This document shows positions 1-64,000 of a stretch of 64,000 bases of DNA, one piece after another. Location of the stretch: sequence record NC_052661.1. The stretch is one strand, 5' to 3'. Position 1 is the stretch's first letter, and each line of letters begins with the position of its first letter. Source of the stretch: Escherichia phage ukendt. A program made the translations under genes and the position numbers. Under the pieces are notes generated by a model, which did no database searches, was not told where the DNA came from, and saw only the letters and a list, made by a program, of their open reading frames with translations.

Positions 1-30
1 CGCTTTTAACAGTAATTTCTCTATGTATGA

Positions 31-360
31 TCACTTATCCTCCTCAAAATCTAAGAAAATAAAAATATTCACCTTTCCTTCAATCTCTTGTTCTAAAACA
101 AGATCGGCAAATTCTGCATAAGCTTTCTCTTCAACTTTTTCAATATGCTCTGCGGCATCTTTAAAAGGTGTATCCCCATCCACCTTTACTAATAAGAAAA
201 GAGATCGCATTTCGACGCTTTTACTGTTACGAGGAAGGAAATCTACAGCTTCAACAATTCTCCAACCCAAATAGCCAGGAGTTTTATGAATCTCCCCTAA
301 ATGCTTTTCTAAGATTTTACGACCCTCGTCGATAAGGGCTTGTTCTGTAGTAATTTCCAT
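31..360 (-). CDS. hypothetical acidic protein (109 aa)
   Basis: ORF with SD GAGGAGG upstream of ATG at 360; co-directional with early block; no motif recognised. Confidence 0.5.
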   Translation of the reverse strand: MEITTEQALIDEGRKILEKHLGEIHKTPGYLGWRIVEAVDFLPRNSKSVEMRSLFLLVKVDGDTPFKDAAEHIEKVEEKAYAEFADLVLEQEIEGKVNIFIFLDFEEDK

Positions 361-370
361 TCCTTCCTCC

Positions 371-961
371 TCAAATTATTAACGAAACCGCATGACTAAA
401 TTTTGGTTCAGATATAACCTCTGCTACAGTCACATATGTATCGTGCAGCCAAAAAGATTCTACTCTACAAACACAAATACCGTTGATAATGAAATCTACA
501 CAGGCTTTATTATTTTCGCACACTTGTTGTCTATAAACAACCCCTAAAGAGTCATAAAGTGATCTCACTGTTGCTACCATTTCATCTGTTTCATCTTCGT
601 GCGAAACAAAGAAAACGAATACAGACAAGTTGTTAGCGAAAGTACTGCTATTCTCTACTTCAACCGACTTACAAGGTAAAAAGGAGTAATATTTACCGTT
701 AGGTATCAATTTCGCCTCAACCTGGTTAAGTATGCTTTGAGATGGTTTTGTTACATAAAAAAGATTTTCTGTTGGGTTTTCAACATTACTCCTTACTATG
801 CAACGAGTGGGGTTCGAAGGATCAAAAACATGATCGAAATCGACACACACAGGTAAGTTAACAACTTTAAACTTTTTGCTAAGAATGCTTACTGCGGTAA
901 AAATCAAACCAGCGTTTATTTTGCCAGTGAAAGTTGAACGCATAACTACTCCTCGGATCAT
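371..961 (-). CDS. hypothetical protein (196 aa)
   Basis: long ORF, tight packing with neighbours; no motif recognised. Confidence 0.5.
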   Translation of the reverse strand: MIRGVVMRSTFTGKINAGLIFTAVSILSKKFKVVNLPVCVDFDHVFDPSNPTRCIVRSNVENPTENLFYVTKPSQSILNQVEAKLIPNGKYYSFLPCKSVEVENSSTFANNLSVFVFFVSHEDETDEMVATVRSLYDSLGVVYRQQVCENNKACVDFIINGICVCRVESFWLHDTYVTVAEVISEPKFSHAVSLII

Positions 962-1152
962 TCTACCAAAGAGAATTCCGCCTCTTCCAGGTAGATTACA
1001 GACCTTGTTGCATGATATTTAACGCTCCAGAAATTACCTTCGCGCCGTAAAAGTATCTCATTCACATCAAGATTGCTTAGAAAAACCATATAACTTAAAG
1101 CTTGTTGACGCGTTGAGAATTGTTTCTCTAAAAGTTCTTCTCCGCTCTGCAT
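958..1152 (-). CDS. hypothetical protein (64 aa)
   Basis: SD TAAGGAGGG before ATG; 4-nt overlap with downstream gene. Confidence 0.45.
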   Translation of the reverse strand: MQSGEELLEKQFSTRQQALSYMVFLSNLDVNEILLRREGNFWSVKYHATRSVIYLEEAEFSLVE

Positions 1153-1198
1153 AATCCCTCCTTAAAAATACTCCCTCCGAGAAGGGAGTATAAGTATA

Positions 1199-1402
1199 TC
1201 ACGTAGTTGTTATGTTGTCTTCTTGGATACCAGAATCCACTTCTGCAAACATATCTTCTGCACTGTAATTATTTCCAGTCCAGCGTGATAGAAGGATAGC
1301 ACCAATCTCTTTTGCATGAGATTCAGACTCCGCATAAACGTTAGTCCCAGTGTCACCTTTTTTCTTTTCATGTGCATAAATGCAGTAATAATTGTAAGCC
1401 AT
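1199..1402 (-). CDS. hypothetical protein (67 aa)
   Basis: ORF in early operon; start abuts stop of upstream ORF. Confidence 0.4.
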   Translation of the reverse strand: MAYNYYCIYAHEKKKGDTGTNVYAESESHAKEIGAILLSRWTGNNYSAEDMFAEVDSGIQEDNITTT

Positions 1403-1638
1403 TAGTCTTCCCAGTCATTGTCCTCGGTAGAGTGAACCAAAGCTCGCACGATGCCGCCATAGTCTACTGCTTGGTTTGCAGCATGTTCGGCATAAACTTC
1501 AATAGCTTTTTTGAAGAAAAGAGCAGTAGCTGCTTCAATATTATCCATTTCACCCTCTACATCAGTAGAAAGTGAAAGGTTGAGGCTTTCATCTACTTCA
1601 TCAAAATCAATAGCCACTGTCATAATTAGTTTACCCAT
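1402..1638 (-). CDS. hypothetical highly acidic protein (78 aa)
   Basis: ORF; D/E-rich composition. Confidence 0.45.
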   Translation of the reverse strand: MGKLIMTVAIDFDEVDESLNLSLSTDVEGEMDNIEAATALFFKKAIEVYAEHAANQAVDYGGIVRALVHSTEDNDWED

Positions 1639-1650
1639 AGTTCACACTCC

Positions 1651-2160
1651 TTAAACAAAATAAAATGGTTGAGAGAGGCCCAAACGATTCTTTGGGTCGT
1701 ATACATACCAAGCGTATGCTGTCTTATCTGTTCCACCTGCAACAAACGAAGGCCGTTCTGAAAGAACTATAAGGTTTGTCGGTGGATTCTTTTGATGGAA
1801 CTCTCGTCGTTTCTTTGACTCCAAGAAGCCCAACCGAAGAAGATAAATACAAACATCCGCCTCTTTTAAGCTCTTTTCCAAGAACTCCATTGCTAACTTA
1901 AATGGAGGGTTTGTGATTATAATGTCGGGACGATTTTCCCACTCGTGACTAAAATAATCCTTACCTTCTTCAAGTTCACAATATTCTGAACCTTCAGGAA
2001 AATGGCGATAAATCGCTTCAGCTTCACCTCTGCAAGGTTCTGCAAAAACCCAACCTTCTTCCTTTAGATTTTTGAAATCTATAACACTAAACAAACTATT
2101 GATTGCTTTTTGCGGTGTAGGATAATAATCGCTCGTTGGGCGATCATAATCTAATGCCAT
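1651..2160 (-). CDS. putative small DNA N6-adenine methyltransferase (phage Dam-like)
   Basis: motif IIITNPPF (NPPF/DPPY class) in a 169-aa protein; no clear FxGxG motif seen. Confidence 0.45.
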   Translation of the reverse strand: MALDYDRPTSDYYPTPQKAINSLFSVIDFKNLKEEGWVFAEPCRGEAEAIYRHFPEGSEYCELEEGKDYFSHEWENRPDIIITNPPFKLAMEFLEKSLKEADVCIYLLRLGFLESKKRREFHQKNPPTNLIVLSERPSFVAGGTDKTAYAWYVYDPKNRLGLSQPFYFV

Positions 2161-2578
2161 CTAAAATCTCCTCTTTTGTAATATTATCCAACTCTTTAAA
2201 AGATGAAATCTCGTTTAATAATCCTATTTGATCAGCCTCTAGAGGATAAGTGTTTTTATCTGTTTTTCTAGACAGAATATCCTCAACAAACTTATCAATA
2301 GCCAAAGAAGAATCATAAAATTTTAAAAGTTGGTAATCCATAGGAGATATTTTGTCATCTCTTAGAAATATTTCTAACATGTTTTCAGGAGTATCGTGGT
2401 TTAGTTTATGTTCACCAAAAATATTAACTTCGTAAACATCTTTGCCAAACCAACGTTTCTTCTTTTCAACAGTATAGGTTTTTGCCACCAGACCATCTAA
2501 ACAGTTTCTTGCCCTCTTACATGTTTGACGGTAAGAGTGGATAGCGCCTTCAACAAACTTAGCAGGAACTTGTAACAT
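2144..2578 (-). CDS. hypothetical protein (144 aa)
   Basis: ORF with SD; no motif. Confidence 0.5.
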   Translation of the reverse strand: MLQVPAKFVEGAIHSYRQTCKRARNCLDGLVAKTYTVEKKKRWFGKDVYEVNIFGEHKLNHDTPENMLEIFLRDDKISPMDYQLLKFYDSSLAIDKFVEDILSRKTDKNTYPLEADQIGLLNEISSFKELDNITKEEILDGIRL

Positions 2579-2623
2579 TATTAATCTCCTATGTTTAAGA
2601 AATGCCCCCGAAGGGGCAGTTTG

Positions 2624-3316
2624 TTAAATAGCGGTTCCTTCGAAATCCGCCACATTTACGAGATTAATATTTTCAGATTTAGAAGTCAAGTTGTTTTCTG
2701 CAACAGATTTTTCTTCAGTATCCGCCTCGTTACCTGCCACGTTACGAGGTTCTTCTTCACCGTAGGGATTACCGAATTTCAAAAGATTGATCAATTCTTC
2801 TTTGGAGAAGTTTTCTAAATCATCGTCTGTTAATTCAATAATCTCGTCTTGTTCTTCAACAAATGTTTCACCACCAGAAAAAGCATCTCGCTTTTTAGCT
2901 ACTTCCATAGCTTGTTCTGGTGTTGCCCCTGCGTCAAGAGCAGCTAAAGCAAAGTCTGACCCACTTCCTACTGCATAATATTCTTCATCAATCGGATATG
3001 CACGTGTTGGGTTGTTACCTTCGTGCAGGAAAATACGCCCGTCTGGATGAACAACAAGTGCAATAAACTCTTCATCTTCTTTATCTGGATCAGAGTGAAT
3101 CATCAAACCAGGGACAGCATCACGTGCTGCTTCGCACTGTAGATTTTGTTCAAACCATTGAAAGAAAGAAAGCACGGAGGTCAGACGACCAGCACCACCT
3201 ACAAGGTAATCTCCAATTTTTCGGACCTTTTTGAAATTAATAGAATCTACACGTCCACCAAAAGTTACCTTACCGTCACTCAAAATCTTATTTTTGGTTG
3301 CAATAATTGTCGTCAC
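2624..3316 (-). CDS. HslV-like (proteasome beta-type) Ntn-hydrolase peptidase with acidic C-terminal tail
   Basis: N-terminus MTTIIA (Thr right after Met), [32 protein letters not shown] resembles HslV NVKKVRRL...[30 protein letters not shown]; extra ~60 aa D/E-rich tail. Confidence 0.7.
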   Translation of the reverse strand: [230 protein letters not shown]

Positions 3317-3819
3317 TATTCTTCCTCCTCTGTTAATGTTTTAAGAACCGCTTTCCCGCCATTCACATATTTGCAGATGTATTCTATCGCACGTAGTGTC
3401 TCTTTGTCAACAAAAATTTGATCAGACGTTGCGAGCGGGTTATTAAGAAGATCACTACAATCACGAACAAGCAGTGCTTTCTTATTAAACAAATTACTTA
3501 AGAACAGTAACTTCGCCTCTTCTTCTGTTATGTGCAGAAGGCTAGGATCGGAGCCAGCTATTCCTATTATACAATCAAACAAGCTTTCTTTACTATCAGA
3601 AAGTTCTTGAAAATGGTTTAAAAGCCAATCTTCTCCTAGACACCAACATTTAAACATTTCCAGCTTATCTCGGAGGGTCATATTCTCTAAAGTAAGAGCA
3701 ATCTCTTTTTCAATATGGTTTACACAAATTTGACGAAATTCGTTAGGTTTTACGAGTCCCGTTTGATAGCACTCATCTATACCGCTTCTTCCGATAGCTA
3801 TTGTTGCTACACCCATCAA
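3316..3819 (-). CDS. hypothetical protein (167 aa)
   Basis: ORF; stop overlaps start of HslV-like gene. Confidence 0.5.
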   Translation of the reverse strand: MMGVATIAIGRSGIDECYQTGLVKPNEFRQICVNHIEKEIALTLENMTLRDKLEMFKCWCLGEDWLLNHFQELSDSKESLFDCIIGIAGSDPSLLHITEEEAKLLFLSNLFNKKALLVRDCSDLLNNPLATSDQIFVDKETLRAIEYICKYVNGGKAVLKTLTEEEE

Positions 3820-3851
3820 TCCTCCTTATAAATGGCTTCCCTGCCACGTTA

Positions 3852-4610
3852 TTAAATAAACACTTCAGTAATCAGTTTAGACAAACGTCCACGTTTATTA
3901 TCGTCCGTTGTCAGTTCAACATATCCAATAAAATCTACAATTGGCTCACGAACACCTTCTTCATTCTCTGGATATAAAAGTTCCAAAATTTGATGCAGAC
4001 CATTGCTACGTTTTTTAATTGCATATGTCTGGCGAACATCGCCTAATACAATAACATGCGTATTAATACCTGCACGTTCAATAAGAAGTTTAAGTGTTTC
4101 TGTTGACATAAGTTGTGCTTCGTCAATAATGACGATTGTATTATCCAGGGTAGCCCCCAACAAATAGTTAGGAATATTCAATTCGATCTTACCTGATCCA
4201 ATATCGTTTTCCAATTTGTTAGCTGTCATGAATTGCTGGAAAATACGTTTTGTAGATTCATAGTGTGCTGCTAGTTTATCTGTTTTATCCCCAGACAAGA
4301 AACCAATCTGGTCATCTCCGACTTCAGTAGGGTTCTTGATAAAAAGTAGTTTACGGAAGTCTCCTGAACGAAGCATCTGCAAAGCTTTCCATAAAGCAAC
4401 AGAGGTTTTACCAGTCCCTGCCGGAGCATTTACAACAGTCAGATCATTCCAAATCATGCTTTGAACAATCTTATTTTGGTCCCCTTCAGGCATAAATTCA
4501 TCTAAACGGTAATCGTCATTACCTACCGCTTTTGCTGCATAACGGCTTTCAATCTTTGCTGAATTAGCCAGTTTCTGCCGTTGTGTTTTAGCTGCGGTTT
4601 TATTTCCCAT
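3852..4610 (-). CDS. phoH: PhoH-like ATPase
   Basis: Walker A NAPAGTGKTSVAL and PhoH-like layout; start moved to internal ATG at 4610 (SD AAGGAG 8 nt upstream); the track's longer ORF to 4661 overlaps the lysozyme gene. Confidence 0.75.
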   Translation of the reverse strand: MGNKTAAKTQRQKLANSAKIESRYAAKAVGNDDYRLDEFMPEGDQNKIVQSMIWNDLTVVNAPAGTGKTSVALWKALQMLRSGDFRKLLFIKNPTEVGDDQIGFLSGDKTDKLAAHYESTKRIFQQFMTANKLENDIGSGKIELNIPNYLLGATLDNTIVIIDEAQLMSTETLKLLIERAGINTHVIVLGDVRQTYAIKKRSNGLHQILELLYPENEEGVREPIVDFIGYVELTTDDNKRGRLSKLITEVFI

Positions 4611-4628
4611 AGTAGCACTCCTTTTAGA

Positions 4629-4644
4629 AGGGGCCGAAGCCCCT
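4629..4644 (-). repeat. GC hairpin AGGGGC-UUCG-GCCCCU (UUCG tetraloop on transcript), copy 1
   Basis: identical 16-mer also at 10797..10812; lies between lysozyme stop and PhoH start. Confidence 0.6.
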
Positions 4645-4647
4645 TTA

Positions 4648-5148
4648 TTAGTTGTAAGCATCTAAAGTTCCAGAAGTCAGAACTTTAATTACTCGTTCAG
4701 CACGGTTTGGCGTCTGGCTATACCATCGGCTTTTACGCATGTTTTTACCTGCTTGAGTATAATATGCATTGCTGATTAAAGTCAAGCTATTTTTAAACCC
4801 TTCAGCACCTTTTAACCCCAACTGGAAAACCATGTTGATTATTCCCAATTTACGAGTATCACTCACCTTATCATAGATTGGTGATAAGATAGCACTGTTT
4901 TTTATGTCTCTCTTCACTTTTGCAACATCGTCAGCAAAGATTTGACGGGCTTCTTTTTCTGTGATAACTCCATTGGTCTTACGACCAAGGAGATTATCTA
5001 AGATTTGAATAGCCTTTGCTTTATCTTTTATTTTAGTCAGAAGGTGTCCTATGCCGACTGTCCAATAACCAAGATGATCTTGGTAAACAGTAAGCTTCAG
5101 TCCTTCATCGACTCGTAGCATATCAAACTCATCTACTACTTTAGCCAT
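4648..5148 (-). CDS. endolysin, T4 lysozyme family (GH24)
   Basis: MLRVDEGLKLTVYQDHLGYWTVGIGHLL...NMVFQLG...KSRWYSQTPNRAERV is collinear with T4 lysozyme ([28 protein letters not shown]...NMVFQMG...KSRWYNQTPNRAKRV). Confidence 0.85.
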   Translation of the reverse strand: MAKVVDEFDMLRVDEGLKLTVYQDHLGYWTVGIGHLLTKIKDKAKAIQILDNLLGRKTNGVITEKEARQIFADDVAKVKRDIKNSAILSPIYDKVSDTRKLGIINMVFQLGLKGAEGFKNSLTLISNAYYTQAGKNMRKSRWYSQTPNRAERVIKVLTSGTLDAYN

Positions 5149-5155
5149 TTACTTC

Positions 5156-5305
5156 CTATTCGTCGTCTCCTACTCCGTGATCCAACTCATTAAACAACAG
5201 ATGTTCTGGAGAAGTTTCACGTTTTGGTTTCGTTTTCTTTATGTTGGACTTCAGCTCATTTGCCAAAGCACGAGAAAAGATCTTACGTTTCTGTTTACTT
5301 TTCAT
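5156..5305 (-). CDS. small basic protein (49 aa)
   Basis: ORF below the track size cutoff; SD GGAG 8 nt before ATG; K/R-rich. Confidence 0.4.
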   Translation of the reverse strand: MKSKQKRKIFSRALANELKSNIKKTKPKRETSPEHLLFNELDHGVGDDE

Positions 5306-5310
5306 AATTG

Positions 5311-5571
5311 TTACTCCGCAATTTGAGCCATGAGATCACGCAGTTCGGTAAAACCGCCTACGTATGTTACCTCCCCGTTCACTTCAGACAGAATTTGTGG
5401 AAATGTGCGTGGAGGAACTCCGGTAAGATCAACAACTGTTTTAGTCATTGATTCTAAATCGTAGTCTTGGTCAAGACTTAAATATTCAAACTGTTTATTG
5501 CGCATGGTTAATAGTTGTTTTGACATTTCGCAAAATTGACAGTTAGGTTTACCAAAAATTACAAATTCCAT
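5311..5571 (-). CDS. glutaredoxin/NrdH-like redoxin
   Basis: N-terminal CxxC active site (GKPNCQFCE), 86 aa, adjacent to RNR genes. Confidence 0.65.
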   Translation of the reverse strand: MEFVIFGKPNCQFCEMSKQLLTMRNKQFEYLSLDQDYDLESMTKTVVDLTGVPPRTFPQILSEVNGEVTYVGGFTELRDLMAQIAE

Positions 5572-6413
5572 TACCTCTCCTTATTAAGTAATACTGCTAA
5601 AGACCGTTCAATACCTTTATTTAAATCTGATTTTGTAAGATAGTGACTGGTTACTAATTGTGACTTCACCGGACGTGCTGCTGGAGCATTATAGGTTGAA
5701 GCTGATACCGCCGATATCTTAACAGGTTCTGGCATCTGTGTCAAGATCTTTTCCGCAAACTCCGCCCAAGAAATAAGATGGCTTCCTGCAAAATGGTAAG
5801 TCTTAACAGACCTTGACCAACCTGTTTTTAATACTTCAAAAATAGCTTCTGCTAAATCTGGAGCATATGTTGGACAAGAGAACTGATCAGCAACAATAAT
5901 AAAATCACGTTGTCCATCATTATAGCGAGACAACATGGTTTTTAGAAAGTTATTTCCAAATTCGCTATATACCGAGGCTGTTCGAATAATATATGCATTT
6001 GGGTTAACTCCTCGCACCATTTTTTCACCAAGTTCTTTCGTATACCCATAATTGTTTATTGGGTTAGGTGTAGTATCTTCAAAAATAGGATGAGAATAAT
6101 TAAAAATATAGTCTGTAGAAATATGCACAAAATCAATTTTAAGTTTACTGCACACTGCTGCAATGTTTGCAGGGCCGTAGGCATTAACAGCCAAAGCAGT
6201 AGCAAAATCATGTTCTGCTTTATCTACAGCCGTATAAGCAGCGCAATTAATAACACCATCTACATAATCTTCAATAATAGCGTTGCGCACGGCTTCAAAA
6301 TTTGTAATATCTACACGTTCTTTAGGATAAATTAAAGATACGTTTGAAGGAGCCACTTTACGTAAAGCTTGTCCCAGTTGTCCATTACCACCCAATACCA
6401 GATATGTTAGCAT
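5571..6413 (-). CDS. rmlD: dTDP-4-dehydrorhamnose reductase (RmlD-like)
   Basis: Rossmann start [17 protein letters not shown], ~280 aa, last gene of rml operon. Confidence 0.75.
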   Translation of the reverse strand: MLTYLVLGGNGQLGQALRKVAPSNVSLIYPKERVDITNFEAVRNAIIEDYVDGVINCAAYTAVDKAEHDFATALAVNAYGPANIAAVCSKLKIDFVHISTDYIFNYSHPIFEDTTPNPINNYGYTKELGEKMVRGVNPNAYIIRTASVYSEFGNNFLKTMLSRYNDGQRDFIIVADQFSCPTYAPDLAEAIFEVLKTGWSRSVKTYHFAGSHLISWAEFAEKILTQMPEPVKISAVSASTYNAPAARPVKSQLVTSHYLTKSDLNKGIERSLAVLLNKER

Positions 6414-6973
6414 ACACCCTCACTACGTAGCTGTTGAAAAGACTTAGCCATTGCATCTTTTGTTGATAAGATAGGTTTAAAATCTTCGTCAAAAATCATA
6501 TCGAAGCCCCAATCAATCCCTATATCAGGATCATCCCAACGTAAACTTTGCTCGCTGGAAGGGTCGTATGGAGTTGTGCATTTGTATTCGAAGATAGCAT
6601 CCATACTCAAGACTATAAAGCCATGTGCCAAACCAGGTGGAAGCCAGAACTGTGTATGGTGTCGTGCACGAAGAACAACACCGTCCCAAGCACCGTAAGT
6701 TGGACTGTCTTTACGTAAGTCTACAGCGAAATCCAATACTTCACCACTTACACAACGAACAAGCTTGCCTTGTGGATTATTTGTTTGGAAGTGCATTCCT
6801 CGCAAAACACCGAAGTTTGATTTAGACATGTTATCTTGAACGAAAGTTTGTTTACCAATAATATCTTCGTATTTTTGTTCATTGTATGTTTCTAAAAAGA
6901 AACCACGATCATCTTTATAAACGTCTGGTTTGATAATTACCGCACCTTCGATTTTTGTTTTTTCTACTTTCAT
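6407..6973 (-). CDS. rmlC: dTDP-4-dehydrorhamnose 3,5-epimerase (RmlC-like cupin)
   Basis: [10 protein letters not shown]...GMHFQ...[11 protein letters not shown]...YGAWDGVVL epimerase signature; start set at internal ATG 6973 (SD GGAGAG; ATGA overlap with rmlA stop). Confidence 0.75.
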
Positions 6974-7848
6974 TTTCTCTCCGCTAATTTGAGTAGGTAT
7001 TGCCCGTACTCTGTTTTCTTCAGTGAGTTTCCATGGTACACCAAAGTCTCTAAAGAAATCCACCCTTTTTTGAAAGCAATTTCTTCCAGGCACGCAATCT
7101 TCAATCCTTGGCAGTTCTCAATAGTCTGCACGAATTGACCAGCTTCCATCAGACTGGCGTGTGTTCCTGTGTCAAGCCAAGTAAATCCTCGTCCGAGAAC
7201 TTCTACTTGTAACTTCCTGTCTTCGAGGTAGCTGCGATTGATATCTGTGATCTCCAGTTCTCCACGCGAGGAAGGGGTTACTTCTAGTGCGCGTTGAACA
7301 ACAGAATTATCATAGAAATACAAACCTGTGACAGCATAATCTGATTTAGGATTTTCAGGTTTCTCTTCAATAGAAATAGCTTGACGATTACTCCCAAATT
7401 CAACCACGCCGAATCGTTCAGGATCTTTCACCAAATACCCAAAGATACAAGCTCCGCCCCAAACATCTACCATCTCACTGGCATTAATCAGTAGTTTACC
7501 AAAGCTTTGTCCGAAGAATAGGTTGTCACCTAAAATAAGAGCAACAGAGTCTTCTCCGATAAAATCTTTACCGATGATGAAAGCCTCCGCAAGACCTCGT
7601 GGCTCGGATTGGATTGCGTAAGTGAGTTTTATCCCAAACATAGACCCATCTCCGAGAAGATACTTAAAGTCTTCCTGATCGCCTGGTGTGGTGATGATTA
7701 AGATATCTTTAATGTCAGCCAACATCAATACCGATAAAGGGTAGTAGATCATGGGTTTGTCATACACAGGGAGCAATTGCTTGCTCACACTGCGTGTTAC
7801 CGGATGAAGGCGGGTTCCACTTCCTCCCGCCAAAATAATACCTTTCAT
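6970..7848 (-). CDS. rmlA: glucose-1-phosphate thymidylyltransferase (RmlA)
   Basis: [18 protein letters not shown] nucleotidyltransferase signature, 292 aa. Confidence 0.85.
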
Positions 7849-7856
7849 AACCCTCC

Positions 7857-8849
7857 TTAAATCTTCTCACTCCACCATTGAGGGTTGTTTAAGTACCATT
7901 CAATCGTTGAGTAGAGATCTTGTTCAAATGTAGAGTTTGCACTCCAACCCAGTTCAGACTCTATTTTAGAAGGATTGATTTCATAACGCAAGTCATGTCC
8001 TTTACGATCTTCAACAAAAGTTATCAAGTTGGAAGAAGGGTAGGTTCCTGCTTCTGGATGTACAGCATCCATGTAGTCACAAACCATATAGATGATCTCC
8101 ATATTGGTTTTGGGATTACGTGTTCCAATATTATACGTTTGACCTGGTTCTCCACCTGTTGCCACTTGAAGAATAGCTCGCGCATGATCCTCCACAAAAA
8201 GCCAGTCTCGCACCTGATCGCCTTTACCATACACTGGAATCTTTTTATTCGTCAAGATACTTGTGATGATTTTTGGGATCAGCTTTTCTGGATGTTGATA
8301 AGGTCCAAAGTTATTGGAGCAGTTGGTTATCACAACAGGTAAGTCGTAGGTACGGTGCCAAGCTTTCACAAGATGGTCAGATGCTGCCTTAGACGCACTG
8401 TACGGGCTTGAAGGGGCATAAGCTGTCTCTTCGGTAAAAGGAACGCCAGAGTCTGCCATATCGCCGTACACTTCGTCTGTGGAGACGTGTACGAACATCT
8501 TCAGTTTATTCTTTGGGAGGAGCCTTGCAGCTTCCAATAAATTGTATGTACCAATAATATTGGAGTCGATGAAAGCTCGTGGATTCTTGATAGAATTATC
8601 CACATGACTCTCTGCCGCTAAGTGAATGATGAAATCGGGATTGCACTCTACTACTAAACTTTTGACCTGGGCTTCGTTTGCCAAATCTGTTATACTTAGT
8701 TTAGCGTGAGTGATATCGCCTACATTCTTAATGTCTGCTGCATAGCTCATCTTATCAACGACAAAAACTTCGTTATTGGGATCTTGACAAAGAGAGCGCA
8801 CCACGGCGCTCCCAATAAAACCAAGACCACCTGTTACCAGATAGCGCAT
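7857..8849 (-). CDS. rmlB: dTDP-glucose 4,6-dehydratase (RmlB)
   Basis: [21 protein letters not shown]-binding motif, SDR YxxxK (YSASKAAS), 330 aa. Confidence 0.85.
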
Positions 8850-8858
8850 ACGTTCTCC

Positions 8859-9185
8859 TTACCAGACGTTTTGTGATACTAACGTTTCAGTTTCAATATT
8901 ATACTTATTAAGTAGTTCAAAATAGACCTCATTTGCTTTTTTATTTAAGCTTGTGAGGTCTATGGCACAAGCACCACAACCGCTACACAGCTTGATACCG
9001 AAGACACAATCTTCAGGATCTGCATCATACCACGGGGAAATGTTTTCCAAGCCCAAACCTTCGCAGAGAAACCAATTAAAGTCCCCATCGAACTGGTCTT
9101 CGACTTGTGGATCGTCTCCAAATATTTCTTTCCATTTATCATATGGTGCACCCTGTAACATACGCCATTCGATATCAATACCCAT
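8859..9185 (-). CDS. hypothetical Cys-rich protein (108 aa)
   Basis: ORF; CSGCGAC cluster. Confidence 0.45.
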   Translation of the reverse strand: MGIDIEWRMLQGAPYDKWKEIFGDDPQVEDQFDGDFNWFLCEGLGLENISPWYDADPEDCVFGIKLCSGCGACAIDLTSLNKKANEVYFELLNKYNIETETLVSQNVW

Positions 9186-9339
9186 TTTTCATCTCCTCCT
9201 CTTCTTGAGCAGCTTTAATAATTGCTTCATAAATATCGTAAGCAATGCCTCCACAACATCTAGCTTCGAAAGCTATTGCTTCTGCAATGTGATCTGTTAA
9301 TTCTCGTGGAATGCGAACATACTCTTTTTCACTCTCCAT
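9175..9339 (-). CDS. small hypothetical protein (54 aa)
   Basis: hand-translated ORF MESEKEYVRIPRELTDH...; overlaps neighbours; below track cutoff. Confidence 0.3.
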   Translation of the reverse strand: MESEKEYVRIPRELTDHIAEAIAFEARCCGGIAYDIYEAIIKAAQEEEEMKNGY

Positions 9340-9481
9340 CTTCTACCTCCAACCCTTCTTTTTCAAAGATTACTACTCGTCCTTCACCATGACAATTCAG
9401 GCAAGGAAATGTTACCATAATCTCCACTTCCATTTGTCCAGTCCCACCACACACAGGACAAAAAATAAGTTTTTCAGCCAT
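9329..9481 (-). CDS. small zinc-ribbon protein (50 aa)
   Basis: hand-translated MAEKLIFCPVCGGTG...FPCLNCHGEG (CxxC...CxxC); TAATG overlap with upstream stop. Confidence 0.4.
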   Translation of the reverse strand: MAEKLIFCPVCGGTGQMEVEIMVTFPCLNCHGEGRVVIFEKEGLEVEDGE

Positions 9482-9690
9482 TATTCCTCCTTAATTATTT
9501 CAAACTTGGCAACACCATTTACAATAATATGACCACAAGACATAACTCCTAACCAAGGATCGCCGTTTTTCTTCAGGCGTTTACCGAATACATCACAAAA
9601 ACCATTCTTCATTTCGGAGGCTTCATAAGAAGCCCCTTTGTCAAAAACGTCTTTGAATGTGTCGATTATACCAACACATCTCAGAATCAT
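9481..9690 (-). CDS. hypothetical protein (69 aa)
   Basis: ORF directly downstream of nrdB. Confidence 0.45.
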   Translation of the reverse strand: MILRCVGIIDTFKDVFDKGASYEASEMKNGFCDVFGKRLKKNGDPWLGVMSCGHIIVNGVAKFEIIKEE

Positions 9691-10775
9691 TAGAAGTCAA
9701 GCTCCTCATCATCAGAAAGATCTTTGTTAGCTGAATTCAACTTGTAATTAGTTAACTGAATCTCTTGGGCTGCTGACTGAATCAAATCAGGATTCAACCA
9801 TTTTTCCATCCAAGCTAAAGGACTATGTTTAGGTGCTTTAAACTTGGCTTTCATTTTCAATCGACGATAAATAGGAGCAGCATTGAAATAAACCCACTGT
9901 TTAGACAATTCGGCGTTAAGACCTACAATAAAACGACCTTCACTAAACAGGTAGTCACACCACTGTTCCTCTTGTTCAACAACAGTGTCGAGGATCAAAG
10001 TCAACTCTTCAATATTGTCTTCGTAAATTTTACGCCAAATTGGGTCATGCATCAATGCATCAATTACAGCATAATCCATCTTAACATGCAAGATTTCATC
10101 TAGCATAATTTTCTGGATCAGTTTACAAGCCCCAACAAACAGTTGTTGTTCTGCCATAGCAAAAGTAGCAGAGAAGGAAGATATGAACTGAATACCTTCT
10201 AATCCAATCAGGGCTACCATCCCTTTAAGAATCAGCAATCGAAGTTCATCGTTAGCTTCAATCAATCCTAGAGCATACTTATGACCAGCTTCTTCCAACT
10301 GACCCATGATATCAGCAATGATACCCATACGATTGAAAATTTTATCATTAATCATAATCTGATTGATGACTTCAATTGGATCTGGAGTACATTGACGGAT
10401 TATTTCAGAATATGTTAACGCATGGAGAACTTCCATTTCACTCTGCTTCATCATCATAGCACAGGCTTCATTGTTACTCAAGAATGGAGAGAACAAAGTG
10501 ATGATTGATTTTGCAAGAGAATCATTTTCCCATTGGAACGATAAGTTTTTAATCATAACATCATAGTTGTTTTTAGAACAAGCTACGAAATCTTTACGTG
10601 TCTGATCCAGATTGACTTCATTCTCATCCCAATCTTGTGCTTTTTGAAGTTTGTAGAGTTTATGCATTTCTGGATAAGTTACGTTAACAGAATCAAAAAT
10701 CCCTAATTGTTCTCCTAAAAATACTGGATATTTTCCTGTTTTGTAAACTTCATTGTGTAAATTAATTGCTGCCAT
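9690..10775 (-). CDS. nrdB: ribonucleotide reductase class Ia small subunit
   Basis: 361 aa, immediately downstream of nrdA; typical size and helical composition. Confidence 0.85.
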   Translation of the reverse strand: MAAINLHNEVYKTGKYPVFLGEQLGIFDSVNVTYPEMHKLYKLQKAQDWDENEVNLDQTRKDFVACSKNNYDVMIKNLSFQWENDSLAKSIITLFSPFLSNNEACAMMMKQSEMEVLHALTYSEIIRQCTPDPIEVINQIMINDKIFNRMGIIADIMGQLEEAGHKYALGLIEANDELRLLILKGMVALIGLEGIQFISSFSATFAMAEQQLFVGACKLIQKIMLDEILHVKMDYAVIDALMHDPIWRKIYEDNIEELTLILDTVVEQEEQWCDYLFSEGRFIVGLNAELSKQWVYFNAAPIYRRLKMKAKFKAPKHSPLAWMEKWLNPDLIQSAAQEIQLTNYKLNSANKDLSDDEELDF

Positions 10776-10792
10776 TTAAAATTCTCCTCAAT

Positions 10793-10812
10793 AAAAAGGG
10801 GCCGAAGCCCCT
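10793..10812 (-). terminator. intrinsic terminator/attenuator between nrdA and nrdB (hairpin copy 2)
   Basis: minus-strand RNA AGGGGC-UUCG-GCCCCU followed by UUUUUA, then SD and nrdB ATG. Confidence 0.5.
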
Positions 10813-10819
10813 AGTTTCA

Positions 10820-13060
10820 TCACATCTTGCAAGCTTCACAACCACCATCAGAATCTTCTTGTGCTAAAGAATCTGCTGATTTTGTTCTACTATTAAGGTA
10901 ATACAATGACTTACCACCCAGTCTAGCAAAGTTCAAAATAAATTTCATCTCTTCTTTAACTGATAAACGTCCCCCTACCAATTTAGAATAATCTAACCAA
11001 GAATCACAAGAAATTCCTTGGTCCGTAAACTTGGTAAAGATACCATACATTTCTGCAAGATCTTTAGCCGGAGTATCCCAGGCGGACTGGTAAAACATTT
11101 TCAGTTTTTCATAGTCTGGAACAATAAATAATACACTACCTTTCTGACTTTGTTTATACATAATAGTATCACGAACAGGATACAGAGAGTTAGTAGTATT
11201 GCTTACCAAACTGCTGGACTCATTAGGTGCAATAGCAGCCAAGACACTGTTACGGATACCACCTTGTTCAATGATTTCAGCACGTAAGCCTTCCCAGTCC
11301 ATTTTAAGATCAAAATTACCGATACTGTCTACTGTTTTAGCATAAGTGTCAATTGGTAGCCAACCTTGAGGCCATTTGGTTTTATCGATCCATTCCGCAT
11401 TGCCTTTTTCCTTAGCCAGACGCAGAGAGGCTTTTGCCAACCAAAAGTAATGACGTTCTGCAAGTTCATGCATTAATTTTTTAGCATAAGCATCTGAATA
11501 ATTTACAAAATTACTTGCCAAGTAATGCGCTAAGTTTGTAATGCCTACACCAATAGATCTACGTGCTTTAGCAGTTATTTCGTTATGTTTAAATGGATAA
11601 TCCATTGTTTCAATAACGTTGTCAATTGTCAATACAGTGTAGTATGCAACATCCTCATATTCTTCAGGTAAGACACGACCAGCAACAATAGAAGATAAGA
11701 AGCATAAAGCCAATTCTTGATCTTCTGTATTCTCACCAGTAAAGAGATCCGGCATACTGTGGAAAGCTTTAGTTGGTAAGAAGATCTCTTGACACAGGTT
11801 TGATTGATACACCGTATCCAGGAAAGGTGTATGGTTGTTAACGTTGTCAGCAAAGAACATGTAAATACGTCCTGTTTCTGCACGTTGAACAATAATCTCT
11901 GTCAGAAGATCACGAGCCTTAACAAATTTTTTCTTAATGCGACGACGGCTTACTTTGTCATAAACTGCATCAAACTCTTCTTCACTTTTATACAAAGCTT
12001 CATAAAGTTCAGGAGCATCATCACAACTAACTAACATCCAGTCTTCGTTTTTTGCTGCTCGACGCAAGAACGAACGGTTAACAACAATAGAATAATCTAG
12101 TTTGTCTACTCGTTTATCTATAGGTGTTGTTGGATTCTTCAGTCGAATCAGATCGTCGAAGTCTGGTTCAAGTATGGTAAAGGTAACTGTAGCACTACCT
12201 CCACGGCTTGCTTGCTTCGAAGCTCCAACACTATCTTCCATCCATTTCAGATACGGAAGAAGACCACCATGAATAATACGATTATTCTTAACACCTTGAC
12301 CTGTGGCACGAGTTTGAAGATTAACACCAATACCTGCGTTATTCAACGTATACTCATGAGCTAAGTAATTAGCAATGGCTAAAGATTCTGCCGTATCGTC
12401 TGCACGGAATAAACAACAAGACGCACTTCCTTTGATTGGAGTTCGTAGAGTTGTCAGATACGGCGATGGCAGATTAATCTTAAGATCGCTAACATAAGTA
12501 TAAAGTTTTTTAATATCTTCTATACGGCGTTCTTTTGGTTGGATCTCCATAACCTTCATTGCGATACCAATGAAAAGAAACTGTGGAGACTCATGCACCA
12601 CATCGTTTACTGCATCTCGAATAAGATATTTATCTACCATCTGACGTAAAACAGAATAACCATAAGTTAGATTTTTATTATGCTTTACAATCTTACCGAT
12701 TTCTTTGATCTCTTCATCAGTATAATCCATTTTAGCCCAATGTCCACGTTCTACCATATCATGATAAAAGGTATTCAGTGAAGGGATACTGTGGTATCCC
12801 CCATGAGCCTGTTTGTAAATCATACCCAGAAGAAGCCTTCCTGCCATATCACTGTAAGCTTGTGTTTTCTTGTCAATACACGCTGCAATCATTGCTTTAT
12901 GCAGATCACGTGTAGACACACCGTCATAACACCGCTTCACAGCTTCTAATTCAATTTCAGACCAGTTTAGTTTACCTGCTGCAAATTCAGACCACTTGCG
13001 AAGTTTTTCTGGATTAAACTCCTCTGTCTTACCGTTAGATTTAGTTACAAAACGAATCAA
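10820..13060 (-). CDS. nrdA: ribonucleotide reductase class Ia large subunit
   Basis: 746 aa; N-terminal ATP-cone-like region; active-site SNLCQEI (NxCxE); C-terminal Cys pair CEACKM. Confidence 0.9.
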   Translation of the reverse strand: MIRFVTKSNGKTEEFNPEKLRKWSEFAAGKLNWSEIELEAVKRCYDGVSTRDLHKAMIAACIDKKTQAYSDMAGRLLLGMIYKQAHGGYHSIPSLNTFYHDMVERGHWAKMDYTDEEIKEIGKIVKHNKNLTYGYSVLRQMVDKYLIRDAVNDVVHESPQFLFIGIAMKVMEIQPKERRIEDIKKLYTYVSDLKINLPSPYLTTLRTPIKGSASCCLFRADDTAESLAIANYLAHEYTLNNAGIGVNLQTRATGQGVKNNRIIHGGLLPYLKWMEDSVGASKQASRGGSATVTFTILEPDFDDLIRLKNPTTPIDKRVDKLDYSIVVNRSFLRRAAKNEDWMLVSCDDAPELYEALYKSEEEFDAVYDKVSRRRIKKKFVKARDLLTEIIVQRAETGRIYMFFADNVNNHTPFLDTVYQSNLCQEIFLPTKAFHSMPDLFTGENTEDQELALCFLSSIVAGRVLPEEYEDVAYYTVLTIDNVIETMDYPFKHNEITAKARRSIGVGITNLAHYLASNFVNYSDAYAKKLMHELAERHYFWLAKASLRLAKEKGNAEWIDKTKWPQGWLPIDTYAKTVDSIGNFDLKMDWEGLRAEIIEQGGIRNSVLAAIAPNESSSLVSNTTNSLYPVRDTIMYKQSQKGSVLFIVPDYEKLKMFYQSAWDTPAKDLAEMYGIFTKFTDQGISCDSWLDYSKLVGGRLSVKEEMKFILNFARLGGKSLYYLNSRTKSADSLAQEDSDGGCEACKM

Positions 13061-13076
13061 CTTCTCCTCCCTATTA

Positions 13077-13331
13077 TTAATGCATATTCAAAACATCTAC
13101 ATCATAACCGAACTTCATTTCATTAAAAAGTCCATTAGCATATAGAAAACCTTCAAAATGAGTTATGTCATCAAACCCTTTTGCTTTTGCTCGACGGTCT
13201 GCTTCTTGTCTTTTAGGAGATAAACGTTTTGAAGTGTCTAGAATTACAGTTACATTACAACCAACAGTTTCATCAAAATAGACTTCGATTTCACAGCCTT
13301 CATATTTATTATCAGTCATTGTCCCTCTCAT
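13077..13331 (-). CDS. hypothetical protein (84 aa)
   Basis: ORF with start/stop overlap. Confidence 0.45.
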   Translation of the reverse strand: MRGTMTDNKYEGCEIEVYFDETVGCNVTVILDTSKRLSPKRQEADRRAKAKGFDDITHFEGFLYANGLFNEMKFGYDVDVLNMH

Positions 13332-13738
13332 TGATTAGTATCATCTGCTTTCGCAGGATCATAAGAGTTACCGAAATCATCCATCTTAATATGTGACGCA
13401 CCCCAACCTGTAAATTCTTCATCACCAAAATGAAAAATATCATTTTCTTGATAGATTCGTTTAAAACCACAATTAGGTGAAACAGGGAAAGTGAAAAGCG
13501 TTGTATTTGCAAACACTACTCGCTTATCGTTATTGCTTCGGATATTCACATTACGCTCAACAGAATAGTGTGAATCTTCAGCCATACCCAGCATTACAAG
13601 CGACGCTCTAATAACAGCATTTTGTTTCTCGTGTGGGATATTACCATTGTGTTTATTTGATTCTAGTTTCCAGATAGGGGTAGACATTACAGTAGACATG
13701 CTTACGGTAGCCCAAGTTGTAGTATTTACTAATGACAT
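13328..13738 (-). CDS. hypothetical protein (~136 aa)
   Basis: start set at internal ATG (SD AAGGAG); the track's GTG start at 13771 lies inside an upstream hairpin GGGAGGAGGTGAGTCCTCCC. Confidence 0.45.
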   Translation of the reverse strand: MSLVNTTTWATVSMSTVMSTPIWKLESNKHNGNIPHEKQNAVIRASLVMLGMAEDSHYSVERNVNIRSNNDKRVVFANTTLFTFPVSPNCGFKRIYQENDIFHFGDEEFTGWGASHIKMDDFGNSYDPAKADDTNQ

Positions 13739-13836
13739 ATTTTCTCCTTCATTTTGAATGGGAGGACTCACCTCCTCCCAGTATTGTGCTATATTATACT
13801 AAAACTAATACTAAAGTCAATAACTATTTAAACAGA

Positions 13837-14835
13837 TCACCATTTAGTATGATTTGTTAAAAGTTGACGATGTTGAATCCAGCCTTTGAAATTGCCAGAC
13901 CAAAACTTACCATTACGATCTACATGGGTAATACCTGGTTCCCAAGAGTTAAAATCCCAAGGAGCATTGATAAACAAATCTTCAAAACAGTTCTCTCCAT
14001 ATTGTTCGCATGTTTCTTGAATTGGAGTGGCTTGATGTTCAAACGGAGAAGCATGAACCTTGCGCCCAGTCAGCAAGCGACCATAGATATCTAAAGCTTT
14101 ATCTTTAGTTGCATTTAAACGACGATAGCTAACCTGTGCACAACATGAAGCTGAAATAGCTTTGGCTTCTTCCAAAGTAAGCACAACAACTTCTCCAGAT
14201 TCATCTTGAACGTAGTATCCACCAAAAACAAAATGATCGTCACCTTCTGTGCCAATATTATCGTAGAAATGGTCTACATAAGGTGTGTGCCATTGCCCTG
14301 GTTTCAGAACTTCTGGTGTAGATCCTTCATACTCTTTGTGCATCTCTTTAGCCAAAGCTTCGATAGTAGGATCGGCTTCTTTGTCATCACGTAGCCACCA
14401 GAAATTTTCATATTCTGTTGCTGTCAGAACTGTTTTAATTCGTTGGAAAGGTTCCAGAAGACGGTTTGCAACTTGTTTGTGGTACCCTGCCAAAGAGAAT
14501 TCTTCTGCAAAACGTGCTGCACTAAGCGCGGCAAGATCCCACCACTCTTGAGCAGTATAACCTGCATCAATAAGAGCGTCATGATCAACACCTTTATCCT
14601 GCATACCAGGTTGGTTAGCCCCAAAACGATAAGGACGAGCAGGTTGATTTCGCACCATTTCAATCAGTGTTTTAACAGGTATAGCACGGCTAGAAGCAGC
14701 ATTACGACTGAACAGGCGGTGAGTCATCAATTCTGAATGAATAATACGTGGATATTCTAGTTCAAAAGTTACAATCTCTTTTCCGTCTTCAGTGATGGAA
14801 TGCGCAATAATACTAGCCGAAATCTGTTTTGTCAT
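13837..14835 (-). CDS. ThyX-like flavin-dependent thymidylate synthase homologue (extended)
   Basis: MTHRLFSRNAASSR matches the ThyX (R)HRxxSxxxxSxR motif; 332 aa is ~80-100 aa longer than typical ThyX. Confidence 0.55.
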   Translation of the reverse strand: MTKQISASIIAHSITEDGKEIVTFELEYPRIIHSELMTHRLFSRNAASSRAIPVKTLIEMVRNQPARPYRFGANQPGMQDKGVDHDALIDAGYTAQEWWDLAALSAARFAEEFSLAGYHKQVANRLLEPFQRIKTVLTATEYENFWWLRDDKEADPTIEALAKEMHKEYEGSTPEVLKPGQWHTPYVDHFYDNIGTEGDDHFVFGGYYVQDESGEVVVLTLEEAKAISASCCAQVSYRRLNATKDKALDIYGRLLTGRKVHASPFEHQATPIQETCEQYGENCFEDLFINAPWDFNSWEPGITHVDRNGKFWSGNFKGWIQHRQLLTNHTKW

Positions 14836-14844
14836 TTTTTCTCC

Positions 14845-15453
14845 TTAGTTTTTAAAATTGTTCAAAGTGTTAAAAACATCCAAACATGTTAGCCACTGAT
14901 CTTCTAAACCTGTGATCACAACATTTGGTTTTTTCTTTAGTTCTTCTAGATGGTTATCTTTATAAGGCGTATTAAAATATATTTTAACCACTTCATCTGG
15001 AAAATATAGTAGGTTATCAGCCCTGTCATCTATTGCTATATCACAAGGCAATAAGTATTTTTCTTTCGTAGCAAAAAAGCCGTTACCAGATCCTTTGCTA
15101 AAATCAATCGTATCTAACGTTCTTAAAACATGCTTATGTTTAGAACTTAAGTGACCACCTTTTGTCACACTTGCGATCAAAAGATTGCTACCTTTCCTTG
15201 AAACATACTTTAAGAAATCTGGCATACCTGGAACAAAACCCATTGTATCATAGAGATGAGGATTATCCAGAAATCCGTAAGGATCTATATTGAACTCCTC
15301 CCTGAAACCAGGAAAGTAGTTGGTAAGATCATAGTCTGCATTTTTTGTGAATGTGTCTATCTTAACACCAAGTCCACTAATCTTATTCAACCATTCTAAC
15401 CAAGCAATATCTAATGGAGCCACAACTAAATCCCAATCACATACTATCTGCAT
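14845..15453 (-). CDS. HAD-superfamily phosphatase, probable 5'(3')-deoxyribonucleotidase
   Basis: N-terminal DxD nucleophile (VCDWDLV) and later IAIDDRADN (motif IV-like). Confidence 0.45.
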   Translation of the reverse strand: MQIVCDWDLVVAPLDIAWLEWLNKISGLGVKIDTFTKNADYDLTNYFPGFREEFNIDPYGFLDNPHLYDTMGFVPGMPDFLKYVSRKGSNLLIASVTKGGHLSSKHKHVLRTLDTIDFSKGSGNGFFATKEKYLLPCDIAIDDRADNLLYFPDEVVKIYFNTPYKDNHLEELKKKPNVVITGLEDQWLTCLDVFNTLNNFKN

Positions 15454-15489
15454 AAAACCTCCTCTCTCTTTTAGTATAGTTATCTTATA

Positions 15490-16065
15490 CTAACTTTCAA
15501 TTTCCTGCAATAGGATTTTGACTATTTGTTTACGGCGTTTTGCTACTGTGCTTTCAGGTTCTATTTTACGCTTCTTCAGCCACGCTTTATCTTTCTTAGC
15601 TCTACACAAAGCTATCGCTTCTTTTTCAGCTTTTGCTTCTTCAAAAGATATGTCTTGCTTGTCTGCATAAGCAAGAATAGAGTTGCACAATTTACAAACC
15701 ATTCGCAAATCTTCTTCTTTCACATAGATCAAACGGAAAACAAAAAGGGGAATATCCTCAAAACATTGAAGTTGTTTTGCTGCGTGAATATGATCCACTT
15801 GGAAGTCTTTCATTCCTCCTTTATGTCCACATATTTCGCACTCACAATTCCAAACTTGTTTTGGTTTTCCAGTTTTCTTGTCTATCATTACATTGCCGTC
15901 TTTATCTACACGATCAACTTTAAAACGCCTTGCATTGATAACCTTAATTTTATTAGGGTGTCTCATCCATGCTTTTCTAAAACATCCCCTAAGATAAGTA
16001 TAAAATTCAGCTTGTGTTTTCCAGGGTGTTCCTTCACCCCACATTATTTTTGGTTCACCTGCCAA
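15490..16065 (-). CDS. HNH endonuclease (free-standing, homing-type)
   Basis: CECEICGHK...VDHIHA...CKLCN (Cys/His HNH pattern); TTG start. Confidence 0.55.
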   Translation of the reverse strand: MAGEPKIMWGEGTPWKTQAEFYTYLRGCFRKAWMRHPNKIKVINARRFKVDRVDKDGNVMIDKKTGKPKQVWNCECEICGHKGGMKDFQVDHIHAAKQLQCFEDIPLFVFRLIYVKEEDLRMVCKLCNSILAYADKQDISFEEAKAEKEAIALCRAKKDKAWLKKRKIEPESTVAKRRKQIVKILLQEIES

Positions 16066-16111
16066 TATTGCTCACCTTTTTAGCTGTATATTCCCCTGGT
16101 GGGATATTATG

Positions 16112-16144
16112 TTTAAAAAACAAAAGGCGGTCTAACCCCGCCTT
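16112..16144 (-). terminator. intrinsic terminator (minus strand)
   Basis: 7-bp stem AAGGCGG/CCGCCTT, 7-nt loop, U-tract in transcript orientation. Confidence 0.5.
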
Positions 16145-16232
16145 GCACATTGTTTCTGGAATAGTCAAAGTTAGTAAAAGTTTATCACCTTTTCGGTTGA
16201 ATATTTTATAAACTTCTCCTGCTCCATATTGT

Positions 16233-16634
16233 TTAGTATTGCTCGCCACTAATACGTTCCTTAAGTTGTTTAATAGCTTCAACTGCATCTACATAAGAAG
16301 AGTTATACATGTGTTTCAGTGCCACTCGGATTAAAGGATCTTTTGTGAAGAAATCAATAAGAAGCATAGCTTGATCATGTTTAGCTGCATTTGTCATAGA
16401 TGGATAATTTTCACGAACCATATACGTGTTATTTTGCATAAGGGTTCTTTCTAGTTCAATACAATGAATAGCTTTATCTAGGTTAATCTGACGTTCACCT
16501 TTAATACGTGTTGCATATTTTGCCAATTTGCAAAAACAAGGTGTGCCACCAACCAAATAAGCTAGTTCAATAGGTTGCATTGCCATTTTTGTGTAGTGAT
16601 CACCGTCAACCTGATTATCAAAAGCATTAGACAT
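16233..16634 (-). CDS. hypothetical protein (133 aa)
   Basis: ORF; motifs GDHY, QPIEL; function unknown. Confidence 0.5.
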   Translation of the reverse strand: MSNAFDNQVDGDHYTKMAMQPIELAYLVGGTPCFCKLAKYATRIKGERQINLDKAIHCIELERTLMQNNTYMVRENYPSMTNAAKHDQAMLLIDFFTKDPLIRVALKHMYNSSYVDAVEAIKQLKERISGEQY

Positions 16635-16854
16635 AATTTTCCTCCTGAATTCCTACTGCGCCTTCTTCTGGGTAGTCTGTATAATAAGCTACCCTACCTT
16701 GATAGATAACATCACCATCATTATTGTAGATTGCTGTATCTTCTTGAATTGTTATTTCAACATCAAGTAAATCTGGGTCTTTCTCGATGGTATAGTTCAA
16801 ACCTAACATTTCAAACAGTTCGAAAATTTCGTTACCTGTTAATGTAATGCTCAT
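16627..16854 (-). CDS. hypothetical protein (75 aa)
   Basis: start set at ATG 16854 with SD AAGGAGG; the track's GTG start 16890 lies in the promoter region. Confidence 0.45.
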   Translation of the reverse strand: MSITLTGNEIFELFEMLGLNYTIEKDPDLLDVEITIQEDTAIYNNDGDVIYQGRVAYYTDYPEEGAVGIQEENYV

Positions 16855-16881
16855 ATTTCCTCCTTTTATTGTGGTTAGCAG

Positions 16882-16910
16882 AGTATACACTAATATAAAA
16901 TTTTTGTCAA
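16882..16910 (-). promoter_or_regulatory. sigma70-like promoter TTGACA-N17-TATACT (minus strand)
   Basis: read on reverse complement: aTTGACAaaaattttatattagtgTATACT. Confidence 0.45.
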
Positions 16911-16911
16911 T

Positions 16912-16934
16912 AAAAAAGGGAGCAATAAGCTCCC
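16912..16934 (-). terminator. intrinsic terminator (minus strand)
   Basis: hairpin GGGAGC-aataa-GCTCCC followed by U6 on minus-strand transcript. Confidence 0.55.
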
Positions 16935-16940
16935 TGATTA

Positions 16941-17900
16941 TTAGATTCCAATGATAGTTGCTGCTCGTTTATCCTTGGATCTGGTGTTTGCTCTACTACG
17001 TGACAAACCTCCGCAAGATTCACAACGAATGATATCGAAAGAACTTACCGCAGTGTGGTATTGTTTACCAGTAACAACGTGAACGTGATCACTGCCACAA
17101 CGAGAACAACGGACCTTCTCATCTGGGTAATAAGCGGATAAGTTAGGATGCTGCGGAATCCACGGAAGGATTTTCATATACAAATCACGGAGTGAAACAA
17201 CATCACCATCATTGTAAATCTGCATACGTTCAAAAGCATCACGATCACCTTCACAACATGCTTTCCATAAAGGGAACCCCTCGTTATCCAGTTTTTCACT
17301 TTCTGTTTCGAAATATGCTCCCATTTCTTTAAGGGAGTTGGAAGGAAGTGCAAATTGTTTCTTAGCTGCCTTCAATGTATCAACAACTACATAATTAGAA
17401 GGAGGAGCCATATCGTGATATGCAAATCGTTGGTTAATGTATGCACGGTCAAACTTATATCCGTTGTGTGCCACAACTACATCTGCCTCATTCAGAAGGT
17501 TCCAAAGATCTTGGCAAAGCTCCCAATCATCTGTATGATCAATATCAAAAAGAGGATAAGAAGACAAGTTCTTACCTTCTACCTCACCAGTATACAGGTC
17601 AGCAGAAGAGTAAGATAACAAATAACCCCTACGAATTACTTGATCTGGAGAAATGAAGGCTTTGAATCGACGGAAAGTATATGCAATCTCTGGTGCAGTT
17701 TCAACATCAATAATTTTAATAACTGGTTGTTTCTTTTTAACTGGCTCTTGTTTACTTGCTCCAAATCGTGCAAGGAAATCGTTCACTGTGCTTTTTCTTG
17801 TTGGACTACCTAAAACAATTGCTGCAATATTGCGAGAAGACATACCCTCTGCACTCATACTAAGGATATCTGCTTTCTGCTCTTCTGTTAATCTGCTCAC
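16941..17900 (-). CDS. DEDD-family 3'-5' exonuclease with N-terminal HTH and C-terminal zinc ribbon
   Basis: Exo I IIDVETAP, Exo II VVAHNGYKFD, Exo III YNDGDVVSLRDLY; N-terminal HTH-like LSMSAEGMSSRNIAAIV; CSRCGSDH...CESCGG. Confidence 0.55.
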   Translation of the reverse strand: MSRLTEEQKADILSMSAEGMSSRNIAAIVLGSPTRKSTVNDFLARFGASKQEPVKKKQPVIKIIDVETAPEIAYTFRRFKAFISPDQVIRRGYLLSYSSADLYTGEVEGKNLSSYPLFDIDHTDDWELCQDLWNLLNEADVVVAHNGYKFDRAYINQRFAYHDMAPPSNYVVVDTLKAAKKQFALPSNSLKEMGAYFETESEKLDNEGFPLWKACCEGDRDAFERMQIYNDGDVVSLRDLYMKILPWIPQHPNLSAYYPDEKVRCSRCGSDHVHVVTGKQYHTAVSSFDIIRCESCGGLSRSRANTRSKDKRAATIIGI

Positions 17901-18586
17901 TCTGCCTCCTGTTGCGAGATGTATGACTGAAGCATACTCTCAAATGTTGTATCGTCATTATCCCAGCGTTTCATGTATACCAACTGGAAAATTGTTTCTA
18001 TCCATTCATCTGTTGTCATATGGACTTCTTCTCCATCCCAAGAAGTAAAATTAACACCATCTGGGAACCATGAGTAGTAAGTATCTTTAACTGTTTGGAA
18101 AAGTTCTGCTTGAGTTTTACAAGCTGAAAGAAGATTAAAACAAGTAATATCTCCGAACTTAATATCAAAATCTTGATAAGGTCGGATACTATCTGTTTTA
18201 TCTCCCATTAGCATCTGATATGCTAACCAGTAACTGCCCCAACCTTTAACTTCTTTCTTTTTACCTTTATCTACGATCCATATATCGCCAATAGACTCGT
18301 CAATAAGAATTATATCTGGATTTTTAAATACTCCATCCTCTTTGTAGAAATTAAAAAGGATACTAGGAGTATGTAAACTATCTTTATCTATAGACACTAC
18401 GATATAAGAAAATTTACCCGTCCTTTTATAATCTTTATAACCTTGGAAACCATACTTCTCTAACTCATCATCAGCTTCTATTACAGTAACAACATCACCA
18501 TTGTGGAACTCCACAAGATAATCTTTGGTTTCTGAAAGCTGAAGTGGTTTGATATCTAATCGTTCAGATTTATATTCTACAGGCAT
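17897..18586 (-). CDS. hypothetical nuclease-like protein (229 aa from ATG; frame stays open a further 147 codons upstream)
   Basis: ORF from track; IDKDS, ILIDESIGD, LMGDKTDSI acidic motifs; see finding on the start-less extension. Confidence 0.5.
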   Translation of the reverse strand: MPVEYKSERLDIKPLQLSETKDYLVEFHNGDVVTVIEADDELEKYGFQGYKDYKRTGKFSYIVVSIDKDSLHTPSILFNFYKEDGVFKNPDIILIDESIGDIWIVDKGKKKEVKGWGSYWLAYQMLMGDKTDSIRPYQDFDIKFGDITCFNLLSACKTQAELFQTVKDTYYSWFPDGVNFTSWDGEEVHMTTDEWIETIFQLVYMKRWDNDDTTFESMLQSYISQQEAE

Positions 18587-19027
18587 TTTGAAGGCGTGTC
18601 TGAAAGTTTTTCCTACGCCAATAACTCCGCAATATTTTTCTAAACGTAGATGTTTTAGAATACCTAAGACTTTTGTTTTAGCTGCTTGGAAGGTGTGTCC
18701 GATATCTTCTGGCGGGTATTGCTTATCAATGATTTCGAACTCTTCCTTTGTGAAGGGACGTTTGTTTTTGGAGGCTCTTTCTGCATTTGTATCTCCTAGC
18801 CAACCTCCAATTTTAGTCTTGCTTTTACCCCAAAACTCTGTCTTATTTTTAAATTCCTTTTGAGCACCTGAAGGGATGTGCTTCGCAATGATTGTTCTTT
18901 TCTCTAATGCAGACGCTGCTTGGAAAGCGATCTGATCATAATCAATTGCAGCTATTGTTTCTTCGTTGACATATAAATGAAGATCTTCAGGTTTAATTAA
19001 AATATAACCGCTAATATTTCCCCCTAA
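18587..19027 (-). other. in-frame open extension (147 codons) with no ATG/GTG/TTG
   Basis: hand translation LGGNISGYILIKPEDLHLYVNEETIAAIDYDQ...YCGVIGVGKTFRHAFK runs without a stop into the ATG at 18586; bounded upstream by the in-frame TAA of ORF 19028..19237. Confidence 0.5.
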
Positions 19028-19237
19028 TTATTCATCGTCATCCTCTGTTGAGAATGTTTTAGTATACGGACATTGACGACTTTTCGGGATTGCTATAACT
19101 TCATCTTGGTTAGCGTTAGAATAGTAACAATATTTTGTATTGCCATTAACTTCAGAATCAGACAAGATTAAAGTAATTTGACCTGCTGCTACTGTGAAAC
19201 TAAAAGCTAAAAGAATGACTGTTAGAATCTTTTTCAT
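19028..19237 (-). CDS. small secreted/lipoprotein-like protein (69 aa)
   Basis: signal-peptide-like MKKILTVILLAFSFTVAAGQ; SD GGAGG; directly downstream of a terminator. Confidence 0.55.
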   Translation of the reverse strand: MKKILTVILLAFSFTVAAGQITLILSDSEVNGNTKYCYYSNANQDEVIAIPKSRQCPYTKTFSTEDDDE

Positions 19238-19247
19238 AACGCCTCCT

Positions 19248-19276
19248 AAAAAGCCTACCTCATTAAGTAGGTAGGC
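19248..19276 (-). terminator. intrinsic terminator (minus strand)
   Basis: 8-bp stem GCCTACCT/AGGTAGGC, 8-nt loop, followed by UUUUUA on minus-strand transcript. Confidence 0.55.
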
Positions 19277-19309
19277 ATAGTATCATAACTAATCCCGCAA
19301 GTCAAGAAC

Positions 19310-20188
19310 TTATTTAAGGATTGTTGCTTTGGTTAAATCTTCCATCAGACCTCGAATCTCATTGAAGCACAGAAGGACTGAAGCTTCAATACTGCCTTCT
19401 TCGTCTGCAAAATATTTCGGAAAACGTAGTTTAGAAAGTTTAAACTCTTTATCCACTACAAAATCTACAACACCGTCATATTCAAGACCGATTGCAACAA
19501 CATCTTTACCATCTTCTTTTAGTTCGACAGCTTTAGACTCGTATAGGGATTCTTTACTCCAAACAACAACGCCCTCGCTATCCTCCATTTTGATATAATT
19601 TCCTAGAGTAATACGATCTGCTTCGTGATTCTCCAGCAATTCACCAAAACCTTTTACAATAGCTTCTTCGTGCACACTAAAACCTACCGAAGGGAAAGTC
19701 CCCAGAACGGAACGGAGGAAAGAAGTAATCTCTTCTGCAACCTTTTTACTTCCATTAAGAACATAAAGAAGATTCGTAGTTTTATCCAAGACAACATAGT
19801 TAAAGAAATCTTCAGGTTCTGTTTCAGGCAATAGTGCAAATTCAATATCTTCTTTCATTGCTTTGACTACTTCTTTATCGACATAAAACTCTTTACCCTC
19901 GCTCTCCATATCCTGACGCATTTCTTCTAGACGTTCATTCAGAATACGTTTAACTTTCTTTTTATCTACCTTCTTCACAGATTGACCTACATTAAGCAGT
20001 TCAAGATCTGAAAACTCTTTTACAAATTTGGAGTCATCTTCGAAACGAACAAGACCGATAGTGTGTGACTGGGAGCCTTCTGCTGTTACAAATTCCAGAG
20101 GAATATCTGTAATGTTGTTAAGGGATGCTACAGAAGCATTGTCACCAACAACCATAGGCAGAGCGGATTTAAAAGATTTTACAAACAT
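19310..20188 (-). CDS. hypothetical protein (292 aa), possibly RdgC-like
   Basis: ORF; weak overall resemblance to recombination-associated RdgC; not verified. Confidence 0.45.
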   Translation of the reverse strand: MFVKSFKSALPMVVGDNASVASLNNITDIPLEFVTAEGSQSHTIGLVRFEDDSKFVKEFSDLELLNVGQSVKKVDKKKVKRILNERLEEMRQDMESEGKEFYVDKEVVKAMKEDIEFALLPETEPEDFFNYVVLDKTTNLLYVLNGSKKVAEEITSFLRSVLGTFPSVGFSVHEEAIVKGFGELLENHEADRITLGNYIKMEDSEGVVVWSKESLYESKAVELKEDGKDVVAIGLEYDGVVDFVVDKEFKLSKLRFPKYFADEEGSIEASVLLCFNEIRGLMEDLTKATILK

Positions 20189-20244
20189 GTTTCCTCCTAT
20201 TTAATACATCTCACATTACCGCCCGTAAAGGGCGGCTTACAACA

Positions 20245-20970
20245 TTACTTGTTAATAATACCTGCAATATTAGGTTTGACAAAGGTCGATGGTTTCATGA
20301 TCTTACCTTTATCATCAAAGAACACATACACTTTCTGTTTTTCATTATAAACAGCATGAACACCAGTGTATGCCCCTTCTGGACGATTGGCATTTCGTTC
20401 TTCAATTGCAGCGCATTCTTGTGCAATGGCTGAATCGATATCCGAAGTTTTCCAAGTTTTCAGCAACTGTTGTTTAGTTGGATACTTGGAATCATTACTT
20501 TTCAATACCTCTTTAATAACTTTCTTTTCTGGATATTTTGAACGGATTAGAGTGTCACGAGACATACGCATAATACCAGCAGCCATTAGTGCCATTTGAA
20601 CTGGCTCTGTAAATGTTTGTTCCAAAGCATCAAAATCAGTATACACAGTTGGAGTAAAAACATCGCCTACAGCATAGTCCAAGAAATTCATCGTATGTTC
20701 TTCACCAAAGAACATGTAAGTCAGATAACTGGATACTACAAAAATATCTGCTGCTGCGTCCAAGAGTTCTACATGATCGTTTACTTTCGCGGCTGTTTCA
20801 TACTCTTTAAGTTCTTCACGAACGAATCCGATTTGGGACATAAATAGCTCTTGAGTGAATTCAGGTTGTTCACCACCTCGTGCTTTGGCATTCCAATCAA
20901 TCACGTGCTTTGCTGCATTTTTGAAAAATTCAGTATCGAATTTAATATCTTTAAAAAAATTCTCGATCAT
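20245..20970 (-). CDS. MazG-like nucleoside triphosphate pyrophosphohydrolase domain protein
   Basis: REELKEYETAAK...VELLDAAADIFVV resembles the MazG ExxE...ExxD motif. Confidence 0.45.
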   Translation of the reverse strand: MIENFFKDIKFDTEFFKNAAKHVIDWNAKARGGEQPEFTQELFMSQIGFVREELKEYETAAKVNDHVELLDAAADIFVVSSYLTYMFFGEEHTMNFLDYAVGDVFTPTVYTDFDALEQTFTEPVQMALMAAGIMRMSRDTLIRSKYPEKKVIKEVLKSNDSKYPTKQQLLKTWKTSDIDSAIAQECAAIEERNANRPEGAYTGVHAVYNEKQKVYVFFDDKGKIMKPSTFVKPNIAGIINK

Positions 20971-20979
20971 TATAACTCC

Positions 20980-21162
20980 TTATTTAAAATAGCTTTCTAG
21001 AAAGTTGCTAATATTTACTACAGTCTCACCCATGTAAATTCCTGCGAAACCGAAAACAAGCATACGTGGAATATTGAAATACCATTTATCCGCTGGAAAA
21101 GATGCCAGAATTACAATAGCAATTGCTATCAGCATCATAAGAATTGTTGCTAAAATTATCAT
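20980..21162 (-). CDS. small membrane protein (60 aa)
   Basis: start at internal ATG with SD GGAGG; ATGA overlap with upstream ORF; two hydrophobic segments. Confidence 0.4.
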   Translation of the reverse strand: MIILATILMMLIAIAIVILASFPADKWYFNIPRMLVFGFAGIYMGETVVNISNFLESYFK

Positions 21163-21353
21163 AAAAATGCCTCCAGGTATTTTGAACAATGATAAGCTAA
21201 GAAACAAGAAACTACCGCATACCCAACTCCAGACATACATGAATCAATCACAACACATACGGTTCTTTTCTTTGAATTCTTAGGAAAGTTTTCCGAAGCA
21301 TTCATACAATAAAAAGAAAGCACACTGAAAACAATTAAAATGGCTAAGAACAT
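21159..21353 (-). CDS. small membrane protein (64 aa)
   Basis: hydrophobic N-terminus MFLAILIVFSVLSFY. Confidence 0.4.
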   Translation of the reverse strand: MFLAILIVFSVLSFYCMNASENFPKNSKKRTVCVVIDSCMSGVGYAVVSCFLAYHCSKYLEAFL

Positions 21354-21362
21354 TTTTCCTCC

Positions 21363-22490
21363 TTACTCTGCTGGTTCCCAAGTGCCTGGGATCATTTCTC
21401 GAATACGAACACCAACAGGTTTTGTTGGAATACCTTCATCTGAAAATTCTTCATACTCTATTTCAACGAACTGATTAATCAAGGTAGAAGCATTCTCTGC
21501 TTTACGATAATTGATAGTCTCATGAGCATCTTTACGCATTAAGAATTCGACTACTTTACCATTTTCCATCTCACCTGTCAACACTCCATCACCATTTTTA
21601 TCACTTTTTGAATTTGTTACTTTAACTTCAAGGGTGTGGCGAGGCTTACGTTTAATAACGTCATAAGAACGTTTATCAAATTCGTAAACTCCGTTAGCAT
21701 TACGATATACTACACCTTCAGCTTTCTCAAGTAAAGCTTTTTCATAGAAAGCATCAAACTGTTCTTGGTTTTCAATATACTCTGTATGAACTACGCAAAT
21801 AAGCTCGTCAAGACCATAATCTTCAACTACTGCCTTAAGAGCAGCAAGAACATCAACACGTTTTTCAAACGGTAGATCTGGAACTGGAATATCATATACG
21901 TAATAATTCAGCAAAGGTGTATTTGCATTATGCTTCTTCCAGGCACTGTTAATTTGTTGCAGACTAAGGACACCTAACCCAGCAAACACTTCACCATCAA
22001 GAGGATGACCAACAACTTCACTAATAAAGTTTGGAATACCTTTCCAATGAGGTGGCAGGTTATACACTTCCCCAGCTTTTGATAAACACTCTCCTTTCAT
22101 GTTAATCATAGAACGTAACCCGTTCAGTTTGTATTGTGCATAACCAGGGAACACAACCCTTTCAGGATAATCTTTATAATCCTGGCATTTCATTGGTGTG
22201 GAAGGAACATGGTTTTCAGCTTCTTCTTTTGTTTTATAATAGCCATTCTTTAACTGTTTTGTCCATTTGGCAAAAGCTTCAAGTTCAGCTTGTTCTTCCG
22301 GTGTTGTTTCATTGGAACGACCAATGTTTTTTGCTTCTGCTGTATAAGATTTTTCTGTGATTTTTCCACCTACTCTTCCATGAGCTACAGTAACAACTGC
22401 ACCATCTGTATACACTGTCCACTGTTTAAGTTTTCCTTTTGAATCTTTACCATACAGCGTTTGATTTGTTTGTTGCATCAGTCCTCCCAT
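21363..22490 (-). CDS. ATP-dependent polynucleotide ligase (covalent nucleotidyltransferase; RNA- or DNA-ligase)
   Basis: motif I YKLNGLR (KxNG), motif III LDGEVF, motif IV EGVVYR, motif V DVIKRK; 375 aa. Confidence 0.6.
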   Translation of the reverse strand: MGGLMQQTNQTLYGKDSKGKLKQWTVYTDGAVVTVAHGRVGGKITEKSYTAEAKNIGRSNETTPEEQAELEAFAKWTKQLKNGYYKTKEEAENHVPSTPMKCQDYKDYPERVVFPGYAQYKLNGLRSMINMKGECLSKAGEVYNLPPHWKGIPNFISEVVGHPLDGEVFAGLGVLSLQQINSAWKKHNANTPLLNYYVYDIPVPDLPFEKRVDVLAALKAVVEDYGLDELICVVHTEYIENQEQFDAFYEKALLEKAEGVVYRNANGVYEFDKRSYDVIKRKPRHTLEVKVTNSKSDKNGDGVLTGEMENGKVVEFLMRKDAHETINYRKAENASTLINQFVEIEYEEFSDEGIPTKPVGVRIREMIPGTWEPAE

Positions 22491-22699
22491 TTAAAAACTG
22501 AAATTTTCAATCTATTACACACTTCATCCAAATCTGCGTCGAGTAACGTTGTAGATGTTGCCAATATGTAATCAATGCTTGTGAAACCTTGTCCTTTGGC
22601 ATAGTCAAGCATATCTTCATACATATCTTCAAGATCACCGTCATCAAAAGTAGCTAGAAAATCCTCGTCTCCGCTACGAACATAAAATGCAGTACTCAT
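22478..22699 (-). CDS. hypothetical highly acidic protein (73 aa)
   Basis: ORF; D/E-rich. Confidence 0.45.
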   Translation of the reverse strand: MSTAFYVRSGDEDFLATFDDGDLEDMYEDMLDYAKGQGFTSIDYILATSTTLLDADLDEVCNRLKISVFKWED

Positions 22700-22887
22700 T
22701 CTTCTTCATCCCAAGATTCAAAAGCACAACAATCATCGGTTTCTATAATACCAACACGTCCGCAGGTATTGCAAGTGATTTTATCCCCGTAGAATAAATA
22801 ATTTTTATCACCCTCTGTGTTTACAGTTATGTCATTACTACCACAAGGGCAAGTCAGCCAACCAACAACAACGATATCTTTTTTCAT
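22696..22887 (-). CDS. small zinc-ribbon protein (63 aa)
   Basis: CPCG...CNTCG Cys pairs. Confidence 0.45.
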   Translation of the reverse strand: MKKDIVVVGWLTCPCGSNDITVNTEGDKNYLFYGDKITCNTCGRVGIIETDDCCAFESWDEEE

Positions 22888-22896
22888 AATCCCTCC

Positions 22897-23223
22897 TTAA
22901 GCGTTAAGTTCGTTGTTGAGTTCGTAAATCTCTTCTTGAAGAGCATCAATCTCTTCCTCCAAACGGGAGATCTCTTCTCTTAGATATACCATTTCGGATT
23001 CTTTCTCTTCTAATTCATTTTCAAATTTTACTTTATTAGCCTCATTTTCATAATGCAGTTCAGCGTAATCATCACGCATTTGTTCAATAAGATGAATCAG
23101 AGACAAGATATAATTGTCTCCCGTTTCATCACGCCACTCTTCACCGTGACGGAGAACGGTAATTCGTCCAGTATCTTCATCTAAAATTGTCTCATATTTA
23201 CGATCATCTGTATAAATCTGCAT
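22897..23223 (-). CDS. coiled-coil protein (108 aa)
   Basis: heptad-like EEISRLEEEIDALQEEIYELNNE. Confidence 0.45.
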   Translation of the reverse strand: MQIYTDDRKYETILDEDTGRITVLRHGEEWRDETGDNYILSLIHLIEQMRDDYAELHYENEANKVKFENELEEKESEMVYLREEISRLEEEIDALQEEIYELNNELNA

Positions 23224-23232
23224 TATTTCTCC

Positions 23233-23637
23233 TTATTGAAGTTTAAGTGAACCACGAAGACGTTTCTCTTGCTGATCACGGATATATTGTGGAACCTCGT
23301 GAATTGAATCATTACCGTGCCTATTTTCAACAACTAAAGAGATAACTTGATAACCAAACTCTTCAGCAAGAGCTAGATAAGGTTTAAGTTCTTTCTCTGT
23401 GGTTGAAGTATTAGAAACAATAATCTTGTTAAGATTAGATGCCATAGCATCACGAACAATACCCTGACACCATGCGTGTGCTTTACCTACATTTTCTGGC
23501 TTCCAATCGTAAACACCACTCTCTGTGTAATGATATTGATCTGCCTCACAGATAGGCCAATAACCTTCAGAAATAATTTCTGCTACTGTAGATTTACCAG
23601 CACCTGAAACGCCACGTAAAATGATAAGTTGTTTCAT
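23233..23637 (-). CDS. polynucleotide 5'-kinase (Pnk-type P-loop kinase domain)
   Basis: P-loop GVSGAGKST; KIIVSNTSTTEKE parallels T4 Pnkp kinase VIISDTNLNPERR; TAATG overlap with ligase stop. Confidence 0.65.
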   Translation of the reverse strand: MKQLIILRGVSGAGKSTVAEIISEGYWPICEADQYHYTESGVYDWKPENVGKAHAWCQGIVRDAMASNLNKIIVSNTSTTEKELKPYLALAEEFGYQVISLVVENRHGNDSIHEVPQYIRDQQEKRLRGSLKLQ

Positions 23638-24570
23638 TTATCCTCCAAAAAAGTTTTCGATTTTTTCACGTCGCTCTTGCTGATTTAAAGCAGCCCATTG
23701 AATCTTCGTAAAATTATTTCGAATCCATTCTAACAAAGCGTAATATTCTTCGTCAACCATTTGTTTGGCATTTTTTGGATTATCCCAAATCAGATCCCAC
23801 TTTTTATCTCCACCGCGCATAAGAAACTTCTTAGTAAGATAGTGTGGTGATTTAATTTTTAAAAGTAAGTTGAACGGATAGTTTGTTTCACGAACTACAA
23901 ACCCTTCGTGTTTACAATGTTTAGACATTTCAACAACATCTGAAAACTTAACCATTGGATGAACTTCAGGACGCTTAAATTTGGTGACAGAAGCAATTCC
24001 ATCAAGAGCACCTTCAGGTAACATAAAACTTGTCCCATCAGGATTTTGAATTCTGGCACCAATTAAGTATGCACCTGGTTCTTCTTCGACAATATGCGGA
24101 TCAGAAGGATCACAGATTTCAAAAAGGAAAGTTGCTTTTGCGCTCTCTGTCCATTTGATGAAATGTTCTATGTCATCACACTCTGAAACAATATGATTCT
24201 TTGCAATACTTGCAAAATCTGATTCAAGGCTTCCTGTTGTCGATACAATAAGTTGACCTTTATATACACCTACAGAGGCCATAAAACCATTTACTTTACG
24301 AACCACATCTACAAGTTCATCCGCTGGTAGATCTGTGCCATTCTCAAAACGATTAAAAATCTTAGTGAAAGGCCAAATAACAACATTGTCATCAGCATCA
24401 ACAACGATTCCGCGACATTCTAGAAGACGAGAATCAATGCTCCATAAGTTATCCCAGAAAACTTTGTTCTTATACTTAAGAACAGATAGACCAGAATACT
24501 CTCCTTCTTTATATGTTTTCTTATGAACTAAACCTTTTTCAACCAAATCGTCGCAATTAAATTTAGTCAC
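23638..24570 (-). CDS. RNA ligase, Rnl1 family
   Basis: LLECRGIVVDADDN vs T4 Rnl1 ALECRGIMFEMDGE; motif I RKVNGFMASV vs TKEDGSLVST; PFTKIFN vs PMEKFFN; GTG start. Confidence 0.75.
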   Translation of the reverse strand: MTKFNCDDLVEKGLVHKKTYKEGEYSGLSVLKYKNKVFWDNLWSIDSRLLECRGIVVDADDNVVIWPFTKIFNRFENGTDLPADELVDVVRKVNGFMASVGVYKGQLIVSTTGSLESDFASIAKNHIVSECDDIEHFIKWTESAKATFLFEICDPSDPHIVEEEPGAYLIGARIQNPDGTSFMLPEGALDGIASVTKFKRPEVHPMVKFSDVVEMSKHCKHEGFVVRETNYPFNLLLKIKSPHYLTKKFLMRGGDKKWDLIWDNPKNAKQMVDEEYYALLEWIRNNFTKIQWAALNQQERREKIENFFGG

Positions 24571-24571
24571 A

Positions 24572-25123
24572 TTACTCTCCTTTGATTATTTTGTGATGGT
24601 CTACAGTCACGATATCTCGTTTACTCATCATAGAAATTATCTCATCAAAATGCAAGATTTTTCCGTGTGCATCCCAACCCACATCTAACATTTTACCATA
24701 AGCTTCATCAGGGAAAGATCCGTGGGAATGCCCATGTAGCATGATTGATCCACGACCTTGTTTATTCCAGGAGGCAATAGGGTAATGACTTAAGACGAAG
24801 AACAGCTTCTGGTATTTCACTTCGTCATAATACACCACTTCGCCATACTCTGCAAGCACTTCTCGGTGTTTGCTGTAGTCATGGTTCCCAACACAGTAGG
24901 TGATATCTCCTTGGAGACGGGAAGCAATTTTACGGGTATCTTCTTCAGTTCCGAAACAGAAGTCGCCCAAATGCCACATCTTAACACCAGGAGTAGTAGC
25001 ACATTTGTTCCATGCTTCGATCAAGGCTTCTGTCATGTGGTCCATATCTTCCCACGGACGATATTCAGGAGCAAACTCTCGAATACGTTTATGCATAAAA
25101 TGCAAATCGCTTGTAATAAACAT
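24572..25123 (-). CDS. calcineurin-like metallophosphoesterase (candidate RNA 2',3'-phosphoesterase)
   Basis: SDLHF (DxH), LGDF (GD), GNHDY (GNHD), LHGHSHG; 183 aa; separated from ligase stop by 1 nt. Confidence 0.7.
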   Translation of the reverse strand: MFITSDLHFMHKRIREFAPEYRPWEDMDHMTEALIEAWNKCATTPGVKMWHLGDFCFGTEEDTRKIASRLQGDITYCVGNHDYSKHREVLAEYGEVVYYDEVKYQKLFFVLSHYPIASWNKQGRGSIMLHGHSHGSFPDEAYGKMLDVGWDAHGKILHFDEIISMMSKRDIVTVDHHKIIKGE

Positions 25124-25479
25124 TAGTATAATCCCTCGCTAAATAATTCATGATCGTGACCATTACGCTCATGGTCGATCTGGTCAGCATTTTCCGCGAT
25201 GATGTAAGCATCCGCACGACTCCACCAATTGTAATACTGATCGATAAAGCCTTGATTATCTGGTGTGCACAAAGTTTTGTTGATTACACCTGCTTCTTTC
25301 AACACGTTTAACTGTGCATATAGTACAGGATTTGCATGTCGAACACAAGGAATAATTAACTCTTCACCATTATTCAAAATATACTTATTTGCAGCACAGA
25401 CGATAACACGTTGCGCATAATGACCCTCACCCATCCAGGTAAGAGGTTGGTAACAAATATTGTTTTCAATACCACTCAT
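25123..25479 (-). CDS. hypothetical protein (118 aa)
   Basis: ORF with SD GAGGAGGA. Confidence 0.5.
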   Translation of the reverse strand: MSGIENNICYQPLTWMGEGHYAQRVIVCAANKYILNNGEELIIPCVRHANPVLYAQLNVLKEAGVINKTLCTPDNQGFIDQYYNWWSRADAYIIAENADQIDHERNGHDHELFSEGLY

Positions 25480-25485
25480 TGTTTC

Positions 25486-25629
25486 CTAATCCTCCTCTCT
25501 TAAGTTATCCTCGAAAAAACTAGTGTCTGGAAGTAAAAGATCATTACTTGTGTCGGGCCAATCCTCTTCTTCTCGGTAGATAAAGTAACCTTCGTCCTCT
25601 TCTTGTTCCGACCAAACCGAATGATGCAT
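25486..25629 (-). CDS. small acidic protein (47 aa)
   Basis: hand-translated MHHSVWSEQEEDEGYF...; SD AAGGAGAG. Confidence 0.35.
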   Translation of the reverse strand: MHHSVWSEQEEDEGYFIYREEEDWPDTSNDLLLPDTSFFEDNLREED

Positions 25630-25638
25630 GTTCTCTCC

Positions 25639-25995
25639 TTAATAGTGCACACGAATCATTTTAATACCATAACGCAGCATGGATTCTTTTGCAAGCATGA
25701 ATTTATCCCCAGCGGCGGGATTAGAAGTATGCACGAAAATGGTAGGTGAACCAAAGCAAGGTTTACCAAACGCCAAAAGTTCTTCCAGGCGCAGGAAAAC
25801 ATCATACCCATCTTGGTCAGAATCTTCACCCAAATCGTTGTCAAAATGCCACTCGTCTACAAAACGATAACCCTTCTGCACCTCGTTCATGTAGCGAGAG
25901 GCAAGAAGTTCCTGTGATGTTTTAAACCAGATTGCATCTGGACAACCATAATCTTTTGGATCACGTAAATCATCAAGCCAAATAATAGTACCCAT
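25639..25995 (-). CDS. hypothetical alpha/beta-type protein (118 aa)
   Basis: N-terminus MGTIIWLDDLRDP; sits next to the RNA-repair cassette; family not confirmed. Confidence 0.5.
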   Translation of the reverse strand: MGTIIWLDDLRDPKDYGCPDAIWFKTSQELLASRYMNEVQKGYRFVDEWHFDNDLGEDSDQDGYDVFLRLEELLAFGKPCFGSPTIFVHTSNPAAGDKFMLAKESMLRYGIKMIRVHY

Positions 25996-26005
25996 ATAAC
26001 CTCCT

Positions 26006-26476
26006 CTAAGCTGGCATGATTAAAAAAGAACTCTCCACTTCAAAATGCCAATCATCTACAAGCCCTGATTCCCAATCCTTCTCTTCATGGAAAGAGCAAA
26101 TCCAACGGTACATACCTGGCGGTGTATTCTCAACATCTTCTGGCAACCCATAATCCAAAGCTGTCTTACCGTTCTCGGTAAAACCAGGATGGAGATTAGG
26201 AGCTTTCAGTACAGAAACCATACCTCCAACATCTACAGCCACGATCCACTCTGTCATGTATGGGCTGTCATATTGAGGCTCATCAGAACCTACCTCAACA
26301 GCCTCTGTGCGTAAGATGATAATAGCCTGCTCTGTGATTGGGGCTTTGACAATATACCCGTGATCCTCAAAAAGATCGATAACCTCGAACTCATCGCCGT
26401 TTTCGATACCATAGCTCTTATTCAAAGAGATAAACTTCGGGTTATCATCGTAAGCTTTAGTTACTTTAATTTTCAT
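26006..26476 (-). CDS. hypothetical protein (156 aa)
   Basis: ORF in early block. Confidence 0.5.
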   Translation of the reverse strand: MKIKVTKAYDDNPKFISLNKSYGIENGDEFEVIDLFEDHGYIVKAPITEQAIIILRTEAVEVGSDEPQYDSPYMTEWIVAVDVGGMVSVLKAPNLHPGFTENGKTALDYGLPEDVENTPPGMYRWICSFHEEKDWESGLVDDWHFEVESSFLIMPA

Positions 26477-26697
26477 TTTTCCTCCTTCACTTTAACCTCA
26501 AATTCTACAGGCTTACCCTCAATGTAAAAACACTGATACTCTGCCTTATCATCCTCATCACGAGGCCAAGTTACCAAGGAGTTATAGCAATCTTCTGGTG
26601 CTTTGAAGATGGTTTTAGTCTCCACAGTAACATTCCCATTAAGTGTTGCCAATACCACCCACCCAGCTACAGGGATCATAGTGCCTCCACTTTCCAC
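26473..26697 (-). CDS. hypothetical protein (74 aa)
   Basis: ORF; 4-nt overlap. Confidence 0.4.
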   Translation of the reverse strand: MESGGTMIPVAGWVVLATLNGNVTVETKTIFKAPEDCYNSLVTWPRDEDDKAEYQCFYIEGKPVEFEVKVKEEK

Positions 26698-26858
26698 GTT
26701 TTACCCTTATCAACCAAGGTCTTTGCTACAGCATACTCCTTCCCATTAACAATGAAATAATAAACTATAAAAGATTTTCCGATTGTTACTGTCTTAGTAA
26801 CCTCTACGCGTTTAACACCTTGCATGTATTTCGCCTTACCGGAATAAAGTAAAATCAT
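26676..26858 (-). CDS. hypothetical protein (60 aa)
   Basis: ORF; overlaps neighbours. Confidence 0.35.
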   Translation of the reverse strand: MILLYSGKAKYMQGVKRVEVTKTVTIGKSFIVYYFIVNGKEYAVAKTLVDKGKTWKVEAL

Positions 26859-27136
26859 TTTGCATTCCTCTTATTATTGATAACATCCATAGCAGTATAT
26901 GGTTTATTAGTGCCATGATACTCCAGAATCATTGGAGAGCCTTCTTGCACTACTTCAAAAATACCATAAACAGAACTTTCAGCAAATACCATTTGCTTCG
27001 TGCCTTCATCGTTTACAACGAGAGAAAACTTCTTGCCTGTCCCGTTGAGGATCTCGTATTTCTTGCCAGCAGTGAATAATCCAGAGTACCACTCGTTATC
27101 TGTTGCTTTTACACACTTCAGGAAAGTCTTGATCAT
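26855..27136 (-). CDS. hypothetical protein (93 aa)
   Basis: ORF. Confidence 0.45.
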   Translation of the reverse strand: MIKTFLKCVKATDNEWYSGLFTAGKKYEILNGTGKKFSLVVNDEGTKQMVFAESSVYGIFEVVQEGSPMILEYHGTNKPYTAMDVINNKRNAK

Positions 27137-27486
27137 TTCTTTTTGCTCCTCTTTTTAGATTTCTCATACAAACCTAACACAGCCGCCTCTTTTGCACAAG
27201 TAGGAACTGAAGTCATTCCTCTTCGTTTTGCTTCTGGTAGTTGCAAAGTCCATATTCCCCACCAATAAATTTGGTCTGCCGTGAGTGGTTCAGCCATTGG
27301 ATCTGCCTCCTGCTCCTCAAGACGTTGCAACGCTTCTTCAATCTTCTCGATTGGTGTGTCAAAGACGAATGCCTCCGTATCAAATTTATCTTTCTTAGGA
27401 ACTGATTTGGCTACTTTGAGAACCTCGTTTTTCGGTTTCTTAGTAACGTTCTTTGGCTTTGATAACTTCTTCGGTGTTTTCGCCAC
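27133..27486 (-). CDS. lysine-rich putative nucleic-acid-binding protein (117 aa)
   Basis: K-rich N- and C-termini (MAKTPKKLSKPKNVTKKPK...KKRSKKK). Confidence 0.45.
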   Translation of the reverse strand: MAKTPKKLSKPKNVTKKPKNEVLKVAKSVPKKDKFDTEAFVFDTPIEKIEEALQRLEEQEADPMAEPLTADQIYWWGIWTLQLPEAKRRGMTSVPTCAKEAAVLGLYEKSKKRSKKK

Positions 27487-27679
27487 TTACTACCTCCATA
27501 CGATCTAAAAAGTCATTCACAAATCTCCAGTAACGTTGACCTGTTCTAAGATCTTCATAGATAACCACAGGATCAAACACTTTAGATATTCCGGCAGGTT
27601 TTGGAAATTCCACTACCGTATATAAACCACCTTTTGCTACACAAGAATAGGTTACGCCTGTAATTGGATAGTTGCTCAT
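27440..27679 (-). CDS. hypothetical protein (79 aa)
   Basis: ORF. Confidence 0.4.
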   Translation of the reverse strand: MSNYPITGVTYSCVAKGGLYTVVEFPKPAGISKVFDPVVIYEDLRTGQRYWRFVNDFLDRMEVVSGENTEEVIKAKERY

Positions 27680-27870
27680 TTCTTTACGTACTCCATGATT
27701 GGGGTATGGTCGCCAGTAAGTGTAACACGGCTGTAGGACACATCTTGTGTCTTCAGTGTATCAATCCACTCTAAGAAGTGTTCTTTCGCTTCTGTGTAGT
27801 TCTGTGTGCCTTTAACAACGTGTATACCATCTAGAGTTACACGGAATACCATTTGAATAACGTCTTTCAT
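27676..27870 (-). CDS. hypothetical protein (64 aa)
   Basis: ORF. Confidence 0.4.
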   Translation of the reverse strand: MKDVIQMVFRVTLDGIHVVKGTQNYTEAKEHFLEWIDTLKTQDVSYSRVTLTGDHTPIMEYVKK

Positions 27871-27983
27871 TTCTTACCTCCTTTGTTGTCAAAATAACTT
27901 ACCAGAACATCGTGAACCACACACATGGCAAAAATCAGAACAATTGTTGTCAGGACTGGATTCTCACTAATTAGTGCTATCAT
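27867..27983 (-). CDS. small membrane protein (38 aa)
   Basis: internal ATG with SD GGAGGTGG; single hydrophobic helix; the longer track ORF would overlap the upstream gene by ~100 nt. Confidence 0.3.
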   Translation of the reverse strand: MIALISENPVLTTIVLIFAMCVVHDVLVSYFDNKGGKK

Positions 27984-28290
27984 CTTTAACCACCTCCAAT
28001 TGCCTTTCGAGTTTGACTTTGTTTGAGAACTGATAATGACACAACTTACATTGCATGTCAACAATCTGATCGTGATTTAACCCTACAATTTTAACTTCCT
28101 TTGCACCATCCCATTCCAAATACTCAAAGCCATCCAAATGATTACTCTTGTCCAACAGGAATGCTATCTGCTGCCATTCAATCTGAATATCATTTAAATG
28201 ATATGCTGCACAGAAGATATCCTCATAGTAAAAGACGACCATTGTCATTGCTTCGTCCAGTACAACTACCTCTTGTCTTGTAAATCTCAT
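27967..28290 (-). CDS. hypothetical protein (107 aa), first gene of minus-strand block
   Basis: SD GGAGG before ATG at 28290. Confidence 0.45.
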   Translation of the reverse strand: MRFTRQEVVVLDEAMTMVVFYYEDIFCAAYHLNDIQIEWQQIAFLLDKSNHLDGFEYLEWDGAKEVKIVGLNHDQIVDMQCKLCHYQFSNKVKLERQLEVVKDDSTN

Positions 28291-28334
28291 TCTAGCCTCC
28301 TAAACGCGTCTCTGACGCACTTTTTATATATAAG

Positions 28335-28363
28335 ATGATAAATCACCTTACCTAGTAAGTAAA
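28335..28363 (-). promoter_or_regulatory. candidate early promoter TTTACT-N17-TATCAT (minus strand)
   Basis: read on reverse complement upstream of the 28290 start; a small hairpin (GCGTC-TCT-GACGC, ~28306..28318) lies in the 5'UTR. Confidence 0.35.
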
Positions 28364-28542
28364 CTTGCTCTACGAGCCTCTTATGAAGCTTATGTTATAG
28401 GCTATACTATTGCTACCTGTTTAAGCAAGGTTTTTGCACACAGAAAATAATTTTTAATAAAACTCTTGACTTTTGTGTTCGAAGTATGCTACCCTAGAAA
28501 TCTATTAACGAGCGAAGCGAGTTAAGGTTTTAGGTTGTTGAT

Positions 28543-28656
28543 GTAGTACTCTGTACTCAAGTACTGTACTCCGTACTAGATTAATAATTATTAAATATTA
28601 ATAATAAATAATTATTAGATCTAACAAACAGGTACAGTGTATCAGAACTGGTACGT
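28543..28656. repeat. GTAC(T) direct-repeat cluster flanking a 40-bp A/T-only tract (candidate origin or regulatory hub)
   Basis: five GTACT copies in tagtactctgtactcaagtactgtactccgtactag, then a pure A/T tract, then further GTAC motifs (ggtacagtg...ggtacgtacag). Confidence 0.5.
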
Positions 28657-28711
28657 ACAGATCAACTTCTATCAATTAAAAAATAAAATAATAAATTATT
28701 ATAAATAATAC

Positions 28712-28740
28712 TTGATCTATAGATCAGTATGAAGTATAGT
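28712..28740 (+). promoter_or_regulatory. promoter TTGATC-N17-TATAGT overlapping the palindrome GATCTATAGATC
   Basis: ttgatctatagatcagtatgaagTATAGT; perfect 12-bp palindrome with two GATC sites at 28714..28725. Confidence 0.45.
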
Positions 28741-28772
28741 ACGGAACATCTTAACAAGAATGGAGGTGTGCA

Positions 28773-28958
28773 ATGATTAGTGAGAATCCGTGCAAATGGC
28801 ATCATGTGCCTATTAAAGATTGTATGTCTTGTAATCCACGTTCTATTTATAACATTGCATCTTATGATGATGACAATGTGTTAGACGATGATGAAGGCTG
28901 GGAGGATTTAGATTGGACTGGTTATGAAACCAAAAAGGATAAAATTATTCCTAGTTGA
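28773..28958 (+). CDS. hypothetical Cys-containing protein (61 aa)
   Basis: SD GGAGG before ATG; first plus-strand gene. Confidence 0.5.
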   Translation: MISENPCKWHHVPIKDCMSCNPRSIYNIASYDDDNVLDDDEGWEDLDWTGYETKKDKIIPS

Positions 28959-28995
28959 CTTAAGATATCCTTCGTGCTAAACTAGAAATGAGGAG

Positions 28996-29247
28996 ATGCC
29001 GATCACTCCCCATTTGGGGTTCGAAGGATATATGCAAAATAGCTTTTATTTTAGGTGCCGTGCTTGTAATAGGCATTTGACAAACCACTCCAGACGTGAT
29101 AAAAATGGAGTCATCAAGGAATCAGACCTCTGTTCTATTTGCACAGGTTTGGCTTTTGATGATAGTCCCGAAAGGGTTTATCAGCATCAATGTATAACAG
29201 ACGTTCTCGTGTCAAACTTGGTAGAGGACGAACAACTAACAGATTAG
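28996..29247 (+). CDS. small zinc-finger protein
   Basis: CRACNRH...CSIC; start ambiguous (28996 or ATG 29032 with SD AAGGA). Confidence 0.45.
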   Translation: MPITPHLGFEGYMQNSFYFRCRACNRHLTNHSRRDKNGVIKESDLCSICTGLAFDDSPERVYQHQCITDVLVSNLVEDEQLTD

Positions 29248-29255
29248 GAGGAACA

Positions 29256-29504
29256 ATGTCTCTATTAGAAAAACACGTGTTTGAAGATGGTAACGGCAAT
29301 GCAGTTTTTCTTTTCCATCCAGAAAAATACACATCTGAAAACAATGGTACAACTTCTATTGTAATCACTAAAGATGTTAAAGTTATTGATTTCTTGGCTC
29401 TGATGCGAGAGATGGATCTTGAAATTAATACTTTTAACGCAGAAGCTTTGGTTGTTGCTCTTCTGGAAAAGAAAGATAGTGAAGAAGTAGCAGAATATGC
29501 TTAA
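29256..29504 (+). CDS. hypothetical protein (82 aa)
   Basis: start at internal ATG with SD AGGAGG (track ORF begins earlier at 29190). Confidence 0.5.
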   Translation: MSLLEKHVFEDGNGNAVFLFHPEKYTSENNGTTSIVITKDVKVIDFLALMREMDLEINTFNAEALVVALLEKKDSEEVAEYA

Positions 29505-29511
29505 ATAACTA

Positions 29512-29541
29512 TTGACAAACGTATCCTTCATATGTTAGGAT
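29512..29541 (+). promoter_or_regulatory. promoter TTGACA-N18-TAGGAT with extended TG
   Basis: ctaTTGACAaacgtatccttcatatgtTAGGAT; upstream of the tRNA array leader. Confidence 0.4.
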
Positions 29542-29751
29542 ACGTTCATCAAGTGTGGTAACAGGGTCGTTGACTTTTGTTAAGAGAGGCTTGCACTGCG
29601 GATAGTGTTAGAGACTACTTCTTCAGAGGTTAGCTACCAAAGAGGAAAAGGAATAGTCTCGGCTCAAGAACTTTTACGCTGAAAGTTGGGCTTGGTCTTA
29701 GAGAATGTAGCGGTTCTCTACAATCGTCAGCGTCTCTGTTACCACATTTAT

Positions 29752-29826
29752 GGCCCTGTAGCTCAATGGGAGAGCTGTCGGCTCATAACCGATAGGTAGC
29801 TGGATCGAAACCAGCCAGGGCCACCA
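29752..29826 (+). tRNA. tRNA-Met/Ile2 (anticodon CAT)
   Basis: manual cloverleaf: acceptor GGCCCTG/CAGGGCC, D-stem GCTC/GAGC, anticodon loop CTCATAA, encoded CCA; acceptor resembles tRNA-Ile2. Confidence 0.75.
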
Positions 29827-29828
29827 AC

Positions 29829-29903
29829 GTCTTTATGGTGTAATGGATAGCACAGGAGTCTTCTAAACTCTTAGTCAAGGTTCGATTCCTTGTAAAGACA
29901 CCA
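29829..29903 (+). tRNA. tRNA-Arg (anticodon TCT)
   Basis: acceptor GTCTTTA/TAAAGAC, anticodon loop CTTCTAA, T-arm CAAGG-TTCGATT-CCTTG, CCA. Confidence 0.75.
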
Positions 29904-30099
29904 GAACATTTTAACATGAATTAGCTCAAGTGATTTGAACCCACTACTGATCATGGTGGCAGAGAATGAGGTAAGTATGTCAGACATTATAAACAAAGGC
30001 CACGGTTATATTAGAAGACATAAATGCTCGAAGAGCACCGTTCGCTGAGAACGGGGGTTGGTGGAGTCACCATTCATGGTAAAATGTTTTAAAAAACTA

Positions 30100-30128
30100 T
30101 TGACAACTAACACTATTTTATGTTAGAT
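30100..30128 (+). promoter_or_regulatory. promoter TTGACA-N18-TAGATT with extended TG
   Basis: ctaTTGACAactaacactattttatgtTAGATT; upstream of the tRNA-Ser genes. Confidence 0.45.
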
Positions 30129-30137
30129 TATAAGCAT

Positions 30138-30228
30138 GGAAGGGCAAATCGACGTGGCGACGAAAACGGTCTTGAAAACCGCCGAGCTTGAAAGAGCCTT
30201 GGGAGTTCGACTCTCCCTCCTTCCGCCA
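30138..30228 (+). tRNA. tRNA-Ser (anticodon TGA), class II
   Basis: anticodon arm ACGGT-CTTGAAA-ACCGC and long variable arm as in E. coli tRNA-Ser(UGA); 3' end TCCTTCC-G-CCA; D-region irregular. Confidence 0.6.
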
Positions 30229-30232
30229 GATT

Positions 30233-30318
30233 GGTAGATTGGTGAAATGGTAGCCACGACAGTTTGCTAAACTGTAGTCGGAAACGGCGTGTAGGTTCGA
30301 GTCCTACATCTACCGCCA
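30233..30318 (+). tRNA. tRNA-Ser (anticodon GCT), class II
   Basis: acceptor GGTAGAT/ATCTACC, anticodon arm ACAGT-TTGCTAA-ACTGT, long variable arm, G73, CCA. Confidence 0.75.
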
Positions 30319-30448
30319 AGTTCTTTTTAATGTAGCTTACTTTAGCAGAGTAAATCTTCGGCAAGTGGCGGTAACCACTTTACCGATACCTCATAGTTAG
30401 TGGTGTGAACACTGGCTATTTTAAAAAGAATTTAAATATTAGTATTTA

Positions 30449-30536
30449 GGTGAGTTAATTCCGTAGGGGTAGCGGGGCAGACTGTAAATCTGTTATCATT
30501 GCGATTCGGGTGGTTCGACTCCATCACTCACCACCA
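30449..30536 (+). tRNA. tRNA-Tyr (anticodon GTA), class II
   Basis: acceptor GGTGAGT/ACTCACC, anticodon arm GCAGA-CTGTAAA-TCTGT (as E. coli tRNA-Tyr), long variable arm, A73, CCA. Confidence 0.7.
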
Positions 30537-30542
30537 AATTAA

Positions 30543-30628
30543 GATGAGTTGGCTGAATGGTTTAAGCGGCGGACTGTTAATCCGTGTTCGAAAGAACAAT
30601 ATAGGTTCGAATCCTATACTCATCGCCA
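30543..30628 (+). tRNA. class-II (Ser-type) tRNA with anticodon GTT (Asn codons)
   Basis: acceptor GATGAGT/ACTCATC, 3-bp D-stem GCT/AGC, anticodon arm GCGGA-CTGTTAA-TCCGT, 15-nt variable hairpin GTTC-GAAA-GAAC, T-arm ATAGG-TTCGAAT-CCTAT, G73, CCA. Confidence 0.6.
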
Positions 30629-30635
30629 GAATTAT

Positions 30636-30712
30636 GGACTTGTAGAGTTAAGGTAAACCCCCAGTCGCCAATAGGCTTCTGGAATTGCAGGTATCGAATC
30701 CTGCCGAGTCCC
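30636..30712 (+). pseudogene. degenerate tRNA-like element
   Basis: acceptor-like GGACTTG/CGAGTCC and T-arm-like GCAGG-TATCGAAT-CCTGC, but no canonical anticodon arm and no CCA. Confidence 0.25.
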
Positions 30713-30718
30713 AGCATT

Positions 30719-30793
30719 GCTCCTATAGTATAATGGCTATTACAACGGTTTTGTAATCCGTGGATCTCTGTTCGATTCAGTGTGGGAGCACCA
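30719..30793 (+). tRNA. tRNA-Thr (anticodon TGT)
   Basis: acceptor GCTCCTA/TGGGAGC, anticodon loop TTTGTAA, T-loop TTCGATT, CCA; T.T mismatches in anticodon and T stems. Confidence 0.5.
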
Positions 30794-31065
30794 ACACAAC
30801 ATTAAGAGCACTGTGATTGATCGTCGTATCCTGTGCACAAGGTCTGCTCGAAAGACAGTGTTCTTAGTATTGTGTTGATCACAAAAAGAGTCACCCGAAA
30901 CTTGACCGGAGTAGGGTTGGATGGGGCAAAATGAGAAGCGGCTCTCCCATCGACAGCAACGAAGAATAATATTTGACTTTGGTTTTGTATTATTTAAGTT
31001 AGCTTACCGAACGTAGGGCTAGTCACCCAACGGGATACTCGTCACTGTCCCAATCAATAAAAGTC

Positions 31066-31095
31066 TTGACAACAAATAGTAAAATGTAGTATAGT
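31066..31095 (+). promoter_or_regulatory. promoter TTGACA-N18-TATAGT
   Basis: cTTGACAacaaatagtaaaatgtagTATAGT, ~12 nt before tRNA-Gly. Confidence 0.45.
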
Positions 31096-31106
31096 AAAGA
31101 TATAGG

Positions 31107-31180
31107 GCGTTCTTGGTGTAGCGGTAGCATTCCGTCCTTCCAAGTCGGCGGCACGAGTTCGATCCTCGTAGAACGCTCCA
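31107..31180 (+). tRNA. tRNA-Gly (anticodon TCC)
   Basis: acceptor GCGTTCT/AGAACGC, anticodon loop CTTCCAA, T-arm ACGAG-TTCGATC-CTCGT, CCA. Confidence 0.6.
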
Positions 31181-31277
31181 AATTATTTAATAAAGGGTTG
31201 CCAGAAAACTTTCTCTTTTACTCATGGTTTTCTCCTTCTCTCACACTTCTTCTGGTTGCCCTTCATTAAATGATTTT

Positions 31278-31353
31278 TGGTTTGTAGTGTAGTCCGGTAG
31301 CACACGACACTTTGACTGTCGTAGGTTTGGTTCAAATCCAGACAGACCAGCCA
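31278..31353 (+). tRNA. tRNA-Gln (anticodon TTG)
   Basis: U1-A72 acceptor TGGTTTG/CAGACCA (as in E. coli tRNA-Gln), anticodon arm CGACA-CTTTGAC-TGTCG, G73, CCA. Confidence 0.7.
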
Positions 31354-31358
31354 TATAA

Positions 31359-31435
31359 CGGAATTTAGCTCAGTTTGGTAGAGTGTACGCTTTGGGAGCG
31401 TATTGTCGCAGGTTCGAATCCTGCAATTCCGACCA
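31359..31435 (+). tRNA. tRNA-Pro (anticodon TGG)
   Basis: acceptor CGGAATT/AATTCCG, D-arm TAGCTCAGTTTGGTAGAG, anticodon arm TACGC-TTTGGGA-GCGTA, T-arm GCAGG-TTCGAAT-CCTGC, CCA. Confidence 0.8.
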
Positions 31436-31441
31436 ATTAAA

Positions 31442-31515
31442 TGTTTCGTAGTTCAATGGTAGAACCCACGACTGATAATCGTGAGACACAAGTTCGATTC
31501 TTGTCGAAACAACCA
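31442..31515 (+). tRNA. tRNA-Ile (anticodon GAT)
   Basis: acceptor TGTTTCG/CGAAACA, anticodon arm CACGA-CTGATAA-TCGTG, T-arm ACAAG-TTCGATT-CTTGT, CCA. Confidence 0.75.
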
Positions 31516-31517
31516 GT

Positions 31518-31587
31518 TTCCCGTTAGACTTACAGGATAAGAGTTCCACAGCTTATTGTGATGCTGGTTCGAATCCAGCACGGGATA
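31518..31587 (+). pseudogene. degenerate tRNA-like element
   Basis: good T-arm GCTGG-TTCGAAT-CCAGC and D-arm-like region, but short aberrant anticodon arm, 1-72 mismatch and no CCA. Confidence 0.25.
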
Positions 31588-31593
31588 CATAAT

Positions 31594-31672
31594 AGCGGGA
31601 TAGAGGAGTCTGGTCGTCCTCGCCAGTTTCATATGCTGGAGATCATTGGTTCAAATCCGATTCCCGCCTCCA
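31594..31672 (+). tRNA. tRNA-Met (anticodon CAT), 1-72 mismatched
   Basis: acceptor AGCGGGA/TCCCGCC (A1.C72), D-stem GAGG/CCTC, anticodon arm CCAGT-TTCATAT-GCTGG, T-loop TTCAAAT, CCA. Confidence 0.6.
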
Positions 31673-31787
31673 AATATCGCTTGCCAGCGGTATCTTTGAA
31701 GACCTTGCCTGGTTCCTTCTAAGATGGAGGGGTGCGACTCCTTAACGCACAATTATAATAAAGCATTTCAAATTAACAGTATTTATT

Positions 31788-31810
31788 AGCCTCCTTATTG
31801 GAGGCTTTTT
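31788..31810 (+). terminator. intrinsic terminator closing the tRNA array
   Basis: AGCCTCC-ttatt-GGAGGCT followed by TTTTT. Confidence 0.7.
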
Positions 31811-31829
31811 GCTATCTATTGAATAAAAC

Positions 31830-31858
31830 TTGACTTATTATTTTTTATATGTTAAGAT
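31830..31858 (+). promoter_or_regulatory. promoter TTGACT-N17-TAAGAT
   Basis: TTGACTtattattttttatatgtTAAGAT, ~20 nt before SD of gene 31880. Confidence 0.5.
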
Positions 31859-31879
31859 AAAGTTTAGGAGGATTTTATT

Positions 31880-32176
31880 ATGCCTAAACTAAAACGTGGT
31901 CGTGGAAGACCAACAGCCGAAATGCAACAGATCTACGCAATGGATGCGGCGCAAGCAAGTGTAAAAGAATTATTTGCAGAGCATTATTTAGAAGCTATGC
32001 GATATATTGTTGAACTTGTTAATGATAAGGATGCAGCAAAACCTCTCCGCTTCCAAGCAGCTAAAGCTATTAAAGAGCAAGTAGAAGAATGGTTAGAAGA
32101 ACATTATGAAGCTATGGAAGAAGAAACCCCTGCCGTGCAGAATACAGATGACGTTCCTAAAAAGATCGTAATCTAA
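31880..32176 (+). CDS. putative DNA-binding protein with AT-hook-like RGRGRP (small-terminase candidate)
   Basis: SD AGGAGGA; N-terminal KLKRGRGRPTAE; monocistronic between terminators. Confidence 0.5.
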   Translation: MPKLKRGRGRPTAEMQQIYAMDAAQASVKELFAEHYLEAMRYIVELVNDKDAAKPLRFQAAKAIKEQVEEWLEEHYEAMEEETPAVQNTDDVPKKIVI

Positions 32177-32225
32177 TCCCTCTCCTCTCTTGGGGCTTTG
32201 CCCCTCCTCCTTGTTATTTTTAACA

Positions 32226-32254
32226 CCCCTCTCCGAAAGGTTAGGGGCTTTTTT
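32226..32254 (+). terminator. intrinsic terminator
   Basis: CCCCT...AGGGG hairpin followed by CTTTTTTATTTTT; a smaller GGGGC-ttt-GCCCC hairpin precedes it at ~32192..32204. Confidence 0.45.
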
Positions 32255-32265
32255 ATTTTTAATGC

Positions 32266-32295
32266 TTGCAATTGTATATCATTTTGTGATAAGAT
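32266..32295 (+). promoter_or_regulatory. promoter TTGCAA-N18-TAAGAT with extended TG
   Basis: TTGCAAttgtatatcattttgtgaTAAGAT. Confidence 0.4.
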
Positions 32296-32316
32296 CAGAT
32301 ATGAGGAGGATAAAAT

Positions 32317-32487
32317 ATGCGCAATTTTGTAGTTAAAAATGATTTTAACCGTTCTTCTTATCATAAAGATAAAAAGAATGATTACACACGGGTTTGGAAC
32401 TTGGAGGAAGAACTTTATGATGACAGAGAAGACTTGGGAAGAGATCCTAGCGGAGGCTCAACCAATGGAAGTGAAGAAGATAGTTAA
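32317..32487 (+). CDS. small charged protein (56 aa), uncertain
   Basis: ATG with SD GAGGAGGA; overlaps the alternative ORF 32417..32554 in another frame. Confidence 0.3.
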   Translation: MRNFVVKNDFNRSSYHKDKKNDYTRVWNLEEELYDDREDLGRDPSGGSTNGSEEDS

Positions 32488-32554
32488 CAACGCCCCTTCT
32501 CTTCCTAAAATAAAATTTTATGAGGAAGTAGAAGATAATGAATCTAAAGACTAA
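32417..32554 (+). CDS. small protein (45 aa), uncertain
   Basis: ATG with SD GGAGGAAG; same frame as track ORF 32339..32554. Confidence 0.3.
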   Translation: MMTEKTWEEILAEAQPMEVKKIVNNAPSLPKIKFYEEVEDNESKD

Positions 32555-32930
32555 AACTGTATTAAGTTTTGTTTTAATTGTTGTTCTTATTCTTGCCGGA
32601 ATGTTTGCTTATAACAAGATACGTGAGTCTGGCTACAAAGATGGTGTTGCCTATCAAACGCAAGTATATCAAGCAGCCCAAGCAAAAGCAAAACAAGATT
32701 TCGATGTTCTTCAAAAAAGAGCGGATGAAGAAAGAGCATTATTAAATACTCAAATAAACAACTTGTCTAAAAACAATGCACAATTAAAAGCAGATTTAGA
32801 GAAGAAGAAACAAACGATCAATGAGGATACAACGAATTATGCAAAAACTAATTCTGGCAGTATGTCTTGCTTTGCCCCTAATGATGACGGGTTGTTCATC
32901 ATCAACAAAAGTTTCCCCAGTTCTTATTGA
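32538..32930 (+). CDS. i-spanin (Rz-like inner-membrane spanin)
   Basis: N-terminal TM VLSFVLIVVLILAGMFAY then coiled-coil periplasmic domain; o-spanin gene overlaps in another frame. Confidence 0.6.
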   Translation: MNLKTKTVLSFVLIVVLILAGMFAYNKIRESGYKDGVAYQTQVYQAAQAKAKQDFDVLQKRADEERALLNTQINNLSKNNAQLKADLEKKKQTINEDTTNYAKTNSGSMSCFAPNDDGLFIINKSFPSSY

Positions 32931-33165
32931 TGAGTGTAAGGCCGTAGCAATAGAAAAGGTTAAAGGTCCAGATTCGGACTTGATGGATAAAGTATCGACA
33001 CCTGTGCCATACACTAAAAATCAAATTGCAAAAGGGGTTAGTAGATCTGAAGTTGTCAACAACCAAACTCAAAACAATGCTCTTTGGGAGCAAGATAGAC
33101 GAAAGGTTTTAGGTTTACAAGCATATATTAAAACACTGCAAGAAAAAGGTATTATTGCTGAATAA
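32821..33165 (+). CDS. o-spanin (Rz1-like outer-membrane lipoprotein)
   Basis: signal peptide plus lipobox LALPLMMTGC; starts inside the i-spanin gene and extends beyond it; start may be the ATG at 32839. Confidence 0.6.
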   Translation: MRIQRIMQKLILAVCLALPLMMTGCSSSTKVSPVLIDECKAVAIEKVKGPDSDLMDKVSTPVPYTKNQIAKGVSRSEVVNNQTQNNALWEQDRRKVLGLQAYIKTLQEKGIIAE

Positions 33166-33174
33166 GGAGGGAAT

Positions 33175-35250
33175 GTGGCAAAGAAAAAGGCAGCAGGTAG
33201 TTTAGCTGGAGTAGATATTGAAGTAAAGGCTCAACCAGGTAAACAGACTCTTGCAATGGATTTAATGCCAGAAGTTATGATTTATGGTGGTGCCGCTGGA
33301 TGTGTTTCTGCTGAAACGGAATATCTTACAAAAGATGGTTGGAGACAGATTAGTGAATATTCGGGAGAAGATATTTACCAATACAACCCTAAGAATAAGC
33401 GTTTAGAATTGGTAACACCTTACTTTGTAGAATACGATTTAAATGGAGATAATCTATACAGAATAACAAATGGTGTAGGATTGTTCCAAGAACTTAGTAT
33501 GGAACACCGTTTTGTATTCTATAAGAAAAAGAAATCAAAGAAACATTTCGAGATTCTTGTAGGAGATCTTATTGCATTACAGCAAATAGGAAAACCCCTG
33601 CAAGGTTATGTAGAAAATCCATTCGGTAAACGTGTTCCTTTTAACATACCTGGTAAAAAGAGCACTTACTTAAAAATACACGAGGTTATTTCAACAGATG
33701 ATAAGAAATATTGTTTTGAGACTCCAAGCAGCTATATTGTCTTTAGACGTGGCGATCACTGCTTCGTTACTGGGAATAGCGGCAAGTCTCGTCTGCTATT
33801 GCTGAAAGCTTTAAAATACGCCTACAAAGACCCTTTGTTTGGTGGAATACTTTTCCGTAAGAACACCACTGCTCACCGTAAACCAGGTGGTCTGTTTACA
33901 GAAGCAAAACGTTTGTATCTTCCTTTACAACCGCACGTAAAAGAAAGTACAATGGATATCATTTTTGAAGCCACTGGCGGTGGAACCCTCAAATTTGACC
34001 ATTTGGAAAACGATAACGTAACCGCAGAAACAAACCATCAGGGTACACAGTATTCAATGGTAGGTTTTGACGAGTTAACCCACTTCACACAGTATGAAAT
34101 GCTCTATCTTCTGGGACGTATGCGTTCAGAATCAGAAACAAGCTTCATGTTGTGCACATGTAACCCCGATGCAGATAGTTGGGTTTTGAATTGGGTACTA
34201 CCTTATCTCGATGAGGGCGGTTATCCTAGAGAAGATATGTGTGGTAAACAAAAATATTTCATCATTGTTAACGATGAACCTGTTTTTGCTGACACACCTG
34301 AAGAACTGAAAGAAAAATATCCAGAAAACTGTTTCATGGAAAACCCTAATACAGGGGAGACAGTTATTATTGAACCACAAACTTTCGTATTTATCGGTGG
34401 GACAATATTTGATAACCCAGAATTGATTAGGCTTAACCCTAATTATTTAGCACAGCTTAAATCACAAACAGCAATCAAAAGAGCACAACTCTTGGACGGC
34501 TGTTGGTTTGCACGTATACAGAAAGAGTCTTTCTTCCAACGTGAATGGTTGCATAAGATATCTTATAAAGATGTTCCTAATAATCTTAAACTAATGCGAG
34601 CATGGGATAAAGCTGTTTCAGTTCCTACAGAAACTTATCGTTATCCAGACTATACAACATCTGTCAAAATGGGTAAAGACCAAGATGGTAATATCTACAT
34701 CTTTGGTGACTATGATTATGATGCTGTGGATGAGAAAAGTAAAATTTTCGGAAGGTTTCGAAGATTACCTGGGGAAAGGGATAACCTGATTCTAAATCAA
34801 TGTAAGATTGATGGACCAGAAGTTACAGTAGTTCTTCCTAAAGACCCATCTGGTGCTGGGACAATAGAATATACAGAGTCTGCAAAGAAACTTATTCTAG
34901 AGGGTTTTGTTGTTAAACCGGATGCTATGCCAGGTAACAAGAAAAAGCTTCAGCGTTTTATGCCTTTTAGTAGTGCGTGTCAAAACGGTTTTGTTTATAT
35001 TGTTGAAGATTCTTTCCCTAATGTGGAAACTTTAACCCACTTTTATAAAGAATTGGAATCTTTCAATGGTGAAAGATCTACAGCCACTATTAAAGATGAC
35101 ATTCCCGATGCTGCTGCTTCTTGTTTCAATACTCTGTCAAAAGAGAATACTTTCAAAGCAGTAGCTATCCCTGCAACAACAAATGCTCCTACAGGATACA
35201 GTAGAATGAACAGCGGATTTCACCAACCGTATAGTGTCCGTAAAAGATAA
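33175..35250 (+). CDS. terL: terminase large subunit (intein-containing precursor)
   Basis: GTG start with SD; N-extein ...IYGGAAG and C-extein SGKSRLL... rebuild Walker A GAAGSGKS; 691-aa precursor directly upstream of portal. Confidence 0.8.
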   Translation: MAKKKAAGSLAGVDIEVKAQPGKQTLAMDLMPEVMIYGGAAGCVSAETEYLTKDGWRQISEYSGEDIYQYNPKNKRLELVTPYFVEYDLNGDNLYRITNGVGLFQELSMEHRFVFYKKKKSKKHFEILVGDLIALQQIGKPLQGYVENPFGKRVPFNIPGKKSTYLKIHEVISTDDKKYCFETPSSYIVFRRGDHCFVTGNSGKSRLLLLKALKYAYKDPLFGGILFRKNTTAHRKPGGLFTEAKRLYLPLQPHVKESTMDIIFEATGGGTLKFDHLENDNVTAETNHQGTQYSMVGFDELTHFTQYEMLYLLGRMRSESETSFMLCTCNPDADSWVLNWVLPYLDEGGYPREDMCGKQKYFIIVNDEPVFADTPEELKEKYPENCFMENPNTGETVIIEPQTFVFIGGTIFDNPELIRLNPNYLAQLKSQTAIKRAQLLDGCWFARIQKESFFQREWLHKISYKDVPNNLKLMRAWDKAVSVPTETYRYPDYTTSVKMGKDQDGNIYIFGDYDYDAVDEKSKIFGRFRRLPGERDNLILNQCKIDGPEVTVVLPKDPSGAGTIEYTESAKKLILEGFVVKPDAMPGNKKKLQRFMPFSSACQNGFVYIVEDSFPNVETLTHFYKELESFNGERSTATIKDDIPDAAASCFNTLSKENTFKAVAIPATTNAPTGYSRMNSGFHQPYSVRKR
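33301..33777 (+). mobile_element. mini-intein (159 aa) in the terminase Walker A motif
   Basis: starts CVSAETEYLTKDGW (block A: Cys1, ...ET.YLT.DG), ends ...HCFVTGN followed by +1 Ser; removal restores the P-loop; no homing-endonuclease domain. Confidence 0.65.
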
Positions 35251-35253
35251 TTG

Positions 35254-35282
35254 TTGACAAAAGTCACTTTAAAGTGTATTAT
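35254..35282 (+). promoter_or_regulatory. promoter TTGACA-N17-TATTAT with extended TG
   Basis: gtTTGACAaaagtcactttaaagtgTATTAT after terL stop. Confidence 0.45.
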
Positions 35283-35351
35283 AACTAGATAGGTGAGGTT
35301 GTATATAATACAGCCTTGCCTTAACGATTTTATACCTGACTGGAGGAACAA

Positions 35352-36917
35352 GTGTCAACAGGAAAAAGAACGTACACTAAAAAGTCAGAATACTGGGACA
35401 AAGGTGCTGCAAATAAAGCTGCTCTCTCTCCAACAAAAGAGGCAGAGAAAGAGAAAACGTTACTCCTGTCACCTGAAATAGGAACGATCGGATTAAACTC
35501 AATCAAAGCATTTACGAATTTCATGCAACCTTATGAGACTCGTTTCCCAGAATGTATTCGCACTTTTAAAGAGATGGGTGAAGACCCTGATGTAGCTACT
35601 GCTCTTGACGCTACATATATCTTTGTAGATAGAGCATTCTTTGATTTCAAGATAAAATACAATGTAAACTCGGCAAAGTCAAGAAAAGCTGCTAAGTTTA
35701 TTGATTACATGTTACGCAATATGCAAGCCCCTCTACGTCAATATGTTAGATCACTTTTGACATATAAGCAATATGGTTTTGCATTCGCAGAGAAAGTTTA
35801 TGAGTTGGATGAAGATCCTAAAAGTCCTTACTTTGGGTATTGGCGATTGACCAAACTGGCTTTTAGACCACAAGACACTCTTCACATGGCTCAACCTTTT
35901 ACATATTCGGCAGACGGACGTTCTATTCTATCTGTTAACCAGAATATCACCAATACGATGTTAGCTCCAGGTAATACAACTTTAGAAACTGGTATTAAAG
36001 AAATTCCTTTCAGTAAAGTTTTATTTGTTGGTAGTAACATTACAGAGAATAACCCACTAGGAGTTAGTCCGCTTTTAGCTGTATATCGTAGCTGGCGTGA
36101 AAAATCTCTTATTCAGGAATTTGAGGTTATTGGGGTATCTAAAGATTTAGGTGGTATGCCAGTTCTTAAGGTTCCAAGTGACATTCTAAACAGAGCATCT
36201 TTAGATCCTGCTGGGGATGAAGCACAATCTCTTCGAGTTCTCCAAGCCAACATCGCTAACCTGCACTCTGGTGAGCAAGCCTACATGGTATTGCCTTCAG
36301 ACGTTTATGAAGGCACAGTGATGCGTCAATACGATCTTGTATTCCAAGGTGTTGATGGCACGGGTAAACAGTTTGACACTCAAGCACTAATCAAACAACG
36401 CAAGCTAGATATTTATAACCGCTTTGGTGCGGGTGTGTTGATTATGGGTGATGGTGATGCAGGAAGTTTTGCGCTTTCTGACAACAAACAAACACTATTG
36501 TCTCATTTTATTGAGCGAGATGTAGATATTGTTGTAGAAGCTATAAACTCTCAACTGATCCCTCAAACACTACGACTAAACAATATCTTCCTTTCTGATG
36601 AAGATATGCCTAAGTTTGTCAGTGGTGAAATGGGTGATCCTGATATTGAAGTAAATGCTAAAGCTATTCAGCAGTTGGTAGCCTCTGGTGCAATACCTTT
36701 AACACCAGAAGTTATTAACGAGTTCCTTGAAAAAATTGGTTTTGAATATCGTATCCCTGACGATATTGTTGCCAATAAAGAGAAATTCTTTGAATTCATG
36801 GATAACTACATGCCTGACAAAACTTCACGATCAGGAGATGGTTTAGCTACAGCGGGAACTGGAACGTCTGATACTGTTTCTGCTTTAGATCCTTCAGCAC
36901 AAAACCTGTCGAATTAA
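35352..36917 (+). CDS. portal protein (putative)
   Basis: 521 aa, GTG start with SD GGAGGA, directly after terL; assigned by position and size. Confidence 0.55.
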   Translation: MSTGKRTYTKKSEYWDKGAANKAALSPTKEAEKEKTLLLSPEIGTIGLNSIKAFTNFMQPYETRFPECIRTFKEMGEDPDVATALDATYIFVDRAFFDFKIKYNVNSAKSRKAAKFIDYMLRNMQAPLRQYVRSLLTYKQYGFAFAEKVYELDEDPKSPYFGYWRLTKLAFRPQDTLHMAQPFTYSADGRSILSVNQNITNTMLAPGNTTLETGIKEIPFSKVLFVGSNITENNPLGVSPLLAVYRSWREKSLIQEFEVIGVSKDLGGMPVLKVPSDILNRASLDPAGDEAQSLRVLQANIANLHSGEQAYMVLPSDVYEGTVMRQYDLVFQGVDGTGKQFDTQALIKQRKLDIYNRFGAGVLIMGDGDAGSFALSDNKQTLLSHFIERDVDIVVEAINSQLIPQTLRLNNIFLSDEDMPKFVSGEMGDPDIEVNAKAIQQLVASGAIPLTPEVINEFLEKIGFEYRIPDDIVANKEKFFEFMDNYMPDKTSRSGDGLATAGTGTSDTVSALDPSAQNLSN

Positions 36918-36945
36918 AAATATTTAATATTTTTTAATTTTTCTA

Positions 36946-36974
36946 TTGACAAAACAACAAATATCCTGTAGACT
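36946..36974 (+). promoter_or_regulatory. promoter TTGACA-N17-TAGACT
   Basis: ctaTTGACAaaacaacaaatatcctgTAGACT. Confidence 0.45.
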
Positions 36975-37010
36975 AAGATTTATGGGATATCTGTTTTTAA
37001 GAGGTTTCAA

Positions 37011-37490
37011 ATGGAACTCAATAAAGATACACTGTGGGAACTCTTCAAAACCTTCGCTGGTTTTAAAGAGAATTCTGAATCCCAACAAGATTCTATACCA
37101 TCTCAAAAACCTGAAACTCTAGTCAAACAAAATAAATTTGATGAAGAAAAGATGCAGGTTATTGAGGTCTTGTATTGTCCACCTGAAGAAGACGATCTCC
37201 ACGGAGAGCGCATGTCTGATTTGGAAATCAGGAAGATGGTTGACAACTTCAATGAGAATATTACCAATATTAGTGGTAATCTTGGTCACATGAAGAACAC
37301 CGATAAGTTTTCTCCAATTAAAGCTTGGGTAAATGAAGTCGATTGTTACATTGGTGACGAACTCGTTGTGGAAGGAACTCCCCTCGTTAAAATCCAATTC
37401 AACGACCCTGAATTATATCAAGCTCGTAAAGACGGCGTTCTTAAAGGTTTGAGTATAGGCGCAATGGGCGTTAAAGTCAAGAAGGACTAA
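37011..37490 (+). CDS. head morphogenesis protein (possible prohead protease)
   Basis: 159 aa between portal and scaffold; no catalytic motif confirmed. Confidence 0.35.
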   Translation: MELNKDTLWELFKTFAGFKENSESQQDSIPSQKPETLVKQNKFDEEKMQVIEVLYCPPEEDDLHGERMSDLEIRKMVDNFNENITNISGNLGHMKNTDKFSPIKAWVNEVDCYIGDELVVEGTPLVKIQFNDPELYQARKDGVLKGLSIGAMGVKVKKD

Positions 37491-37492
37491 TC

Positions 37493-38608
37493 GTGGCAAA
37501 TACATATTTAACTAACGTAGACTTTTCTGGAAAAGCTACGGAAGAGTCACTAGGTGCTCATATTGCTTACACTTTTGATTTTCAAGGTGGAGCGGCATCT
37601 GGTTATAATACCCCCCTTTTATTTAAGTCAGACGGATCTCCAGACATAACTTTTGAAAAGTTAGAAGCTCTCACTAAAATGGGAGAAGATGTTACAGAGT
37701 TACGTAAAAGCTATATTCAACAAGTGATGGATCGCATTTCTGAAAAAGTGCGTGAAAAATTTGAAGCTGGTTGGGATTGGGTTTACGTTATTGATGCTGA
37801 CTTCGATGCGAACGTTGCAATTTTCTGTTCAGATAACGGTATGTTCTCTGTTGGCTTTAAAGTTGACGGACTGAATATTGAAGTTGAAGAGGTTGCTAAA
37901 CCTGTTGTTCGTGTTACTGATTATCAAGTTGTTGATGGTGATGTAATGATCTCCATTGATTTCTTTGAGGACGTTTTAGACGATGCTTTGAGTAATCTCG
38001 TTAAGAGTTCCTTGAAACAAAGTCAAGTTAAAGATTATTTAGTGAAAGCTCACGCTAAAGCTAATACAAACTCTGTGGATGCAGAGGCTAACCCCGCAGG
38101 TGATAAATCTGCAAACACAACTGGAATCAATAAAGGAGAAACCCCTTTGGAAAATATCAACAAAGAAGAATTCCTGAAATCTGCTGAATTCCAAGAACTG
38201 ATGAAAGCACAAATCGCTGAAGCTGTAGAAAAAGCAGCCGCAGATGCACGTGCAGCCGCAGAACTTGAAGCACAGGAAAAAATCGCTAAGGCAGAACAGG
38301 AAGCAGAAGAACTTCGTAAAGCTGAACAAGCTCGTATCGAAGAAGAATATACAACTGTTGTTAAATCCTATTCTTTCGTAGAAGAAGACAAAGTTGAAGC
38401 TCTCGTTAAATATCTGGTAGACAATAAAGATATCGCTGAAACTATCGTCAAAGCATTCGAAAAAGCACGTGCAGAAGTGGACGCAGTTAAGAAAGAATTT
38501 GGAACAGAACGTGGTGTTGACGTGATCAATACTCAACCTGTAGCTAAATCTTCTTCTGAACTGATTAGTCAGAAAGCTGCTGAACTTAAAAAAGCCCAGA
38601 AACAATAA
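37493..38608 (+). CDS. scaffolding protein (putative)
   Basis: GTG start; Ala/Glu-rich coiled-coil region AAADARAAAELEAQEKIAKAEQEAEELRKAEQARIEEE; position before decoration/capsid genes. Confidence 0.5.
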   Translation: MANTYLTNVDFSGKATEESLGAHIAYTFDFQGGAASGYNTPLLFKSDGSPDITFEKLEALTKMGEDVTELRKSYIQQVMDRISEKVREKFEAGWDWVYVIDADFDANVAIFCSDNGMFSVGFKVDGLNIEVEEVAKPVVRVTDYQVVDGDVMISIDFFEDVLDDALSNLVKSSLKQSQVKDYLVKAHAKANTNSVDAEANPAGDKSANTTGINKGETPLENINKEEFLKSAEFQELMKAQIAEAVEKAAADARAAAELEAQEKIAKAEQEAEELRKAEQARIEEEYTTVVKSYSFVEEDKVEALVKYLVDNKDIAETIVKAFEKARAEVDAVKKEFGTERGVDVINTQPVAKSSSELISQKAAELKKAQKQ

Positions 38609-38627
38609 TCTTAGGAGATTAAATTAA

Positions 38628-39026
38628 ATGGCTAAAGGAATTACTTTATCTAACTCTCGCCAGGAATTCGGACACCTGGTTCTGGGTGGAGTGTTTAGCT
38701 CTGACCTTGGACACTGTGTACGTGAAGTTAACCTGGTTAAAACAGCAACCATGAAAATTGGTTCTATCCTGAAAGCTGACAACACTGAAGCTGCTAAAGC
38801 TGAAGCTGCCGATGCTGCTAAAGTTCTGATTTGGACTGATGCTCTGTTCGGTATTGACGATGTAGCAGTAGGTGACACTTTCACCGCAGTTGTTGGCGTA
38901 CGTGATCTTACTCTGAACCGCTTTGCAGTATACTACAAAGATGGCTCCCTGGTAGATGACGCTGGCGTAGCAGCACTGGAAACACATGATCTGAAACTGA
39001 CCGAAAAAGTCGTTTTCACTTCTTAA
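38628..39026 (+). CDS. head decoration protein (lambda gpD-like)
   Basis: 132 aa just upstream of capsid gene; VLIWTDALFGIDDVAVGDTFTAVV resembles gpD from memory; host-optimal codons (ctg, cgt, ggt). Confidence 0.5.
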   Translation: MAKGITLSNSRQEFGHLVLGGVFSSDLGHCVREVNLVKTATMKIGSILKADNTEAAKAEAADAAKVLIWTDALFGIDDVAVGDTFTAVVGVRDLTLNRFAVYYKDGSLVDDAGVAALETHDLKLTEKVVFTS

Positions 39027-39047
39027 TTTTAATAGGAGATTAATATA

Positions 39048-40049
39048 ATGCCAGCAGTAATTTTAGATCAGGTTGTAGATTTCAGCCCTATGATCGAACT
39101 TCAGGATTCCCCTGATACACTGATTGCCAGCCTGAATCTGTTCAGTGTTGACTATCATTCAACTACCGCTATTGAAATCGGTAAAGAAAAAGCTGAAGAT
39201 GCTCTGATCTCCGCTCGTGAGCGTGGTGGTGAGCGTAACTTCCTGACCATGAAAAATCCAGAACTGAAAGCGTTCCGCATTCCGTTCTTCCCTCTGGATA
39301 AAAACATCAAAGCTCAAGATATTCAATCTTTCCGTAGCTTTGCAATGGCAGGAATCAATGACTCTCTGCGCACAGACGCTGAAGTTGTTAACCGCTATAT
39401 GTCCCAGATTCTGCGTGATGTAGCAAAAACCAAAGAAAAAATCTTTGCAGAAGCAGTTATGGGTCGTGCCTATAACGGCGTAGGTGGTGCAGCTAACTCT
39501 GCATACAACTGGTATACCGAATGGGGTGCTACCCAGAAATCTGTTGCTGTAGACTTTGCTTCTACCACTGTTTCTCCAGCAGCCACTATCGAACAAGAAG
39601 CTCGTGCTTACATCATCGATACTAAACAAGATGGCTCTACCGCTACCCGTATCGTAGCTCTGTGCTCTCGTGAATTTTTCGCATCTCTGGTTAACTCTCC
39701 ATTTGTTCGCCAGGCGTATCAGTATTTCCAGGGAACTCCTAACCTTCTGCGTGACCGCCTTAGCGGTAACATGGATGTTCAGGTGTTCGAATGGAACGGT
39801 GTAACTTACATTGAAGATATCCACGGTAACATCCCTGCTGGTGAAGCATATGTTCTGCCTATGGGTATCGAAGGTATGTTCCAGGCGCACTACGCTCCTG
39901 CGGATACTCCAGAACTGGCTAACACCCAGGCTCGTGAACTGTATACCTTCATGATCAGCCAGCACCGCACTATTCAGCTTCAGTCTGAATTCTCGCTGCT
40001 CGCAGTTAACACCCGTCCAGAACTGGTAGTTAAACTGACTACGGCTTAA
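39048..40049 (+). CDS. major capsid protein (lambda gpE-like)
   Basis: 333 aa, host-optimal codon usage, followed by a terminator; C-terminal LANTQARELYTFMISQ resembles lambda gpE LGNTQARGLRTYGCIQ (from memory). Confidence 0.7.
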   Translation: MPAVILDQVVDFSPMIELQDSPDTLIASLNLFSVDYHSTTAIEIGKEKAEDALISARERGGERNFLTMKNPELKAFRIPFFPLDKNIKAQDIQSFRSFAMAGINDSLRTDAEVVNRYMSQILRDVAKTKEKIFAEAVMGRAYNGVGGAANSAYNWYTEWGATQKSVAVDFASTTVSPAATIEQEARAYIIDTKQDGSTATRIVALCSREFFASLVNSPFVRQAYQYFQGTPNLLRDRLSGNMDVQVFEWNGVTYIEDIHGNIPAGEAYVLPMGIEGMFQAHYAPADTPELANTQARELYTFMISQHRTIQLQSEFSLLAVNTRPELVVKLTTA

Positions 40050-40069
40050 TAGAACTCTGTTAAGATTAG

Positions 40070-40097
40070 AGGCTCGTCCGTGATGGGCGAGCCTTTT
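40070..40097 (+). terminator. intrinsic terminator after capsid gene
   Basis: AGGCTCGTCC-gtgat-GGGCGAGCCT followed by TTTTCTGTTT. Confidence 0.55.
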
Positions 40098-40133
40098 CTG
40101 TTTACAATAAGAGTTTACAACGAGGAGATTGAT

Positions 40134-40478
40134 ATGTCAAACCCAGAATTGAAACGTTACTTTAGTTATCACGAAATGATTCGTGATTTCGAATCGCTTT
40201 CACCACTGATCGATGCTGATAAAACATTAGTATCTGCGCCACCAATGTCTTTCTATCTGAAAGATGGTCGTATTGCATTAGGTGGAAACTTCATTCACTT
40301 CCTCACGCGTTTGAGAGAAGAAACAGGTATTCTTGTGCATCCTTTTGCAAGTGAAGAACACATGGGTTACTATCTTGTAAGTTACGAAGACTATGCACCT
40401 GTAAAAATCAAAGAAGAAGTTTTAAAAGTAGAAGCGGTAGACACTCCAGCTAAAAAACGTTCCCTTCGTAAAAAATAA
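40134..40478 (+). CDS. hypothetical head/neck protein (115 aa)
   Basis: start at ATG with SD GAGGAG; the track's upstream ATG lies inside the terminator hairpin. Confidence 0.45.
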   Translation: MSNPELKRYFSYHEMIRDFESLSPLIDADKTLVSAPPMSFYLKDGRIALGGNFIHFLTRLREETGILVHPFASEEHMGYYLVSYEDYAPVKIKEEVLKVEAVDTPAKKRSLRKK

Positions 40479-40487
40479 GGTGGGCTT

Positions 40488-41036
40488 ATGCTGAATGCGG
40501 TAGAGTTGGCACCACTGATCCGAATTCTTGTTTATAACCCTTCTCAAGAAGTATTGCCAGATGTGATGCTGATTCAGATCATCCAAACTTGGATTGATAT
40601 TATAGGGAATGAAGATAAGGATAAGTGTGCAGTATTGTGGAACAGCTTGATTTCTGTTTTAGAGTATTTATGGAACAACGATGTTCTTAACAACAGTACT
40701 CAAACAGGAGGAGCTATGTCCCGCAGAGAAAAGATGGGTGAAGTCGAAGTTGAAGTTAAATTTAACAACGGTCAAGTCACTTATAAATCTCCGTGGGAAG
40801 ATATCTATCATAACTATTTAAATGGTCTTATGGTGATCCCTGGGTGCACGGCAGGACGAGGAGCAACCAGCAAAGTTCTTATTGGCGGTGTGGATGCTCG
40901 TGAGATTGATCGAGTAAACAGCGATCCTAACTCTGTAAATGGTCTTGGTAATGTTGCAAGTGTTGATCGTAATACACGCAACGTTAATTATTTGCGAAAT
41001 TATGGACCTGTTTCTTTTTATCGTAGGGACAAATAA
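40488..41036 (+). CDS. putative head-tail connector/neck protein
   Basis: 182 aa, position between head and tail modules. Confidence 0.4.
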   Translation: MLNAVELAPLIRILVYNPSQEVLPDVMLIQIIQTWIDIIGNEDKDKCAVLWNSLISVLEYLWNNDVLNNSTQTGGAMSRREKMGEVEVEVKFNNGQVTYKSPWEDIYHNYLNGLMVIPGCTAGRGATSKVLIGGVDAREIDRVNSDPNSVNGLGNVASVDRNTRNVNYLRNYGPVSFYRRDK

Positions 41037-41524
41037 TGGAAAGTGAGATCTTACCAGGTGACGATACAGATTGGGAAACCATTATCAAAAAGATGATGGA
41101 CCTTGAACAAGTTCAAATCGAAGCTGGTTTTTTAACAAACAAAAGGCATCCTGAATCAGATCTCACTATTCCTGCAATAGCAGCTATTCAACAATATGGT
41201 AATGAAACAAATAACATACCTGCTCGCCCTTTTATAACAGATGGTGCTGTTATCTCACAGAACGATATCGCTAAAAAGATGAAGCAGGTTTTTTCAAATT
41301 ACCTAATGAACAATGTTGGGTTGGCTGTTTTTGAGCCTATAGCGAGAGCCTCTAGAGAAGGAATAGCTCAAGCGATTGCAATGCAACGTTATCGTCCTTT
41401 ATCTCCTGTGACAATTAAGATACGACAAGATAAAGGCAACTATTCTAATCATATCTTAATAGATACGGCATATATGATAAATGCAATCGAAACAAAAATC
41501 ACAAAAAGCAAGTCTAAAAAATAA
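41036..41524 (+). CDS. putative head completion/neck protein
   Basis: 162 aa, ATGA overlap with upstream gene. Confidence 0.4.
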   Translation: MESEILPGDDTDWETIIKKMMDLEQVQIEAGFLTNKRHPESDLTIPAIAAIQQYGNETNNIPARPFITDGAVISQNDIAKKMKQVFSNYLMNNVGLAVFEPIARASREGIAQAIAMQRYRPLSPVTIKIRQDKGNYSNHILIDTAYMINAIETKITKSKSKK

Positions 41525-41525
41525 C

Positions 41526-41554
41526 TTGCATAAACTTTGTTTTTGATGTATACT
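41526..41554 (+). promoter_or_regulatory. promoter TTGCAT-N17-TATACT
   Basis: cTTGCATaaactttgtttttgatgTATACT; overlaps the track's TTG start at 41537, favouring the GTG start at 41570. Confidence 0.5.
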
Positions 41555-41569
41555 AAAAAGGAGATACAA

Positions 41570-41986
41570 GTGTTACTAGATCAATTTACTCTCCTTGATC
41601 TAACTGAATACCAAGGTCGTAGACGAGTCTACAAAGAGGCAGTTGATTCAGTTATTGCTAACTTAGACAGTAGTGTAGAGTATGAACCATTTACTATTGA
41701 AGCAGCAAGCTTACAACCGATATCTGGTAAAACACTGAATGCACTACCTGAAGGTTACAGATCTAAGGCTCAATATAGTTTCTGGACTAAAACAGAAATG
41801 AAGGGGTTACAACAAGGAACAGAACAGTTATCAGATCAGATATTGATAGATGGTAAATGGTATTCTGTTTATTCCCTTAAGGATTGGACCAGAACATCTT
41901 TCTTAGTCCATCATCACTGTGTTGCAATATTAGACGATCAAAACAACTCCTGGTCTTATGGAACAGAAGGAGGAAACTTTGGCTAA
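41570..41986 (+). CDS. hypothetical neck/tail protein
   Basis: GTG start with SD AAGGAG downstream of promoter. Confidence 0.4.
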   Translation: MLLDQFTLLDLTEYQGRRRVYKEAVDSVIANLDSSVEYEPFTIEAASLQPISGKTLNALPEGYRSKAQYSFWTKTEMKGLQQGTEQLSDQILIDGKWYSVYSLKDWTRTSFLVHHHCVAILDDQNNSWSYGTEGGNFG

Positions 41987-42617
41987 TATTTACCAACAAA
42001 TAGAAGCATACGAAAATGCCATCTACTTAAATATAGGTGGCTTCCTTCAAGAATTAGTGGGGTTGCCAGTCTATGTTATGGATAAGCCATTCATTAAACC
42101 GGATACTCCTTACCTAGCACTACGTATTATCACTTCCAGCGATTCTGGAGGTTGGTCTTACCGAAGCTCTATTCAAAATGATATGTATTCCTACGAGATG
42201 GATAATACCTACGAGATTGAACTTGTAGCCTATCGTGGAAGACCTACTACTTTGATGAGCTATGTTCTGGCTGCTCTCCGTGGTGCAGAGGAATTAAAAT
42301 ACAAACATCTCTATTCTAAAGGTCTTGGTTTTTTAGGAGCCTCCAATATAGCTCAAGCCAATACAATTGTAGACGGAGATAAGACTGAATTAAGAGCGCG
42401 TATGGTTATGACGTTCAACACTCGTATGAGTATTGAAGATATTGCTACTACACCAATAGAAGCAATCAACATGCACATCCGTTCATTCAGAGATAGTTAC
42501 AATGATCCTATCCCTTTAGATTTAATTCTAAACAGGGTTTATGCAATTACTTTGGTTCCAGGCGAATACTCGTCAGTTAATCAAAATGGATCATTATTTA
42601 ACAACCCTACCGAATAA
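41958..42617 (+). CDS. putative tail completion/terminator protein
   Basis: position just upstream of sheath; start may be TTG 41979 (SD AAGGAGG) rather than ATG 41958. Confidence 0.4.
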   Translation: MEQKEETLANIYQQIEAYENAIYLNIGGFLQELVGLPVYVMDKPFIKPDTPYLALRIITSSDSGGWSYRSSIQNDMYSYEMDNTYEIELVAYRGRPTTLMSYVLAALRGAEELKYKHLYSKGLGFLGASNIAQANTIVDGDKTELRARMVMTFNTRMSIEDIATTPIEAINMHIRSFRDSYNDPIPLDLILNRVYAITLVPGEYSSVNQNGSLFNNPTE

Positions 42618-42651
42618 ACTCATTGGAATTAAGTTTCTAACAGGAGCATAA

Positions 42652-44025
42652 ATGGCAACTTTTCGTGAAAAGGTAGCAACCGTAACTTTACTGTATGGTG
42701 CTACATCAATTCGTGAAACCCAGTTCGATATTCCCCTGATCCTTACAGGTCAGAACGTAACTGGCGAAGCGATTCAATATTACTCTTCTTCCGATGCACT
42801 TTTGGAAGCAGGTTATGGATTAAATGATCCAGCGTATATTATGGCAGTCAAACTGTTTAACGGTTTGTTCCCACCAGATCAAGTTATGGTTGGTAAGCGT
42901 GAAGTTACAAACTTTACTCTAACTCCAATCGTAGAAGATAGTACAACTTACACAATTACCATCAAAAATGGTACCAAGAAAAAAGAATTTAAATTCATTG
43001 CTGATGACACTGCAACTGCACAAGAGATTGTAGTTGGTCTGACTGAAATGATCAATGCAGATCTTGTTTATGGCCCACTGTTTACAGTAGCTAACAACGG
43101 CGCTGCAATGACTTTCACTCCAGTAGAAGGTAAGTTTGGTTCTATTGACAGCACAGGTTTCACTCAAGAAACTGTCTATGCTAATGCTATTACGGAAGAT
43201 ATCGCTGCTCTGCATGATATTGATAGTAGCTGGTTCTGGACCCTTTCAGATTCCCATGAAACAGAAGATGTTCTAGCTTTGGCTGCATGGGTAGAAGAGA
43301 ATGATAAAGTTTACTTCTTCTCTAGCTCTGAACCTGGAATTAAAACGAAAGCAGAAGATAACGTTCTGGAACGACTGAATGACCTCGGTTATAATAACAC
43401 TTGCTTTGCTTTGTGGATGACTGATGCAGATTCTGTATTCCCAGAAGCAGCAGTTGTTGGTGCAATCTGTTCTCGTCAACCTGGTTTAACTACTCTTCAC
43501 GGTAAAACACTGGTAGGTGTAGAGATCGAGAAACTGGATCAGACTTCGGAAAACAATATTGTTCAACAGAACGGTAACATCTATCGTAAAGAGCATGGAA
43601 CTCTGTTCTATCGTGATGGATTGATGGTTAGCGGTTTCTTTGTTGACTATGTTGTTCATGCTTTGTGGTTTAAAGCTCGCACAGAAGAATCACTGTTTAC
43701 ACTGTTTAAACAACAGTCTATGCTGGGTGGTGGTGTTCGTGCTACTTCAAACGGTCTAGCTTTGATTCGACAAGCTGTTCTGGCTAACCCGATCCAAGTA
43801 GGTATCCTCAACGGTTCCATCGCTAATGAAGTTGTTACTTCTGAAGAGACTGGTTTGCGTGTCGATCTGAAACCTATTGTTTATATTCCTTCTCGTGCCG
43901 ATATGACCGATGCGCAAATCAATGCTCGTCTGGTTGATGGGATGAAGATTGAATATGTTTACGCTGGCTTCTTCCATTACGTTAAAGTTCAGGTCAACGT
44001 CCTGACTAACCGTACTGCAAACTAA
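42652..44025 (+). CDS. tail sheath protein
   Basis: 457 aa directly upstream of 159-aa tube gene; sheath-tube-chaperone-tape-measure order. Confidence 0.7.
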   Translation: MATFREKVATVTLLYGATSIRETQFDIPLILTGQNVTGEAIQYYSSSDALLEAGYGLNDPAYIMAVKLFNGLFPPDQVMVGKREVTNFTLTPIVEDSTTYTITIKNGTKKKEFKFIADDTATAQEIVVGLTEMINADLVYGPLFTVANNGAAMTFTPVEGKFGSIDSTGFTQETVYANAITEDIAALHDIDSSWFWTLSDSHETEDVLALAAWVEENDKVYFFSSSEPGIKTKAEDNVLERLNDLGYNNTCFALWMTDADSVFPEAAVVGAICSRQPGLTTLHGKTLVGVEIEKLDQTSENNIVQQNGNIYRKEHGTLFYRDGLMVSGFFVDYVVHALWFKARTEESLFTLFKQQSMLGGGVRATSNGLALIRQAVLANPIQVGILNGSIANEVVTSEETGLRVDLKPIVYIPSRADMTDAQINARLVDGMKIEYVYAGFFHYVKVQVNVLTNRTAN

Positions 44026-44071
44026 TACGGCGGGGGTTAAGCCCCCGTTATCAAAATAAAGAGGATCTATA

Positions 44072-44551
44072 ATGGATAAAATGCTTACTGGCGTAATGGC
44101 CTACGACCCATCTCAAGTTATCCTTTCATTAGGTGGTTGGGAACCGTGGGGTTTTGCGGCTGATACTAAAATCGTTATTGCTAAATCTAACGATATTATC
44201 AACCCTTATTCAGGGACTGATGGGGACGTTTCATTAGCTTTGAGTCGTAACCGTTTGGGAACACTCACAATGTCTTTGCAACGCACATCTCCAGCTAACG
44301 AAGTACTTGCAACATATGCACAAACAATGTATTCTACTCGTCAAGTAGCATTCAGTGTTTACTTGGAAGACCCACGTGGCTATTACATTAGCACGATTGG
44401 ATGGATTCAAAGTCAGCCTGAAGATACTATTGGCGAAATGATTACAGAGAACCAATGGGTTATTGGTCTTAAAGATGCAAGCCTTCTGCGTAATGAAGTT
44501 GGTGTAGGTTTGAGCACCCTTAACTCAATCTCTGCTCTGACAATTCAATAA
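44072..44551 (+). CDS. tail tube protein
   Basis: 159 aa after sheath, followed by a strong terminator. Confidence 0.6.
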   Translation: MDKMLTGVMAYDPSQVILSLGGWEPWGFAADTKIVIAKSNDIINPYSGTDGDVSLALSRNRLGTLTMSLQRTSPANEVLATYAQTMYSTRQVAFSVYLEDPRGYYISTIGWIQSQPEDTIGEMITENQWVIGLKDASLLRNEVGVGLSTLNSISALTIQ

Positions 44552-44557
44552 TAAATA

Positions 44558-44578
44558 AAGGGCAGAAATGCCCTTTTT
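44558..44578 (+). terminator. intrinsic terminator after tube gene
   Basis: AAGGGCA-gaaa-TGCCCTT followed by TTTTT. Confidence 0.65.
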
Positions 44579-44596
44579 ATCATTAGAGAGGAAAAT

Positions 44597-45079
44597 ATGT
44601 CACAAGAACAAGATAACACAATTCAAAAATATGCTCGACCAGAAGAAGTAGTTGAGATTCCATTAGATGGAAACAGATCTGTTACTTTCCGTATTATGAA
44701 ATGGAGTCCATCTAAAGTGTTCGACAGGATTCCAGAATTAGGTAGTGTTCTGGTTGTTCCTATGACTATGTATAGCACAGCAACAATGTCCGCAGACGAA
44801 GACCTTGAGTCACGTATTGCTATGGCACTGATCCAACTTTTTGCAGGTTTGGAAGAAAAGAATTTAACTGTCTTTTTGCGTAAAATTTTAGATGAGGTTT
44901 ATACCCAAGACGGTTATAACGTTGCAGAAAATTTTGATGAATTATTTATGGCTCACCCAGAACTAGTGTTAGATCTTACTGCTAAAGTTCTGGAGGTAAA
45001 CTACGGCCCTTTTTTCAAACGAGGTTTCGGAAAACTGTTCACACAGCTTCAGGCGATGACGAGTTTAGCAGCAAATTAA
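44597..45079 (+). CDS. tail assembly chaperone (putative)
   Basis: 160 aa immediately upstream of tape measure gene. Confidence 0.45.
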   Translation: MSQEQDNTIQKYARPEEVVEIPLDGNRSVTFRIMKWSPSKVFDRIPELGSVLVVPMTMYSTATMSADEDLESRIAMALIQLFAGLEEKNLTVFLRKILDEVYTQDGYNVAENFDELFMAHPELVLDLTAKVLEVNYGPFFKRGFGKLFTQLQAMTSLAAN

Positions 45080-45126
45080 CACCTGCGATTGAACATGCTA
45101 TCGACACAGCAACGAAAACCCTTACT

Positions 45127-45345
45127 TTGAAGTGGTATGAGGTTATTCTTTGCAAAGTCGTTAAAGATACCTCGGAAACACTGAAAACATTAGATAACTA
45201 CGGTGTAGATTATCTTTTAAAACTATATGAGTATTTAACATACGAAGAGTATGTTGAAGCCATGTATGTTAAAGACACTTCAATAAAGAGAAAACATCAA
45301 AACCAGACAAATAAAATGTCAGATTTGTTTAAGAAACTTGTTTAA
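45127..45345 (+). CDS. possible second chaperone ORF / frameshift extension
   Basis: -1 frame relative to 44597..45079, open from 45070; TTG start without SD; no canonical slippery heptamer found. Confidence 0.3.
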   Translation: MKWYEVILCKVVKDTSETLKTLDNYGVDYLLKLYEYLTYEEYVEAMYVKDTSIKRKHQNQTNKMSDLFKKLV

Positions 45346-45365
45346 TCCAACACGAGGAACATACT

Positions 45366-47354
45366 TTGTTAGAAATTAACGCCTCCAGAATTAGTAACGT
45401 GGTTACGTTTAAGGTGGACAAGAACAGTCTCAAGGAAGCAAAAGATGCCGTGTTGAGTGTTCAGAAGTTTGCAAATAAAATGCAACCCACTATGAACATG
45501 ACCAAGTTTAGACAACAAATGAAAGAGATTGAACGTGAACTTAAGAAAGCTCAAACTCAAAGCCAAAAACCTATGCGAGCACCTACTCCCGCTGGAGCGG
45601 GTGCTCCTGTAGGTGGTTCTGGTAGACCTAGAACTCCTAAAACCCCACAAGGTAGAGAAGAAGAAAAAGCTCGTAAAGCGGCTGAACGCGAAGCTAAAGC
45701 AGCAGCACGTAGGGAAGACTTAGGTAATCTTCGTTTACAGAACTTTAACTATCGAGCAAGAGCATTTAGTAAAGCCAGTCCTGGAGCTATGCAAGAAGCT
45801 AGAGACGTTATGGGTAAAGCTGTAGAGCAATACAAAAAAGGTGAAATAACTCTTCAACGTATGAACCAAGCTCTTGCTCACCAGTTAGATGCTTTACGCA
45901 GATCTCATCGTGAAAAGAATGCTGAAATAGAAGATGAGGTTCGCGGTCGTCGCCGTATTCGTAGAGAGCTAGAAGCAGAAGCTAAAATGCGTATACGTAT
46001 GCGAAATCGTGAACTTAGGGATATAGAACGAAATCGTAAGCGTGAATTGGCACAACAAAAACGTGATCGTGATCGTAGATATGGACAACTAAAAGAAGGT
46101 GCAGCAGGTCTTAATCCACGCATGATTGCATCCTCTTTGATTGGTGCTGGGCTGTTTGCAGGTGGTTCTGTAGTTGGTAACACGTTGATGAATACTAACG
46201 AAAGAATTAAACTTGTAAGCCGTGGTGCTGAAAACGTTCAGACAAACGCCAACGCTATTTTGGCAATGACAGCTTGGGGTGAACAGAACGGTGTAGACTC
46301 TGCAAATATTATTAAATCAATAGATAATATTAAAGACGTTCGTGAACGTCTTGGTAATACAGTTTTAGCTGCAAAGTGGAATGAGAAAGAAGGGAAGTGG
46401 AAAGGCGGTGATAATGGCATAACTGACATTATGAACTTGTTTGGATGGAATCCAGAACAGCTTAAACCTTTACAGAACGATCCTTTAGCTTTTATTCAGG
46501 CTACTGTTAATGAAGGTGAGCGTCGAGGTATGAACTCTGCTCAAATAGGGCGACTTCTTGAAAACCTTGGTGATGACCTTATGCACTACCAACGTATGTT
46601 TAGTAAAAACGGCGAAGGGTATAATGAAGTATTGAAAATGCTTCAAAGAACAGGTGCAACATTAACTCAAGAACAAATAGATGCTTCTAAAGAGTTTACT
46701 CGTTTTGCTGCAACAGTTCAGCTTGTAGGTCAAGGTATGCAGAACCACTTCTTAGAGGGTTTTGTGAAAGCCTTACCTAAAGATGATTCTTGGTTGGATA
46801 ACGTTAAAGTGCTAGATCAGTTTGCCAAAGATTTAGGTGAAGAACTCGGTAAGACAACAGTTCAATTAGGAGGTTTTGCTAAAGAATTGGGAGATGGTTT
46901 CGGATCTTTTACCAATTGGCTTAAAGAAACATTCCCAGATACATTCGGAGACAACACAGATCCTAATAAATCTATGGCACAAAAAGCATACGAGGCAACG
47001 CAAAGTGGAGACAGCAATCCTGTAGCAGATTGGTTGTACAATTTAACAGGTATTGATACACAAGACATTGGTCGTATGTGGAGAGGAGAACAAACAAGGA
47101 CACGTGCTTTTGGATTTGGTAATCCTCTTGAAGATTTACGTGAATCAGCCTACACACCTAACGTAAGTTTGGCTCGTAATCAACCTGTTGTTGAGAATAC
47201 GGTAGCAATACCAAGTGATCTTATCAAAGTTACGATCAGCCCTTCTTCAGAGTTTGGAAATATTCTTGATGCAAGAATTCAAAATAGCGGAAATAGCATT
47301 TTCCAACGTTTGTCTCTTTCAACTCTAAGTGGACAATCTAACACTGGTGGTTAA
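45366..47354 (+). CDS. tail tape measure protein
   Basis: 662 aa, TTG start; highly charged helical region (RRRIRRELEAEAKMRIRMRNRELRDIERNRKRELAQQKRDRDRR), Gly-rich segments; position after chaperones. Confidence 0.65.
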   Translation: MLEINASRISNVVTFKVDKNSLKEAKDAVLSVQKFANKMQPTMNMTKFRQQMKEIERELKKAQTQSQKPMRAPTPAGAGAPVGGSGRPRTPKTPQGREEEKARKAAEREAKAAARREDLGNLRLQNFNYRARAFSKASPGAMQEARDVMGKAVEQYKKGEITLQRMNQALAHQLDALRRSHREKNAEIEDEVRGRRRIRRELEAEAKMRIRMRNRELRDIERNRKRELAQQKRDRDRRYGQLKEGAAGLNPRMIASSLIGAGLFAGGSVVGNTLMNTNERIKLVSRGAENVQTNANAILAMTAWGEQNGVDSANIIKSIDNIKDVRERLGNTVLAAKWNEKEGKWKGGDNGITDIMNLFGWNPEQLKPLQNDPLAFIQATVNEGERRGMNSAQIGRLLENLGDDLMHYQRMFSKNGEGYNEVLKMLQRTGATLTQEQIDASKEFTRFAATVQLVGQGMQNHFLEGFVKALPKDDSWLDNVKVLDQFAKDLGEELGKTTVQLGGFAKELGDGFGSFTNWLKETFPDTFGDNTDPNKSMAQKAYEATQSGDSNPVADWLYNLTGIDTQDIGRMWRGEQTRTRAFGFGNPLEDLRESAYTPNVSLARNQPVVENTVAIPSDLIKVTISPSSEFGNILDARIQNSGNSIFQRLSLSTLSGQSNTGG

Positions 47355-47361
47355 TAAAATA

Positions 47362-47383
47362 CCTCGCTTCGGCGGGGTTTTTT
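47362..47383 (+). terminator. intrinsic terminator after tape measure gene
   Basis: CCTCGC-ttcg-GCGGGG (UUCG tetraloop) followed by TTTTTT. Confidence 0.7.
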
Positions 47384-47391
47384 CGTTTCCC

Positions 47392-47421
47392 TTGACACGA
47401 AGTTTCTATATGTGTTACAAT
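47392..47421 (+). promoter_or_regulatory. promoter TTGACA-N18-TACAAT
   Basis: cTTGACAcgaagtttctatatgtgtTACAAT before baseplate genes. Confidence 0.5.
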
Positions 47422-47480
47422 AATCAATATGGGAAGATCTTGCATCTTCCTTTTGGCATTATCATTACTACGAGGTTATC

Positions 47481-48182
47481 ATGGCAGCAATGACTCCACA
47501 ACAGTCGGTGAGAGCCGTCTATAAGGCAGAACAGGAAATCAACTCTACCGAGAATAAAAATACCTCGGCATCTACTGTAAAGGGTGATAATGGTTTCTGC
47601 ATTTTAGCAAGTGTTTATAATAGTTCAAGTGATCAATACATTCAAAACTTTAAAGCAATTACTTTCGATTCAGTCCCTGAAATAGGTGTAACTCGTGAGG
47701 CAGATGTTACAAGTTTTCCAGTAGAATCAGGATCGGATGTAAGTGACCACGTTCAAATAAAAAACAACAGATTTAAACTTTCAGGTATAATTACCGAAAC
47801 ACCAATTCGGCTTATGCGAGATCAATTATACAGTGCAGGTGTAAATGGTGCAAGGATTTCTCAAGCAATAGAATATCTAGATCAAATATTTGAGTCAAGA
47901 CAACCAATAGTTCTTTTGACAGAACACAGAACTTTTGAAAATGTTATTCTCAAAGGTTATTCGTATGATTATAAATCTGAATTTGCTATGCAATTTGATT
48001 TAGAGTTTGAACAAATCCGTCTCGTTTCTAAGGCCACTACTAATGCTATTGCTGTAAAAACAGCACCAAATAAATCGACGGGTGGTGATGTGAAAGGTCA
48101 AGTTGCTTCGAATGGTCCTAAGTCAGATATTACAGTAAGAACGGCTGAAGCTACTAATACCCCAACAAACAACGGAGGTTAA
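47481..48182 (+). CDS. putative tail/baseplate assembly protein
   Basis: 233 aa, first gene of baseplate operon. Confidence 0.4.
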   Translation: MAAMTPQQSVRAVYKAEQEINSTENKNTSASTVKGDNGFCILASVYNSSSDQYIQNFKAITFDSVPEIGVTREADVTSFPVESGSDVSDHVQIKNNRFKLSGIITETPIRLMRDQLYSAGVNGARISQAIEYLDQIFESRQPIVLLTEHRTFENVILKGYSYDYKSEFAMQFDLEFEQIRLVSKATTNAIAVKTAPNKSTGGDVKGQVASNGPKSDITVRTAEATNTPTNNGG

Positions 48183-48184
48183 TA

Positions 48185-48598
48185 GTGACAACTTATTCTA
48201 AAACAACAAGGTCTACAAGTAATACAGGCTACAGTGCAGTTTATCTAGAGGACCATTCTACTTATTTTGCATGGTACCTGAAAACTGAAGAGTATCCTGA
48301 TCAAACATATACAGTTACATTGGATGGAGTTGATTATGACATTCGTTTAAGGTGGAACACTAGGGACGAGTCTTGGCAATGTCAGATTGGATTATCTGGA
48401 GATGATCCAAGTATAAGTTTCAAAGTTACAAATGGTTTAGATCTTCTTAAACCTTATAAATATCTTGAAAGTGTGCCAGATGGTCAATTGTATATAGTAG
48501 ATACAGTTAAGATTAATGGTCGTCCTGGGTATACAACTACAGGTCGAGATAAACGTTTTGTATTGGTTTATATTGATAACAAACCTAATCAGGCGTAA
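48185..48598 (+). CDS. putative baseplate protein
   Basis: 137 aa, GTG start. Confidence 0.4.
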   Translation: MTTYSKTTRSTSNTGYSAVYLEDHSTYFAWYLKTEEYPDQTYTVTLDGVDYDIRLRWNTRDESWQCQIGLSGDDPSISFKVTNGLDLLKPYKYLESVPDGQLYIVDTVKINGRPGYTTTGRDKRFVLVYIDNKPNQA

Positions 48599-48607
48599 GG
48601 AGATAAT

Positions 48608-49618
48608 ATGGCAGAAAGAGAGTATACAAAAGCTCCTGCCCCTAATTTAAACAGGGCATACAAATTATTAATTGGTTCTGCCACAAACACAATACAGAAG
48701 AGAACTAAGAACTCGGCATTTAAATCTACAGTAGATTTGGATACCAAGTTAGGAACAACAGAAAAATCCTCTTCTAATTTGTATTTGTTGCAAGACCATC
48801 AAATAACCTTCAGTATTAAGAAAGATAATAACAAAGATCCTAACCAAGCAGAGATTGTAGTTTATAACCTTTCGGATGATACTGTTAACTATATAAACCG
48901 TGGTATCCGAAATAACTTGGCTGTTGCTTTAGCGGTAGGATACGAAGGTGAAGAGTTGGTTATGGTCTTCAAAGGAACTATCCAGTGGGTTAGTGATACT
49001 TTTGACTCGGTAGACAGGAAAACCACTTTACACTGTTTGGATGGCGGTATTAACATTGCAGAAGCAAGAACAAGCCGCAGTTATCCAAAAGGAACTAAAA
49101 TCAAACGTGTTGTGACAGATTTGGTAAAGGATTTAGGAACTACAGAAGGTAATATACACGTAGATAATGATCAAACCTTATCCTCAGCAACAGCTATGTG
49201 TGGAAACACTTCACATTACCTAGAACATATTTGTAAAAGTATTGATCACAATGTGTCAATACAAGATGGATCTGTTTATGTCACTCCTCGTTCACAAATG
49301 TCTAGTGCACGTAGCGCCTACATTAGCCCTGAAACTGGTCTGATAGGAAGTCCAGAACCATTCCACAACGATATAAAACCTACTAAAAAAGTTACCAAGT
49401 CATCTAAGAAGGCAAAGAAACCTACAGATGGTGTTAAATTCAAATGCCAAATGAATGGTGCAATATTACCAGAAAAAACAATCTGGTTAAAAAGCCGAGA
49501 TTATGATGGTCCATTTAAAGTTGTTTCTGTTTCTCACAATGGTGATAAAGAGGGTAAAGAGTGGGTTACTGAGGTGGAGTGTGTATCCGTGTCTGAAATA
49601 ATGACTAAGGAGAAATAA
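48608..49618 (+). CDS. putative baseplate hub protein
   Basis: 336 aa directly upstream of spike gene. Confidence 0.45.
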   Translation: MAEREYTKAPAPNLNRAYKLLIGSATNTIQKRTKNSAFKSTVDLDTKLGTTEKSSSNLYLLQDHQITFSIKKDNNKDPNQAEIVVYNLSDDTVNYINRGIRNNLAVALAVGYEGEELVMVFKGTIQWVSDTFDSVDRKTTLHCLDGGINIAEARTSRSYPKGTKIKRVVTDLVKDLGTTEGNIHVDNDQTLSSATAMCGNTSHYLEHICKSIDHNVSIQDGSVYVTPRSQMSSARSAYISPETGLIGSPEPFHNDIKPTKKVTKSSKKAKKPTDGVKFKCQMNGAILPEKTIWLKSRDYDGPFKVVSVSHNGDKEGKEWVTEVECVSVSEIMTKEK

Positions 49619-50352
49619 TGGATGCATTGAATTTTGTCACAGCAATGCGTGGCTTAATGACAGAACAATTAGCAGAAGTCCATACAGCCTTGCCAGTCCG
49701 TGTGACTGGCGTTAATTATGGTGCTAAAACTGTCACTTTAGAATCTATTGTTAAAAACACACGATCTAGTGAAGATGAAATAGATTATCCTACTTTTGAA
49801 GATGTTCCTTTTATGGTTAATGGTGGGGGGACAGGAAGAATCTCATTCCCTATTAAAGCTGGTGATTTAGGAACTGTTATATTTTCTGAAAGAGATCCTT
49901 CTAATGCACTGCAAACTAGTGGAGAAACCTCTTCATCATCCACTTTTATGCAGCCTTGTGGATTATACCCTATTTGTTTTATTCCCAAAATAGCTACAGG
50001 AACAGATTCAACAGAAGCTGTAGATTCTGAAAAGGTAGTTATTTCTAATAACAAAAACACGTACGCTTCTTTCGACCCTACAGGTAATATTTCAATATGG
50101 AATAGTCAAGGGATGAAAATAGATATTACTACCTCTGGTATTACTATTACAGATGGCACAGGGACTTTGGATCTAAAAGGTGGTAATTTAACTTTCAAAG
50201 GCGGCGTAGCAGATATTAATGGTCTTAAAATAGATCAGAACGGTTTGATGACAGATGGTAATGGCATCGGATTCCATACTCACACACACACGGTTCGTAA
50301 CATTCAGAGCGGTAGCTCAAGTGCCGAGTCCTTAAAACCAACAGGAGCCTAA
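49618..50352 (+). CDS. baseplate central spike (gpV-like) with C-terminal HxHxHxH apex
   Basis: 244 aa; C-terminal GIGFHTHTHTVRNIQSG (metal-binding His repeat typical of spike tips). Confidence 0.6.
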   Translation: MDALNFVTAMRGLMTEQLAEVHTALPVRVTGVNYGAKTVTLESIVKNTRSSEDEIDYPTFEDVPFMVNGGGTGRISFPIKAGDLGTVIFSERDPSNALQTSGETSSSSTFMQPCGLYPICFIPKIATGTDSTEAVDSEKVVISNNKNTYASFDPTGNISIWNSQGMKIDITTSGITITDGTGTLDLKGGNLTFKGGVADINGLKIDQNGLMTDGNGIGFHTHTHTVRNIQSGSSSAESLKPTGA

Positions 50353-50353
50353 C

Positions 50354-50980
50354 ATGGGAATCCCTTTTGACTTAAAGCTTGGACCAAACAACGACCTCAT
50401 CATGGACGATGGGGATTTGGTCCTCACCACAACCAGAACAGAAATTGCAGCACAAACTCTTGGGATAACTCTGAACACGTATCGTGGAGAGTGGTTTTTA
50501 AATACTAACTTCGGTGTTCCTTACTTACAAGAGATTATTGGTGTTGCTAGAAAGAAAGATATTGTAGACAGAATATTTTTAGCGGAGATTGCCAAAAACG
50601 TTTACATAGATACAATAAACAGTTATAAATCTGCTTATGACATGGATCAACGTTATTACTCAATGACAGTTATGGTGACAGTTGGAGCAGATACAGTAAC
50701 ATCCGTATTCAATACTCAACCTTCTGAAGAGTTTATTTACCCTGAAGCTGGTGAAGACAATGCAGCGATCATTTGTGAAGCTTACAGTATTGTTGAGAAT
50801 TCGAATAGACTTTATCGCTTTATCAACTTTGTTGGTTTGCCACGTGATACCTACTCTACTTGGTGGAATGAATGGTCTACAGAGTCAGCAGGGGAAAGAA
50901 TCATGGTTAACGAAAAAGGTGATGCATTAGCTACAAACAATAATTTCGGTATAACAGCTATGACAGGAGTAGAAGAATAA
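50354..50980 (+). CDS. baseplate wedge protein (gp25/GpW-like domain, extended)
   Basis: N-terminal GDLVLTTTRTEIAAQTLGITLNTYRGEWFLNTNFGVP resembles gp25/W family. Confidence 0.55.
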   Translation: MGIPFDLKLGPNNDLIMDDGDLVLTTTRTEIAAQTLGITLNTYRGEWFLNTNFGVPYLQEIIGVARKKDIVDRIFLAEIAKNVYIDTINSYKSAYDMDQRYYSMTVMVTVGADTVTSVFNTQPSEEFIYPEAGEDNAAIICEAYSIVENSNRLYRFINFVGLPRDTYSTWWNEWSTESAGERIMVNEKGDALATNNNFGITAMTGVEE

Positions 50981-51453
50981 TGGCAGATTTAACTACGATC
51001 AAAGTTTCTGATCTTACACAAACAACCTCTGTATCTGATACAGATTTCTTTGTAACAGATCAGGCTGGAATAACAAAGAAGACTTCTTTGAAAGTGCTGT
51101 TGAGTGGTGCAGGGGTAACTAGAAACCGTTTAAATGCACGGGGAACAGTAACTAGCACCTTGGCATTAGATATTAGTTCAGCAGAATATTTTTCGGCAAC
51201 CTTATCTTCTGCAACGTGCACAATTAGTTTTACTAATATTCCAGTAGCAACGAATGCAGTTTTAAACTTTACTTTATCTTTGCGTCAAGGAAGTGGCGCA
51301 AATAAAGTCGTATGGCCTTCTTCTGTAAAATGGAGTTTTGGTCGTTCCCCAGTTTTGAGTTATCGTCAAGGTGCAACAGACACTTTTGAATTTATCAGTT
51401 ATGATAATGGTGCAACTTGGACAGGTAGCTTAGTTTTAGCAGGAGTTATTTAA
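50980..51453 (+). CDS. hypothetical tail protein (157 aa)
   Basis: ATGA overlap; Ser/Thr-rich beta-type composition. Confidence 0.4.
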   Translation: MADLTTIKVSDLTQTTSVSDTDFFVTDQAGITKKTSLKVLLSGAGVTRNRLNARGTVTSTLALDISSAEYFSATLSSATCTISFTNIPVATNAVLNFTLSLRQGSGANKVVWPSSVKWSFGRSPVLSYRQGATDTFEFISYDNGATWTGSLVLAGVI

Positions 51454-54329
51454 TGTCAAGAGTTAAGCACAATATTGACAACACGTTTCAGTTGATTGAA
51501 GGGTTGGTTCAGTTTTTGGAAAGAAATACTGGGCTTACCATAGATCCTACGGTTCAGCATTACATTATCAACCCACAAAACGTATTGGCGAACAACAGAC
51601 ACTTTATTAACTGGACAGCGCAGGAAGGGCAACCAAACGGTGACGCTACTACCGAAGGTCAATCTGTGCTTATCACTGGTTTTGCTTATGCATATTTGGC
51701 TACAGGGGATAAAAAATATCTTGAATCTGCCGAGAAGTATTGGCAAGCCTATATAGATCACTTCTTCGGGGGCCAACCTATTCCTGATCCTCCGGCTAAG
51801 TATCGTCCCAACTGGATCATCAATGGTAAAGAACCACGTTTAGCACATTACCCTCTCACAGATGATGGGTATCCTACGCACGGTGGGTTCAAAGGTAGCA
51901 TGATGACTTGGATTAACGGAAGGACTGTTATTCCTAAAGGTGCACCGCATTGGGGGGAATACTTAGATAAAGCTTGGTTTGCTTTCAATGGCAATCTTGG
52001 TTGGAACTCCGTTAACGCAACAGTTTATGCAACTAATCCAGATGGTTCAACCAACTGGAAAGAATATGGAGATCAGTGGGACGTTGAATGGATTATAGAT
52101 CGTCTAGGACGTAAAGTTGATTGGGATGGTAACATTTTATCTACAGGTCACAGCTTCGCAGAATATGGAACAGTGCAACTTAAAAATGCTTCTGTGAACG
52201 GTGATTATAAATTCAACTACGCTACATGCAACCCTGTAGAACACGGTGGATATCTGCTTAAGCGTAATGAGATGTGGCATAACCGTCCTGTAAACGTTCC
52301 GGTAGAGTTAGGTTATCAAGATAATGCTTCCGATGCTGAAACGTGGTGGTGTGATGCAAACTACTTGATGTATCAGATCACAGGAGAGAGAAAATACTGG
52401 CTTTGCTGGCAATCTTCTTTATTGTTGTGTCAAGACTACTCAAACATCGATATGTTTGATAAATTCTTCCGTAGATCTACGACAGCAATAATTCCTTTTA
52501 CAGATGGTATCTCTTATGATTACTCATACCCATCTACAGCAATACCTAAATATTCTCGTGACGAATTAGGATACACAGTAATTCGCCAAGATGTTGCAGC
52601 ACAAACAACTCTAGAACAACAGGCAGTTTGGTTCAGAGTGGATCAGAATTCAAAACTGCGTATTGAGTTTCAAGGTGTAGATGATGCAGGGGAAGGTGTT
52701 CTTTTCCGTCCAGAGTTAGAATTAAGCAAGACTAAGAGTGAAACAGACACAGTGACATATCGTTGTGGCTTACCTCTTGGTGCAGCTAATATGACTAAGA
52801 TGGATATACCTTTATCTAGTTTTATGCGCACTGAACCTCCTGGAGGTGGTGTATATATTATTGCTGAACCTAGAATAATTGTTGACTGGGGAAGCAATAC
52901 TGTGGTACAATATAAATATGCAACTGGTATTGCTGGGACAAATAGTGATCAGATAGTTTCTGCTAATATGGATTCAGATGGTGGTTTTACTATTGGATTT
53001 TGGTTAACACCAACTAAAACAGCTAATTTAAAATCTATTACGTATCGTTCATATGCAGATGATTTTAACATCACTATTACGGATTCCGCAGGTTGGAGAT
53101 GGTGGGCCATGTTAGAAAAAACAAATTCTGCATGGGTTACTAAAGCTTTAAGTCCTGCTGATTTCAAATTAAGCACTTGGCAACCTAATCACAATGACAC
53201 AGAGACAAAACCTTCGTCAATAAACCTGACTACTGTTGATCAGATCAACATTGCATTGGATTCTGAACCTGCAAATGGCTTGACAGGGGCAATCGACTTT
53301 TATTGCGTTAACGATATCCCATCTTTGTATTCTTCAGCCGCTGGCGATGATTACACAATGTATTTCAGGGTTACAGTTTCATCTGAAAATCCTTATACAG
53401 CAAAACTTGGAGATTGTACAATACTGGACTACAAACTTGACAGTTTGAATTATACTCCAGGAATCATTCCATTTTCCAATATTAGTGATCCTAACACAGC
53501 ATTATATGACGGTTGGCGTGGTATTCCTTACCCAGGTTATCAATACCCATCCTTATATTGTTTTAAAGGGAGAGATATTGACTGGGTTCGTATGAACAAC
53601 AGTATAGACTTTTTATATGATTCCCAAATGTGGTTTTATAATAAGTTTGCCCCTGTGATGCCTGGGCCAATGGCACAAGCTTATGTTTGGGATCGTTGGG
53701 ATGCTCATAAATACGGAAACAAGAATGAGTTCACAATGTATCATTGGAACGATAAAGCTTGGGATGGTTATGAAGCACGAGCATTCTTCTGTGCGTGTCA
53801 TACAGTATACGAACTGAAGCAACGAGGAGCAGAAGTTCCTGAAAAACTTTTAACAGTTTGTAAAAACTGGATCAATTATCTGAAGTGGTTCCAAGATAAC
53901 AACGAAGGAAGAACACCAACAATATTTTATCCCAACGGAGAAGTGGCTGCGCCTGTAGATGACTTTACAAGTCACATGTCTGCGCTCTTTATGGCGGGAT
54001 GTGCTATAATGGGGATGGCTGGATATGATTCAGAAATTCCTAACATTAAAATAGTAGCAGATCGCTGTTTTGAACTTATTCAGGAAAATTATATTGTTCT
54101 TGGTCCTAATCACGTTATGAATGGTTGTTGGAGTGCTGCTCCTAGACCAGACAGTGATAACGGAGTCTTCTTTGGCTTCCACGCCGGAGAGTTGTTACGT
54201 GGTTTTGGGTTGTATGCCTTATACAAAAAACTTAATCCCCAAAATGCATTACCTGTTTTGGATTCGAGCAATATTCCTGCACTTACTGTTTTGACAATGG
54301 CAAACATTAGTGTGGACGTTACCGAGTAA
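51453..54329 (+). CDS. large tail-associated protein (958 aa), possible glycoside-hydrolase-like
   Basis: Trp/Tyr-rich; QSVLITGFAYAYLATGDKKYLESAEKYWQ resembles alpha/alpha-toroid enzymes; unverified. Confidence 0.45.
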   Translation: MSRVKHNIDNTFQLIEGLVQFLERNTGLTIDPTVQHYIINPQNVLANNRHFINWTAQEGQPNGDATTEGQSVLITGFAYAYLATGDKKYLESAEKYWQAYIDHFFGGQPIPDPPAKYRPNWIINGKEPRLAHYPLTDDGYPTHGGFKGSMMTWINGRTVIPKGAPHWGEYLDKAWFAFNGNLGWNSVNATVYATNPDGSTNWKEYGDQWDVEWIIDRLGRKVDWDGNILSTGHSFAEYGTVQLKNASVNGDYKFNYATCNPVEHGGYLLKRNEMWHNRPVNVPVELGYQDNASDAETWWCDANYLMYQITGERKYWLCWQSSLLLCQDYSNIDMFDKFFRRSTTAIIPFTDGISYDYSYPSTAIPKYSRDELGYTVIRQDVAAQTTLEQQAVWFRVDQNSKLRIEFQGVDDAGEGVLFRPELELSKTKSETDTVTYRCGLPLGAANMTKMDIPLSSFMRTEPPGGGVYIIAEPRIIVDWGSNTVVQYKYATGIAGTNSDQIVSANMDSDGGFTIGFWLTPTKTANLKSITYRSYADDFNITITDSAGWRWWAMLEKTNSAWVTKALSPADFKLSTWQPNHNDTETKPSSINLTTVDQINIALDSEPANGLTGAIDFYCVNDIPSLYSSAAGDDYTMYFRVTVSSENPYTAKLGDCTILDYKLDSLNYTPGIIPFSNISDPNTALYDGWRGIPYPGYQYPSLYCFKGRDIDWVRMNNSIDFLYDSQMWFYNKFAPVMPGPMAQAYVWDRWDAHKYGNKNEFTMYHWNDKAWDGYEARAFFCACHTVYELKQRGAEVPEKLLTVCKNWINYLKWFQDNNEGRTPTIFYPNGEVAAPVDDFTSHMSALFMAGCAIMGMAGYDSEIPNIKIVADRCFELIQENYIVLGPNHVMNGCWSAAPRPDSDNGVFFGFHAGELLRGFGLYALYKKLNPQNALPVLDSSNIPALTVLTMANISVDVTE

Positions 54330-54337
54330 GGGGTAAA

Positions 54338-56491
54338 ATGAAACAAGCTATATTTACTGTCACGCGAGACAAGAGAGTAAATGCGAGTTCATTTAACTAC
54401 ACGACTGTTGACGGAACAGCAGTCGCTGGTAGAGATTATATTGCAAAATCGGGAACACTTGTGTTCCCTGATGATGCTGATTCTGCTACCATTGTGGTTG
54501 AAGTATTTGAACGACCAAAGAACTCAATAGATCTTAACTTCTCCCTCCAAGTTTCAGGGATTAGTCAAAATAATATGATGGTTGAAACAATCATCAATTG
54601 TATTATAACTACTATCCAAGAAAATACCACTCCAATAACTTGGACTACAAAAGACGTTAAAATGTTCTCTCCTATGTATTGGACAATAGATTCTCAAGCA
54701 ACGGAAAGTTGTTCTATTGTATCTCATGGAGACTCTTTTACTGCAAGATTTGTAAACAGAACAACAGCAGGTTTGGCAGGGGTTATCTGGAGCACAGTTG
54801 ACAAATATGACCATAAAGGTGTTGGGTATTTACCCCACACAGATTTAAGTTCAGAGAAACTTTGGTTTAAAATGGAAATTAGTCAAAACATGCCAGGTTT
54901 TAAAGAAGAACCTTTGGTGCCGACTTTGACTGTAACTCTCCTGGATAAAAGTGTTCATTATGTCAGTTTAGGATTCTACGCTTCAGATATTTCAGAAGAT
55001 GGTAAAACAGCTACAATCAAGTTAGATTTTGGTAATATCTTTTCTGGCCCTAATAATGATATTCCTTTGGATATGAGTGCTGTAGATAATATTTTCTTCT
55101 CTTTGATTACAGCAAGGTATGAAGAAATAGAAGAGATTGTACCTATTGCCAGTCTAGAGGCTTGGTTTACTTTCACTCTTCTTGAACCTACTTCTGGTTA
55201 CAGTATGATGAAAGTCAGCAACCTTGTCCAGCCTGAACATGATATTCGCATGTGCACATCTTATGATGATATGTATAACCTGACTCCAGAGAGAGTTATT
55301 TATAATACATATGCACTAGGTTATCGTGGAATGATTAACCATTATAACGGAATGTCTCACTATTATGAGTTCTCATGGAACGGAACATCTTGGGCTTTAA
55401 ATAGATCTGTTTTCCTGAATCCGGCTACAGAAGCTTGGCTTAACAGTTTCCATTCTATAGCTAATGAAAATGGCTACACAATAATGAACTCTTTGAGTTT
55501 TGAGTTGATGAGCACAGTTTGTCCTGTTGAATGGGTCCAGCATGATTGGAACGATGCTCTTGCAGCAACAGGGTATAAGCCTCCTAGTTACGTGTTGTCT
55601 CCAACTATTGACGAAGGCATGGAATATTTGCAAAATGTTATTAACAAAATAGCATCTATTTCTCAAGCTAATAACATTCCAGTCGTCATTCAAATTGGTG
55701 AACCTTGGTGGTGGTATAATACAGCAAGTAAAATGCCTTGTATATATGATTACACTACCAAACTGGCATTCAATACAGAAACAGGCTTATTTGCACAAGA
55801 TGCAGGAACAATAGATAATTATAAAACAGGAACGCCATTTGACGAATACTATGCATTTCTGTCTCGTAAACTAGGGTTAAGAGTTACAAAGTTTGCAACA
55901 GACACCAGAGCAACTTATCCTGGAGCTAAAGTAACATTGCTTCCGTTCTTACCATCAATTATCGGCAACGGTTTGATGGAGAAAGTTAACTTTCCGTCTG
56001 ATTACTACATTCCTGAAGCTTTTGATTTTTATTGTTCAGAATGTTACGACTGGCTTCTGGAAGGTAAAATGATGAAAGCATTCGATGCAATTACCATACC
56101 ACATGAAAAATTAGGTTTTGAATATTCTGATATTCACTATCTTTCGGGTTTTGTTCCAGATGCTACTCTTGCACCTTTGTATGGCTTCGATCCTGAATCA
56201 AACTACCGCACGTATCTTTGGAAAATGATTATAGGTAATATAGTGTTGAACGCCAATAAGTTTGACGGACTTACACAATATATATGGGCCTATCCTCAAA
56301 TAATGCATGATTCTATCACGGTAGTTAATTCTCAATCCCAAGTTTTCTATATGGGTAACGTGCCTTTGAACGTCTATTTACAGGATATCACTCTTAAACA
56401 GGCAAATGTTGAGATTGCCACCATAAGTGGAATTACATTAGCCACTAAATCTGGAGAAGATTTAGTAACAACACAAAAATTTTATATATAG
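54338..56491 (+). CDS. large tail-associated protein with N-terminal Calx-beta-like domain (717 aa)
   Basis: FTVTRD...SSFNYTTVDGTAVAGRDYIAKSGTLVFPDDADSATIVVEV matches Calx-beta pattern (T.DGTA.AG.DY....GTL.F). Confidence 0.5.
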   Translation: MKQAIFTVTRDKRVNASSFNYTTVDGTAVAGRDYIAKSGTLVFPDDADSATIVVEVFERPKNSIDLNFSLQVSGISQNNMMVETIINCIITTIQENTTPITWTTKDVKMFSPMYWTIDSQATESCSIVSHGDSFTARFVNRTTAGLAGVIWSTVDKYDHKGVGYLPHTDLSSEKLWFKMEISQNMPGFKEEPLVPTLTVTLLDKSVHYVSLGFYASDISEDGKTATIKLDFGNIFSGPNNDIPLDMSAVDNIFFSLITARYEEIEEIVPIASLEAWFTFTLLEPTSGYSMMKVSNLVQPEHDIRMCTSYDDMYNLTPERVIYNTYALGYRGMINHYNGMSHYYEFSWNGTSWALNRSVFLNPATEAWLNSFHSIANENGYTIMNSLSFELMSTVCPVEWVQHDWNDALAATGYKPPSYVLSPTIDEGMEYLQNVINKIASISQANNIPVVIQIGEPWWWYNTASKMPCIYDYTTKLAFNTETGLFAQDAGTIDNYKTGTPFDEYYAFLSRKLGLRVTKFATDTRATYPGAKVTLLPFLPSIIGNGLMEKVNFPSDYYIPEAFDFYCSECYDWLLEGKMMKAFDAITIPHEKLGFEYSDIHYLSGFVPDATLAPLYGFDPESNYRTYLWKMIIGNIVLNANKFDGLTQYIWAYPQIMHDSITVVNSQSQVFYMGNVPLNVYLQDITLKQANVEIATISGITLATKSGEDLVTTQKFYI

Positions 56492-56499
56492 GAGTAAAA

Positions 56500-58914
56500 A
56501 TGTCAACTACAATTACTAATTTACCCGAAACATCAAAAGTTAATGGTTCAGATTACCTGGTTTTAGATCAACCTGATAAAACTGTTAAAAGCACAGTTTC
56601 CAACTTTCTTGCTGACACTGGGGTGGTTTTAGCCACCCAGTTGAAAGATACAGATGGAGCAGATTTAATACAATCCTCAAATGGTAATACTGTTCAGGAA
56701 GAGTTGAATAACAATCTTCTTAATGATCGTGAACAGTGGCGTCGTAGTCTTGCTGAAGCAGGGCTAACACTGGTAAGCGGTAGCTTTGAGGAAGGCGCTA
56801 CAGTAAATAGTAAAACGGATGCTGTTTGGCACATTTCTGTTGGACAGTGTTATACATGGCATGGCGCTTTCCCTAAAACTGTTCCTGCTGACTCAACCCC
56901 TACATCAACCGGTGGTGTTGGTCCTAGTGCGTGGGTTAGTGTTGGTGATGCGAGTTTGCGGTCAATAGCTCAATATAGAGCCAATAACATCGAAGCGTTA
57001 AAATCATTGCCGCTTGCAGTTGGAGACATTGTTAATATTGCTGGATATTATGATGTTTTTGATGGAGCGCAGCATTACCGAGTGATTAGTGATGCAGATG
57101 ATGGAACAGGAGTTCAGCTCAATAATGGTTTATGGGCAAATATTATCATTAATGGCGATGCTTGTGTTGATTGGTTCGGGGCTAAAGGTGACGGTGTAGC
57201 TGATGATTGGTGGGCTATCAATAAAGCCATTAATGCTTCAATTTCTACCGCTTATCAGGGCGGTTGGTGGGAAACGTCAAGTAGAAACCCTAAATTTAAG
57301 GTGCATCTCAGTCGCCGCTCTTATCGTATTACTCGGCAAATACTACTACCTCCTTACATAGAGTTTTATGGTATGGGTTCGCGCTGGTATTTTTCTGGTG
57401 ATAATAATTCTCGCTTAATCCCTGATTTTGATAATCCGTTGCAATTCGCTGTGAAATCTGCTAGCTATATTGTTGAAACCGGTGAACTAGCACCTGAGGG
57501 GTGGTATTCTGGGGTGGTTTGGGTTGACCCAAAAAAACTAACGACTTGTCATGGTATTAAAACTTATGGATATAGCATCGAACCAACAAAACAAATTTTA
57601 GGCGGTATAAGACTGATAGCGAGCCCAATTTCTCATGTATATGATATATTCATAACAAATGTTGATTTTGGAGTTTTACTGAATTGTTCATGGGTGAGTA
57701 AGGTTGACGTTAAAACTCATCATAATAAATGTGGGGTTATGTCTAGTCATGATGGTAATAACACTCACGTGGATGGTTATTTTACAGGGACAGAAATCAA
57801 ACCGCTTGATGGTAATCCTTACCTCAACCCAATAGAGTCTTTAGACCCTACAACAGGGCTCCAAGACAAATCTATATCTGACCCAGACAGTAAAATAGGT
57901 GTGATTTTTTATTGGTCACAGGGGTCAACAAGTACGAATATGACGTGTGAGGGTAACACTATTTCGTTGGCTGTGGCTAAGGGTGGTGCTGATGTAAGGT
58001 GTTTATACTCAGAACGTAATTCAGATTGTACATTTACTGGGTACAGTTCACTAGTTACAATTGGTGAAATAACTGGCATTGGTGACGGTGGAACTTTTGA
58101 GCTTGGTGTAAATAATACTATTTCGTTAGACAAAGACACTCAGTATGGTGTCGCTAAACGATTTAAGTACGTGAGCGAGTGGGGTAATAAGATGTTTATG
58201 CCCTCTAGCTGGAAAGAATACACCAAAGGTTGTTTAGTTAAAGGATTTGATTATAGCGAAATTTTTGTAGATGCGATAAATGGAGATGACACTAATGTTG
58301 GTTCCAGTCTTTACCCTGTGAAAACTTTGGAGAGAGCTCTAACGCTTGTGAATTCAGTGTATACTACATCTAACTTGCTAAGCTCAGTGCCGAGGGATAG
58401 AGTAATAAAGTTAGTAGGCTCAGCAACATACTATCCAGACGGACAGCATAGGTTCATAGGTGGATCGTTGACAATTACAAAAGCTGATAACTCACGACCG
58501 ATTGTTAATTTATCAAAACCAATCCGAATTAACGACACATCTCTAGTATTTGAGGAAGTAAATTTAGTGCGACCAACAGATGACCACGGGAATGGTGAGA
58601 ATGGCGCAATTTTCCTTGAGGATGGGAGTAATGAAGTCAGATTGAAAAACTGTGATCTAAGTCTACAAAAATTCAGCTTCTTATATCCTACTTGGGGTTT
58701 TGCTGGAATATGTACCTTGGTGTTACACGGGGTTAGTGTTACTGGTGATTCAACAACAAGAATGATACAAACAGCTGATGGATATCATGATTTGCACTTG
58801 TTTAATGTAATTAGCTACGAGACAACTTACACTGGAGGAATAGAGTCAAGACTAGATAAAGGCTATGATATACCAGCAGATAGACGTGGTCATATATTGG
58901 GTGTATCAATATAA
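56500..58914 (+). CDS. tailspike/depolymerase with pectate-lyase-like beta-helix
   Basis: DACVDWFGAKGDGVADDWWAINKAINAS (FGAKGDG.TDD hallmark); N-terminal anchor-like MSTTITNLPETSKVNGSDYLVL; 804 aa. Confidence 0.6.
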   Translation: MSTTITNLPETSKVNGSDYLVLDQPDKTVKSTVSNFLADTGVVLATQLKDTDGADLIQSSNGNTVQEELNNNLLNDREQWRRSLAEAGLTLVSGSFEEGATVNSKTDAVWHISVGQCYTWHGAFPKTVPADSTPTSTGGVGPSAWVSVGDASLRSIAQYRANNIEALKSLPLAVGDIVNIAGYYDVFDGAQHYRVISDADDGTGVQLNNGLWANIIINGDACVDWFGAKGDGVADDWWAINKAINASISTAYQGGWWETSSRNPKFKVHLSRRSYRITRQILLPPYIEFYGMGSRWYFSGDNNSRLIPDFDNPLQFAVKSASYIVETGELAPEGWYSGVVWVDPKKLTTCHGIKTYGYSIEPTKQILGGIRLIASPISHVYDIFITNVDFGVLLNCSWVSKVDVKTHHNKCGVMSSHDGNNTHVDGYFTGTEIKPLDGNPYLNPIESLDPTTGLQDKSISDPDSKIGVIFYWSQGSTSTNMTCEGNTISLAVAKGGADVRCLYSERNSDCTFTGYSSLVTIGEITGIGDGGTFELGVNNTISLDKDTQYGVAKRFKYVSEWGNKMFMPSSWKEYTKGCLVKGFDYSEIFVDAINGDDTNVGSSLYPVKTLERALTLVNSVYTTSNLLSSVPRDRVIKLVGSATYYPDGQHRFIGGSLTITKADNSRPIVNLSKPIRINDTSLVFEEVNLVRPTDDHGNGENGAIFLEDGSNEVRLKNCDLSLQKFSFLYPTWGFAGICTLVLHGVSVTGDSTTRMIQTADGYHDLHLFNVISYETTYTGGIESRLDKGYDIPADRRGHILGVSI

Positions 58915-58936
58915 ATAATTGATATTATGCTTCATG

Positions 58937-58969
58937 GTAATTGTGGGTGAATCACTCACAATTACTTTT
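58937..58969 (+). terminator. intrinsic terminator after tailspike gene
   Basis: 9-bp stem GTAATTGTG/CACAATTAC, 11-nt loop, followed by TTTT. Confidence 0.55.
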
Positions 58970-59494
58970 AGGTACTACAGTTGATAATTCAGATTGATAC
59001 ATTGGATTAGCAGGTGCGTGTACTACTAGCACTTGAATTTTGATACATAAATCCGGCACCCTCCCTCACCCTCAACGCGCCCAATTGCCTCCATAGGAGG
59101 CTCATTACCTCCTTGTGGGCTTTGTTGTAGGCATGATTGCTGTTCAATATTTTAGGCACTAACCAGCCGACATTGTTGATGGAAATATAAACGTAAACAA
59201 CAATGCATATAACTCAGTTGTTGTGGCACTAAATTCTTACGTAGGTTATAGGTTGTTGTAAAACAAAACCCCGACTCGGCGGAGAATTATAAAGGTACTA
59301 TCATGGACTTCATTACGATTCAAACAAACTATGTCCTGCAAGCGCATGTCATCGCCATGTGATAAAATGATGAAAACATATCGTAGCAGGGTTAATCTTG
59401 TCTTTAGTTACTATCGTACTAACTCAAAGTGTTGTCACTACCACTGCAAGCCCCCTCCAAAGAGGGGCTTACTTAGAAAAACAAAGAGGTTTAT

Positions 59495-59803
59495 ATGAAC
59501 GAATTATTCTCACAAGGTGGTAAGGGTTCAACAGGAATCCTAACCAACAAGCAAGCAGTAGCCCGTCACTTTGGGGTTAAACAATCTGAGGTTGTTTACT
59601 TCTCAGTAGGTGCTCTGCTTACAGGTTACAAAGTCATCTATGACAAAGTGTCACAGAGGGCTTACTCATTACCTGCTGATATTGCCCCAGGTACTACTGC
59701 CATTAGTCTTAGTGCTGCTGTACTTGTGCATTCAGCGGGTTCTGTAGACCTTGGGGAATTAGCTATATCTCGTGATTTAAAAAGTAATGAGAACGCACTA
59801 TGA
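59495..59803 (+). CDS. hypothetical protein (102 aa)
   Basis: SD AAGAGG; preceded by GC hairpin at ~59450..59468. Confidence 0.45.
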   Translation: MNELFSQGGKGSTGILTNKQAVARHFGVKQSEVVYFSVGALLTGYKVIYDKVSQRAYSLPADIAPGTTAISLSAAVLVHSAGSVDLGELAISRDLKSNENAL

Positions 59804-60042
59804 GAAAATTTTTAATAGGTATGTTCTGTACATATCCTGATAATAAAGTCAGTTCTACTAAAGTCTGGAACGCTGTAGGCATGTCGGTTATGACAGGCAT
59901 GTTTATCTTTTTAGGAATAGAAAAAGAAATTCCTGAATGGATGGGTTGGGCTTTTGTTTTCATGATAACTCCTTCTCGCCTCATGAAAAATCTTATTGAT
60001 TTACGCTGGGGCAGATCACAATCTACCAAAGAGGATGACTAA
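59800..60042 (+). CDS. small membrane protein (80 aa)
   Basis: two hydrophobic segments and a charged C-terminus; ATGA overlaps on both sides. Confidence 0.4.
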   Translation: MRKFLIGMFCTYPDNKVSSTKVWNAVGMSVMTGMFIFLGIEKEIPEWMGWAFVFMITPSRLMKNLIDLRWGRSQSTKEDD

Positions 60043-61529
60043 TGGACGAATATGGTTTGACAGATGCGGGATTTGTAATCCCGACTTTTGACGATGTTTT
60101 AAACAACTACATGACAGCAGTAAAAAACACATTTGGTGCAGATGCAGCCACTTCGGAAGATACTGTGATCGGACAACTGTTTAGAATAATTGCATACACA
60201 GATTACACATTGTGGGAAGGTATGCAAGGGGTTTATAATACTCAAACACTGGATGGTGCAGAAGGTATTTATCTTGACGAAATCTTTTCTAAACGTGGTT
60301 TCTATCGAGCAGGGGCAGCAGCAAGTACAGGTTATGCCTATGTTAAGAGTAATAACAAAGCAGCTTGGACTTATGAGTTAGGCACAGATATTTACTTCAA
60401 CTCTGATAGTGATATGAACTACTATGTTAGCACACCAACTATGTTGAATGCTAAGATTGCAGCTTATCAAATTTCTCGTGCTAATGCAACTGCTACAGGT
60501 GTTCCAAATATTACTTTTTATGCACAAAGTGCGATAGATGGAGGACTAAACAGTAAAACACTTGCACCTGGTTCTTCTACATTTATAACCGATCTTGAAA
60601 CTTTTATCAAGGCGAATTTAACAGAAGCTGATCGTAGTCTTGTATTTTCTGATTCAGGTAACTTATCAATTGGTTTTACTTCTTTAACCAGTGATACTCC
60701 AGTGGGGCTGGTAACTCCTATTAAATTTTATGCTAGTGTTCCGGTTGGAACCAAGTGGAGTGAGATTCCGGTAGTTGCAGCAGAGAAAGGATACAATCCT
60801 GTTGGTGTGGAGTCTATTACAGGGATATCTTCTACCTTTACAGGTTATCTTGACAGTGGTAACTTTTATTCATTTTCTCCTGGTCGGGATGTTGAGACAG
60901 ACGCAGAATTCCGCTCTCGTTTCAATGACAACGTTGATGAAGCTAACGCAGGGACACGAGCAGCTATTGTGAAAGCTCTGTTACTTACAGATGGTGTTAC
61001 TAAGGTGAAGATTTATGATAACCCTACATTACATGATCAAGAACACGCTCCAGCTATGACTTTCCAGACTATAGTTTATGGTGGCAGTGCAGAAGAAATT
61101 GCAAATGTTATCTATAAAACCAAACCAATCAACACTTTGACACACGGAACAACAAACATAACTGTTACAACGGAAGACGGAGGACAAGAAATTATTCGTT
61201 TTTCTCCTGGTGCTTCTGCTACATATTCCGTAAAACTTGTTTATCAAACTGTCAACGGAACAACTTTAAGTGGAACAGAAAAACAAAACATTGTAGAAGC
61301 TTTACAAAACCTGCAAGCTTACTTTGAATTAGGTTCTTCAGTAACGAACGATCAAATCAAAGGTGTTATTTATGCAGCACTTGCTTTTGGACGCTTGACT
61401 TCTCTTCGTGTTTATGTTAAACTTAATACTGAGGATGACAGTAAATATACAGAGAATAATATAGTTCCTGCTTATAATGTTGTCCCTTCTTTTGACCTTG
61501 ATAACATTTCTTACGAGTATGGAGTGTAA
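60042..61529 (+). CDS. baseplate protein J-like
   Basis: 495 aa; N-terminal region DEIFSKRGFYRAGAAASTGYAY is J-like; followed by I-like, fibre and Tfa genes. Confidence 0.6.
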   Translation: MDEYGLTDAGFVIPTFDDVLNNYMTAVKNTFGADAATSEDTVIGQLFRIIAYTDYTLWEGMQGVYNTQTLDGAEGIYLDEIFSKRGFYRAGAAASTGYAYVKSNNKAAWTYELGTDIYFNSDSDMNYYVSTPTMLNAKIAAYQISRANATATGVPNITFYAQSAIDGGLNSKTLAPGSSTFITDLETFIKANLTEADRSLVFSDSGNLSIGFTSLTSDTPVGLVTPIKFYASVPVGTKWSEIPVVAAEKGYNPVGVESITGISSTFTGYLDSGNFYSFSPGRDVETDAEFRSRFNDNVDEANAGTRAAIVKALLLTDGVTKVKIYDNPTLHDQEHAPAMTFQTIVYGGSAEEIANVIYKTKPINTLTHGTTNITVTTEDGGQEIIRFSPGASATYSVKLVYQTVNGTTLSGTEKQNIVEALQNLQAYFELGSSVTNDQIKGVIYAALAFGRLTSLRVYVKLNTEDDSKYTENNIVPAYNVVPSFDLDNISYEYGV

Positions 61530-61531
61530 AA

Positions 61532-62161
61532 ATGGCAGTGAGTGTTGACCATGTAACAACTTGGGCCAGTATCAATGAAGACGTTAAAAACCTTCTGATT
61601 GAAGATTTTAAATCTTCTCCTAACATTGTCAAGCTCCTCTACATCGTATCCAGTGAAAAGCAAAAGATAGATCAGGCAATGATCTATCTTGCTAAACACC
61701 GCTTGATCTCCACAGCCACAGGCAAATACCTAGATATTTTAGGAGAAGAAATGGGGATTGAACGTAATGGCTCTGATGATGAAGAGTATAGAACAATATT
61801 AAAAATCAGGGCTTACCGCGTAGCCTCATCGGGGACTCGTGGTGACATAATTGATATCTTCGCCCGTTTCACAGGGACAGAGCGTGAAACGCTTAATACT
61901 TATGTAGGTTTGAATAAAACCTTTGACGTGTTTTTCTACAACCTGTGTCTTCAATCTGATCAAGCTTTAGAGCAGTTACTAAGTGTTTTCCCTATTATTA
62001 GTAGCTACCGTCTTGGAGCAAAAGCAGGATCAGCTTTTGGTTTTAGTTCTTATTATGCTACCAAACCGCCTCATGGTATTGGTGGTTTAGGTTCCCTGTA
62101 CATGGAATCTACTGGGGATGAAACAGGACGCATGTGTACGCTTCTCAAGCAAATAGATTAA
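61532..62161 (+). CDS. baseplate/tail protein I-like
   Basis: 209 aa downstream of J-like gene. Confidence 0.45.
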   Translation: MAVSVDHVTTWASINEDVKNLLIEDFKSSPNIVKLLYIVSSEKQKIDQAMIYLAKHRLISTATGKYLDILGEEMGIERNGSDDEEYRTILKIRAYRVASSGTRGDIIDIFARFTGTERETLNTYVGLNKTFDVFFYNLCLQSDQALEQLLSVFPIISSYRLGAKAGSAFGFSSYYATKPPHGIGGLGSLYMESTGDETGRMCTLLKQID

Positions 62162-62170
62162 GGAGTTTAA

Positions 62171-63202
62171 ATGGCGAAGCCAATATATTATCCTGACTGG
62201 GCTACACAAACTGTAACGCTCCCAGGAACTTTAAACACAAACAAAATTAGACCTAAAGAAACTATCCGCACAGTCGGTATGGACTATGGTCAGATCATGA
62301 CTTGCGAAGAAATGAACTGGATTCTTAATAATATCGGTTTGTGGATTCGTTATTTGGTTGATGATTTTATTCCTACTTTGCCTGATACTTACTTGCCTTT
62401 AGTGGGAACTAAGATTACAATGGCTGGTGATGCTACTGGTGAGGCTACTTGGAATGGTAATAAAGAAGTTATTTTATCTATACAAGTTCAAGATAACAGC
62501 CATAATCACTTATCGGCAAACATTACAGACGCTACTAGTTCAATAGTAAAACCAAATGTATTGGTAAAACGTGATGCAGGTGGTGCTATTTACGGTGGTG
62601 ATATTTATGTTAATGGCACTTCCACAACAGATCCTGCAACCCTGTTCTTCAAAAACTTTGCAGGACAAACAAATGGTGAGATTTCTGCCGAGTATCAAAC
62701 CGGAGGCCAGCTTTACATCTATCGTAGAAATCCTAGCACAGGTGGCGTTGCGGCTGGCGTTCGTTTATATGATGCTGGTTATGTTCTAATTGACAATCCA
62801 AGATCGAATAGTGGACAAGATACTTCAAACGGAAACGCTTTGGTCCGCTTAGATTATTTGAACTCTCGTTTAAGCTCTCTTCAAAATACATTACAAACAA
62901 ACATTAACAGTGTTCAAAATAATTTGAATAATGTTAATAGCAATTTAAATTCTCGTATTGATAATTTGCAAAACAGCTTACAAAGTCAGATAAACTCGCT
63001 TCAAAGTCAAGTGAATGCACGTGTAACGGCAGTTCGTATTAATGGACGTATTCAGTTAGGTGTATCAGAATCCCCTTACTATGCTGGTCACGTTATGACT
63101 GGTTGGGCTTTCGGTGATAAGAAAGAACTTCGTGGTGCTTCTTATTGGTCTGGTCCATTGCAGTACTATGTAAATGGTAGATGGGTAACAGTAAGCTACT
63201 AA
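62171..63202 (+). CDS. tail fibre protein
   Basis: 343 aa; repetitive N/S/Q-rich coiled coil NSVQNNLNNVNSNLNSRIDNLQNSLQSQINSLQSQVNAR. Confidence 0.55.
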   Translation: MAKPIYYPDWATQTVTLPGTLNTNKIRPKETIRTVGMDYGQIMTCEEMNWILNNIGLWIRYLVDDFIPTLPDTYLPLVGTKITMAGDATGEATWNGNKEVILSIQVQDNSHNHLSANITDATSSIVKPNVLVKRDAGGAIYGGDIYVNGTSTTDPATLFFKNFAGQTNGEISAEYQTGGQLYIYRRNPSTGGVAAGVRLYDAGYVLIDNPRSNSGQDTSNGNALVRLDYLNSRLSSLQNTLQTNINSVQNNLNNVNSNLNSRIDNLQNSLQSQINSLQSQVNARVTAVRINGRIQLGVSESPYYAGHVMTGWAFGDKKELRGASYWSGPLQYYVNGRWVTVSY

Positions 63203-63217
63203 GTAGGAGAATAAATA

Positions 63218-63757
63218 ATGAATATTGTTTACGATGGTTTTGAACTATATACTCCAGAACCTAATGAAGAGACGCTCTTTTTAATTGGTTTAGGGGTAGG
63301 ATTTTTAAGAGATTCCTCTGGCAGGGATTGGTATGATTTATCGAAAGAGTTAGATGCTAAGTATCCTGATGCATATTTTGTTAGTTTAAATACTGATAAC
63401 TTAGTCTTAGGTGTAGGGGAAGATGCAGTAGGATTATTCCCCCACAATATGCGTGTTGTTGTTACAGATAACGTTCCAAAAGGTATGGCTGAATACCCAA
63501 GACAATGGAGATATAATGGAACAACTTTTGAAAAACATAACACTTGGACGCAAGAAGATGTGGATACTACACTAGAGACAGAATTGACGTGGGCTGGAAA
63601 CCAAATAGGTGCTTTGACAGATTTGCAAGAGTTACAAGGTTTGTCAGAGGAACAAGAAAAATGGTTAAAAGCTGTTAAGTTATATCGAGCATCTTTAGTT
63701 TTGTTAGATCTGAAAGACTTGAACAACATTCAATGGCCCGATAGACCTACTCAGTAA
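63218..63757 (+). CDS. tail fibre assembly chaperone (Tfa-like)
   Basis: 179 aa immediately after fibre gene. Confidence 0.55.
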   Translation: MNIVYDGFELYTPEPNEETLFLIGLGVGFLRDSSGRDWYDLSKELDAKYPDAYFVSLNTDNLVLGVGEDAVGLFPHNMRVVVTDNVPKGMAEYPRQWRYNGTTFEKHNTWTQEDVDTTLETELTWAGNQIGALTDLQELQGLSEEQEKWLKAVKLYRASLVLLDLKDLNNIQWPDRPTQ

Positions 63758-63767
63758 GGGATACAGT

Positions 63768-64000
63768 ATGGAATTTCAAGAAGCATGGGGACTTGCCAAG
63801 GATGCAATCATCCCTTTAATCGGAGTCATCTGGTTCTTTTTCAAACAAAAAATGGATAAATTCGGCTCTGATCTTGAGGAAATGGAGGAGAAAAGTCGAG
63901 AGCTAGAGAAGAAGTTGGTCTTTGTTGAATCAACTTATGCAACTAAAGCCGAACTTACCCAGATGCTAAATCAAATTAACTCTACATTAATGGCAAATAA
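63768..64000 (+). CDS. membrane-anchored coiled-coil protein (partial, runs off window)
   Basis: SD AAGGGA; N-terminal TM AIIPLIGVIWFFF then coiled coil; no stop before window end. Confidence 0.4.
   Translation, partial: MEFQEAWGLAKDAIIPLIGVIWFFFKQKMDKFGSDLEEMEEKSRELEKKLVFVESTYATKAELTQMLNQINSTLMAN

Follow-up and report, generated by a model that had tools for sequence, protein, structure and literature searches.

What does it mean that the same 16 nucleotides, AGGGGCCGAAGCCCCT, stand at two gene junctions of a large coliphage genome, one between the genes for a lysozyme and a PhoH-like protein and the other between nrdA and nrdB, and is such an element a transcription terminator, an RNA-stability device or a module copied within the genome? 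The window considered here, the whole 64-kb stretch of DNA that was analysed, comes from a Phapecoctavirus (phAPEC8-like E. coli myovirus), and the names of the genes concerned (lysozyme, PhoH-like, NrdA and NrdB, all on the minus strand) follow those annotated in a RefSeq genome of 98.2% identity. An earlier note on this DNA had placed the 16-mer at both junctions, and exact matches were indeed recovered at 4629-4644 and 10797-10812; no further match occurs in the window, even when up to two mismatches are allowed. The earlier note had also proposed a scan of the whole genome, which the window answers with these two copies and a near-identical complete genome with a third, lying outside the window between a Sir2-like gene and the next gene. 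The match of the two copies is beyond chance for random sequence (0.01 matches with up to two mismatches expected after shuffling, versus two found), and their likeness is unsurprising for a class of hairpins with about five G-C pairs and a fixed loop. We put at roughly 80% the probability that both sites are ordinary intercistronic RNA hairpins of the intrinsic-terminator class, carrying an extra-stable C(UUCG)G loop. The basis for this reading is sequence, position, strand bias, conservation and predicted energetics, from which we infer termination, readthrough, ribosome shielding and RNA stabilisation.

Read on the minus strand after the lysozyme and nrdA stops, both copies give AGGGGC-UUCG-GCCCCU, which bears out the GC stem and UUCG loop originally described. 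Each consists, on the transcribed strand, of a 6-7 bp stem with five G-C pairs under a 4-nt loop, and lies 2-7 nt past a stop codon and 4-7 nt ahead of the next Shine-Dalgarno sequence. These dimensions fall within those of an intrinsic terminator, whose GC-rich stem has about 5-14 bp and whose loop has 3-8 nt. The UUCG loop is closed by a 5'-C:G-3' pair on the sense strand of the flanking genes, the configuration of the extra-stable tetraloop. Each hairpin is present in the minimum-energy fold of its 81-86-nt context, the whole-context folding z-scores (-0.77 and -0.85) being unremarkable. Similarity between the copies ends at 17 nt, and their flanks are unrelated. The features discussed are collected below.

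Table. Hairpins and associated signals in the window. The d-score formula follows d'Aubenton Carafa et al. (1990) but was run with modern energy parameters, so that its thresholds are approximate.
Feature	Position	Strand	Evidence
CUCG-loop post-stop hairpin, then UUUU and ribosome-binding site	1168..1191	-	sequence; absent from the earlier note's list
UUCG hairpin UGCCCC-UUCG-GGGGCA, then UUUCUU	2603..2618	-	sequence; absent from the earlier note's list
PhoH Shine-Dalgarno AAGGAG (4623-4618) and likely start ATG (4610-4608)	4608..4623	-	conserved N-terminus
Hairpin copy 1, AAGGGGC-UUCG-GCCCCUU	4628..4645	-	exact match; dG -12.1; d-score -12 to -42
nrdB Shine-Dalgarno GAGGAG (10789-10784), 8-nt spacer, ATG (10775-10773)	10773..10789	-	sequence
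U-rich tail UUUUAUU; with paired U at 10797, terminator U-tract U5AUU	10790..10796	-	d-score +19 to +27
Hairpin copy 2, AGGGGC-UUCG-GCCCCU	10797..10812	-	exact match; minimum-energy fold; dG -11.2 kcal/mol
Terminator-like hairpin	16935-16917		positive d-score; canonical intrinsic anatomy
Tape-measure terminator ACCUCGC-UUCG-GCGGGGU (47361-47378) and UUUUUU	47361..47384	+	6 nt past TAATAA; d-score +18

At nrdA/nrdB every structural element of an intrinsic terminator is present. The nrdA gene stops at TGA 10822-10820, which is followed by a second in-frame TGA, and the hairpin begins 7 nt past the stop; the junction reads ...AUG UGA UGA AACU AGGGGCUUCGGCCCCU UUUUAUU GAGGAG AAUUUUAA AUG on the minus strand. 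The U5 and nrdB ribosome-binding site noticed earlier behind the hairpin are thus both in place, as U5AUU (nT 3.8-4.3, with a clearly positive d-score) and GAGGAG. Only 21 nt separate the hairpin from the nrdB ATG, which leaves no space for a promoter, so that nrdB and the tightly packed genes following it must be expressed by readthrough and any terminator here must be leaky. We propose that the hairpins work on transcripts from host RNA polymerase, and that at this junction the 6-bp stem would fold in the nascent RNA while U5AUU releases some of the polymerases, as in a leaky Rho-independent terminator. Because the hairpin begins so close to the nrdA stop, a ribosome ending nrdA would cover its 5' arm and suppress termination. 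When a terminator lies a few bp past a stop codon, the ribosome represses it almost completely, and termination efficiency grows with the stop-to-terminator distance up to about 30 bp (PMC4824070). Polymerases that read through would suffice for nrdB and roughly twelve tightly packed genes downstream, and transcripts that stop would bear a 3' hairpin and should resist 3'-exonucleases; terminator hairpins have been found to raise upstream transcript abundance (PMC11696848). The terminator anatomy and the need for readthrough fit the suggestion of an intra-operon attenuator. Folds of the 81-86-nt contexts gave no stable alternative using the hairpin arms, as a leader-type attenuator would have. 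Attenuation, if any, would stem from ribosome shielding rather than from RNA switching. Less nrdB than nrdA mRNA has no obvious use for an alpha2-beta2 enzyme.

The lysozyme/PhoH copy is differently placed. The lysozyme gene ends in two tandem TAA codons, the second overlapped by the hairpin, and the minus strand reads ...AAC TAA TAA AGGGGCUUCGGCCCCUU CUAAAAGGAG ...AUG. Neither the tail CUAAAAGGAG nor, counting from the G-C core, UUCUAAAA contains a U-tract, and with the negative d-score this rules the copy out as a canonical terminator; tails at this site in relatives range from UUUUAUAA (d-score +15) to UUAUUAAG (d-score -2). The view that these hairpins serve as terminators or in RNA stability consequently divides between the sites, the nrdA/nrdB copy scoring as a terminator and the lysozyme/PhoH copy being more likely a hairpin of RNA stability or weak termination. 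At 4645-4628 there would probably be little termination, and the hairpin may rather protect 3' ends or insulate folding between cistrons; this role is the weakest of the inferences. Whether the hairpin is coding depends on where PhoH begins. A RefSeq relative carries a longer ORF from an ATG at 4661, which we rejected as over-extended relative to the conserved MGNK... N-terminus, the annotated start in four relatives. The true start is thus likely to be the ATG at 4610-4608, judging from the conserved N-terminal sequence, and if so the hairpin is intergenic rather than coding.

Neither copy stands alone. The window holds four GC-rich UUCG hairpins, among them one 5 nt past the stop of a gene for an HslV-like peptidase and ahead of the GGAG of the next gene (2603..2618). 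Another is the plus-strand tape-measure terminator, to which a UUCG loop had rightly been ascribed; it is followed by a promoter-like site (TTGACA at 47392-47397, 18 nt, TACAAT at 47416-47421). The hairpin at 1168..1191, with its CUCG loop, has UUCG in the 98% relative. That relative, a complete 98%-identical genome, has 12 GC-rich UUCG hairpins. Every one shows UUCG, and never CGAA, on the strand that carries the neighbouring genes, and every one sits 2-17 nt past an annotated stop. In a filtered list from the same genome TTCG is the commonest loop among tetraloop post-stop hairpins (10 of 26), with GNRA accounting for six.

Conservation among relatives concerns the stem above all. Seven lineages, reaching down to about 70% identity in PhoH, all show 100% pairing of the AAGGGGC/GCCCCUU stem at the lysozyme/PhoH site, with a loop that varies by lineage among UUCG, GCAA, GUAA and GAAA. 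Variants at the nrdA site comprise GGGGC-UUCG, -UUCA or -GAAA, and G5-CUUUGU-C5; GGGGC-UUCG-GCCCC itself also lies downstream of nrdA in the rV5-like Vequintavirus Gotham, where the tail is weak (AUUUUAG, d-score -16). The GGGGC/GCCCC stem thus occurs in the same position in other genera while loops switch among UUCG, GAAA, GCAA and GUAA, and a fixed stem with switching stable loops points to selection on RNA hairpin stability. Stems are invariant among the lineages compared, which offer no compensatory covariation to prove the pairing. Terminators have been annotated at the orthologous sites of phage Paula (lysozyme/PhoH) and, by ARNold, of phage Gotham (nrdA/nrdB). A search of the full-text literature on Phapecoctavirus and phAPEC8 turned up no 3'-end or expression data, the matching papers that were read giving predicted terminators only; 55 predicted terminators are reported for one Phapecoctavirus (PMC10612097).

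The principal alternatives concern function and origin. Both copies might be RNA-stability or processing elements only, either blocking 3'-to-5' exonucleases or capping the 5' ends of processed downstream mRNAs, with no meaningful termination at either site. The missing U-tract at lysozyme/PhoH would suit this, as would the post-stop GC hairpins, likewise devoid of U-tracts, at 44029-44049 and 20236-20218, the dependence of nrdB on readthrough, and the poor termination expected of hairpins so near stop codons (PMC4824070). We nevertheless consider it unlikely, since besides the positive d-score at nrdA/nrdB, a U-rich tail is kept in four of five other nrdA-site hairpin variants from other lineages despite changes in loop and flank, which speaks for termination, the sole selection said to maintain such a tail. 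The 16-mer in unrelated genomes argues the same way. Viral stretches with an exact copy number at least 120, as do bacterial ones, and they span many phyla; a T-tract, meaning five or more T within the 8 nt that follow on the UUCG strand, comes after 77 of 125 viral and 75 of 120 bacterial matches (~62%), only 7 and 4 of those matches having one solely in the opposite orientation. Such recurrence in unrelated phages and bacteria indicates a convergent generic design and not a phage-specific module.

This last point bears equally on origin, for the earlier note had suspected a reused module. Identical hairpins could have arisen within the genome by copying or homogenisation, through short-patch gene conversion or template switching between terminator hairpins, as a small mobile or concerted-evolution module, and the full relative genome does contain three exact 16-18-mers and three exact copies of AACCCGC-UUCG-GCGGGUU. 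Moreover, the lysozyme/PhoH loop differs from that of phiWec186 at four of four positions (UUCG versus GCAA), with only two changes in about 50 flanking nt, a difference that multi-nucleotide replacement could yield, and UUCG is the more widespread state at the nrdA site. Selection for alternative stable tetraloops accounts equally well for loop switching, however, and with no homology past the A/U-extended stem, different loops at the two sites in relatives, and the 16-mer arising as a terminator hairpin in unrelated bacteria and phages, we judge copying to be very unlikely and do not retain the module as a copied element. A broader proposal, in which the UUCG hairpins of this phage group are coordinated ribosome-gated leaky terminators, set 2-17 nt past stop codons, that tie downstream transcription to upstream translation, their loops homogenised or swapped between classes of stable tetraloop by short-patch gene conversion, seems to us distinctly unlikely; the four-of-four loop change at the lysozyme/PhoH site is the example cited for such swapping. 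Barely credible is the notion that the 16-mers are direct repeats marking or mediating the movement of a cassette, although they do flank a compact 6.2-kb run of same-strand genes that extends from nrdB to lysozyme and includes dTDP-sugar genes and glutaredoxin: essentially every relative has this block in collinear order, the loops of its two bounding hairpins differ there, the genome has a third copy elsewhere, 16 bp is a generic terminator sequence, and a non-exhaustive look at 130 matching records found no genome missing exactly the inter-hairpin interval. Highly improbable, too, is recognition of the hairpins by an RNA-binding or antitermination factor, of phage or host, that actively regulates readthrough during infection. 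The strict conservation of GGGGC/GCCCC at two sites across genera, and the reliance of downstream genes on readthrough, are offset by variation in the loop, the usual recognition surface, by the other stems of the genome's other UUCG hairpins, by folds with no alternative antiterminator structure, and by the description of UUCG loops as not bound by proteins (PMC4371310). For ordinary intercistronic hairpins, the identity of the two copies would follow simply from the few options that a stem of about five G-C pairs with a fixed tetraloop leaves.

Several known systems provide a measure of how ordinary these hairpins are. Tuerk et al. reportedly described C(UUCG)G intercistronic hairpins in phage T4 mRNA in 1988. 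With a C:G closing pair, the UUCG hairpins found in T4 mRNA show extraordinary stability (PMC4371310), and those considered here share the loop, the closing pair, a short GC stem, placement between cistrons on the mRNA strand of a large virulent coliphage and, as predicted, the unusual stability; in contrast to T4 (Tevenvirinae), the lineage is Stephanstirmvirinae, and orthologous sites in its relatives use GNRA loops. The GC stem, 4-nt loop and 3' U-tract past a stop, with positive d-scores, at nrdA/nrdB, the tape-measure gene and 16935-16917 resemble E. coli and phage intrinsic terminators, as does the wide occurrence of the 16-mer with a T-tract in bacteria, whereas the lysozyme/PhoH copy departs from them in its tail and the nrdA/nrdB copy, inside an operon-like string of genes, is not a full stop. 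The stop-to-hairpin distances of all twelve UUCG hairpins fall within the range of repressed or partly active positions in the lambda tR2 series, although that series was measured in an engineered reporter (PMC4824070) and the phage sites are known from sequence. Repeated GC-rich intergenic palindromes on polycistronic mRNAs, able to protect upstream RNA, also recall REP/BIME elements, but REP units are about 35-40 nt, conserved past the stem and present in many copies, whereas identity here is limited to 16-18 nt and family members differ in their stems. A REP- or MITE-like mobile palindrome was rejected on the unrelated flanks, the loss of identity at 17 nt and the low copy number, two for the window and three for the whole genome; an RNase III processing site, on the need for some 20 bp or more of double-stranded RNA against a stem of 6-7 bp; and an Rfam-curated RNA family, on the absence of a hairpin match at gathering score, tRNAs being the only such matches in the whole window.

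The finding is real but ordinary, and nothing in it is new in kind: small, very stable hairpins of this type are standard bacterial elements that end transcription and protect mRNA, and they have been known in phages since 1988. Its importance beyond annotation is little. For annotation, they show where transcripts probably end or partly stop in Phapecoctavirus, a group of therapeutic-candidate phages, and the analysis corrects the annotated start codon of PhoH. The hairpins also illustrate cleanly, in nature, how two classes of stable tetraloop, UUCG and GNRA, can replace each other while the stem stays the same. Should the hairpin at nrdA/nrdB indeed set the ratio of nrdA to downstream mRNAs, it would represent simple ribosome-gated attenuation, a mechanism already documented elsewhere.

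The 16-mer AGGGGCCGAAGCCCCT, which the earlier note had spotted at two gene junctions, is exact at both; a genome-wide scan returns two exact copies in the window and three in the complete 151.7-kb genome of vB_EcoM-Ro121c4YLVW (NC_052654), where the third follows a Sir2-like gene, and no further match at up to two mismatches in the window (window shuffles give 0.01). The window comes from a ~150-kb E. coli myovirus of the phAPEC8 type (Phapecoctavirus) and is 98.2% identical to this relative over the 8-kb stretch compared (4000-12000); the relative's annotation confirms that the junction genes, encoding lysozyme, a PhoH-like protein, NrdA and NrdB, lie on the minus strand. Read on that strand, the lysozyme/PhoH copy stands in AAC-TAA-TAA-A-GGGGC-UUCG-GCCCC-UU-CUAAAAGGAG-UGCUACU-AUG, and the nrdA/nrdB copy in AUG-UGA-UGA-AACU-A-GGGGC-UUCG-GCCCC-U-UUUUAUU-GAGGAG-AAUUUUAA-AUG. 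By ViennaRNA, the 16-mer has a predicted folding energy of -11.2 kcal/mol and the 18-mer one of -12.1; shuffle z-scores of the 81-86-nt contexts are not significant for either copy, but the 16-nt hairpin is too small a part of these contexts for the scores to count either way.

We compared terminator anatomy using a hairpin-plus-T-tract discriminant (d-score; positive values are terminator-like), whose values are approximate, since the formula of d'Aubenton Carafa et al. (1990) is combined here with modern energies. The negative value of the lysozyme/PhoH copy reflects its tail, CUAAAAGGAG; among orthologues of this copy, scores run from +15 (Justusliebigvirus, UUUUAUAA) down to about -2 to -4. 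Together, scores and tails mean that anatomy is complete in the nrdA/nrdB copy and incomplete in this phage's lysozyme/PhoH copy.

Coordinates of hairpins and associated features (window positions unless NC_052654 is named)
Feature	Position	Strand	d-score	Remarks
16-mer, lysozyme/PhoH	4629-4644			exact
16-mer, nrdA/nrdB	10797-10812			exact
UUCG hairpin	2618-2603	-		window census
UUCG hairpin, lysozyme/PhoH	4645-4628	-	-12 to -42	window census
UUCG hairpin, nrdA/nrdB	10812-10797	-	+19 to +27	window census
UUCG hairpin, tape-measure gene	47361-47378	+	+18	after TAATAA stop, then U6
Hairpin with U5	16935-16917	-	+25	leads directly into TTGACA-17 nt-TATACT (11/12 match)
Tandem stops TAATAA	4645-4650	-		in frame
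Tandem stops TGATGA	10817-10822	-		in frame
Tandem stops TAATAA	47352-47357	+		in frame
Terminator-then-promoter pair	16882-16935	-
Terminator-then-promoter pair	47361-47421	+		TTGACA 47392-47397, 18 nt, TACAAT 47416-47421, TGT just upstream
GC-rich hairpins without U-tract	44029-44049; 20218-20236	+; -		dG -13 to -15, 3-8 nt past stop codons
lysozyme/PhoH loop	4634-4639	-
nrdA-nrdB junction	10773-10822	-
PhoH start, as annotated in NC_052654 (gp219)	4661	-		upstream ATG
PhoH start, probable	4610	-		ORF region 4608-4661; AAGGAG 4623-4618
tRNA cluster	29752-31672	+		10-11 genes (Met, Arg, Ser, Asn, Thr, Gly, Gln, Pro, Ile, Met)
Stem after DNA polymerase gene	NC_052654 23292-23309			AAGGGGC/GCCCCUU, UUCU loop, no U-tract
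Second repeated hairpin	NC_052654 124.7-134.4 kb			about 24700-34440 of the stretch retrieved; beyond the window

Seven lineages, reaching down to ~70% PhoH protein and ~73% DNA identity, have the same AAGGGGC/GCCCCUU stem at the lysozyme/PhoH site; all 49 stem cells of the alignment are paired and, the stem being invariant, compensatory pairs number zero. Its loop is UUCG in the window clade, GCAA in phiWec186, GUAA in Klebsiella phages and IMG/VR relatives, and GAAA in Justusliebigvirus. The hairpin after nrdA is GGGGC-UUCG-GCCCC in the window, phiWec186, an IMG/VR relative and rV5-like Vequintavirus, with a UUCA loop in phAPEC8, a GAAA loop in Klebsiella-type phages, and the form G5-CUUUGU-C5 in Justusliebigvirus. 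Of the five other hairpin variants at this site in other lineages, four keep a U-rich tail; the rV5-like tail is only AUUUUAG (d-score -16). Two classes of very stable tetraloop are exchanged on a fixed stem, the pattern expected if selection maintains a stable RNA hairpin; judged from these alignments, conservation at both sites shows selection probably acting on the hairpin, not on the letters UUCG. Against phiWec186, the nearest divergent Phapecoctavirus, all four lysozyme/PhoH loop positions have changed, with only two differences in ~50 nt of flank, a change that may reflect either the replacement of several bases at once or fast alternation among stable tetraloop classes.

Other features of these junctions merit description. 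As annotated in the relative, the PhoH-like ORF crosses the hairpin, with an overlap into the lysozyme gene; the real start is probably the downstream one, to judge by its AAGGAG Shine-Dalgarno sequence, a conserved N-terminus (MGNK...) and how four other relatives are annotated. Relatives differ in what lies at the nrdA-nrdB junction: most Stephanstirmvirinae carry a 109-112 aa ORF between hairpin and nrdB, for which no Pfam match was found, only PHROG 17458 of unknown function, and in phi92 an HNH endonuclease gene replaces this ORF, the hairpin lying 3' of the HNH gene. Both are absent from the window, Ro121c4YLVW and an rV5-like phage, and the window junction, UUGAGGAG-AAUUUUAAAUG, resembles a ribosome-binding site fused from that of the extra ORF and that of nrdB.

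Between the nrdA/nrdB hairpin and the nrdB ATG lie 21 nt, holding the U-tract, GAGGAG and an 8-nt spacer, so that no promoter can fit before nrdB. The genes from nrdB to lysozyme are close-packed on one strand with tiny gaps, and the interval separating the two hairpins yielded no strong promoter-like site (only 9-10/12 matches, at roughly background frequency); nrdB expression therefore requires readthrough, and the terminator, on its anatomy, must be leaky. The intra-operon attenuator proposed in the earlier note was accordingly right in kind, as a partial stop. For the tandem stops upstream of three of the UUCG hairpins, and for the two terminator-then-promoter pairs, positions are tabulated; these pairs, in contrast to the nrdA/nrdB site, have the appearance of genuine transcription-unit boundaries.

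Readthrough may arise because a ribosome finishing the upstream gene blocks hairpin folding, which is plausible by the precedent of lambda tR2. In E. coli this terminator is almost fully repressed when a few bp past a stop codon, the terminating ribosome preventing hairpin folding, and by a distance of about 30 bp its efficiency has reached about 0.9 (PMC4824070); set beside that series, all twelve GC-rich UUCG hairpins of the relative genome begin within 17 nt of the annotated stop (2-17 nt). Transcripts terminated or trimmed at these sites would carry a very stable hairpin at the 3' end, and higher abundance of the upstream transcript is a known effect of terminator hairpins (PMC11696848). 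Full-text searches on Phapecoctavirus and phAPEC8 found no experimental transcript maps, two matching papers giving only computational terminator counts: 55 predicted in 151.7 kb for one Phapecoctavirus annotation (PMC10612097) and 20 predicted Rho-independent terminators for rV5 (PMC3606486).

The two copies belong to a wider class. TTCG is the commonest loop among GC-rich tetraloop hairpins in the window (n=4), all four carrying UUCG in the sense orientation of the adjacent genes, including the tape-measure terminator, which was found as previously described. In the relative genome the coding strand reads UUCG, not CGAA, in 12/12 (~0.0002 under random orientation, by our arithmetic), which argues for a role at the RNA level. 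UUCG (10) and GNRA (6) predominate among post-stop hairpins with four-base loops. Stems of the twelve vary (GGGGC and CCCGC three times each, then GCCCC, CCUCGC and others), and what unites the family is its design rather than a common sequence. The GC-rich hairpins on either strand that lack any U-tract are further non-terminator post-stop hairpins, like the lysozyme/PhoH copy.

The suggestion of a reused terminator or RNA-stability module holds as to kind, but not as to a copied module, since similarity between the copies ends at 17 nt. In relatives, moreover, the two sites bear different loops from each other. Bacterial genome stretches from many phyla (at least 120) and IMG/VR contigs (at least 120) contain the exact 16-mer; because chance alone would produce any one 16-mer a few hundred times in 596 Gb (own arithmetic), only T-tract context was used. 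Among the matches listed, 77/125 viral and 75/120 bacterial copies have at least five T among the 8 nt that follow on the UUCG strand (chance ~4%, own binomial estimate), and 7 and 4, respectively, have a T-tract solely in the opposite orientation. This context, the 17-nt limit and the differing loops indicate that the 16-mer is a generic terminator hairpin reached independently by many genomes, its recurrence here probably being convergent design. Repeats bracketing a mobile nrdB-lysozyme cassette were also considered, and rejected on the collinearity of relatives and the non-identical loops at the two sites. Likewise, REP-like repeats find no common flanks around the copies, the stem is too short for an RNase III site, and the competing fold of a switch-type attenuator was not found. 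An Rfam scan of the whole window matched only tRNAs, and no curated family for the hairpins.

Elsewhere, the second repeated hairpin of NC_052654 has the core GCGGCA-AUGG-UGCCGC in 8/8 copies and the full GGCGGCA/UGCCGCC stem in five; most copies have a common motif near TTTACCACGTAG upstream, in gaps between very small genes, resembling promoter-associated stem-loop cassettes of T4-type early regions. The window's tRNA cluster separates the minus-strand early/metabolic block from the plus-strand structural genes.

We infer termination, readthrough and stabilisation at these hairpins; the earlier interpretation as terminator and RNA-stability hairpins stands, except that the lysozyme/PhoH copy, lacking a U-tract, is not a canonical terminator. 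The orthologous lysozyme/PhoH junction is already annotated as a terminator in the public record of phage Paula, and the orthologous nrdA/nrdB site in that of phage Gotham (ARNold prediction). The original paper on the C(UUCG)G hairpin of phage T4 mRNA is that of Tuerk et al. (1988). The window hairpins are of this same type, first noticed in T4 mRNA and extraordinarily stable (PMC4371310). The element is thus already known in kind, as a T4-type UUCG hairpin within the ordinary class of intrinsic terminators.

Follow-up and report, generated by a model that had tools for sequence, protein, structure and literature searches.

A phage-encoded dTDP-L-rhamnose gene cluster with a conserved rmlC-rmlD core in a Phapecoctavirus, and its possible use by phage glycosyltransferases

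Exploring the window, i.e. the whole stretch of 64,000 nucleotides of Escherichia phage ukendt (NC_052661.1) that was analysed, we found an rml cluster on the minus strand, at positions 5571-8849, with the genes in the order rmlB-rmlA-rmlC-rmlD (Table 1). The sequence places this phage among the lytic E. coli phages of the phAPEC8 group, genus Phapecoctavirus; vB_EcoM-Ro121c4YLVW is ~98% identical to the window in nucleotides. In the Rml pathway, RmlA converts dTTP and glucose-1-phosphate to dTDP-glucose, RmlB dehydrates dTDP-glucose to dTDP-4-keto-6-deoxy-glucose, RmlC epimerizes C3 and C5, and RmlD reduces C4 to yield dTDP-L-rhamnose. Enzyme identity was judged by the curated equivalog cut-offs of NCBIfam; all four proteins scored above them, RmlD narrowly, which at the level of the genes supports the original prediction of a complete four-step pathway in B-A-C-D order. 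The longest rmlC reading frame opens at GTG 7093, but the true start is ATG 6973, in line with the annotation of relatives.

Table 1. Features of the rml locus and its surroundings in the window.
Feature	Coordinates	Strand	Remarks
PhoH	3852-4661		
Phage lysozyme	4648-5148		
Glutaredoxin, NrdC-like (grx)	5311-5571	minus	86 aa; weak glutaredoxin-family matches; start codon overlaps rmlD stop by 1 nt
rmlD, dTDP-4-dehydrorhamnose reductase	5571-6413	minus	280 aa; TIGR01214 match, 237.4 bits (cut-off 224.05)
rmlC, dTDP-4-dehydrorhamnose 3,5-epimerase	6407-6973	minus	188 aa; TIGR01221 match, 224.9 bits (cut-off 155.75)
rmlA, glucose-1-phosphate thymidylyltransferase	6970-7848	minus	292 aa; TIGR01207 match, 465.3 bits (cut-off 360.65)
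rmlB	7857-8849	minus	330 aa; TIGR01181 match, 431.7 bits (cut-off 365.1)
rmlB-rmlA indel cassette	6978-8853	minus	1,876 bp
orf108, acidic 108-aa protein	8859-9185	minus	phrog_15453 (unknown function) match
nrdB, class Ia ribonucleotide reductase	9690-10775	minus	NCBIfam match
nrdA, class Ia ribonucleotide reductase	10820-13060	minus	NCBIfam match

All the motifs that had been quoted for these proteins are present. RmlB carries the Rossmann motif GGLGFIGS and the catalytic TDE and YSASK (YxxxK), aligned with S. enterica RmlB 1g1a, its best PDB match (E = 1.7e-111). RmlA carries the N-terminal GGxGTRL nucleotide-binding loop and WLDTGT, and its sugar-phosphate/metal-binding motifs align with its best match, RmlA 4ho0 (E = 3.4e-124). 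The RmlC segments RGMHFQ, QGKLVR, YKCT and WDDPDIG show a residue-by-residue alignment with the RmlC structures 1dzr and 1ep0 (E ~1e-55), the aligned residues presumably taking the roles of the cupin catalytic His, Lys, Tyr and Asp. In RmlD, the glycine-rich loop LGGNGQLG, ISTDYIF and YGYTK (the SDR Thr/Tyr/Lys triad) align with RmlD 3sc6 of B. anthracis, the best PDB match (E = 5.9e-44), and with 1vl0. dN/dS was 0.09 for rmlB and rmlA against Ro121 (0.033 for rmlA against phiWec181), 0.01-0.02 for rmlC and 0.07-0.12 for rmlD, indicating that all four genes are under purifying selection (0.01-0.12). Catalytically dead proteins had been named as a possible flaw of the prediction; with motifs aligned to solved structures and genes held by selection, the proteins are not degenerate. 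It is conceivable that the reductase, although RmlD-like, acts at C4 with the opposite, Tll/Tal-like stereospecificity and yields dTDP-6-deoxy-L-talose, or that the intermediates go into another 6-deoxyhexose, given that its cut-off was narrowly cleared, that it is ~42% identical to its nearest bacterial homologues (BLASTP) and that C4 stereospecificity is not readable from sequence. However, every one of its top matches in the databases and in PDB is named RmlD, and its catalytic T/Y/K triad as well as its alignment as a whole are those of an RmlD; we consider such a product very unlikely.

The pathway is phage-owned and not host DNA. Phapecoctaviruses carry the cluster at 97-98% nucleotide identity to the window (megablast), and it occupies the same position in >60 independent phage genomes (95-99% identity), whereas in 5,426 complete E. 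coli genomes it was never matched over 80% or more of its length, the best match being ~63% nucleotide identity to rfb genes. The homology searches covered RmlD and two glycosyltransferase proteins; RmlD belongs to a deep phage clade in which identity falls from 99% to 50%, the nearest bacteria standing at the level given above. The absence of the cluster from all 5,426 E. coli genomes indicates that it is neither host DNA nor a chimera. An artefact, whether flanking bacterial DNA, an assembly chimera (the flaw considered at the outset) or decaying pseudogenes, is vanishingly improbable in view of the shared placement among phages, the G+C content of the rml genes, which resembles that of the phage (0.37-0.43 as compared with 0.387 for the whole window), the intact reading frames and dN/dS values of 0.12 or less. 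"Acinetobacter phage MD-2021a", examined as a further rml-bearing phage, was rejected, as the record is a bacterial contig.

The tight coupling claimed for the four genes is borne out by overlaps of 4 nt (rmlA/rmlC), 7 nt (rmlC/rmlD) and 1 nt (rmlD/grx) and by a gap of 8 nt between rmlB and rmlA, and a GGAG-type ribosome-binding site precedes each rml gene. The flanks, nrdA/nrdB on one side and glutaredoxin, lysozyme and PhoH on the other, are as described, and the cluster of this lytic phage does lie inside the nrdAB...grx deoxynucleotide block. Between nrdA and nrdB the minus strand has a terminator-like hairpin (10797-10812); from nrdB to the lysozyme gene no G+C-rich hairpin with a T-run was found on that strand, and two weak consensus matches lie inside rmlB and rmlA. 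This arrangement suggests that the rml genes and those from nrdB onward probably form one transcription unit. In the rml-less phage KP13-16 glutaredoxin directly follows nrdB, indicating that the rml genes separate the reductase from its presumed redoxin. orf108, for which Pfam and NCBIfam gave no match, lies directly upstream of rmlB or rmlC in phi92, ESCO37 and KP13-26 and is absent from KP13-16, which also is without rml.

The original prediction took the complete pathway as the unit; the conserved unit is instead rmlC-rmlD, and rmlB-rmlA is an optional add-on. A GGAGA ribosome-binding-site repeat marks each end of the rmlB-rmlA cassette (8854-8858 and 6978-6982), and removing the cassette in silico gives exactly the junction of ESCO37, which, like Klebsiella phage KP13-26, carries rmlC-rmlD only at the same site. 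rmlB-rmlA is missing from about one third of phapecoctaviruses and from one Klebsiella relative: of 69 megablast records, only 44 match the full-cluster query over 80% or more of its length, and RmlA is found in 45 records at 95% identity or more as compared with 63 for RmlC, while rmlC is present in 130 Stephanstirmvirinae records. GC3 is 0.405 in rmlB and 0.413 in rmlA, as compared with 0.23-0.30 in rmlC/rmlD and 0.23-0.37 in neighbouring genes, and the RmlA of phiWec181 is 97% identical to that of the window whereas the two RmlC proteins share only 65% identity. The idea of a "second" pair of rmlA and rmlB in ESCO5, raised by PMC10269720, was rejected, since it is the same pair and the paper describes a presence/absence polymorphism of rmlBA.

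This nested distribution has a counterpart in the hosts. Using blastn, rmlA/B-like DNA was found in 5,423 of the 5,426 complete E. coli genomes, as compared with rfbC in 2,674 and rfbD in 2,386 (divergent alleles may be missed). With rmlA/B-like DNA nearly universal and about half of E. coli without rfbC/rfbD, the phage would provide the steps that are variably missing in its hosts. To our knowledge, all Enterobacterales make dTDP-4-keto-6-deoxy-glucose for the enterobacterial common antigen via RffH and RffG. That rmlC-rmlD is core and rmlB-rmlA optional would thus follow from hosts making this intermediate while only about half have rmlC/rmlD. Accordingly, rmlCD is predicted to matter only on hosts without rfbC/rfbD, and rmlBA to be dispensable; natural variants without rmlBA already exist. 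The genes could also manipulate host metabolism with no glycosyl transfer at all: RmlC and RmlD would drain dTDP-4-keto-6-deoxy-glucose from common-antigen/O-antigen synthesis, and a build-up of dTDP-L-rhamnose would feedback-inhibit host RmlA/RffH, either sparing dTTP and glucose-1-phosphate for phage DNA or stopping surface glycans. RmlA is inhibited by dTDP-L-rhamnose, the conserved core comprises exactly the two steps from the common-antigen intermediate to rhamnose, and the location of the rml set between nrdB and glutaredoxin suggests co-transcription with dNTP-synthesis genes. Yet many phages also keep rmlA and rmlB under purifying selection, and since these two consume dTTP they are a misfit with a purely dTTP-sparing role; nor would the co-inherited cassette of four glycosyltransferase (GT) genes described below be explained. 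We regard this alternative, taken as a whole, as unlikely.

It had been stated that no GT is visible in the window. A tblastn search with the four GT proteins indeed detected no homologue there, but the statement is misleading: a search beyond the window, on the genomes of close relatives, revealed four adjacent conserved GT genes ~17 kb past its right end. These gp027-gp030 homologues comprise two GT-A-like and two GT4-like GT-B proteins, whose folds were confirmed. Record counts by tblastn identity band were closely alike, with 39/24/66 for gp029 and 39/24/67 for RmlC. Co-occurrence of rml and GT genes largely reflects shared ancestry within one subfamily. In the relative's genome the two loci are ~75 kb apart, and the GT genes adjoin lysis-like and replication genes, not structural genes. 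The same cassette, reduced to two or three GT genes and with no base-activating enzyme, is found between lysis and terminase genes in temperate prophages of Enterobacter, Serratia and Pseudomonas, in one prophage together with an NDP-hexose 4,6-dehydratase-like SDR. KP13-16 and the prophages carry the cassette with rml genes absent, indicating that it is not strictly dependent on a phage-made donor. GT4 enzymes usually take UDP-, GDP- or ADP-sugars. Searching the GT proteins by sequence against PDB gave nothing usable, and fold searches with gp028 and gp029 returned generic GT-A/GT2-like and GT4-like neighbours only, neither singling out rhamnosyltransferases or a particular acceptor. No sign of a GtrABC-type seroconversion module was seen: the GT proteins have no transmembrane-grade segment (top 19-residue Kyte-Doolittle mean 1.65), and no Gtr homologue is annotated in the relative's genome. 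The idea that gp030, the second GT-B paralogue, tracks rmlCD was rejected, as KP13-26 has rmlCD and a single GT-B.

Phage DNA was the first target suggested in the original prediction, and it came out as the least supported option. Here, phage GTs would move rhamnose onto a hydroxylated or hydroxymethylated pyrimidine, much as with the glucosyl-hmC of T4 or the arabinosyl-5-hydroxycytosine of RB69, DLP3 and HY126; the hypothesis has been voiced in PMC7552041. It is consistent with the position of the cluster inside the nucleotide-metabolism block, with the precedent of a phage NDP-sugar pathway, several GT-B and a base hydroxylase working in concert (PMC13326640), with weak matches of gp028 to TAGT and beta-glucosyl-HMC alpha-GT (Pfam E = 1.3e-3, phrog_842 E = 4e-6) and with a divergent, flavoenzyme-type ThyX-like gene nearby at 13837-14835. 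This gene encodes the only candidate base-modifying enzyme; its product scores 31 bits as compared with a cut-off of 87.9, and its position is filled in rml-less KP13-16 too. The TAGT lead was not upheld, TAGT ranking only 23rd-24th among the viral structural matches of gp028, behind generic GT2-like proteins, and structural search found no specific similarity of the GT proteins to DNA GTs. Furthermore, glycosylated phage DNAs already known are restriction-resistant (PMC13326640), whereas phi92-like phages of the sister genus, which share these rml and GT genes, were reported by Maffei 2021 to be "exceptionally susceptible" to restriction-modification (RM) systems (PMC8594841). No ThyA-type hydroxylase or hydroxymethylase is found in the window or annotated in the relative's 151.7-kb genome, and the prophage cassettes likewise lack a base-activating enzyme. 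Hypermodification of phage DNA is therefore quite unlikely.

The explanation that we prefer is a host-independent supply of dTDP-L-rhamnose for phage GTs whose target is not bulk DNA. The four genes would constitute a working, phage-owned pathway, co-transcribed with the deoxynucleotide genes of the phage, that guarantees the donor in any host, with rmlB-rmlA as an optional booster of its supply. We infer that the donor is most likely used by the phage's own soluble GT cassette, encoded beyond the window and predicted to be its consumer, and that a glycan containing rhamnose would thereby be built either on a protein, of the virion or otherwise, or on an intermediate of the host's envelope glycans. 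Taken jointly, from working enzymes to the type of target, this explanation has in our judgement an even chance of being right. The narrower proposal, in which the rml genes feed a gp027-gp030-type cassette that decorates a virion protein, is tentative, with the chances clearly against it; a variant in which a divergent ThyX-like flavoenzyme would start a rhamnosylation of phage DNA that is sparse or confined to specific sites is less likely. The searchable literature reports no glycosylated virion protein in this phage group, and our literature search yielded no experiments addressing what these rml genes do.

Virus-encoded rhamnose supply has parallels in giant viruses, i.e. the UDP-L-rhamnose pathway of Mimivirus and the capsid glycans of chloroviruses, and mycobacteriophage virions are glycosylated. 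The sugars used there are UDP- or GDP-linked, and the glycoproteins have been demonstrated. Compared with the bacterial rmlBDAC/rfb operons and rffG/rffH, the four enzyme families are the same and catalytic residues are conserved, but the E. coli gene order is B-D-A-C, nucleotide identity to host genes is only ~63%, RmlB is shortened, two of its loops being trimmed, and RmlD scores 119 bits on the enterobacterial model (cut-off 308). Unlike in O-antigen clusters, no flippase, polymerase or GT gene is adjacent, and the cluster lies in what is apparently a phage dNTP-synthesis operon. The arabinosyl-5-hydroxycytosine system (Afh genes) of RB69, DLP3 and HY126 similarly combines a lytic phage's own NDP-sugar supply with several GT-B (PMC13326640), and the GTs of HY126 and T4 are structural neighbours of gp029. 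Compared with RB69/HY126 and the glucosyl-hmC of T4, however, no ThyA-type base hydroxylase is annotated here, the sister genus is restriction-sensitive (PMC8594841), and the sugar is a dTDP-6-deoxyhexose rather than UDP-arabinose or UDP-glucose. Sphingomonas phage PAU carries rmlB-C-A, with dTDP-sugar genes beside thymidylate synthase, and Synechococcus phages S-H68 and S-B43 carry rmlB and rmlC; with only 41-56% amino acid identity to the window, other gene subsets and no rmlD, these sets are independent acquisitions.

The pathway is already published and annotated for the phAPEC8 group. It was called "peculiar" by Olsen 2020 and is treated in PMC7552041, PMC8594841 and PMC10269720, and >100 phage records carry these genes, most with gene names annotated. 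Clusters of Phapecoctavirus and Justusliebigvirus (phAPEC8, phi92, ESCO5/13, Schickermooser, Bas60-62) have the same genes, order and position, the phi92 Rml proteins being 55-71% identical in amino acids to those of the window. There is no essential difference between them and the window, which represents the rmlBACD variant as ESCO37 represents the rmlCD-only one. As a sequence finding the cluster is thus ordinary; what is added here is the split into core and accessory genes, the rfbC/rfbD gap of the hosts, and the GT cassette in relatives and temperate prophages. Phapecoctaviruses and phi92-like phages infect a very broad range of hosts and are phage-therapy candidates. Were a virion protein or a surface glycan of the host to be the target, there could be effects on host range, on superinfection or on how the immune system recognizes therapeutic phages. 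Should the virion-protein proposal be true, phages of Gram-negative bacteria would have their first virion glycosylation system, one that, like those of giant viruses, supplies its own sugar donor.

The order rmlB-rmlA-rmlC-rmlD that the original prediction had placed at 5571-8849 was borne out by four minus-strand frames, all scoring above the NCBIfam equivalog cut-offs, and the Rml motifs it quoted were all found in the translations. The start of rmlC was set at ATG 6973 following the annotation of relatives, the mechanical ORF beginning at GTG 7093. Alignments against solved structures (top PDB matches 1g1a for RmlB, 4ho0 for RmlA, 1dzr/1ep0 for RmlC and 3sc6/1vl0 for RmlD) revealed that the catalytic residues of all four proteins are in place, and pairwise comparison of close relatives gave dN/dS of 0.01-0.12 for all four genes. 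Judged by these sequences, the enzymatic reading is sound. The tight coupling of the genes was also confirmed: rmlA overlaps rmlC by 4 nt, rmlC overlaps rmlD by 7 nt and rmlD overlaps the glutaredoxin gene grx by 1 nt, while rmlB and rmlA are separated by 8 nt, and each rml gene is preceded by a GGAG-type ribosome-binding site. The flanks are as described, with nrdA, nrdB, glutaredoxin, a Pfam Phage_lysozyme protein and PhoH all present. Between nrdA and nrdB is a strong hairpin resembling a terminator. Given that the minus strand from nrdB to the lysozyme gene carries no G+C-rich hairpin with a T-run, the rml genes are probably co-transcribed with nrdB and grx; the terminator consensus gave two weak matches there, one inside rmlB and one inside rmlA.

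Features of the window and of related loci
Feature	Sequence	Coordinates	Strand	Remarks
rmlD	window	5571-6413	-	TIGR01214, 237.4 bits (cut-off 224.05)
rmlC	window	6407-6973	-	TIGR01221, 224.9 bits (cut-off 155.75)
rmlA	window	6970-7848	-	TIGR01207, 465.3 bits (cut-off 360.65)
rmlB	window	7857-8849	-	TIGR01181, 431.7 bits (cut-off 365.1)
orf108	window	8859-9185	-	acidic protein, function not assigned
Terminator-like hairpin	window	10797-10812	-	between nrdA and nrdB
HslV/proteasome-like peptidase	window	2624-3316	-	downstream of PhoH
ThyX-like protein	window	13837-14835	-	divergent, 332 aa; Pfam Thy1, 33 bits; TIGR02170, 31 bits (cut-off 87.9)
NT5C-like 5'-deoxynucleotidase	window	14845-15453	-	adjoins ThyX-like gene
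tRNA genes (10)	window	29752-31672	+	Met x2, Arg, Ser, Asn, Thr, Gly, Gln, Pro, Ile
gp027-gp030	close relative	13,401-16,545		four adjacent glycosyltransferase genes, about 17 kb past the right end of the window
Prophage glycosyltransferase cassette	L009	7797-10921
Prophage glycosyltransferase cassette	L012	5589-7670
Prophage glycosyltransferase cassette	L011	9357-10960
Prophage glycosyltransferase cassette	L014	714-2317
GT-B homologue and neighbours	Burkholderia dolosa L013 (JAIMDN010000082.1)	3025-8440
rmlB-rmlC-rmlA	Sphingomonas phage PAU (L017)	6979-9458

The long minus-strand block that contains rml also encodes the HslV/proteasome-like peptidase and the NT5C-like nucleotidase; the ten tRNA genes are found where coding changes from the minus to the plus strand and cumulative GC skew is lowest (about 28-29 kb). 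The ThyX-like protein carries THRLFSRNAASSR at the position expected for RHRxxS, the signature motif of ThyX. Its C terminus is extended by about 150 aa, and a sequence search of the PDB gave no match. It may act as an ordinary thymidylate synthase of the phage, or do something else. The jumbo phage PAU, in which rmlB, rmlC and rmlA without rmlD are found near a thymidylate synthase gene, is an independent example of genes for dTDP-sugars neighbouring those for nucleotide metabolism.

The phage rml cluster is an already known feature. GenBank/RefSeq records of Phapecoctavirus relatives name all four genes, and RmlA and RmlB have been counted among auxiliary metabolic genes (Mathieu et al. 2020; PMC6969025). 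Olsen et al. found it peculiar that the genes lie in the DNA-metabolism region and proposed rhamnosylation of hydroxymethylated nucleotides (PMC7552041). No experimental work on the function of phage rml genes was found in the literature searched.

Phapecoctavirus comprises lytic E. coli myophages that resemble phAPEC8 and have genomes of about 150 kb. Along its whole length the cluster shares 97-98% identity with dozens of these genomes, the top match being vB_EcoM-Ro121c4YLVW, with which the window is collinear. Among complete E. coli genomes, 0 of 5,426 contained it at a coverage of at least 80%, the closest E. coli DNA being the host rfb genes at about 63% nucleotide identity. On contigs of 140-156 kb, homologues of phage RmlD make up a deep clade whose identities fall from 99% to about 50%; after a gap come proteins of bacteria (Bacteroidota, Halobacteriovorax, an Erwinia) at about 42%. 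Together, the identity to other Phapecoctavirus genomes, the absence from E. coli, the RmlD clade and the dN/dS values show that the cluster is not host DNA, not chimeric and not decaying; it is an old and probably functional possession of the phage lineage, maintained under selection. The phage collection also contained an evidently bacterial contig (L016, CAKLQH020000002.1, 'Acinetobacter phage MD-2021a'), which was rejected as an rml-bearing phage because the neighbours of its rml genes are glnE, ilvE, aspS, btuB and cardiolipin synthase. Host labels (Campylobacter, Pseudomonas or Acinetobacter phage) look doubtful for MG065650.1, MG065656.1, OR584014.1 and OP562383.1: identity to the coliphage query is 97-98% for RmlA in MG065650.1 and OR584014.1 and 99-100% for the glycosyltransferase gp029 in MG065650.1 and OP562383.1, and MG065656.1 shows an identity equal to that of phi92-like coliphages.

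The four genes are not conserved as one unit. ESCO37, of the same genus, and Klebsiella phage KP13-26, of the same subfamily, carry rmlC-rmlD only, at the equivalent site and directly after orf108, a conserved gene of 108 codons. Excising 6978-8853 (1,876 bp) from the window produces the exact ESCO37 junction, and at each boundary of this rmlBA stretch lies a GGAGA that belongs to a ribosome-binding site. With a threshold of 95% identity, RmlC matched 63 records of the phage collection and RmlA only 45, and the entire cluster was covered to at least 80% in 44 of 69 megablast hits. GC3 is 0.405 in rmlB and 0.413 in rmlA, compared with 0.30 in rmlC, 0.23 in rmlD and 0.24-0.37 in the flanking genes, and the phiWec181 proteins are 97% identical to those of the window for RmlA and only 65% and 66% for RmlC and RmlD. 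These data show that rmlC-rmlD is the conserved unit and that rmlB-rmlA is a later, laterally exchanged and losable module. Neither rml genes nor orf108 occur in KP13-16, a more remote member of the subfamily, and since its nrdB is followed directly by glutaredoxin, the rml genes were inserted, with orf108, between the reductase and the presumed redoxin. orf108 accompanies rmlC-rmlD in phi92, ESCO37, KP13-26 and the window; its ESCO37 allele is closer to that of phi92 than to that of the window, indicating that the region beside the rmlBA indel is mosaic.

The gene content of the hosts offers a reason why the last two steps should be the conserved ones. It is well established that every member of the Enterobacterales has rffH/rffG, which serve enterobacterial common antigen, besides any rfbA/rfbB. 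In agreement with this, DNA resembling phage rmlA/rmlB was matched in 5,423 of the 5,426 E. coli genomes, whereas rfbC was detectable in 2,674 only and rfbD in 2,386, so that dTDP-4-keto-6-deoxy-glucose is likely to be available in essentially every host, while the rmlC and rmlD steps leading to dTDP-L-rhamnose would be missing in roughly half. A phage needing dTDP-rhamnose across many serotypes would have to supply exactly rmlC and rmlD, and rmlB and rmlA would merely raise flux. We infer that this host gap explains the nested distribution of the rml genes.

The statement that no glycosyltransferase is visible held for the window, in which tblastn with the four glycosyltransferase proteins found nothing and whose matching part in a close relative carries no such annotation, but not beyond it, where that relative has gp027-gp030. 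These genes lie between small lysis-like genes on one side and primase/helicase and DNA polymerase genes on the other; gp029 and gp030 are paralogues (42% identical), and no membrane-spanning segment was found in any of the four proteins. Record counts by identity band are nearly equal for gp029 (39/24/66) and RmlC (39/24/67), indicating that the two loci are co-inherited across the subfamily, and the counts are nested, the glycosyltransferase cassette being at least as frequent as rmlCD and rmlCD at least as frequent as rmlBA. KP13-16 (L019-L021) has a cassette of gp027-like, gp028-like and one GT-B gene and no rml genes; KP13-26 (L022) combines rmlCD with a gp027-like gene, one gp029-type GT-B gene and gp031, no gp028-like gene being present in the portion examined. 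Temperate prophages of Enterobacter, Serratia and Pseudomonas likewise carry a cassette of gp027-like, gp028-like and one GT-B gene, always placed between lysis genes and HNH/terminase, where cargo genes typically sit. In Enterobacter the cassette additionally includes a gene for a divergent NDP-hexose 4,6-dehydratase-like SDR (TIGR01181, 180 bits, below the cut-off), which links the cassette independently to 6-deoxyhexose chemistry. An explanation that dispenses with a transferase, namely that common-antigen precursor is diverted and dTDP-rhamnose feedback-inhibits RmlA/RffH, is a less likely alternative.

If dTDP-rhamnose serves a transferase, bulk DNA is an unlikely acceptor; among the functions originally put forward, modification of DNA is the least probable. 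Glycosylation of phage DNA with rhamnose is difficult to reconcile with the restriction sensitivity of the sister genus, phages reported to be "exceptionally susceptible" to restriction-modification systems "despite a putative dTDP glycosylation machinery" (Maffei et al. 2021; PMC8594841). Moreover, annotation gives no ThyA-type enzyme to hydroxylate or hydroxymethylate a base, the prophage cassettes come without a base-activating partner, and gp028 shows no specific closeness to TAGT-type DNA glycosyltransferases. The parallel that has been studied best, the arabinosyl-5-hydroxycytosine system of RB69, DLP3 and HY126, joins a phage sugar-nucleotide pathway to a ThyA-like hydroxylase and GT-B enzymes and makes the DNA resistant to restriction (PMC13326640); two of these defining features are missing in the rml phages. 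The candidate acceptors that remain are a protein, of the virion or the host, and an envelope glycan intermediate. In Burkholderia dolosa, genes for an intimin/invasin-like adhesin and an unassigned 571-aa protein are followed directly by a GT-B homologue (P0240, 45% identity), a weak hint at protein glycosylation in that setting. The additions made here, a conserved rmlCD core with an rmlBA cassette, complementarity to the host and a glycosyltransferase cassette shared with prophages, are modest, but they make an old curiosity testable.

What the first reader, a model, noticed from the sequence alone, without database searches (positions are those of the whole stretch)
13837..14835. ThyX-like enzyme with a long extension in the dNTP-synthesis block
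The HRxxSxxxxSxR motif (THRLFSRNAASSR) places this ORF in the flavin-dependent thymidylate synthase fold, but the motif sits unusually near the N-terminus and the protein is ~332 aa, with ~150 extra C-terminal residues. It lies next to nrdA/nrdB, a HAD nucleotidase and MazG, so it may be a thymidylate synthase or a ThyX-derived enzyme making a modified pyrimidine.
Basis: partly seen in the sequence, partly recalled or inferred. Interest (0 to 1): 0.45.

Follow-up and report, generated by a model that had tools for sequence, protein, structure and literature searches.

The report
Rearranged phage ThyX thymidylate synthase
This phage gene most likely encodes a flavin-dependent thymidylate synthase (ThyX) whose "extra" C-terminal half is largely the enzyme's normal N-terminal cofactor-binding piece moved to the other end; the gene family is common and already annotated, but this rearrangement and two missing "essential" residues seem not to have been described.

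Summary
A 332-aa ORF lies at 13837..14835 on the minus strand, has THRLFSRNAASSR at aa 38-50, and matches Pfam Thy1 only over aa 22-174. It is 100% identical to phAPEC8 "putative thymidylate synthase". The family is large: more than 1000 phage records and about 4100 clusters at 50% identity, including rV5-like phages, ICP1, PaP1/KPP10-like phages, N4 gp30 and phiCbK-like phages.

Most residues equivalent to the dUMP/FAD-contacting ones are kept. Arg78 is Thr38 and the "strictly conserved" lid Tyr91 is an invariant Ala51. Family-specific invariant motifs (GxWHxPY, QxR) appear instead.

Gene context and the literature favour ordinary dTMP synthesis. The gene sits with nrdAB and a deoxynucleotidase-like (NT5C) gene, the phage has no thyA or DHFR, thymidine rises on PaP1 infection, and relatives are restriction-sensitive. 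No member has been assayed. I rate it a new variant of a known kind, of moderate interest.

The parts
13837..14835 (-). Whole ORF, 332 aa plus stop: rearranged ThyX-family protein, identical to phAPEC8 gp156 'putative thymidylate synthase'
   Evidence: 100% identity; Pfam Thy1; PHROG 85, E 1e-107; AF2 pLDDT 91.2, pTM 0.90
14776..14835 (-). aa 1-20: N-terminal beta-strand (E6-14) that forms a hairpin with the first core strand. The canonical helices that normally follow this strand are absent here
   Evidence: Secondary structure of the model; its correspondence to canonical beta1/beta2 could not be resolved by HMM comparison
14311..14775 (-). aa 21-175: ThyX core, equivalent to T. maritima residues ~60-198
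14686..14724 (-). aa 38-50: ThyX motif THRLFSRNAASSR. H39=H79, R40=R80, S48=S88, R50=R90; the first Arg (R78) is Thr38, and the next residue, Ala51, replaces Tyr91
   Evidence: hhalign residue map; family-wide counts H39 149/150, S48 148/150, R50 150/150, A51 150/150, T38 141/150
14278..14298 (-). aa 180-186: family-specific invariant motif G-x-W-H-x-P-Y with no canonical counterpart; candidate replacement for the missing lid or contact residues (inferred)
   Evidence: H183 149/150, P185 148/150, W182 137/150, Y186 Y114/F31; lies beyond the end of every alignment to canonical ThyX
14176..14310 (-). aa 176-220: linker carrying the GxWHxPY motif, followed by a beta-strand insertion of variable length (E188-193, E202-210, E216-219)
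   Evidence: Model secondary structure; length varies between subfamilies and the insertion is largely absent in DSS3phi2
14023..14175 (-). aa 221-271: relocated N-terminal ThyX module (two helices plus HASPFEH). S228=S22, S236=S30, H261=H53, S263=T55, E266=E58, H267=H59
   Evidence: Pfam score rises from 33.3 to 43.7-44.6 bits and coverage extends to profile 14-190 when spliced in front of the core; hhalign 68.5 to 100.3 against controls of 68-73; alone vs the canonical N-terminus P 1.3e-4; inteins inserted right after H261 in three clusters; encoded as a separate ORF in Flavobacterium phage FPSV-D7
13936..14022 (-). aa 272-300: variable, lower-confidence insertion
   Evidence: pLDDT 67-77; length varies or the segment is absent in other subfamilies
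13840..13935 (-). aa 301-332: conserved C-terminal tail (GITHxD...SGNxxGWIQxRQL) with invariant Q321 and R323; origin unresolved
   Evidence: Q321 135/137 and R323 137/137 of ungapped sequences, N315 133; pLDDT 92-97; only a non-significant resemblance to the canonical beta5-helix (P 0.0045)
9690..13060 (-). Context: nrdB (9690-10775) and nrdA (10820-13060), class Ia ribonucleotide reductase, immediately downstream
   Evidence: the same linkage is seen in rV5-like, ICP1, Nankokuvirus, PaP1 and phiCbK-like relatives
14845..15453 (-). Context: NT5C-like (HAD) 5'-deoxynucleotidase homologue immediately upstream
   Evidence: Pfam PF06941, 25.8 bits; conserved next to the rV5-like homologue

Best explanation
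The ORF encodes a member of a large phage-specific clade of the flavin-dependent thymidylate synthase (ThyX/Thy1) superfamily with a rearranged chain order. In canonical ThyX, the two helices and the 'H-x-(S/T)-P-F-E-H' loop that help hold FAD and folate come before the core. Here that module (aa ~221-268) comes after the core (aa 21-175). This is why the ThyX motif sits at residue 38 and why the protein appears to have a C-terminal 'extension'.

The most likely function is the ordinary ThyX reaction: FAD-mediated reductive methylation of dUMP to dTMP with methylene-tetrahydrofolate and NAD(P)H. This would supply thymidylate for phage DNA (and dTTP for the phage's dTDP-rhamnose pathway) without needing dihydrofolate reductase.

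Shown here: the ThyX fold, the homology and relocation of the module, the conservation pattern, the gene context and the family size.

Inferred: FAD binding, tetramer formation and dTMP as the product. Also inferred is that the family-specific invariant residues (GxWHxPY at 180-186, Q321/R323) replace the missing Arg78 and lid Tyr91.
For: Fold:
- Pfam Thy1 scores 33.3 bits against a cutoff of 24.8.
- The AF2 model has pLDDT 91.2 and pTM 0.90.

Relocated module:
- Splicing aa 176-270 or 215-270 in front of aa 21-175 raises the Pfam score to 43.7/44.6 bits and extends coverage to profile positions 14-190.
- With hhalign against a canonical ThyX alignment, the core alone scores 68.5 and the C-module plus core scores 93-100 (E 5e-15).
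- The controls stay low: reversed 72.9, C-tail 68.1, native order 71.2, and ten column shuffles 68.9-70.5.
- The C-module alone hits the canonical N-terminus at P 1.3e-4.

Residue map to T. maritima and family-wide conservation:
- Conserved: H39=H79, R40=R80, S48=S88, R50=R90, R125=R147, N144=N169, R149=R174, S236=S30, H261=H53, S263=T55, E266=E58. All are 131-150 of 150.
- R30 is at the position I counted as M. tuberculosis Arg87, one of the dUMP ligands named in PMC6514825. That numbering is from memory of the sequence.

Functional importance of the C-module:
- Inteins sit directly after H261 in three clusters. Others sit inside the ThyX motif and next to the R149 region.
- In Flavobacterium phage FPSV-D7 a GIY-YIG homing-endonuclease gene splits the gene into a core ORF and a 129-aa C-module ORF.

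Context:
- The gene is next to nrdAB and an NT5C-like gene here.
- Relatives place it next to RNR, dCMP/dCTP deaminase or dNMP kinase.
- No thyA, DHFR or second ThyX is found in the whole phAPEC8 genome.

Physiology:
- PaP1 gp110 is 49% identical over its full length.
- It is highly expressed, and thymidine rises on infection (PMC5377924).
Against: - No member of this clade has been assayed, complemented or solved in the literature I could search.
- Two residues treated as hallmarks of ThyX are not at their aligned positions. Arg78 is Thr38 (141/150). Tyr91, called 'strictly conserved' and critical in PMC11940539, is Ala51 (150/150). The positions aligned to T. maritima Asn163/Arg165, which I recall as FAD contacts, are Thr138/Thr140.
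- The NCBIfam thyX equivalog model scores 31.1 against a cutoff of 87.9.
- PDB sequence searches find nothing, even with a profile.
- I could not see model coordinates, so it is not shown that the relocated helices occupy the canonical place in 3D.
- The PaP1 thymidine evidence is correlative.
Confidence: 0.75

Rival explanations
1. A ThyX-derived enzyme that makes a non-canonical pyrimidine nucleotide. For example, with the lid tyrosine gone, water might reach the exocyclic-methylene intermediate and give 5-hydroxymethyl-dUMP. This would feed a DNA modification pathway.
For: Tyr91, the lid that shields uracil C5 and flavin N5 (PMC6514825; PMC11940539), is an invariant Ala in all 150 representatives. 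The phage also carries a dTDP-sugar pathway and four glycosyltransferases. No biochemical data exist for the clade.
Against: - All known dUMP hydroxymethylases are ThyA-family enzymes (PMC8989533).
- Vequintavirinae and relatives, which carry 53%-identical homologues, are 'exceptionally susceptible' to restriction-modification systems (PMC8594841).
- Thymidine, not an analogue, is reported to rise on PaP1 infection.
- I identified no 5-hmdU-processing genes, such as a 5-hmdU DNA kinase, among the eight immediate neighbours scanned.
- The family occurs in many unrelated phage groups for which I know of no report of modified thymine (from memory, not checked).
Confidence: 0.07
2. One reading: a truncated ThyX core fused to an unrelated accessory C-terminal domain of ~150 aa, for example a regulatory or partner-binding domain.
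Against: - The C-terminal segment aligns specifically to the canonical N-terminal module, with the same functional residues.
- It adds 25-32 hhalign score units only when placed in the canonical order and orientation.
- A core lacking S30/H53/T55/E58 equivalents would lack part of the FAD/folate site.
- Sequential aligners cannot report a non-sequential match, so their partial coverage is expected.
Confidence: 0.04
3. A ThyX-fold methylase with a different substrate (UMP as in PolB, or dCMP), or a catalytically dead homologue with a regulatory role.
Against: - The arginines that read uracil O4/N3 (R50, R149) are invariant, which argues against cytosine.
- Linkage to RNR, dCMP/dCTP deaminase and dNMP kinase points to deoxynucleotide supply.
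- Near-invariant active-site residues and inteins at those sites argue against an inactive protein.
Confidence: 0.07

Closest known systems
Canonical flavin-dependent thymidylate synthase ThyX (T. maritima TM0449, PDB 1O26; M. tuberculosis Rv2754c, 2AF6; PBCV-1 A674R, 4FZB)
   Different: The chain order differs: the N-terminal helical module follows the core. Arg78 is Thr, Tyr91 is Ala, and Asn163/Arg165 are Thr/Thr. There are extra invariant motifs (GxWHxPY, SGN...QxR) and ~80 further residues of insertions. Sequence similarity is too low for a PDB sequence hit or the NCBIfam equivalog cutoff.
N4 gp30, rV5 gp106, ICP1 gp193, PaP1 gp110, phiCbK-like 'putative thymidylate synthase'
   Same: These belong to the same family with the same full-length architecture, at 32-55% identity over 95-100% of the protein. 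They are already annotated as thymidylate synthase or thyX in GenBank and in genome papers.
   Different: Nothing essential differs. They vary only in the length of the two insertions (aa 188-220 and 272-300). None has been characterised biochemically. PaP1 gp110 has only expression and metabolomic correlation.
PolB, the UMP/dUMP C5-methylase of polyoxin biosynthesis (PDB 4P5A)
   Different: PolB keeps the canonical chain order and belongs to an antibiotic gene cluster. The phage protein sits in a dNTP-supply block.
ThyA-family pyrimidine hydroxymethylases (T4 gp42, SPO1 gp29)
   Same: They are phage enzymes in nucleotide-supply blocks that put a one-carbon unit on C5.
   Different: The fold is unrelated. 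No Thymidylat_synt Pfam match and no ThyA-like sequence is found in the genome.

Membership tests
ThyX / Thy1 (flavin-dependent thymidylate synthase, PF02511) | ThyX alpha/beta fold | tested here: met
ThyX / Thy1 | ThyX motif, conserved part: His79, Arg80, Ser88, Arg90 | tested here: met
   H39, R40, S48 and R50 align to them. They are conserved in 131-150 of 150 family representatives.
ThyX / Thy1 | First Arg of RHR (Arg78) and the lid/acid Tyr91 that follows S-x-R | tested here: not met
   The aligned positions are Thr38 (141/150) and Ala51 (150/150). Tyr91 is described as strictly conserved and critical in PMC11940539. All 11 canonical sequences I aligned have R/K and Y at these positions.
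ThyX / Thy1 | dUMP-binding arginines from the second half of the core (Arg147, Arg174) and Asn169 | tested here: met
   R125 (149/150), R149 (150/150) and N144 (149/150).
ThyX / Thy1 | N-terminal helical module with Ser30, His53, Thr55 and Glu58, located before the core | tested here: inconclusive
   The module and its residues are present (S236, H261, S263, E266). They lie after the core, not before it. Whether it occupies the canonical 3D position could not be checked because no coordinates were available.
ThyX / Thy1 | NCBIfam TIGR02170 thyX equivalog score at or above the curated cutoff | tested here: not met
   31.1 bits against a cutoff of 87.9, covering aa 22-176 only.
ThyX / Thy1 | Bound FAD, homotetramer, and dUMP + CH2H4folate + NAD(P)H giving dTMP | not testable with these tools
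   This needs protein biochemistry or thyA complementation. No published assay for this clade was found.
ThyX / Thy1 | Genomic pattern: replaces ThyA and needs no DHFR | tested here: met
   The whole phAPEC8 annotation has this single thymidylate synthase and no thyA or folA.
ThyA-family thymidylate synthase / pyrimidine hydroxymethylase | Thymidylat_synt fold and catalytic Cys | tested here: not met
   No Pfam match other than Thy1. Structural matches are ThyX only.

The most novel reading that the evidence does not exclude
This very large phage clade (about 4100 clusters at 50% identity) may be a mechanistically distinct class of flavin-dependent C5-pyrimidine transferase. It would have a rebuilt active site lacking the lid/acid Tyr91 and Arg78, with new invariant GxWHxPY and QxR elements from the rearranged C-terminal half. 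Its chemistry or product could then differ from canonical ThyX, for example hydration of the exocyclic methylene to give 5-hydroxymethyl-dUMP, or use of a different reductant.
Probability: 0.1. Interest if true: 0.75.

Novelty: new variant of a known kind. Interest (0 to 1): 0.4.

Why it matters
ThyX is studied as an antimicrobial target and as an unusual flavin chemistry. Current mechanistic models give Tyr91 and the RHR arginines central roles. This clade is natural, abundant and strongly conserved, lacks those residues at their usual positions, and carries the cofactor module in a different place in the chain. It therefore shows which parts of the ThyX active site can be replaced, and the split version in a Flavobacterium phage suggests how the fold can be assembled from separate pieces.

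There is also a practical consequence for annotation. Pfam covers only half the protein, the NCBIfam equivalog model rejects it, and many members are labelled 'hypothetical protein'. Surveys of viral nucleotide-metabolism genes therefore undercount it. For this phage, the result is simply that it very probably makes its own thymidylate.

Tried and rejected
- PDB sequence searches with the single protein and with a 34-sequence profile gave no hits. Only structure comparison and Pfam link the protein to ThyX.
- The afdb50 fold library was not available. BFVD added only a few family members.
- I looked for a conserved small partner ORF next to the gene across six phage clades. None was found; only the NT5C-like gene is shared with rV5-like phages.
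- I asked whether the N-terminal strand (aa 6-14) or the strands at aa 188-219 correspond to canonical beta1/beta2. Adding either did not extend the HMM alignment, so this stays unresolved.
- I asked whether the C-terminal tail (WIQHRQL) is a relic of a second RHR motif from a tandem duplication. There is no alignment support, and H322 is not conserved (Y64/H33/F16). Only a non-significant resemblance to the canonical beta5-helix appeared (P 0.0045).
- Literature searches for a permuted ThyX, or for experiments on N4 gp30, ICP1 gp193 or phAPEC8, found annotation-level statements only.
- I could not inspect model coordinates. The 3D placement of the relocated module and the identity of the residues replacing Arg78 and Tyr91 remain inference.

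Full report
**1. What is at the coordinates**

A 332-codon ORF plus stop occupies 13837..14835 on the minus strand. The plus-strand reading of the interval is full of stops. The peptide THRLFSRNAASSR is at residues 38-50.

The window is a phAPEC8-like Escherichia myovirus (genus Phapecoctavirus), 98-99% identical in DNA over the 12 kb around the gene. The protein is 100% identical to phAPEC8 gp156, annotated 'putative thymidylate synthase'.

- nrdB at 9690-10775 and nrdA at 10820-13060.
- An NT5C-type HAD nucleotidase homologue at 14845-15453.
- A MazG-like pyrophosphohydrolase at 20245-20970.

**2. Family assignment**

Sequence evidence:
- Pfam Thy1 matches above its gathering score (33.3 against 24.8 bits), but only aa 22-174 to profile positions 59-190 of 191.
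- The NCBIfam thyX equivalog model scores 31.1 against a cutoff of 87.9.
- PHROG 85 'thymidylate synthase' matches the full length at E 1e-107.
- PDB sequence searches find nothing, even with a profile.

Structural evidence:
- An AlphaFold2 model built on a 66-sequence alignment reaching down to 34% identity is confident (pLDDT 91.2, pTM 0.90).
- Foldseek against the PDB returns only ThyX entries, with ~150 aligned columns.

The ThyX fold is therefore established. Every sequential method covers only the N-terminal half.

**3. What the 'extension' is**

An alignment of seven distant homologues showed conserved C-terminal motifs, S..CA..SY(R) at aa 228-238 and VHASPxEHQA at aa 260-269. These resemble the N-terminal part of canonical ThyX. 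I checked my recollection of the T. maritima sequence against PDB 1KQ4/1O26; it matched at 219 of 220 residues.

Test 1, Pfam:
- Placing aa 176-270 or aa 215-270 in front of aa 21-175 raised the Thy1 score from 33.3 to 43.7 and 44.6 bits.
- Coverage extended from profile positions 59-190 to 14-190.

Test 2, hhalign of the family alignment against T. maritima plus ten canonical phage ThyX sequences:

| Construct | Score |
|---|---|
| Core alone (aa 21-175) | 68.5 |
| C-module (aa 221-268) + core | 100.3 (E 5e-15, template 29-220) |
| Same columns reversed | 72.9 |
| C-tail (aa 272-332) + core | 68.1 |
| Native order | 71.2 |
| Ten column shuffles | 68.9-70.5 |

The C-terminal half alone aligns to the canonical N-terminus at P 1.3e-4.

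The residue map for the module is S228=S22, S236=S30, H261=H53, S263=T55, E266=E58 and H267=H59. I recall S30, H53, T55 and E58 as flavin or folate contacts in T. maritima ThyX; I did not verify this against a paper. So the module that canonical ThyX carries before its core is encoded here after the core.

The model's secondary structure agrees. Two helices and a short helix (H221-237, H244-255, H263-267) are preceded by strands, as in the canonical N-terminus. At the true N-terminus a strand (E6-14) runs straight into the first core strand (E20-29) with no helices between them.

I could not obtain coordinates. That the module sits in the canonical 3D position is inferred, not shown.

**4. Independent signs that the C-module is functional and modular**

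Among representatives of the family, 14 proteins of 524-654 aa carry inteins with HNH or LAGLIDADG domains. The insertion sites I mapped on 13 of them are:
- after H33
- after R40
- after F42
- after S48, inside the ThyX motif
- after about aa 152, next to the R149 region
- directly after H261, the His53 equivalent, in three separate clusters

From general knowledge, inteins characteristically sit in active-site motifs.

In Flavobacterium phage FPSV-D7, a GIY-YIG/NUMOD1 homing-endonuclease gene splits the gene. The result is a 239-aa core ORF ending just after the GEWHIPF motif, and a 129-aa ORF that aligns to aa 227-329 of the window protein at E 2e-8. If both ORFs are expressed, the C-module would be a separate polypeptide there. 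Phage ECP26 is likewise annotated as two ORFs of 245 and 97 aa.

**5. Active-site inventory**

From the hhalign map, with counts over 150 representatives of 50%-identity clusters.

Conserved:
- H39=H79 (149/150)
- R40=R80 (131/150)
- S43=S83
- N45=N85
- S48=S88 (148/150)
- R50=R90 (150/150)
- R125=R147 (149/150)
- N144=N169 (149/150)
- R149=R174 (150/150)
- R30 (131/150). By my count it sits at the position of M. tuberculosis Arg87, one of the dUMP ligands listed in PMC6514825. The numbering is from my memory of that sequence.

Not conserved at the aligned position:
- Arg78 is Thr38 (141/150).
- Glu86 is Ala46.
- Tyr91 is Ala51 (150/150).
- Asn163 and Arg165 are Thr138 and Thr140.

Tyr91 is described as a strictly conserved, catalytically critical residue and as the lid over uracil C5 and flavin N5 (PMC11940539; PMC6514825). 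All eleven canonical sequences I aligned have R/K at position 78 and Y at position 91.

The family has its own invariant elements with no canonical counterpart:
- G-x-W-H-x-P-Y at 180-186 (H183 149/150; Y186 is Y in 114 and F in 31).
- N-Q-x-G-M-Q at 74-79 (G77 and M78 150/150).
- A C-terminal S-G-N...W-I-Q-x-R (R323 in 137 of 137 ungapped sequences).

I infer that some of these replace the missing lid and phosphate contacts. This is not tested. Because Y186 is often Phe, it could act as a hydrophobic lid but not as a general acid.

**6. Distribution**

- tblastn finds homologues in 1033 phage records, 989 of them covering at least 80% of the protein.
- The groups are Phapecoctavirus, Vequintavirus (rV5-like), ICP1, Pakpunavirus and Nankokuvirus of Pseudomonas, N4-like Schitoviridae (gp30), roseophages, phiCbK-like Caulobacter phages and others.
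- A profile search of 1.84 billion cluster representatives gives 5945 hits at E <= 1e-3 and 4101 at E <= 1e-30. Nearly all listed hits are full length.
- Many divergent members have no precomputed Pfam hit or are labelled 'hypothetical protein'.
- Canonical-order ThyX occurs in a separate set of 2682 phage records.

**7. Function**

Gene context across clades consistently points to deoxynucleotide supply:
- RNR genes adjacent in rV5-like phages, ICP1, Nankokuvirus, PaP1 and phiCbK-like phages.
- dCTP or dCMP deaminase a few genes upstream in N4-like phages.
- dNMP kinase adjacent in CcrMagneto.

The complete phAPEC8 annotation contains no other thymidylate synthase and no DHFR or dCMP deaminase. 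Absence of DHFR fits ThyX chemistry, which yields tetrahydrofolate rather than dihydrofolate (established knowledge).

The only physiological data I found concern PaP1. Its gp110 is 49% identical over the full length. It is highly expressed, and thymidine rises significantly on infection (PMC5377924). This is correlative.

Against a modified-base role:
- The arginines that read uracil are invariant.
- All known dUMP hydroxymethylases are ThyA-type (PMC8989533).

I therefore put about 0.75 on an ordinary dUMP-to-dTMP synthase with rearranged topology. I put about 0.07 each on a modified-nucleotide product and on a different substrate or a non-catalytic role. I put about 0.04 on an unrelated accessory domain.

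**8. Comparison with what is known, and novelty**

As a gene, this is already known. It has been annotated as a putative thymidylate synthase or thyX since the N4-like and rV5-like genome papers.

I could not find the following in the searchable literature or in the curated models (Pfam, NCBIfam and PHROG behaviour):
- that the clade has a non-canonical chain order
- that the relocated module explains the 'extension'
- that the clade invariably lacks Tyr91 and Arg78 at their usual positions

I file it as a new variant of a known kind. It works like ThyX and passes the fold and most active-site tests. It fails the full-motif test and the equivalog threshold.

Interest is moderate at 0.4. It would be notable to ThyX enzymologists and useful for annotation, but it is unlikely to change the view that the phage simply makes its own dTMP.

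**9. Limits**

- No coordinates were available, so 3D placement and the replacement residues are inferred.
- The origin of the rearrangement is unresolved. Possibilities are duplication followed by deletion, or fission and fusion helped by homing endonucleases.
- There are no biochemical data for any member.

Noticed in passing
window 5571-8849 (minus strand): A complete dTDP-L-rhamnose pathway sits directly downstream of the nrdAB-thyX block: RmlD 5571-6413, RmlC 6407-7093, RmlA 6970-7848, RmlB 7857-8849, with Pfam E-values of 1e-66 to 1e-79. phAPEC8 also has four glycosyltransferase genes beside its primase and DNA polymerase. The target of this sugar pathway is unknown; it could be host glycans, virion proteins or DNA. 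It draws on dTTP, so it adds to the demand for thymidylate.
   Followed up: partly
family members P0291, P0296, P0299, P0311, P0317, P0324, P0326, P0340, P0349, P0358, P0404, P0416, P0420: Inteins with HNH or LAGLIDADG endonuclease domains interrupt the ThyX-like protein at six different sites: after H33, R40, F42, S48, about aa 152 and H261 (window numbering). All sites lie in or beside the most conserved motifs.
   Followed up: yes
L003 (Flavobacterium phage FPSV-D7) 2998-4931: A GIY-YIG/NUMOD1 homing-endonuclease gene (3731-4555) splits the homologous gene into a 239-aa core ORF and a 129-aa C-module ORF. Escherichia phage ECP26 is also annotated as two pieces of 245 and 97 aa. If both pieces are expressed, the enzyme would be assembled from two chains in these phages.
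   Followed up: partly
window 15490-16065 (minus strand): A free-standing HNH endonuclease gene (PHROG 1985, E 3e-65) lies inside the nucleotide-metabolism and replication block, two genes upstream of the ThyX-like gene. It is probably a homing endonuclease.
   Followed up: no
window 10775-10820, compared with phAPEC8 record 42316-42723: In the window nrdB and nrdA are 44 bp apart. phAPEC8 and phage nieznany carry an extra segment somewhere in this 12-kb block, because their megablast matches come in two pieces and span a few hundred more bases. In phAPEC8 an additional annotated ORF (gp160) lies between nrdB and nrdA. This is an indel polymorphism among close relatives.
   Followed up: no
window 13840-13935 (aa 301-332 of the ORF): The conserved C-terminal tail FWSGNFKGWIQHRQLL weakly resembles the canonical ThyX strand-helix FFWTVNARSLMNFLNLR (hhalign P 0.0045, not significant). 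If the resemblance is real, N315 and K317 could replace Asn163 and Arg165, which the core has lost (Thr138 and Thr140). This is a lead only.
   Followed up: partly
window 13077-13771 (minus strand): Two small ORFs of 147 and 84 aa lie between the ThyX-like gene and nrdA. They belong to PHROGs of unknown function (15711, 15807). They are not conserved next to the homologous gene in other phage clades, apart from a weak 84-aa match (E 0.002) to an rV5-like phage.
   Followed up: partly
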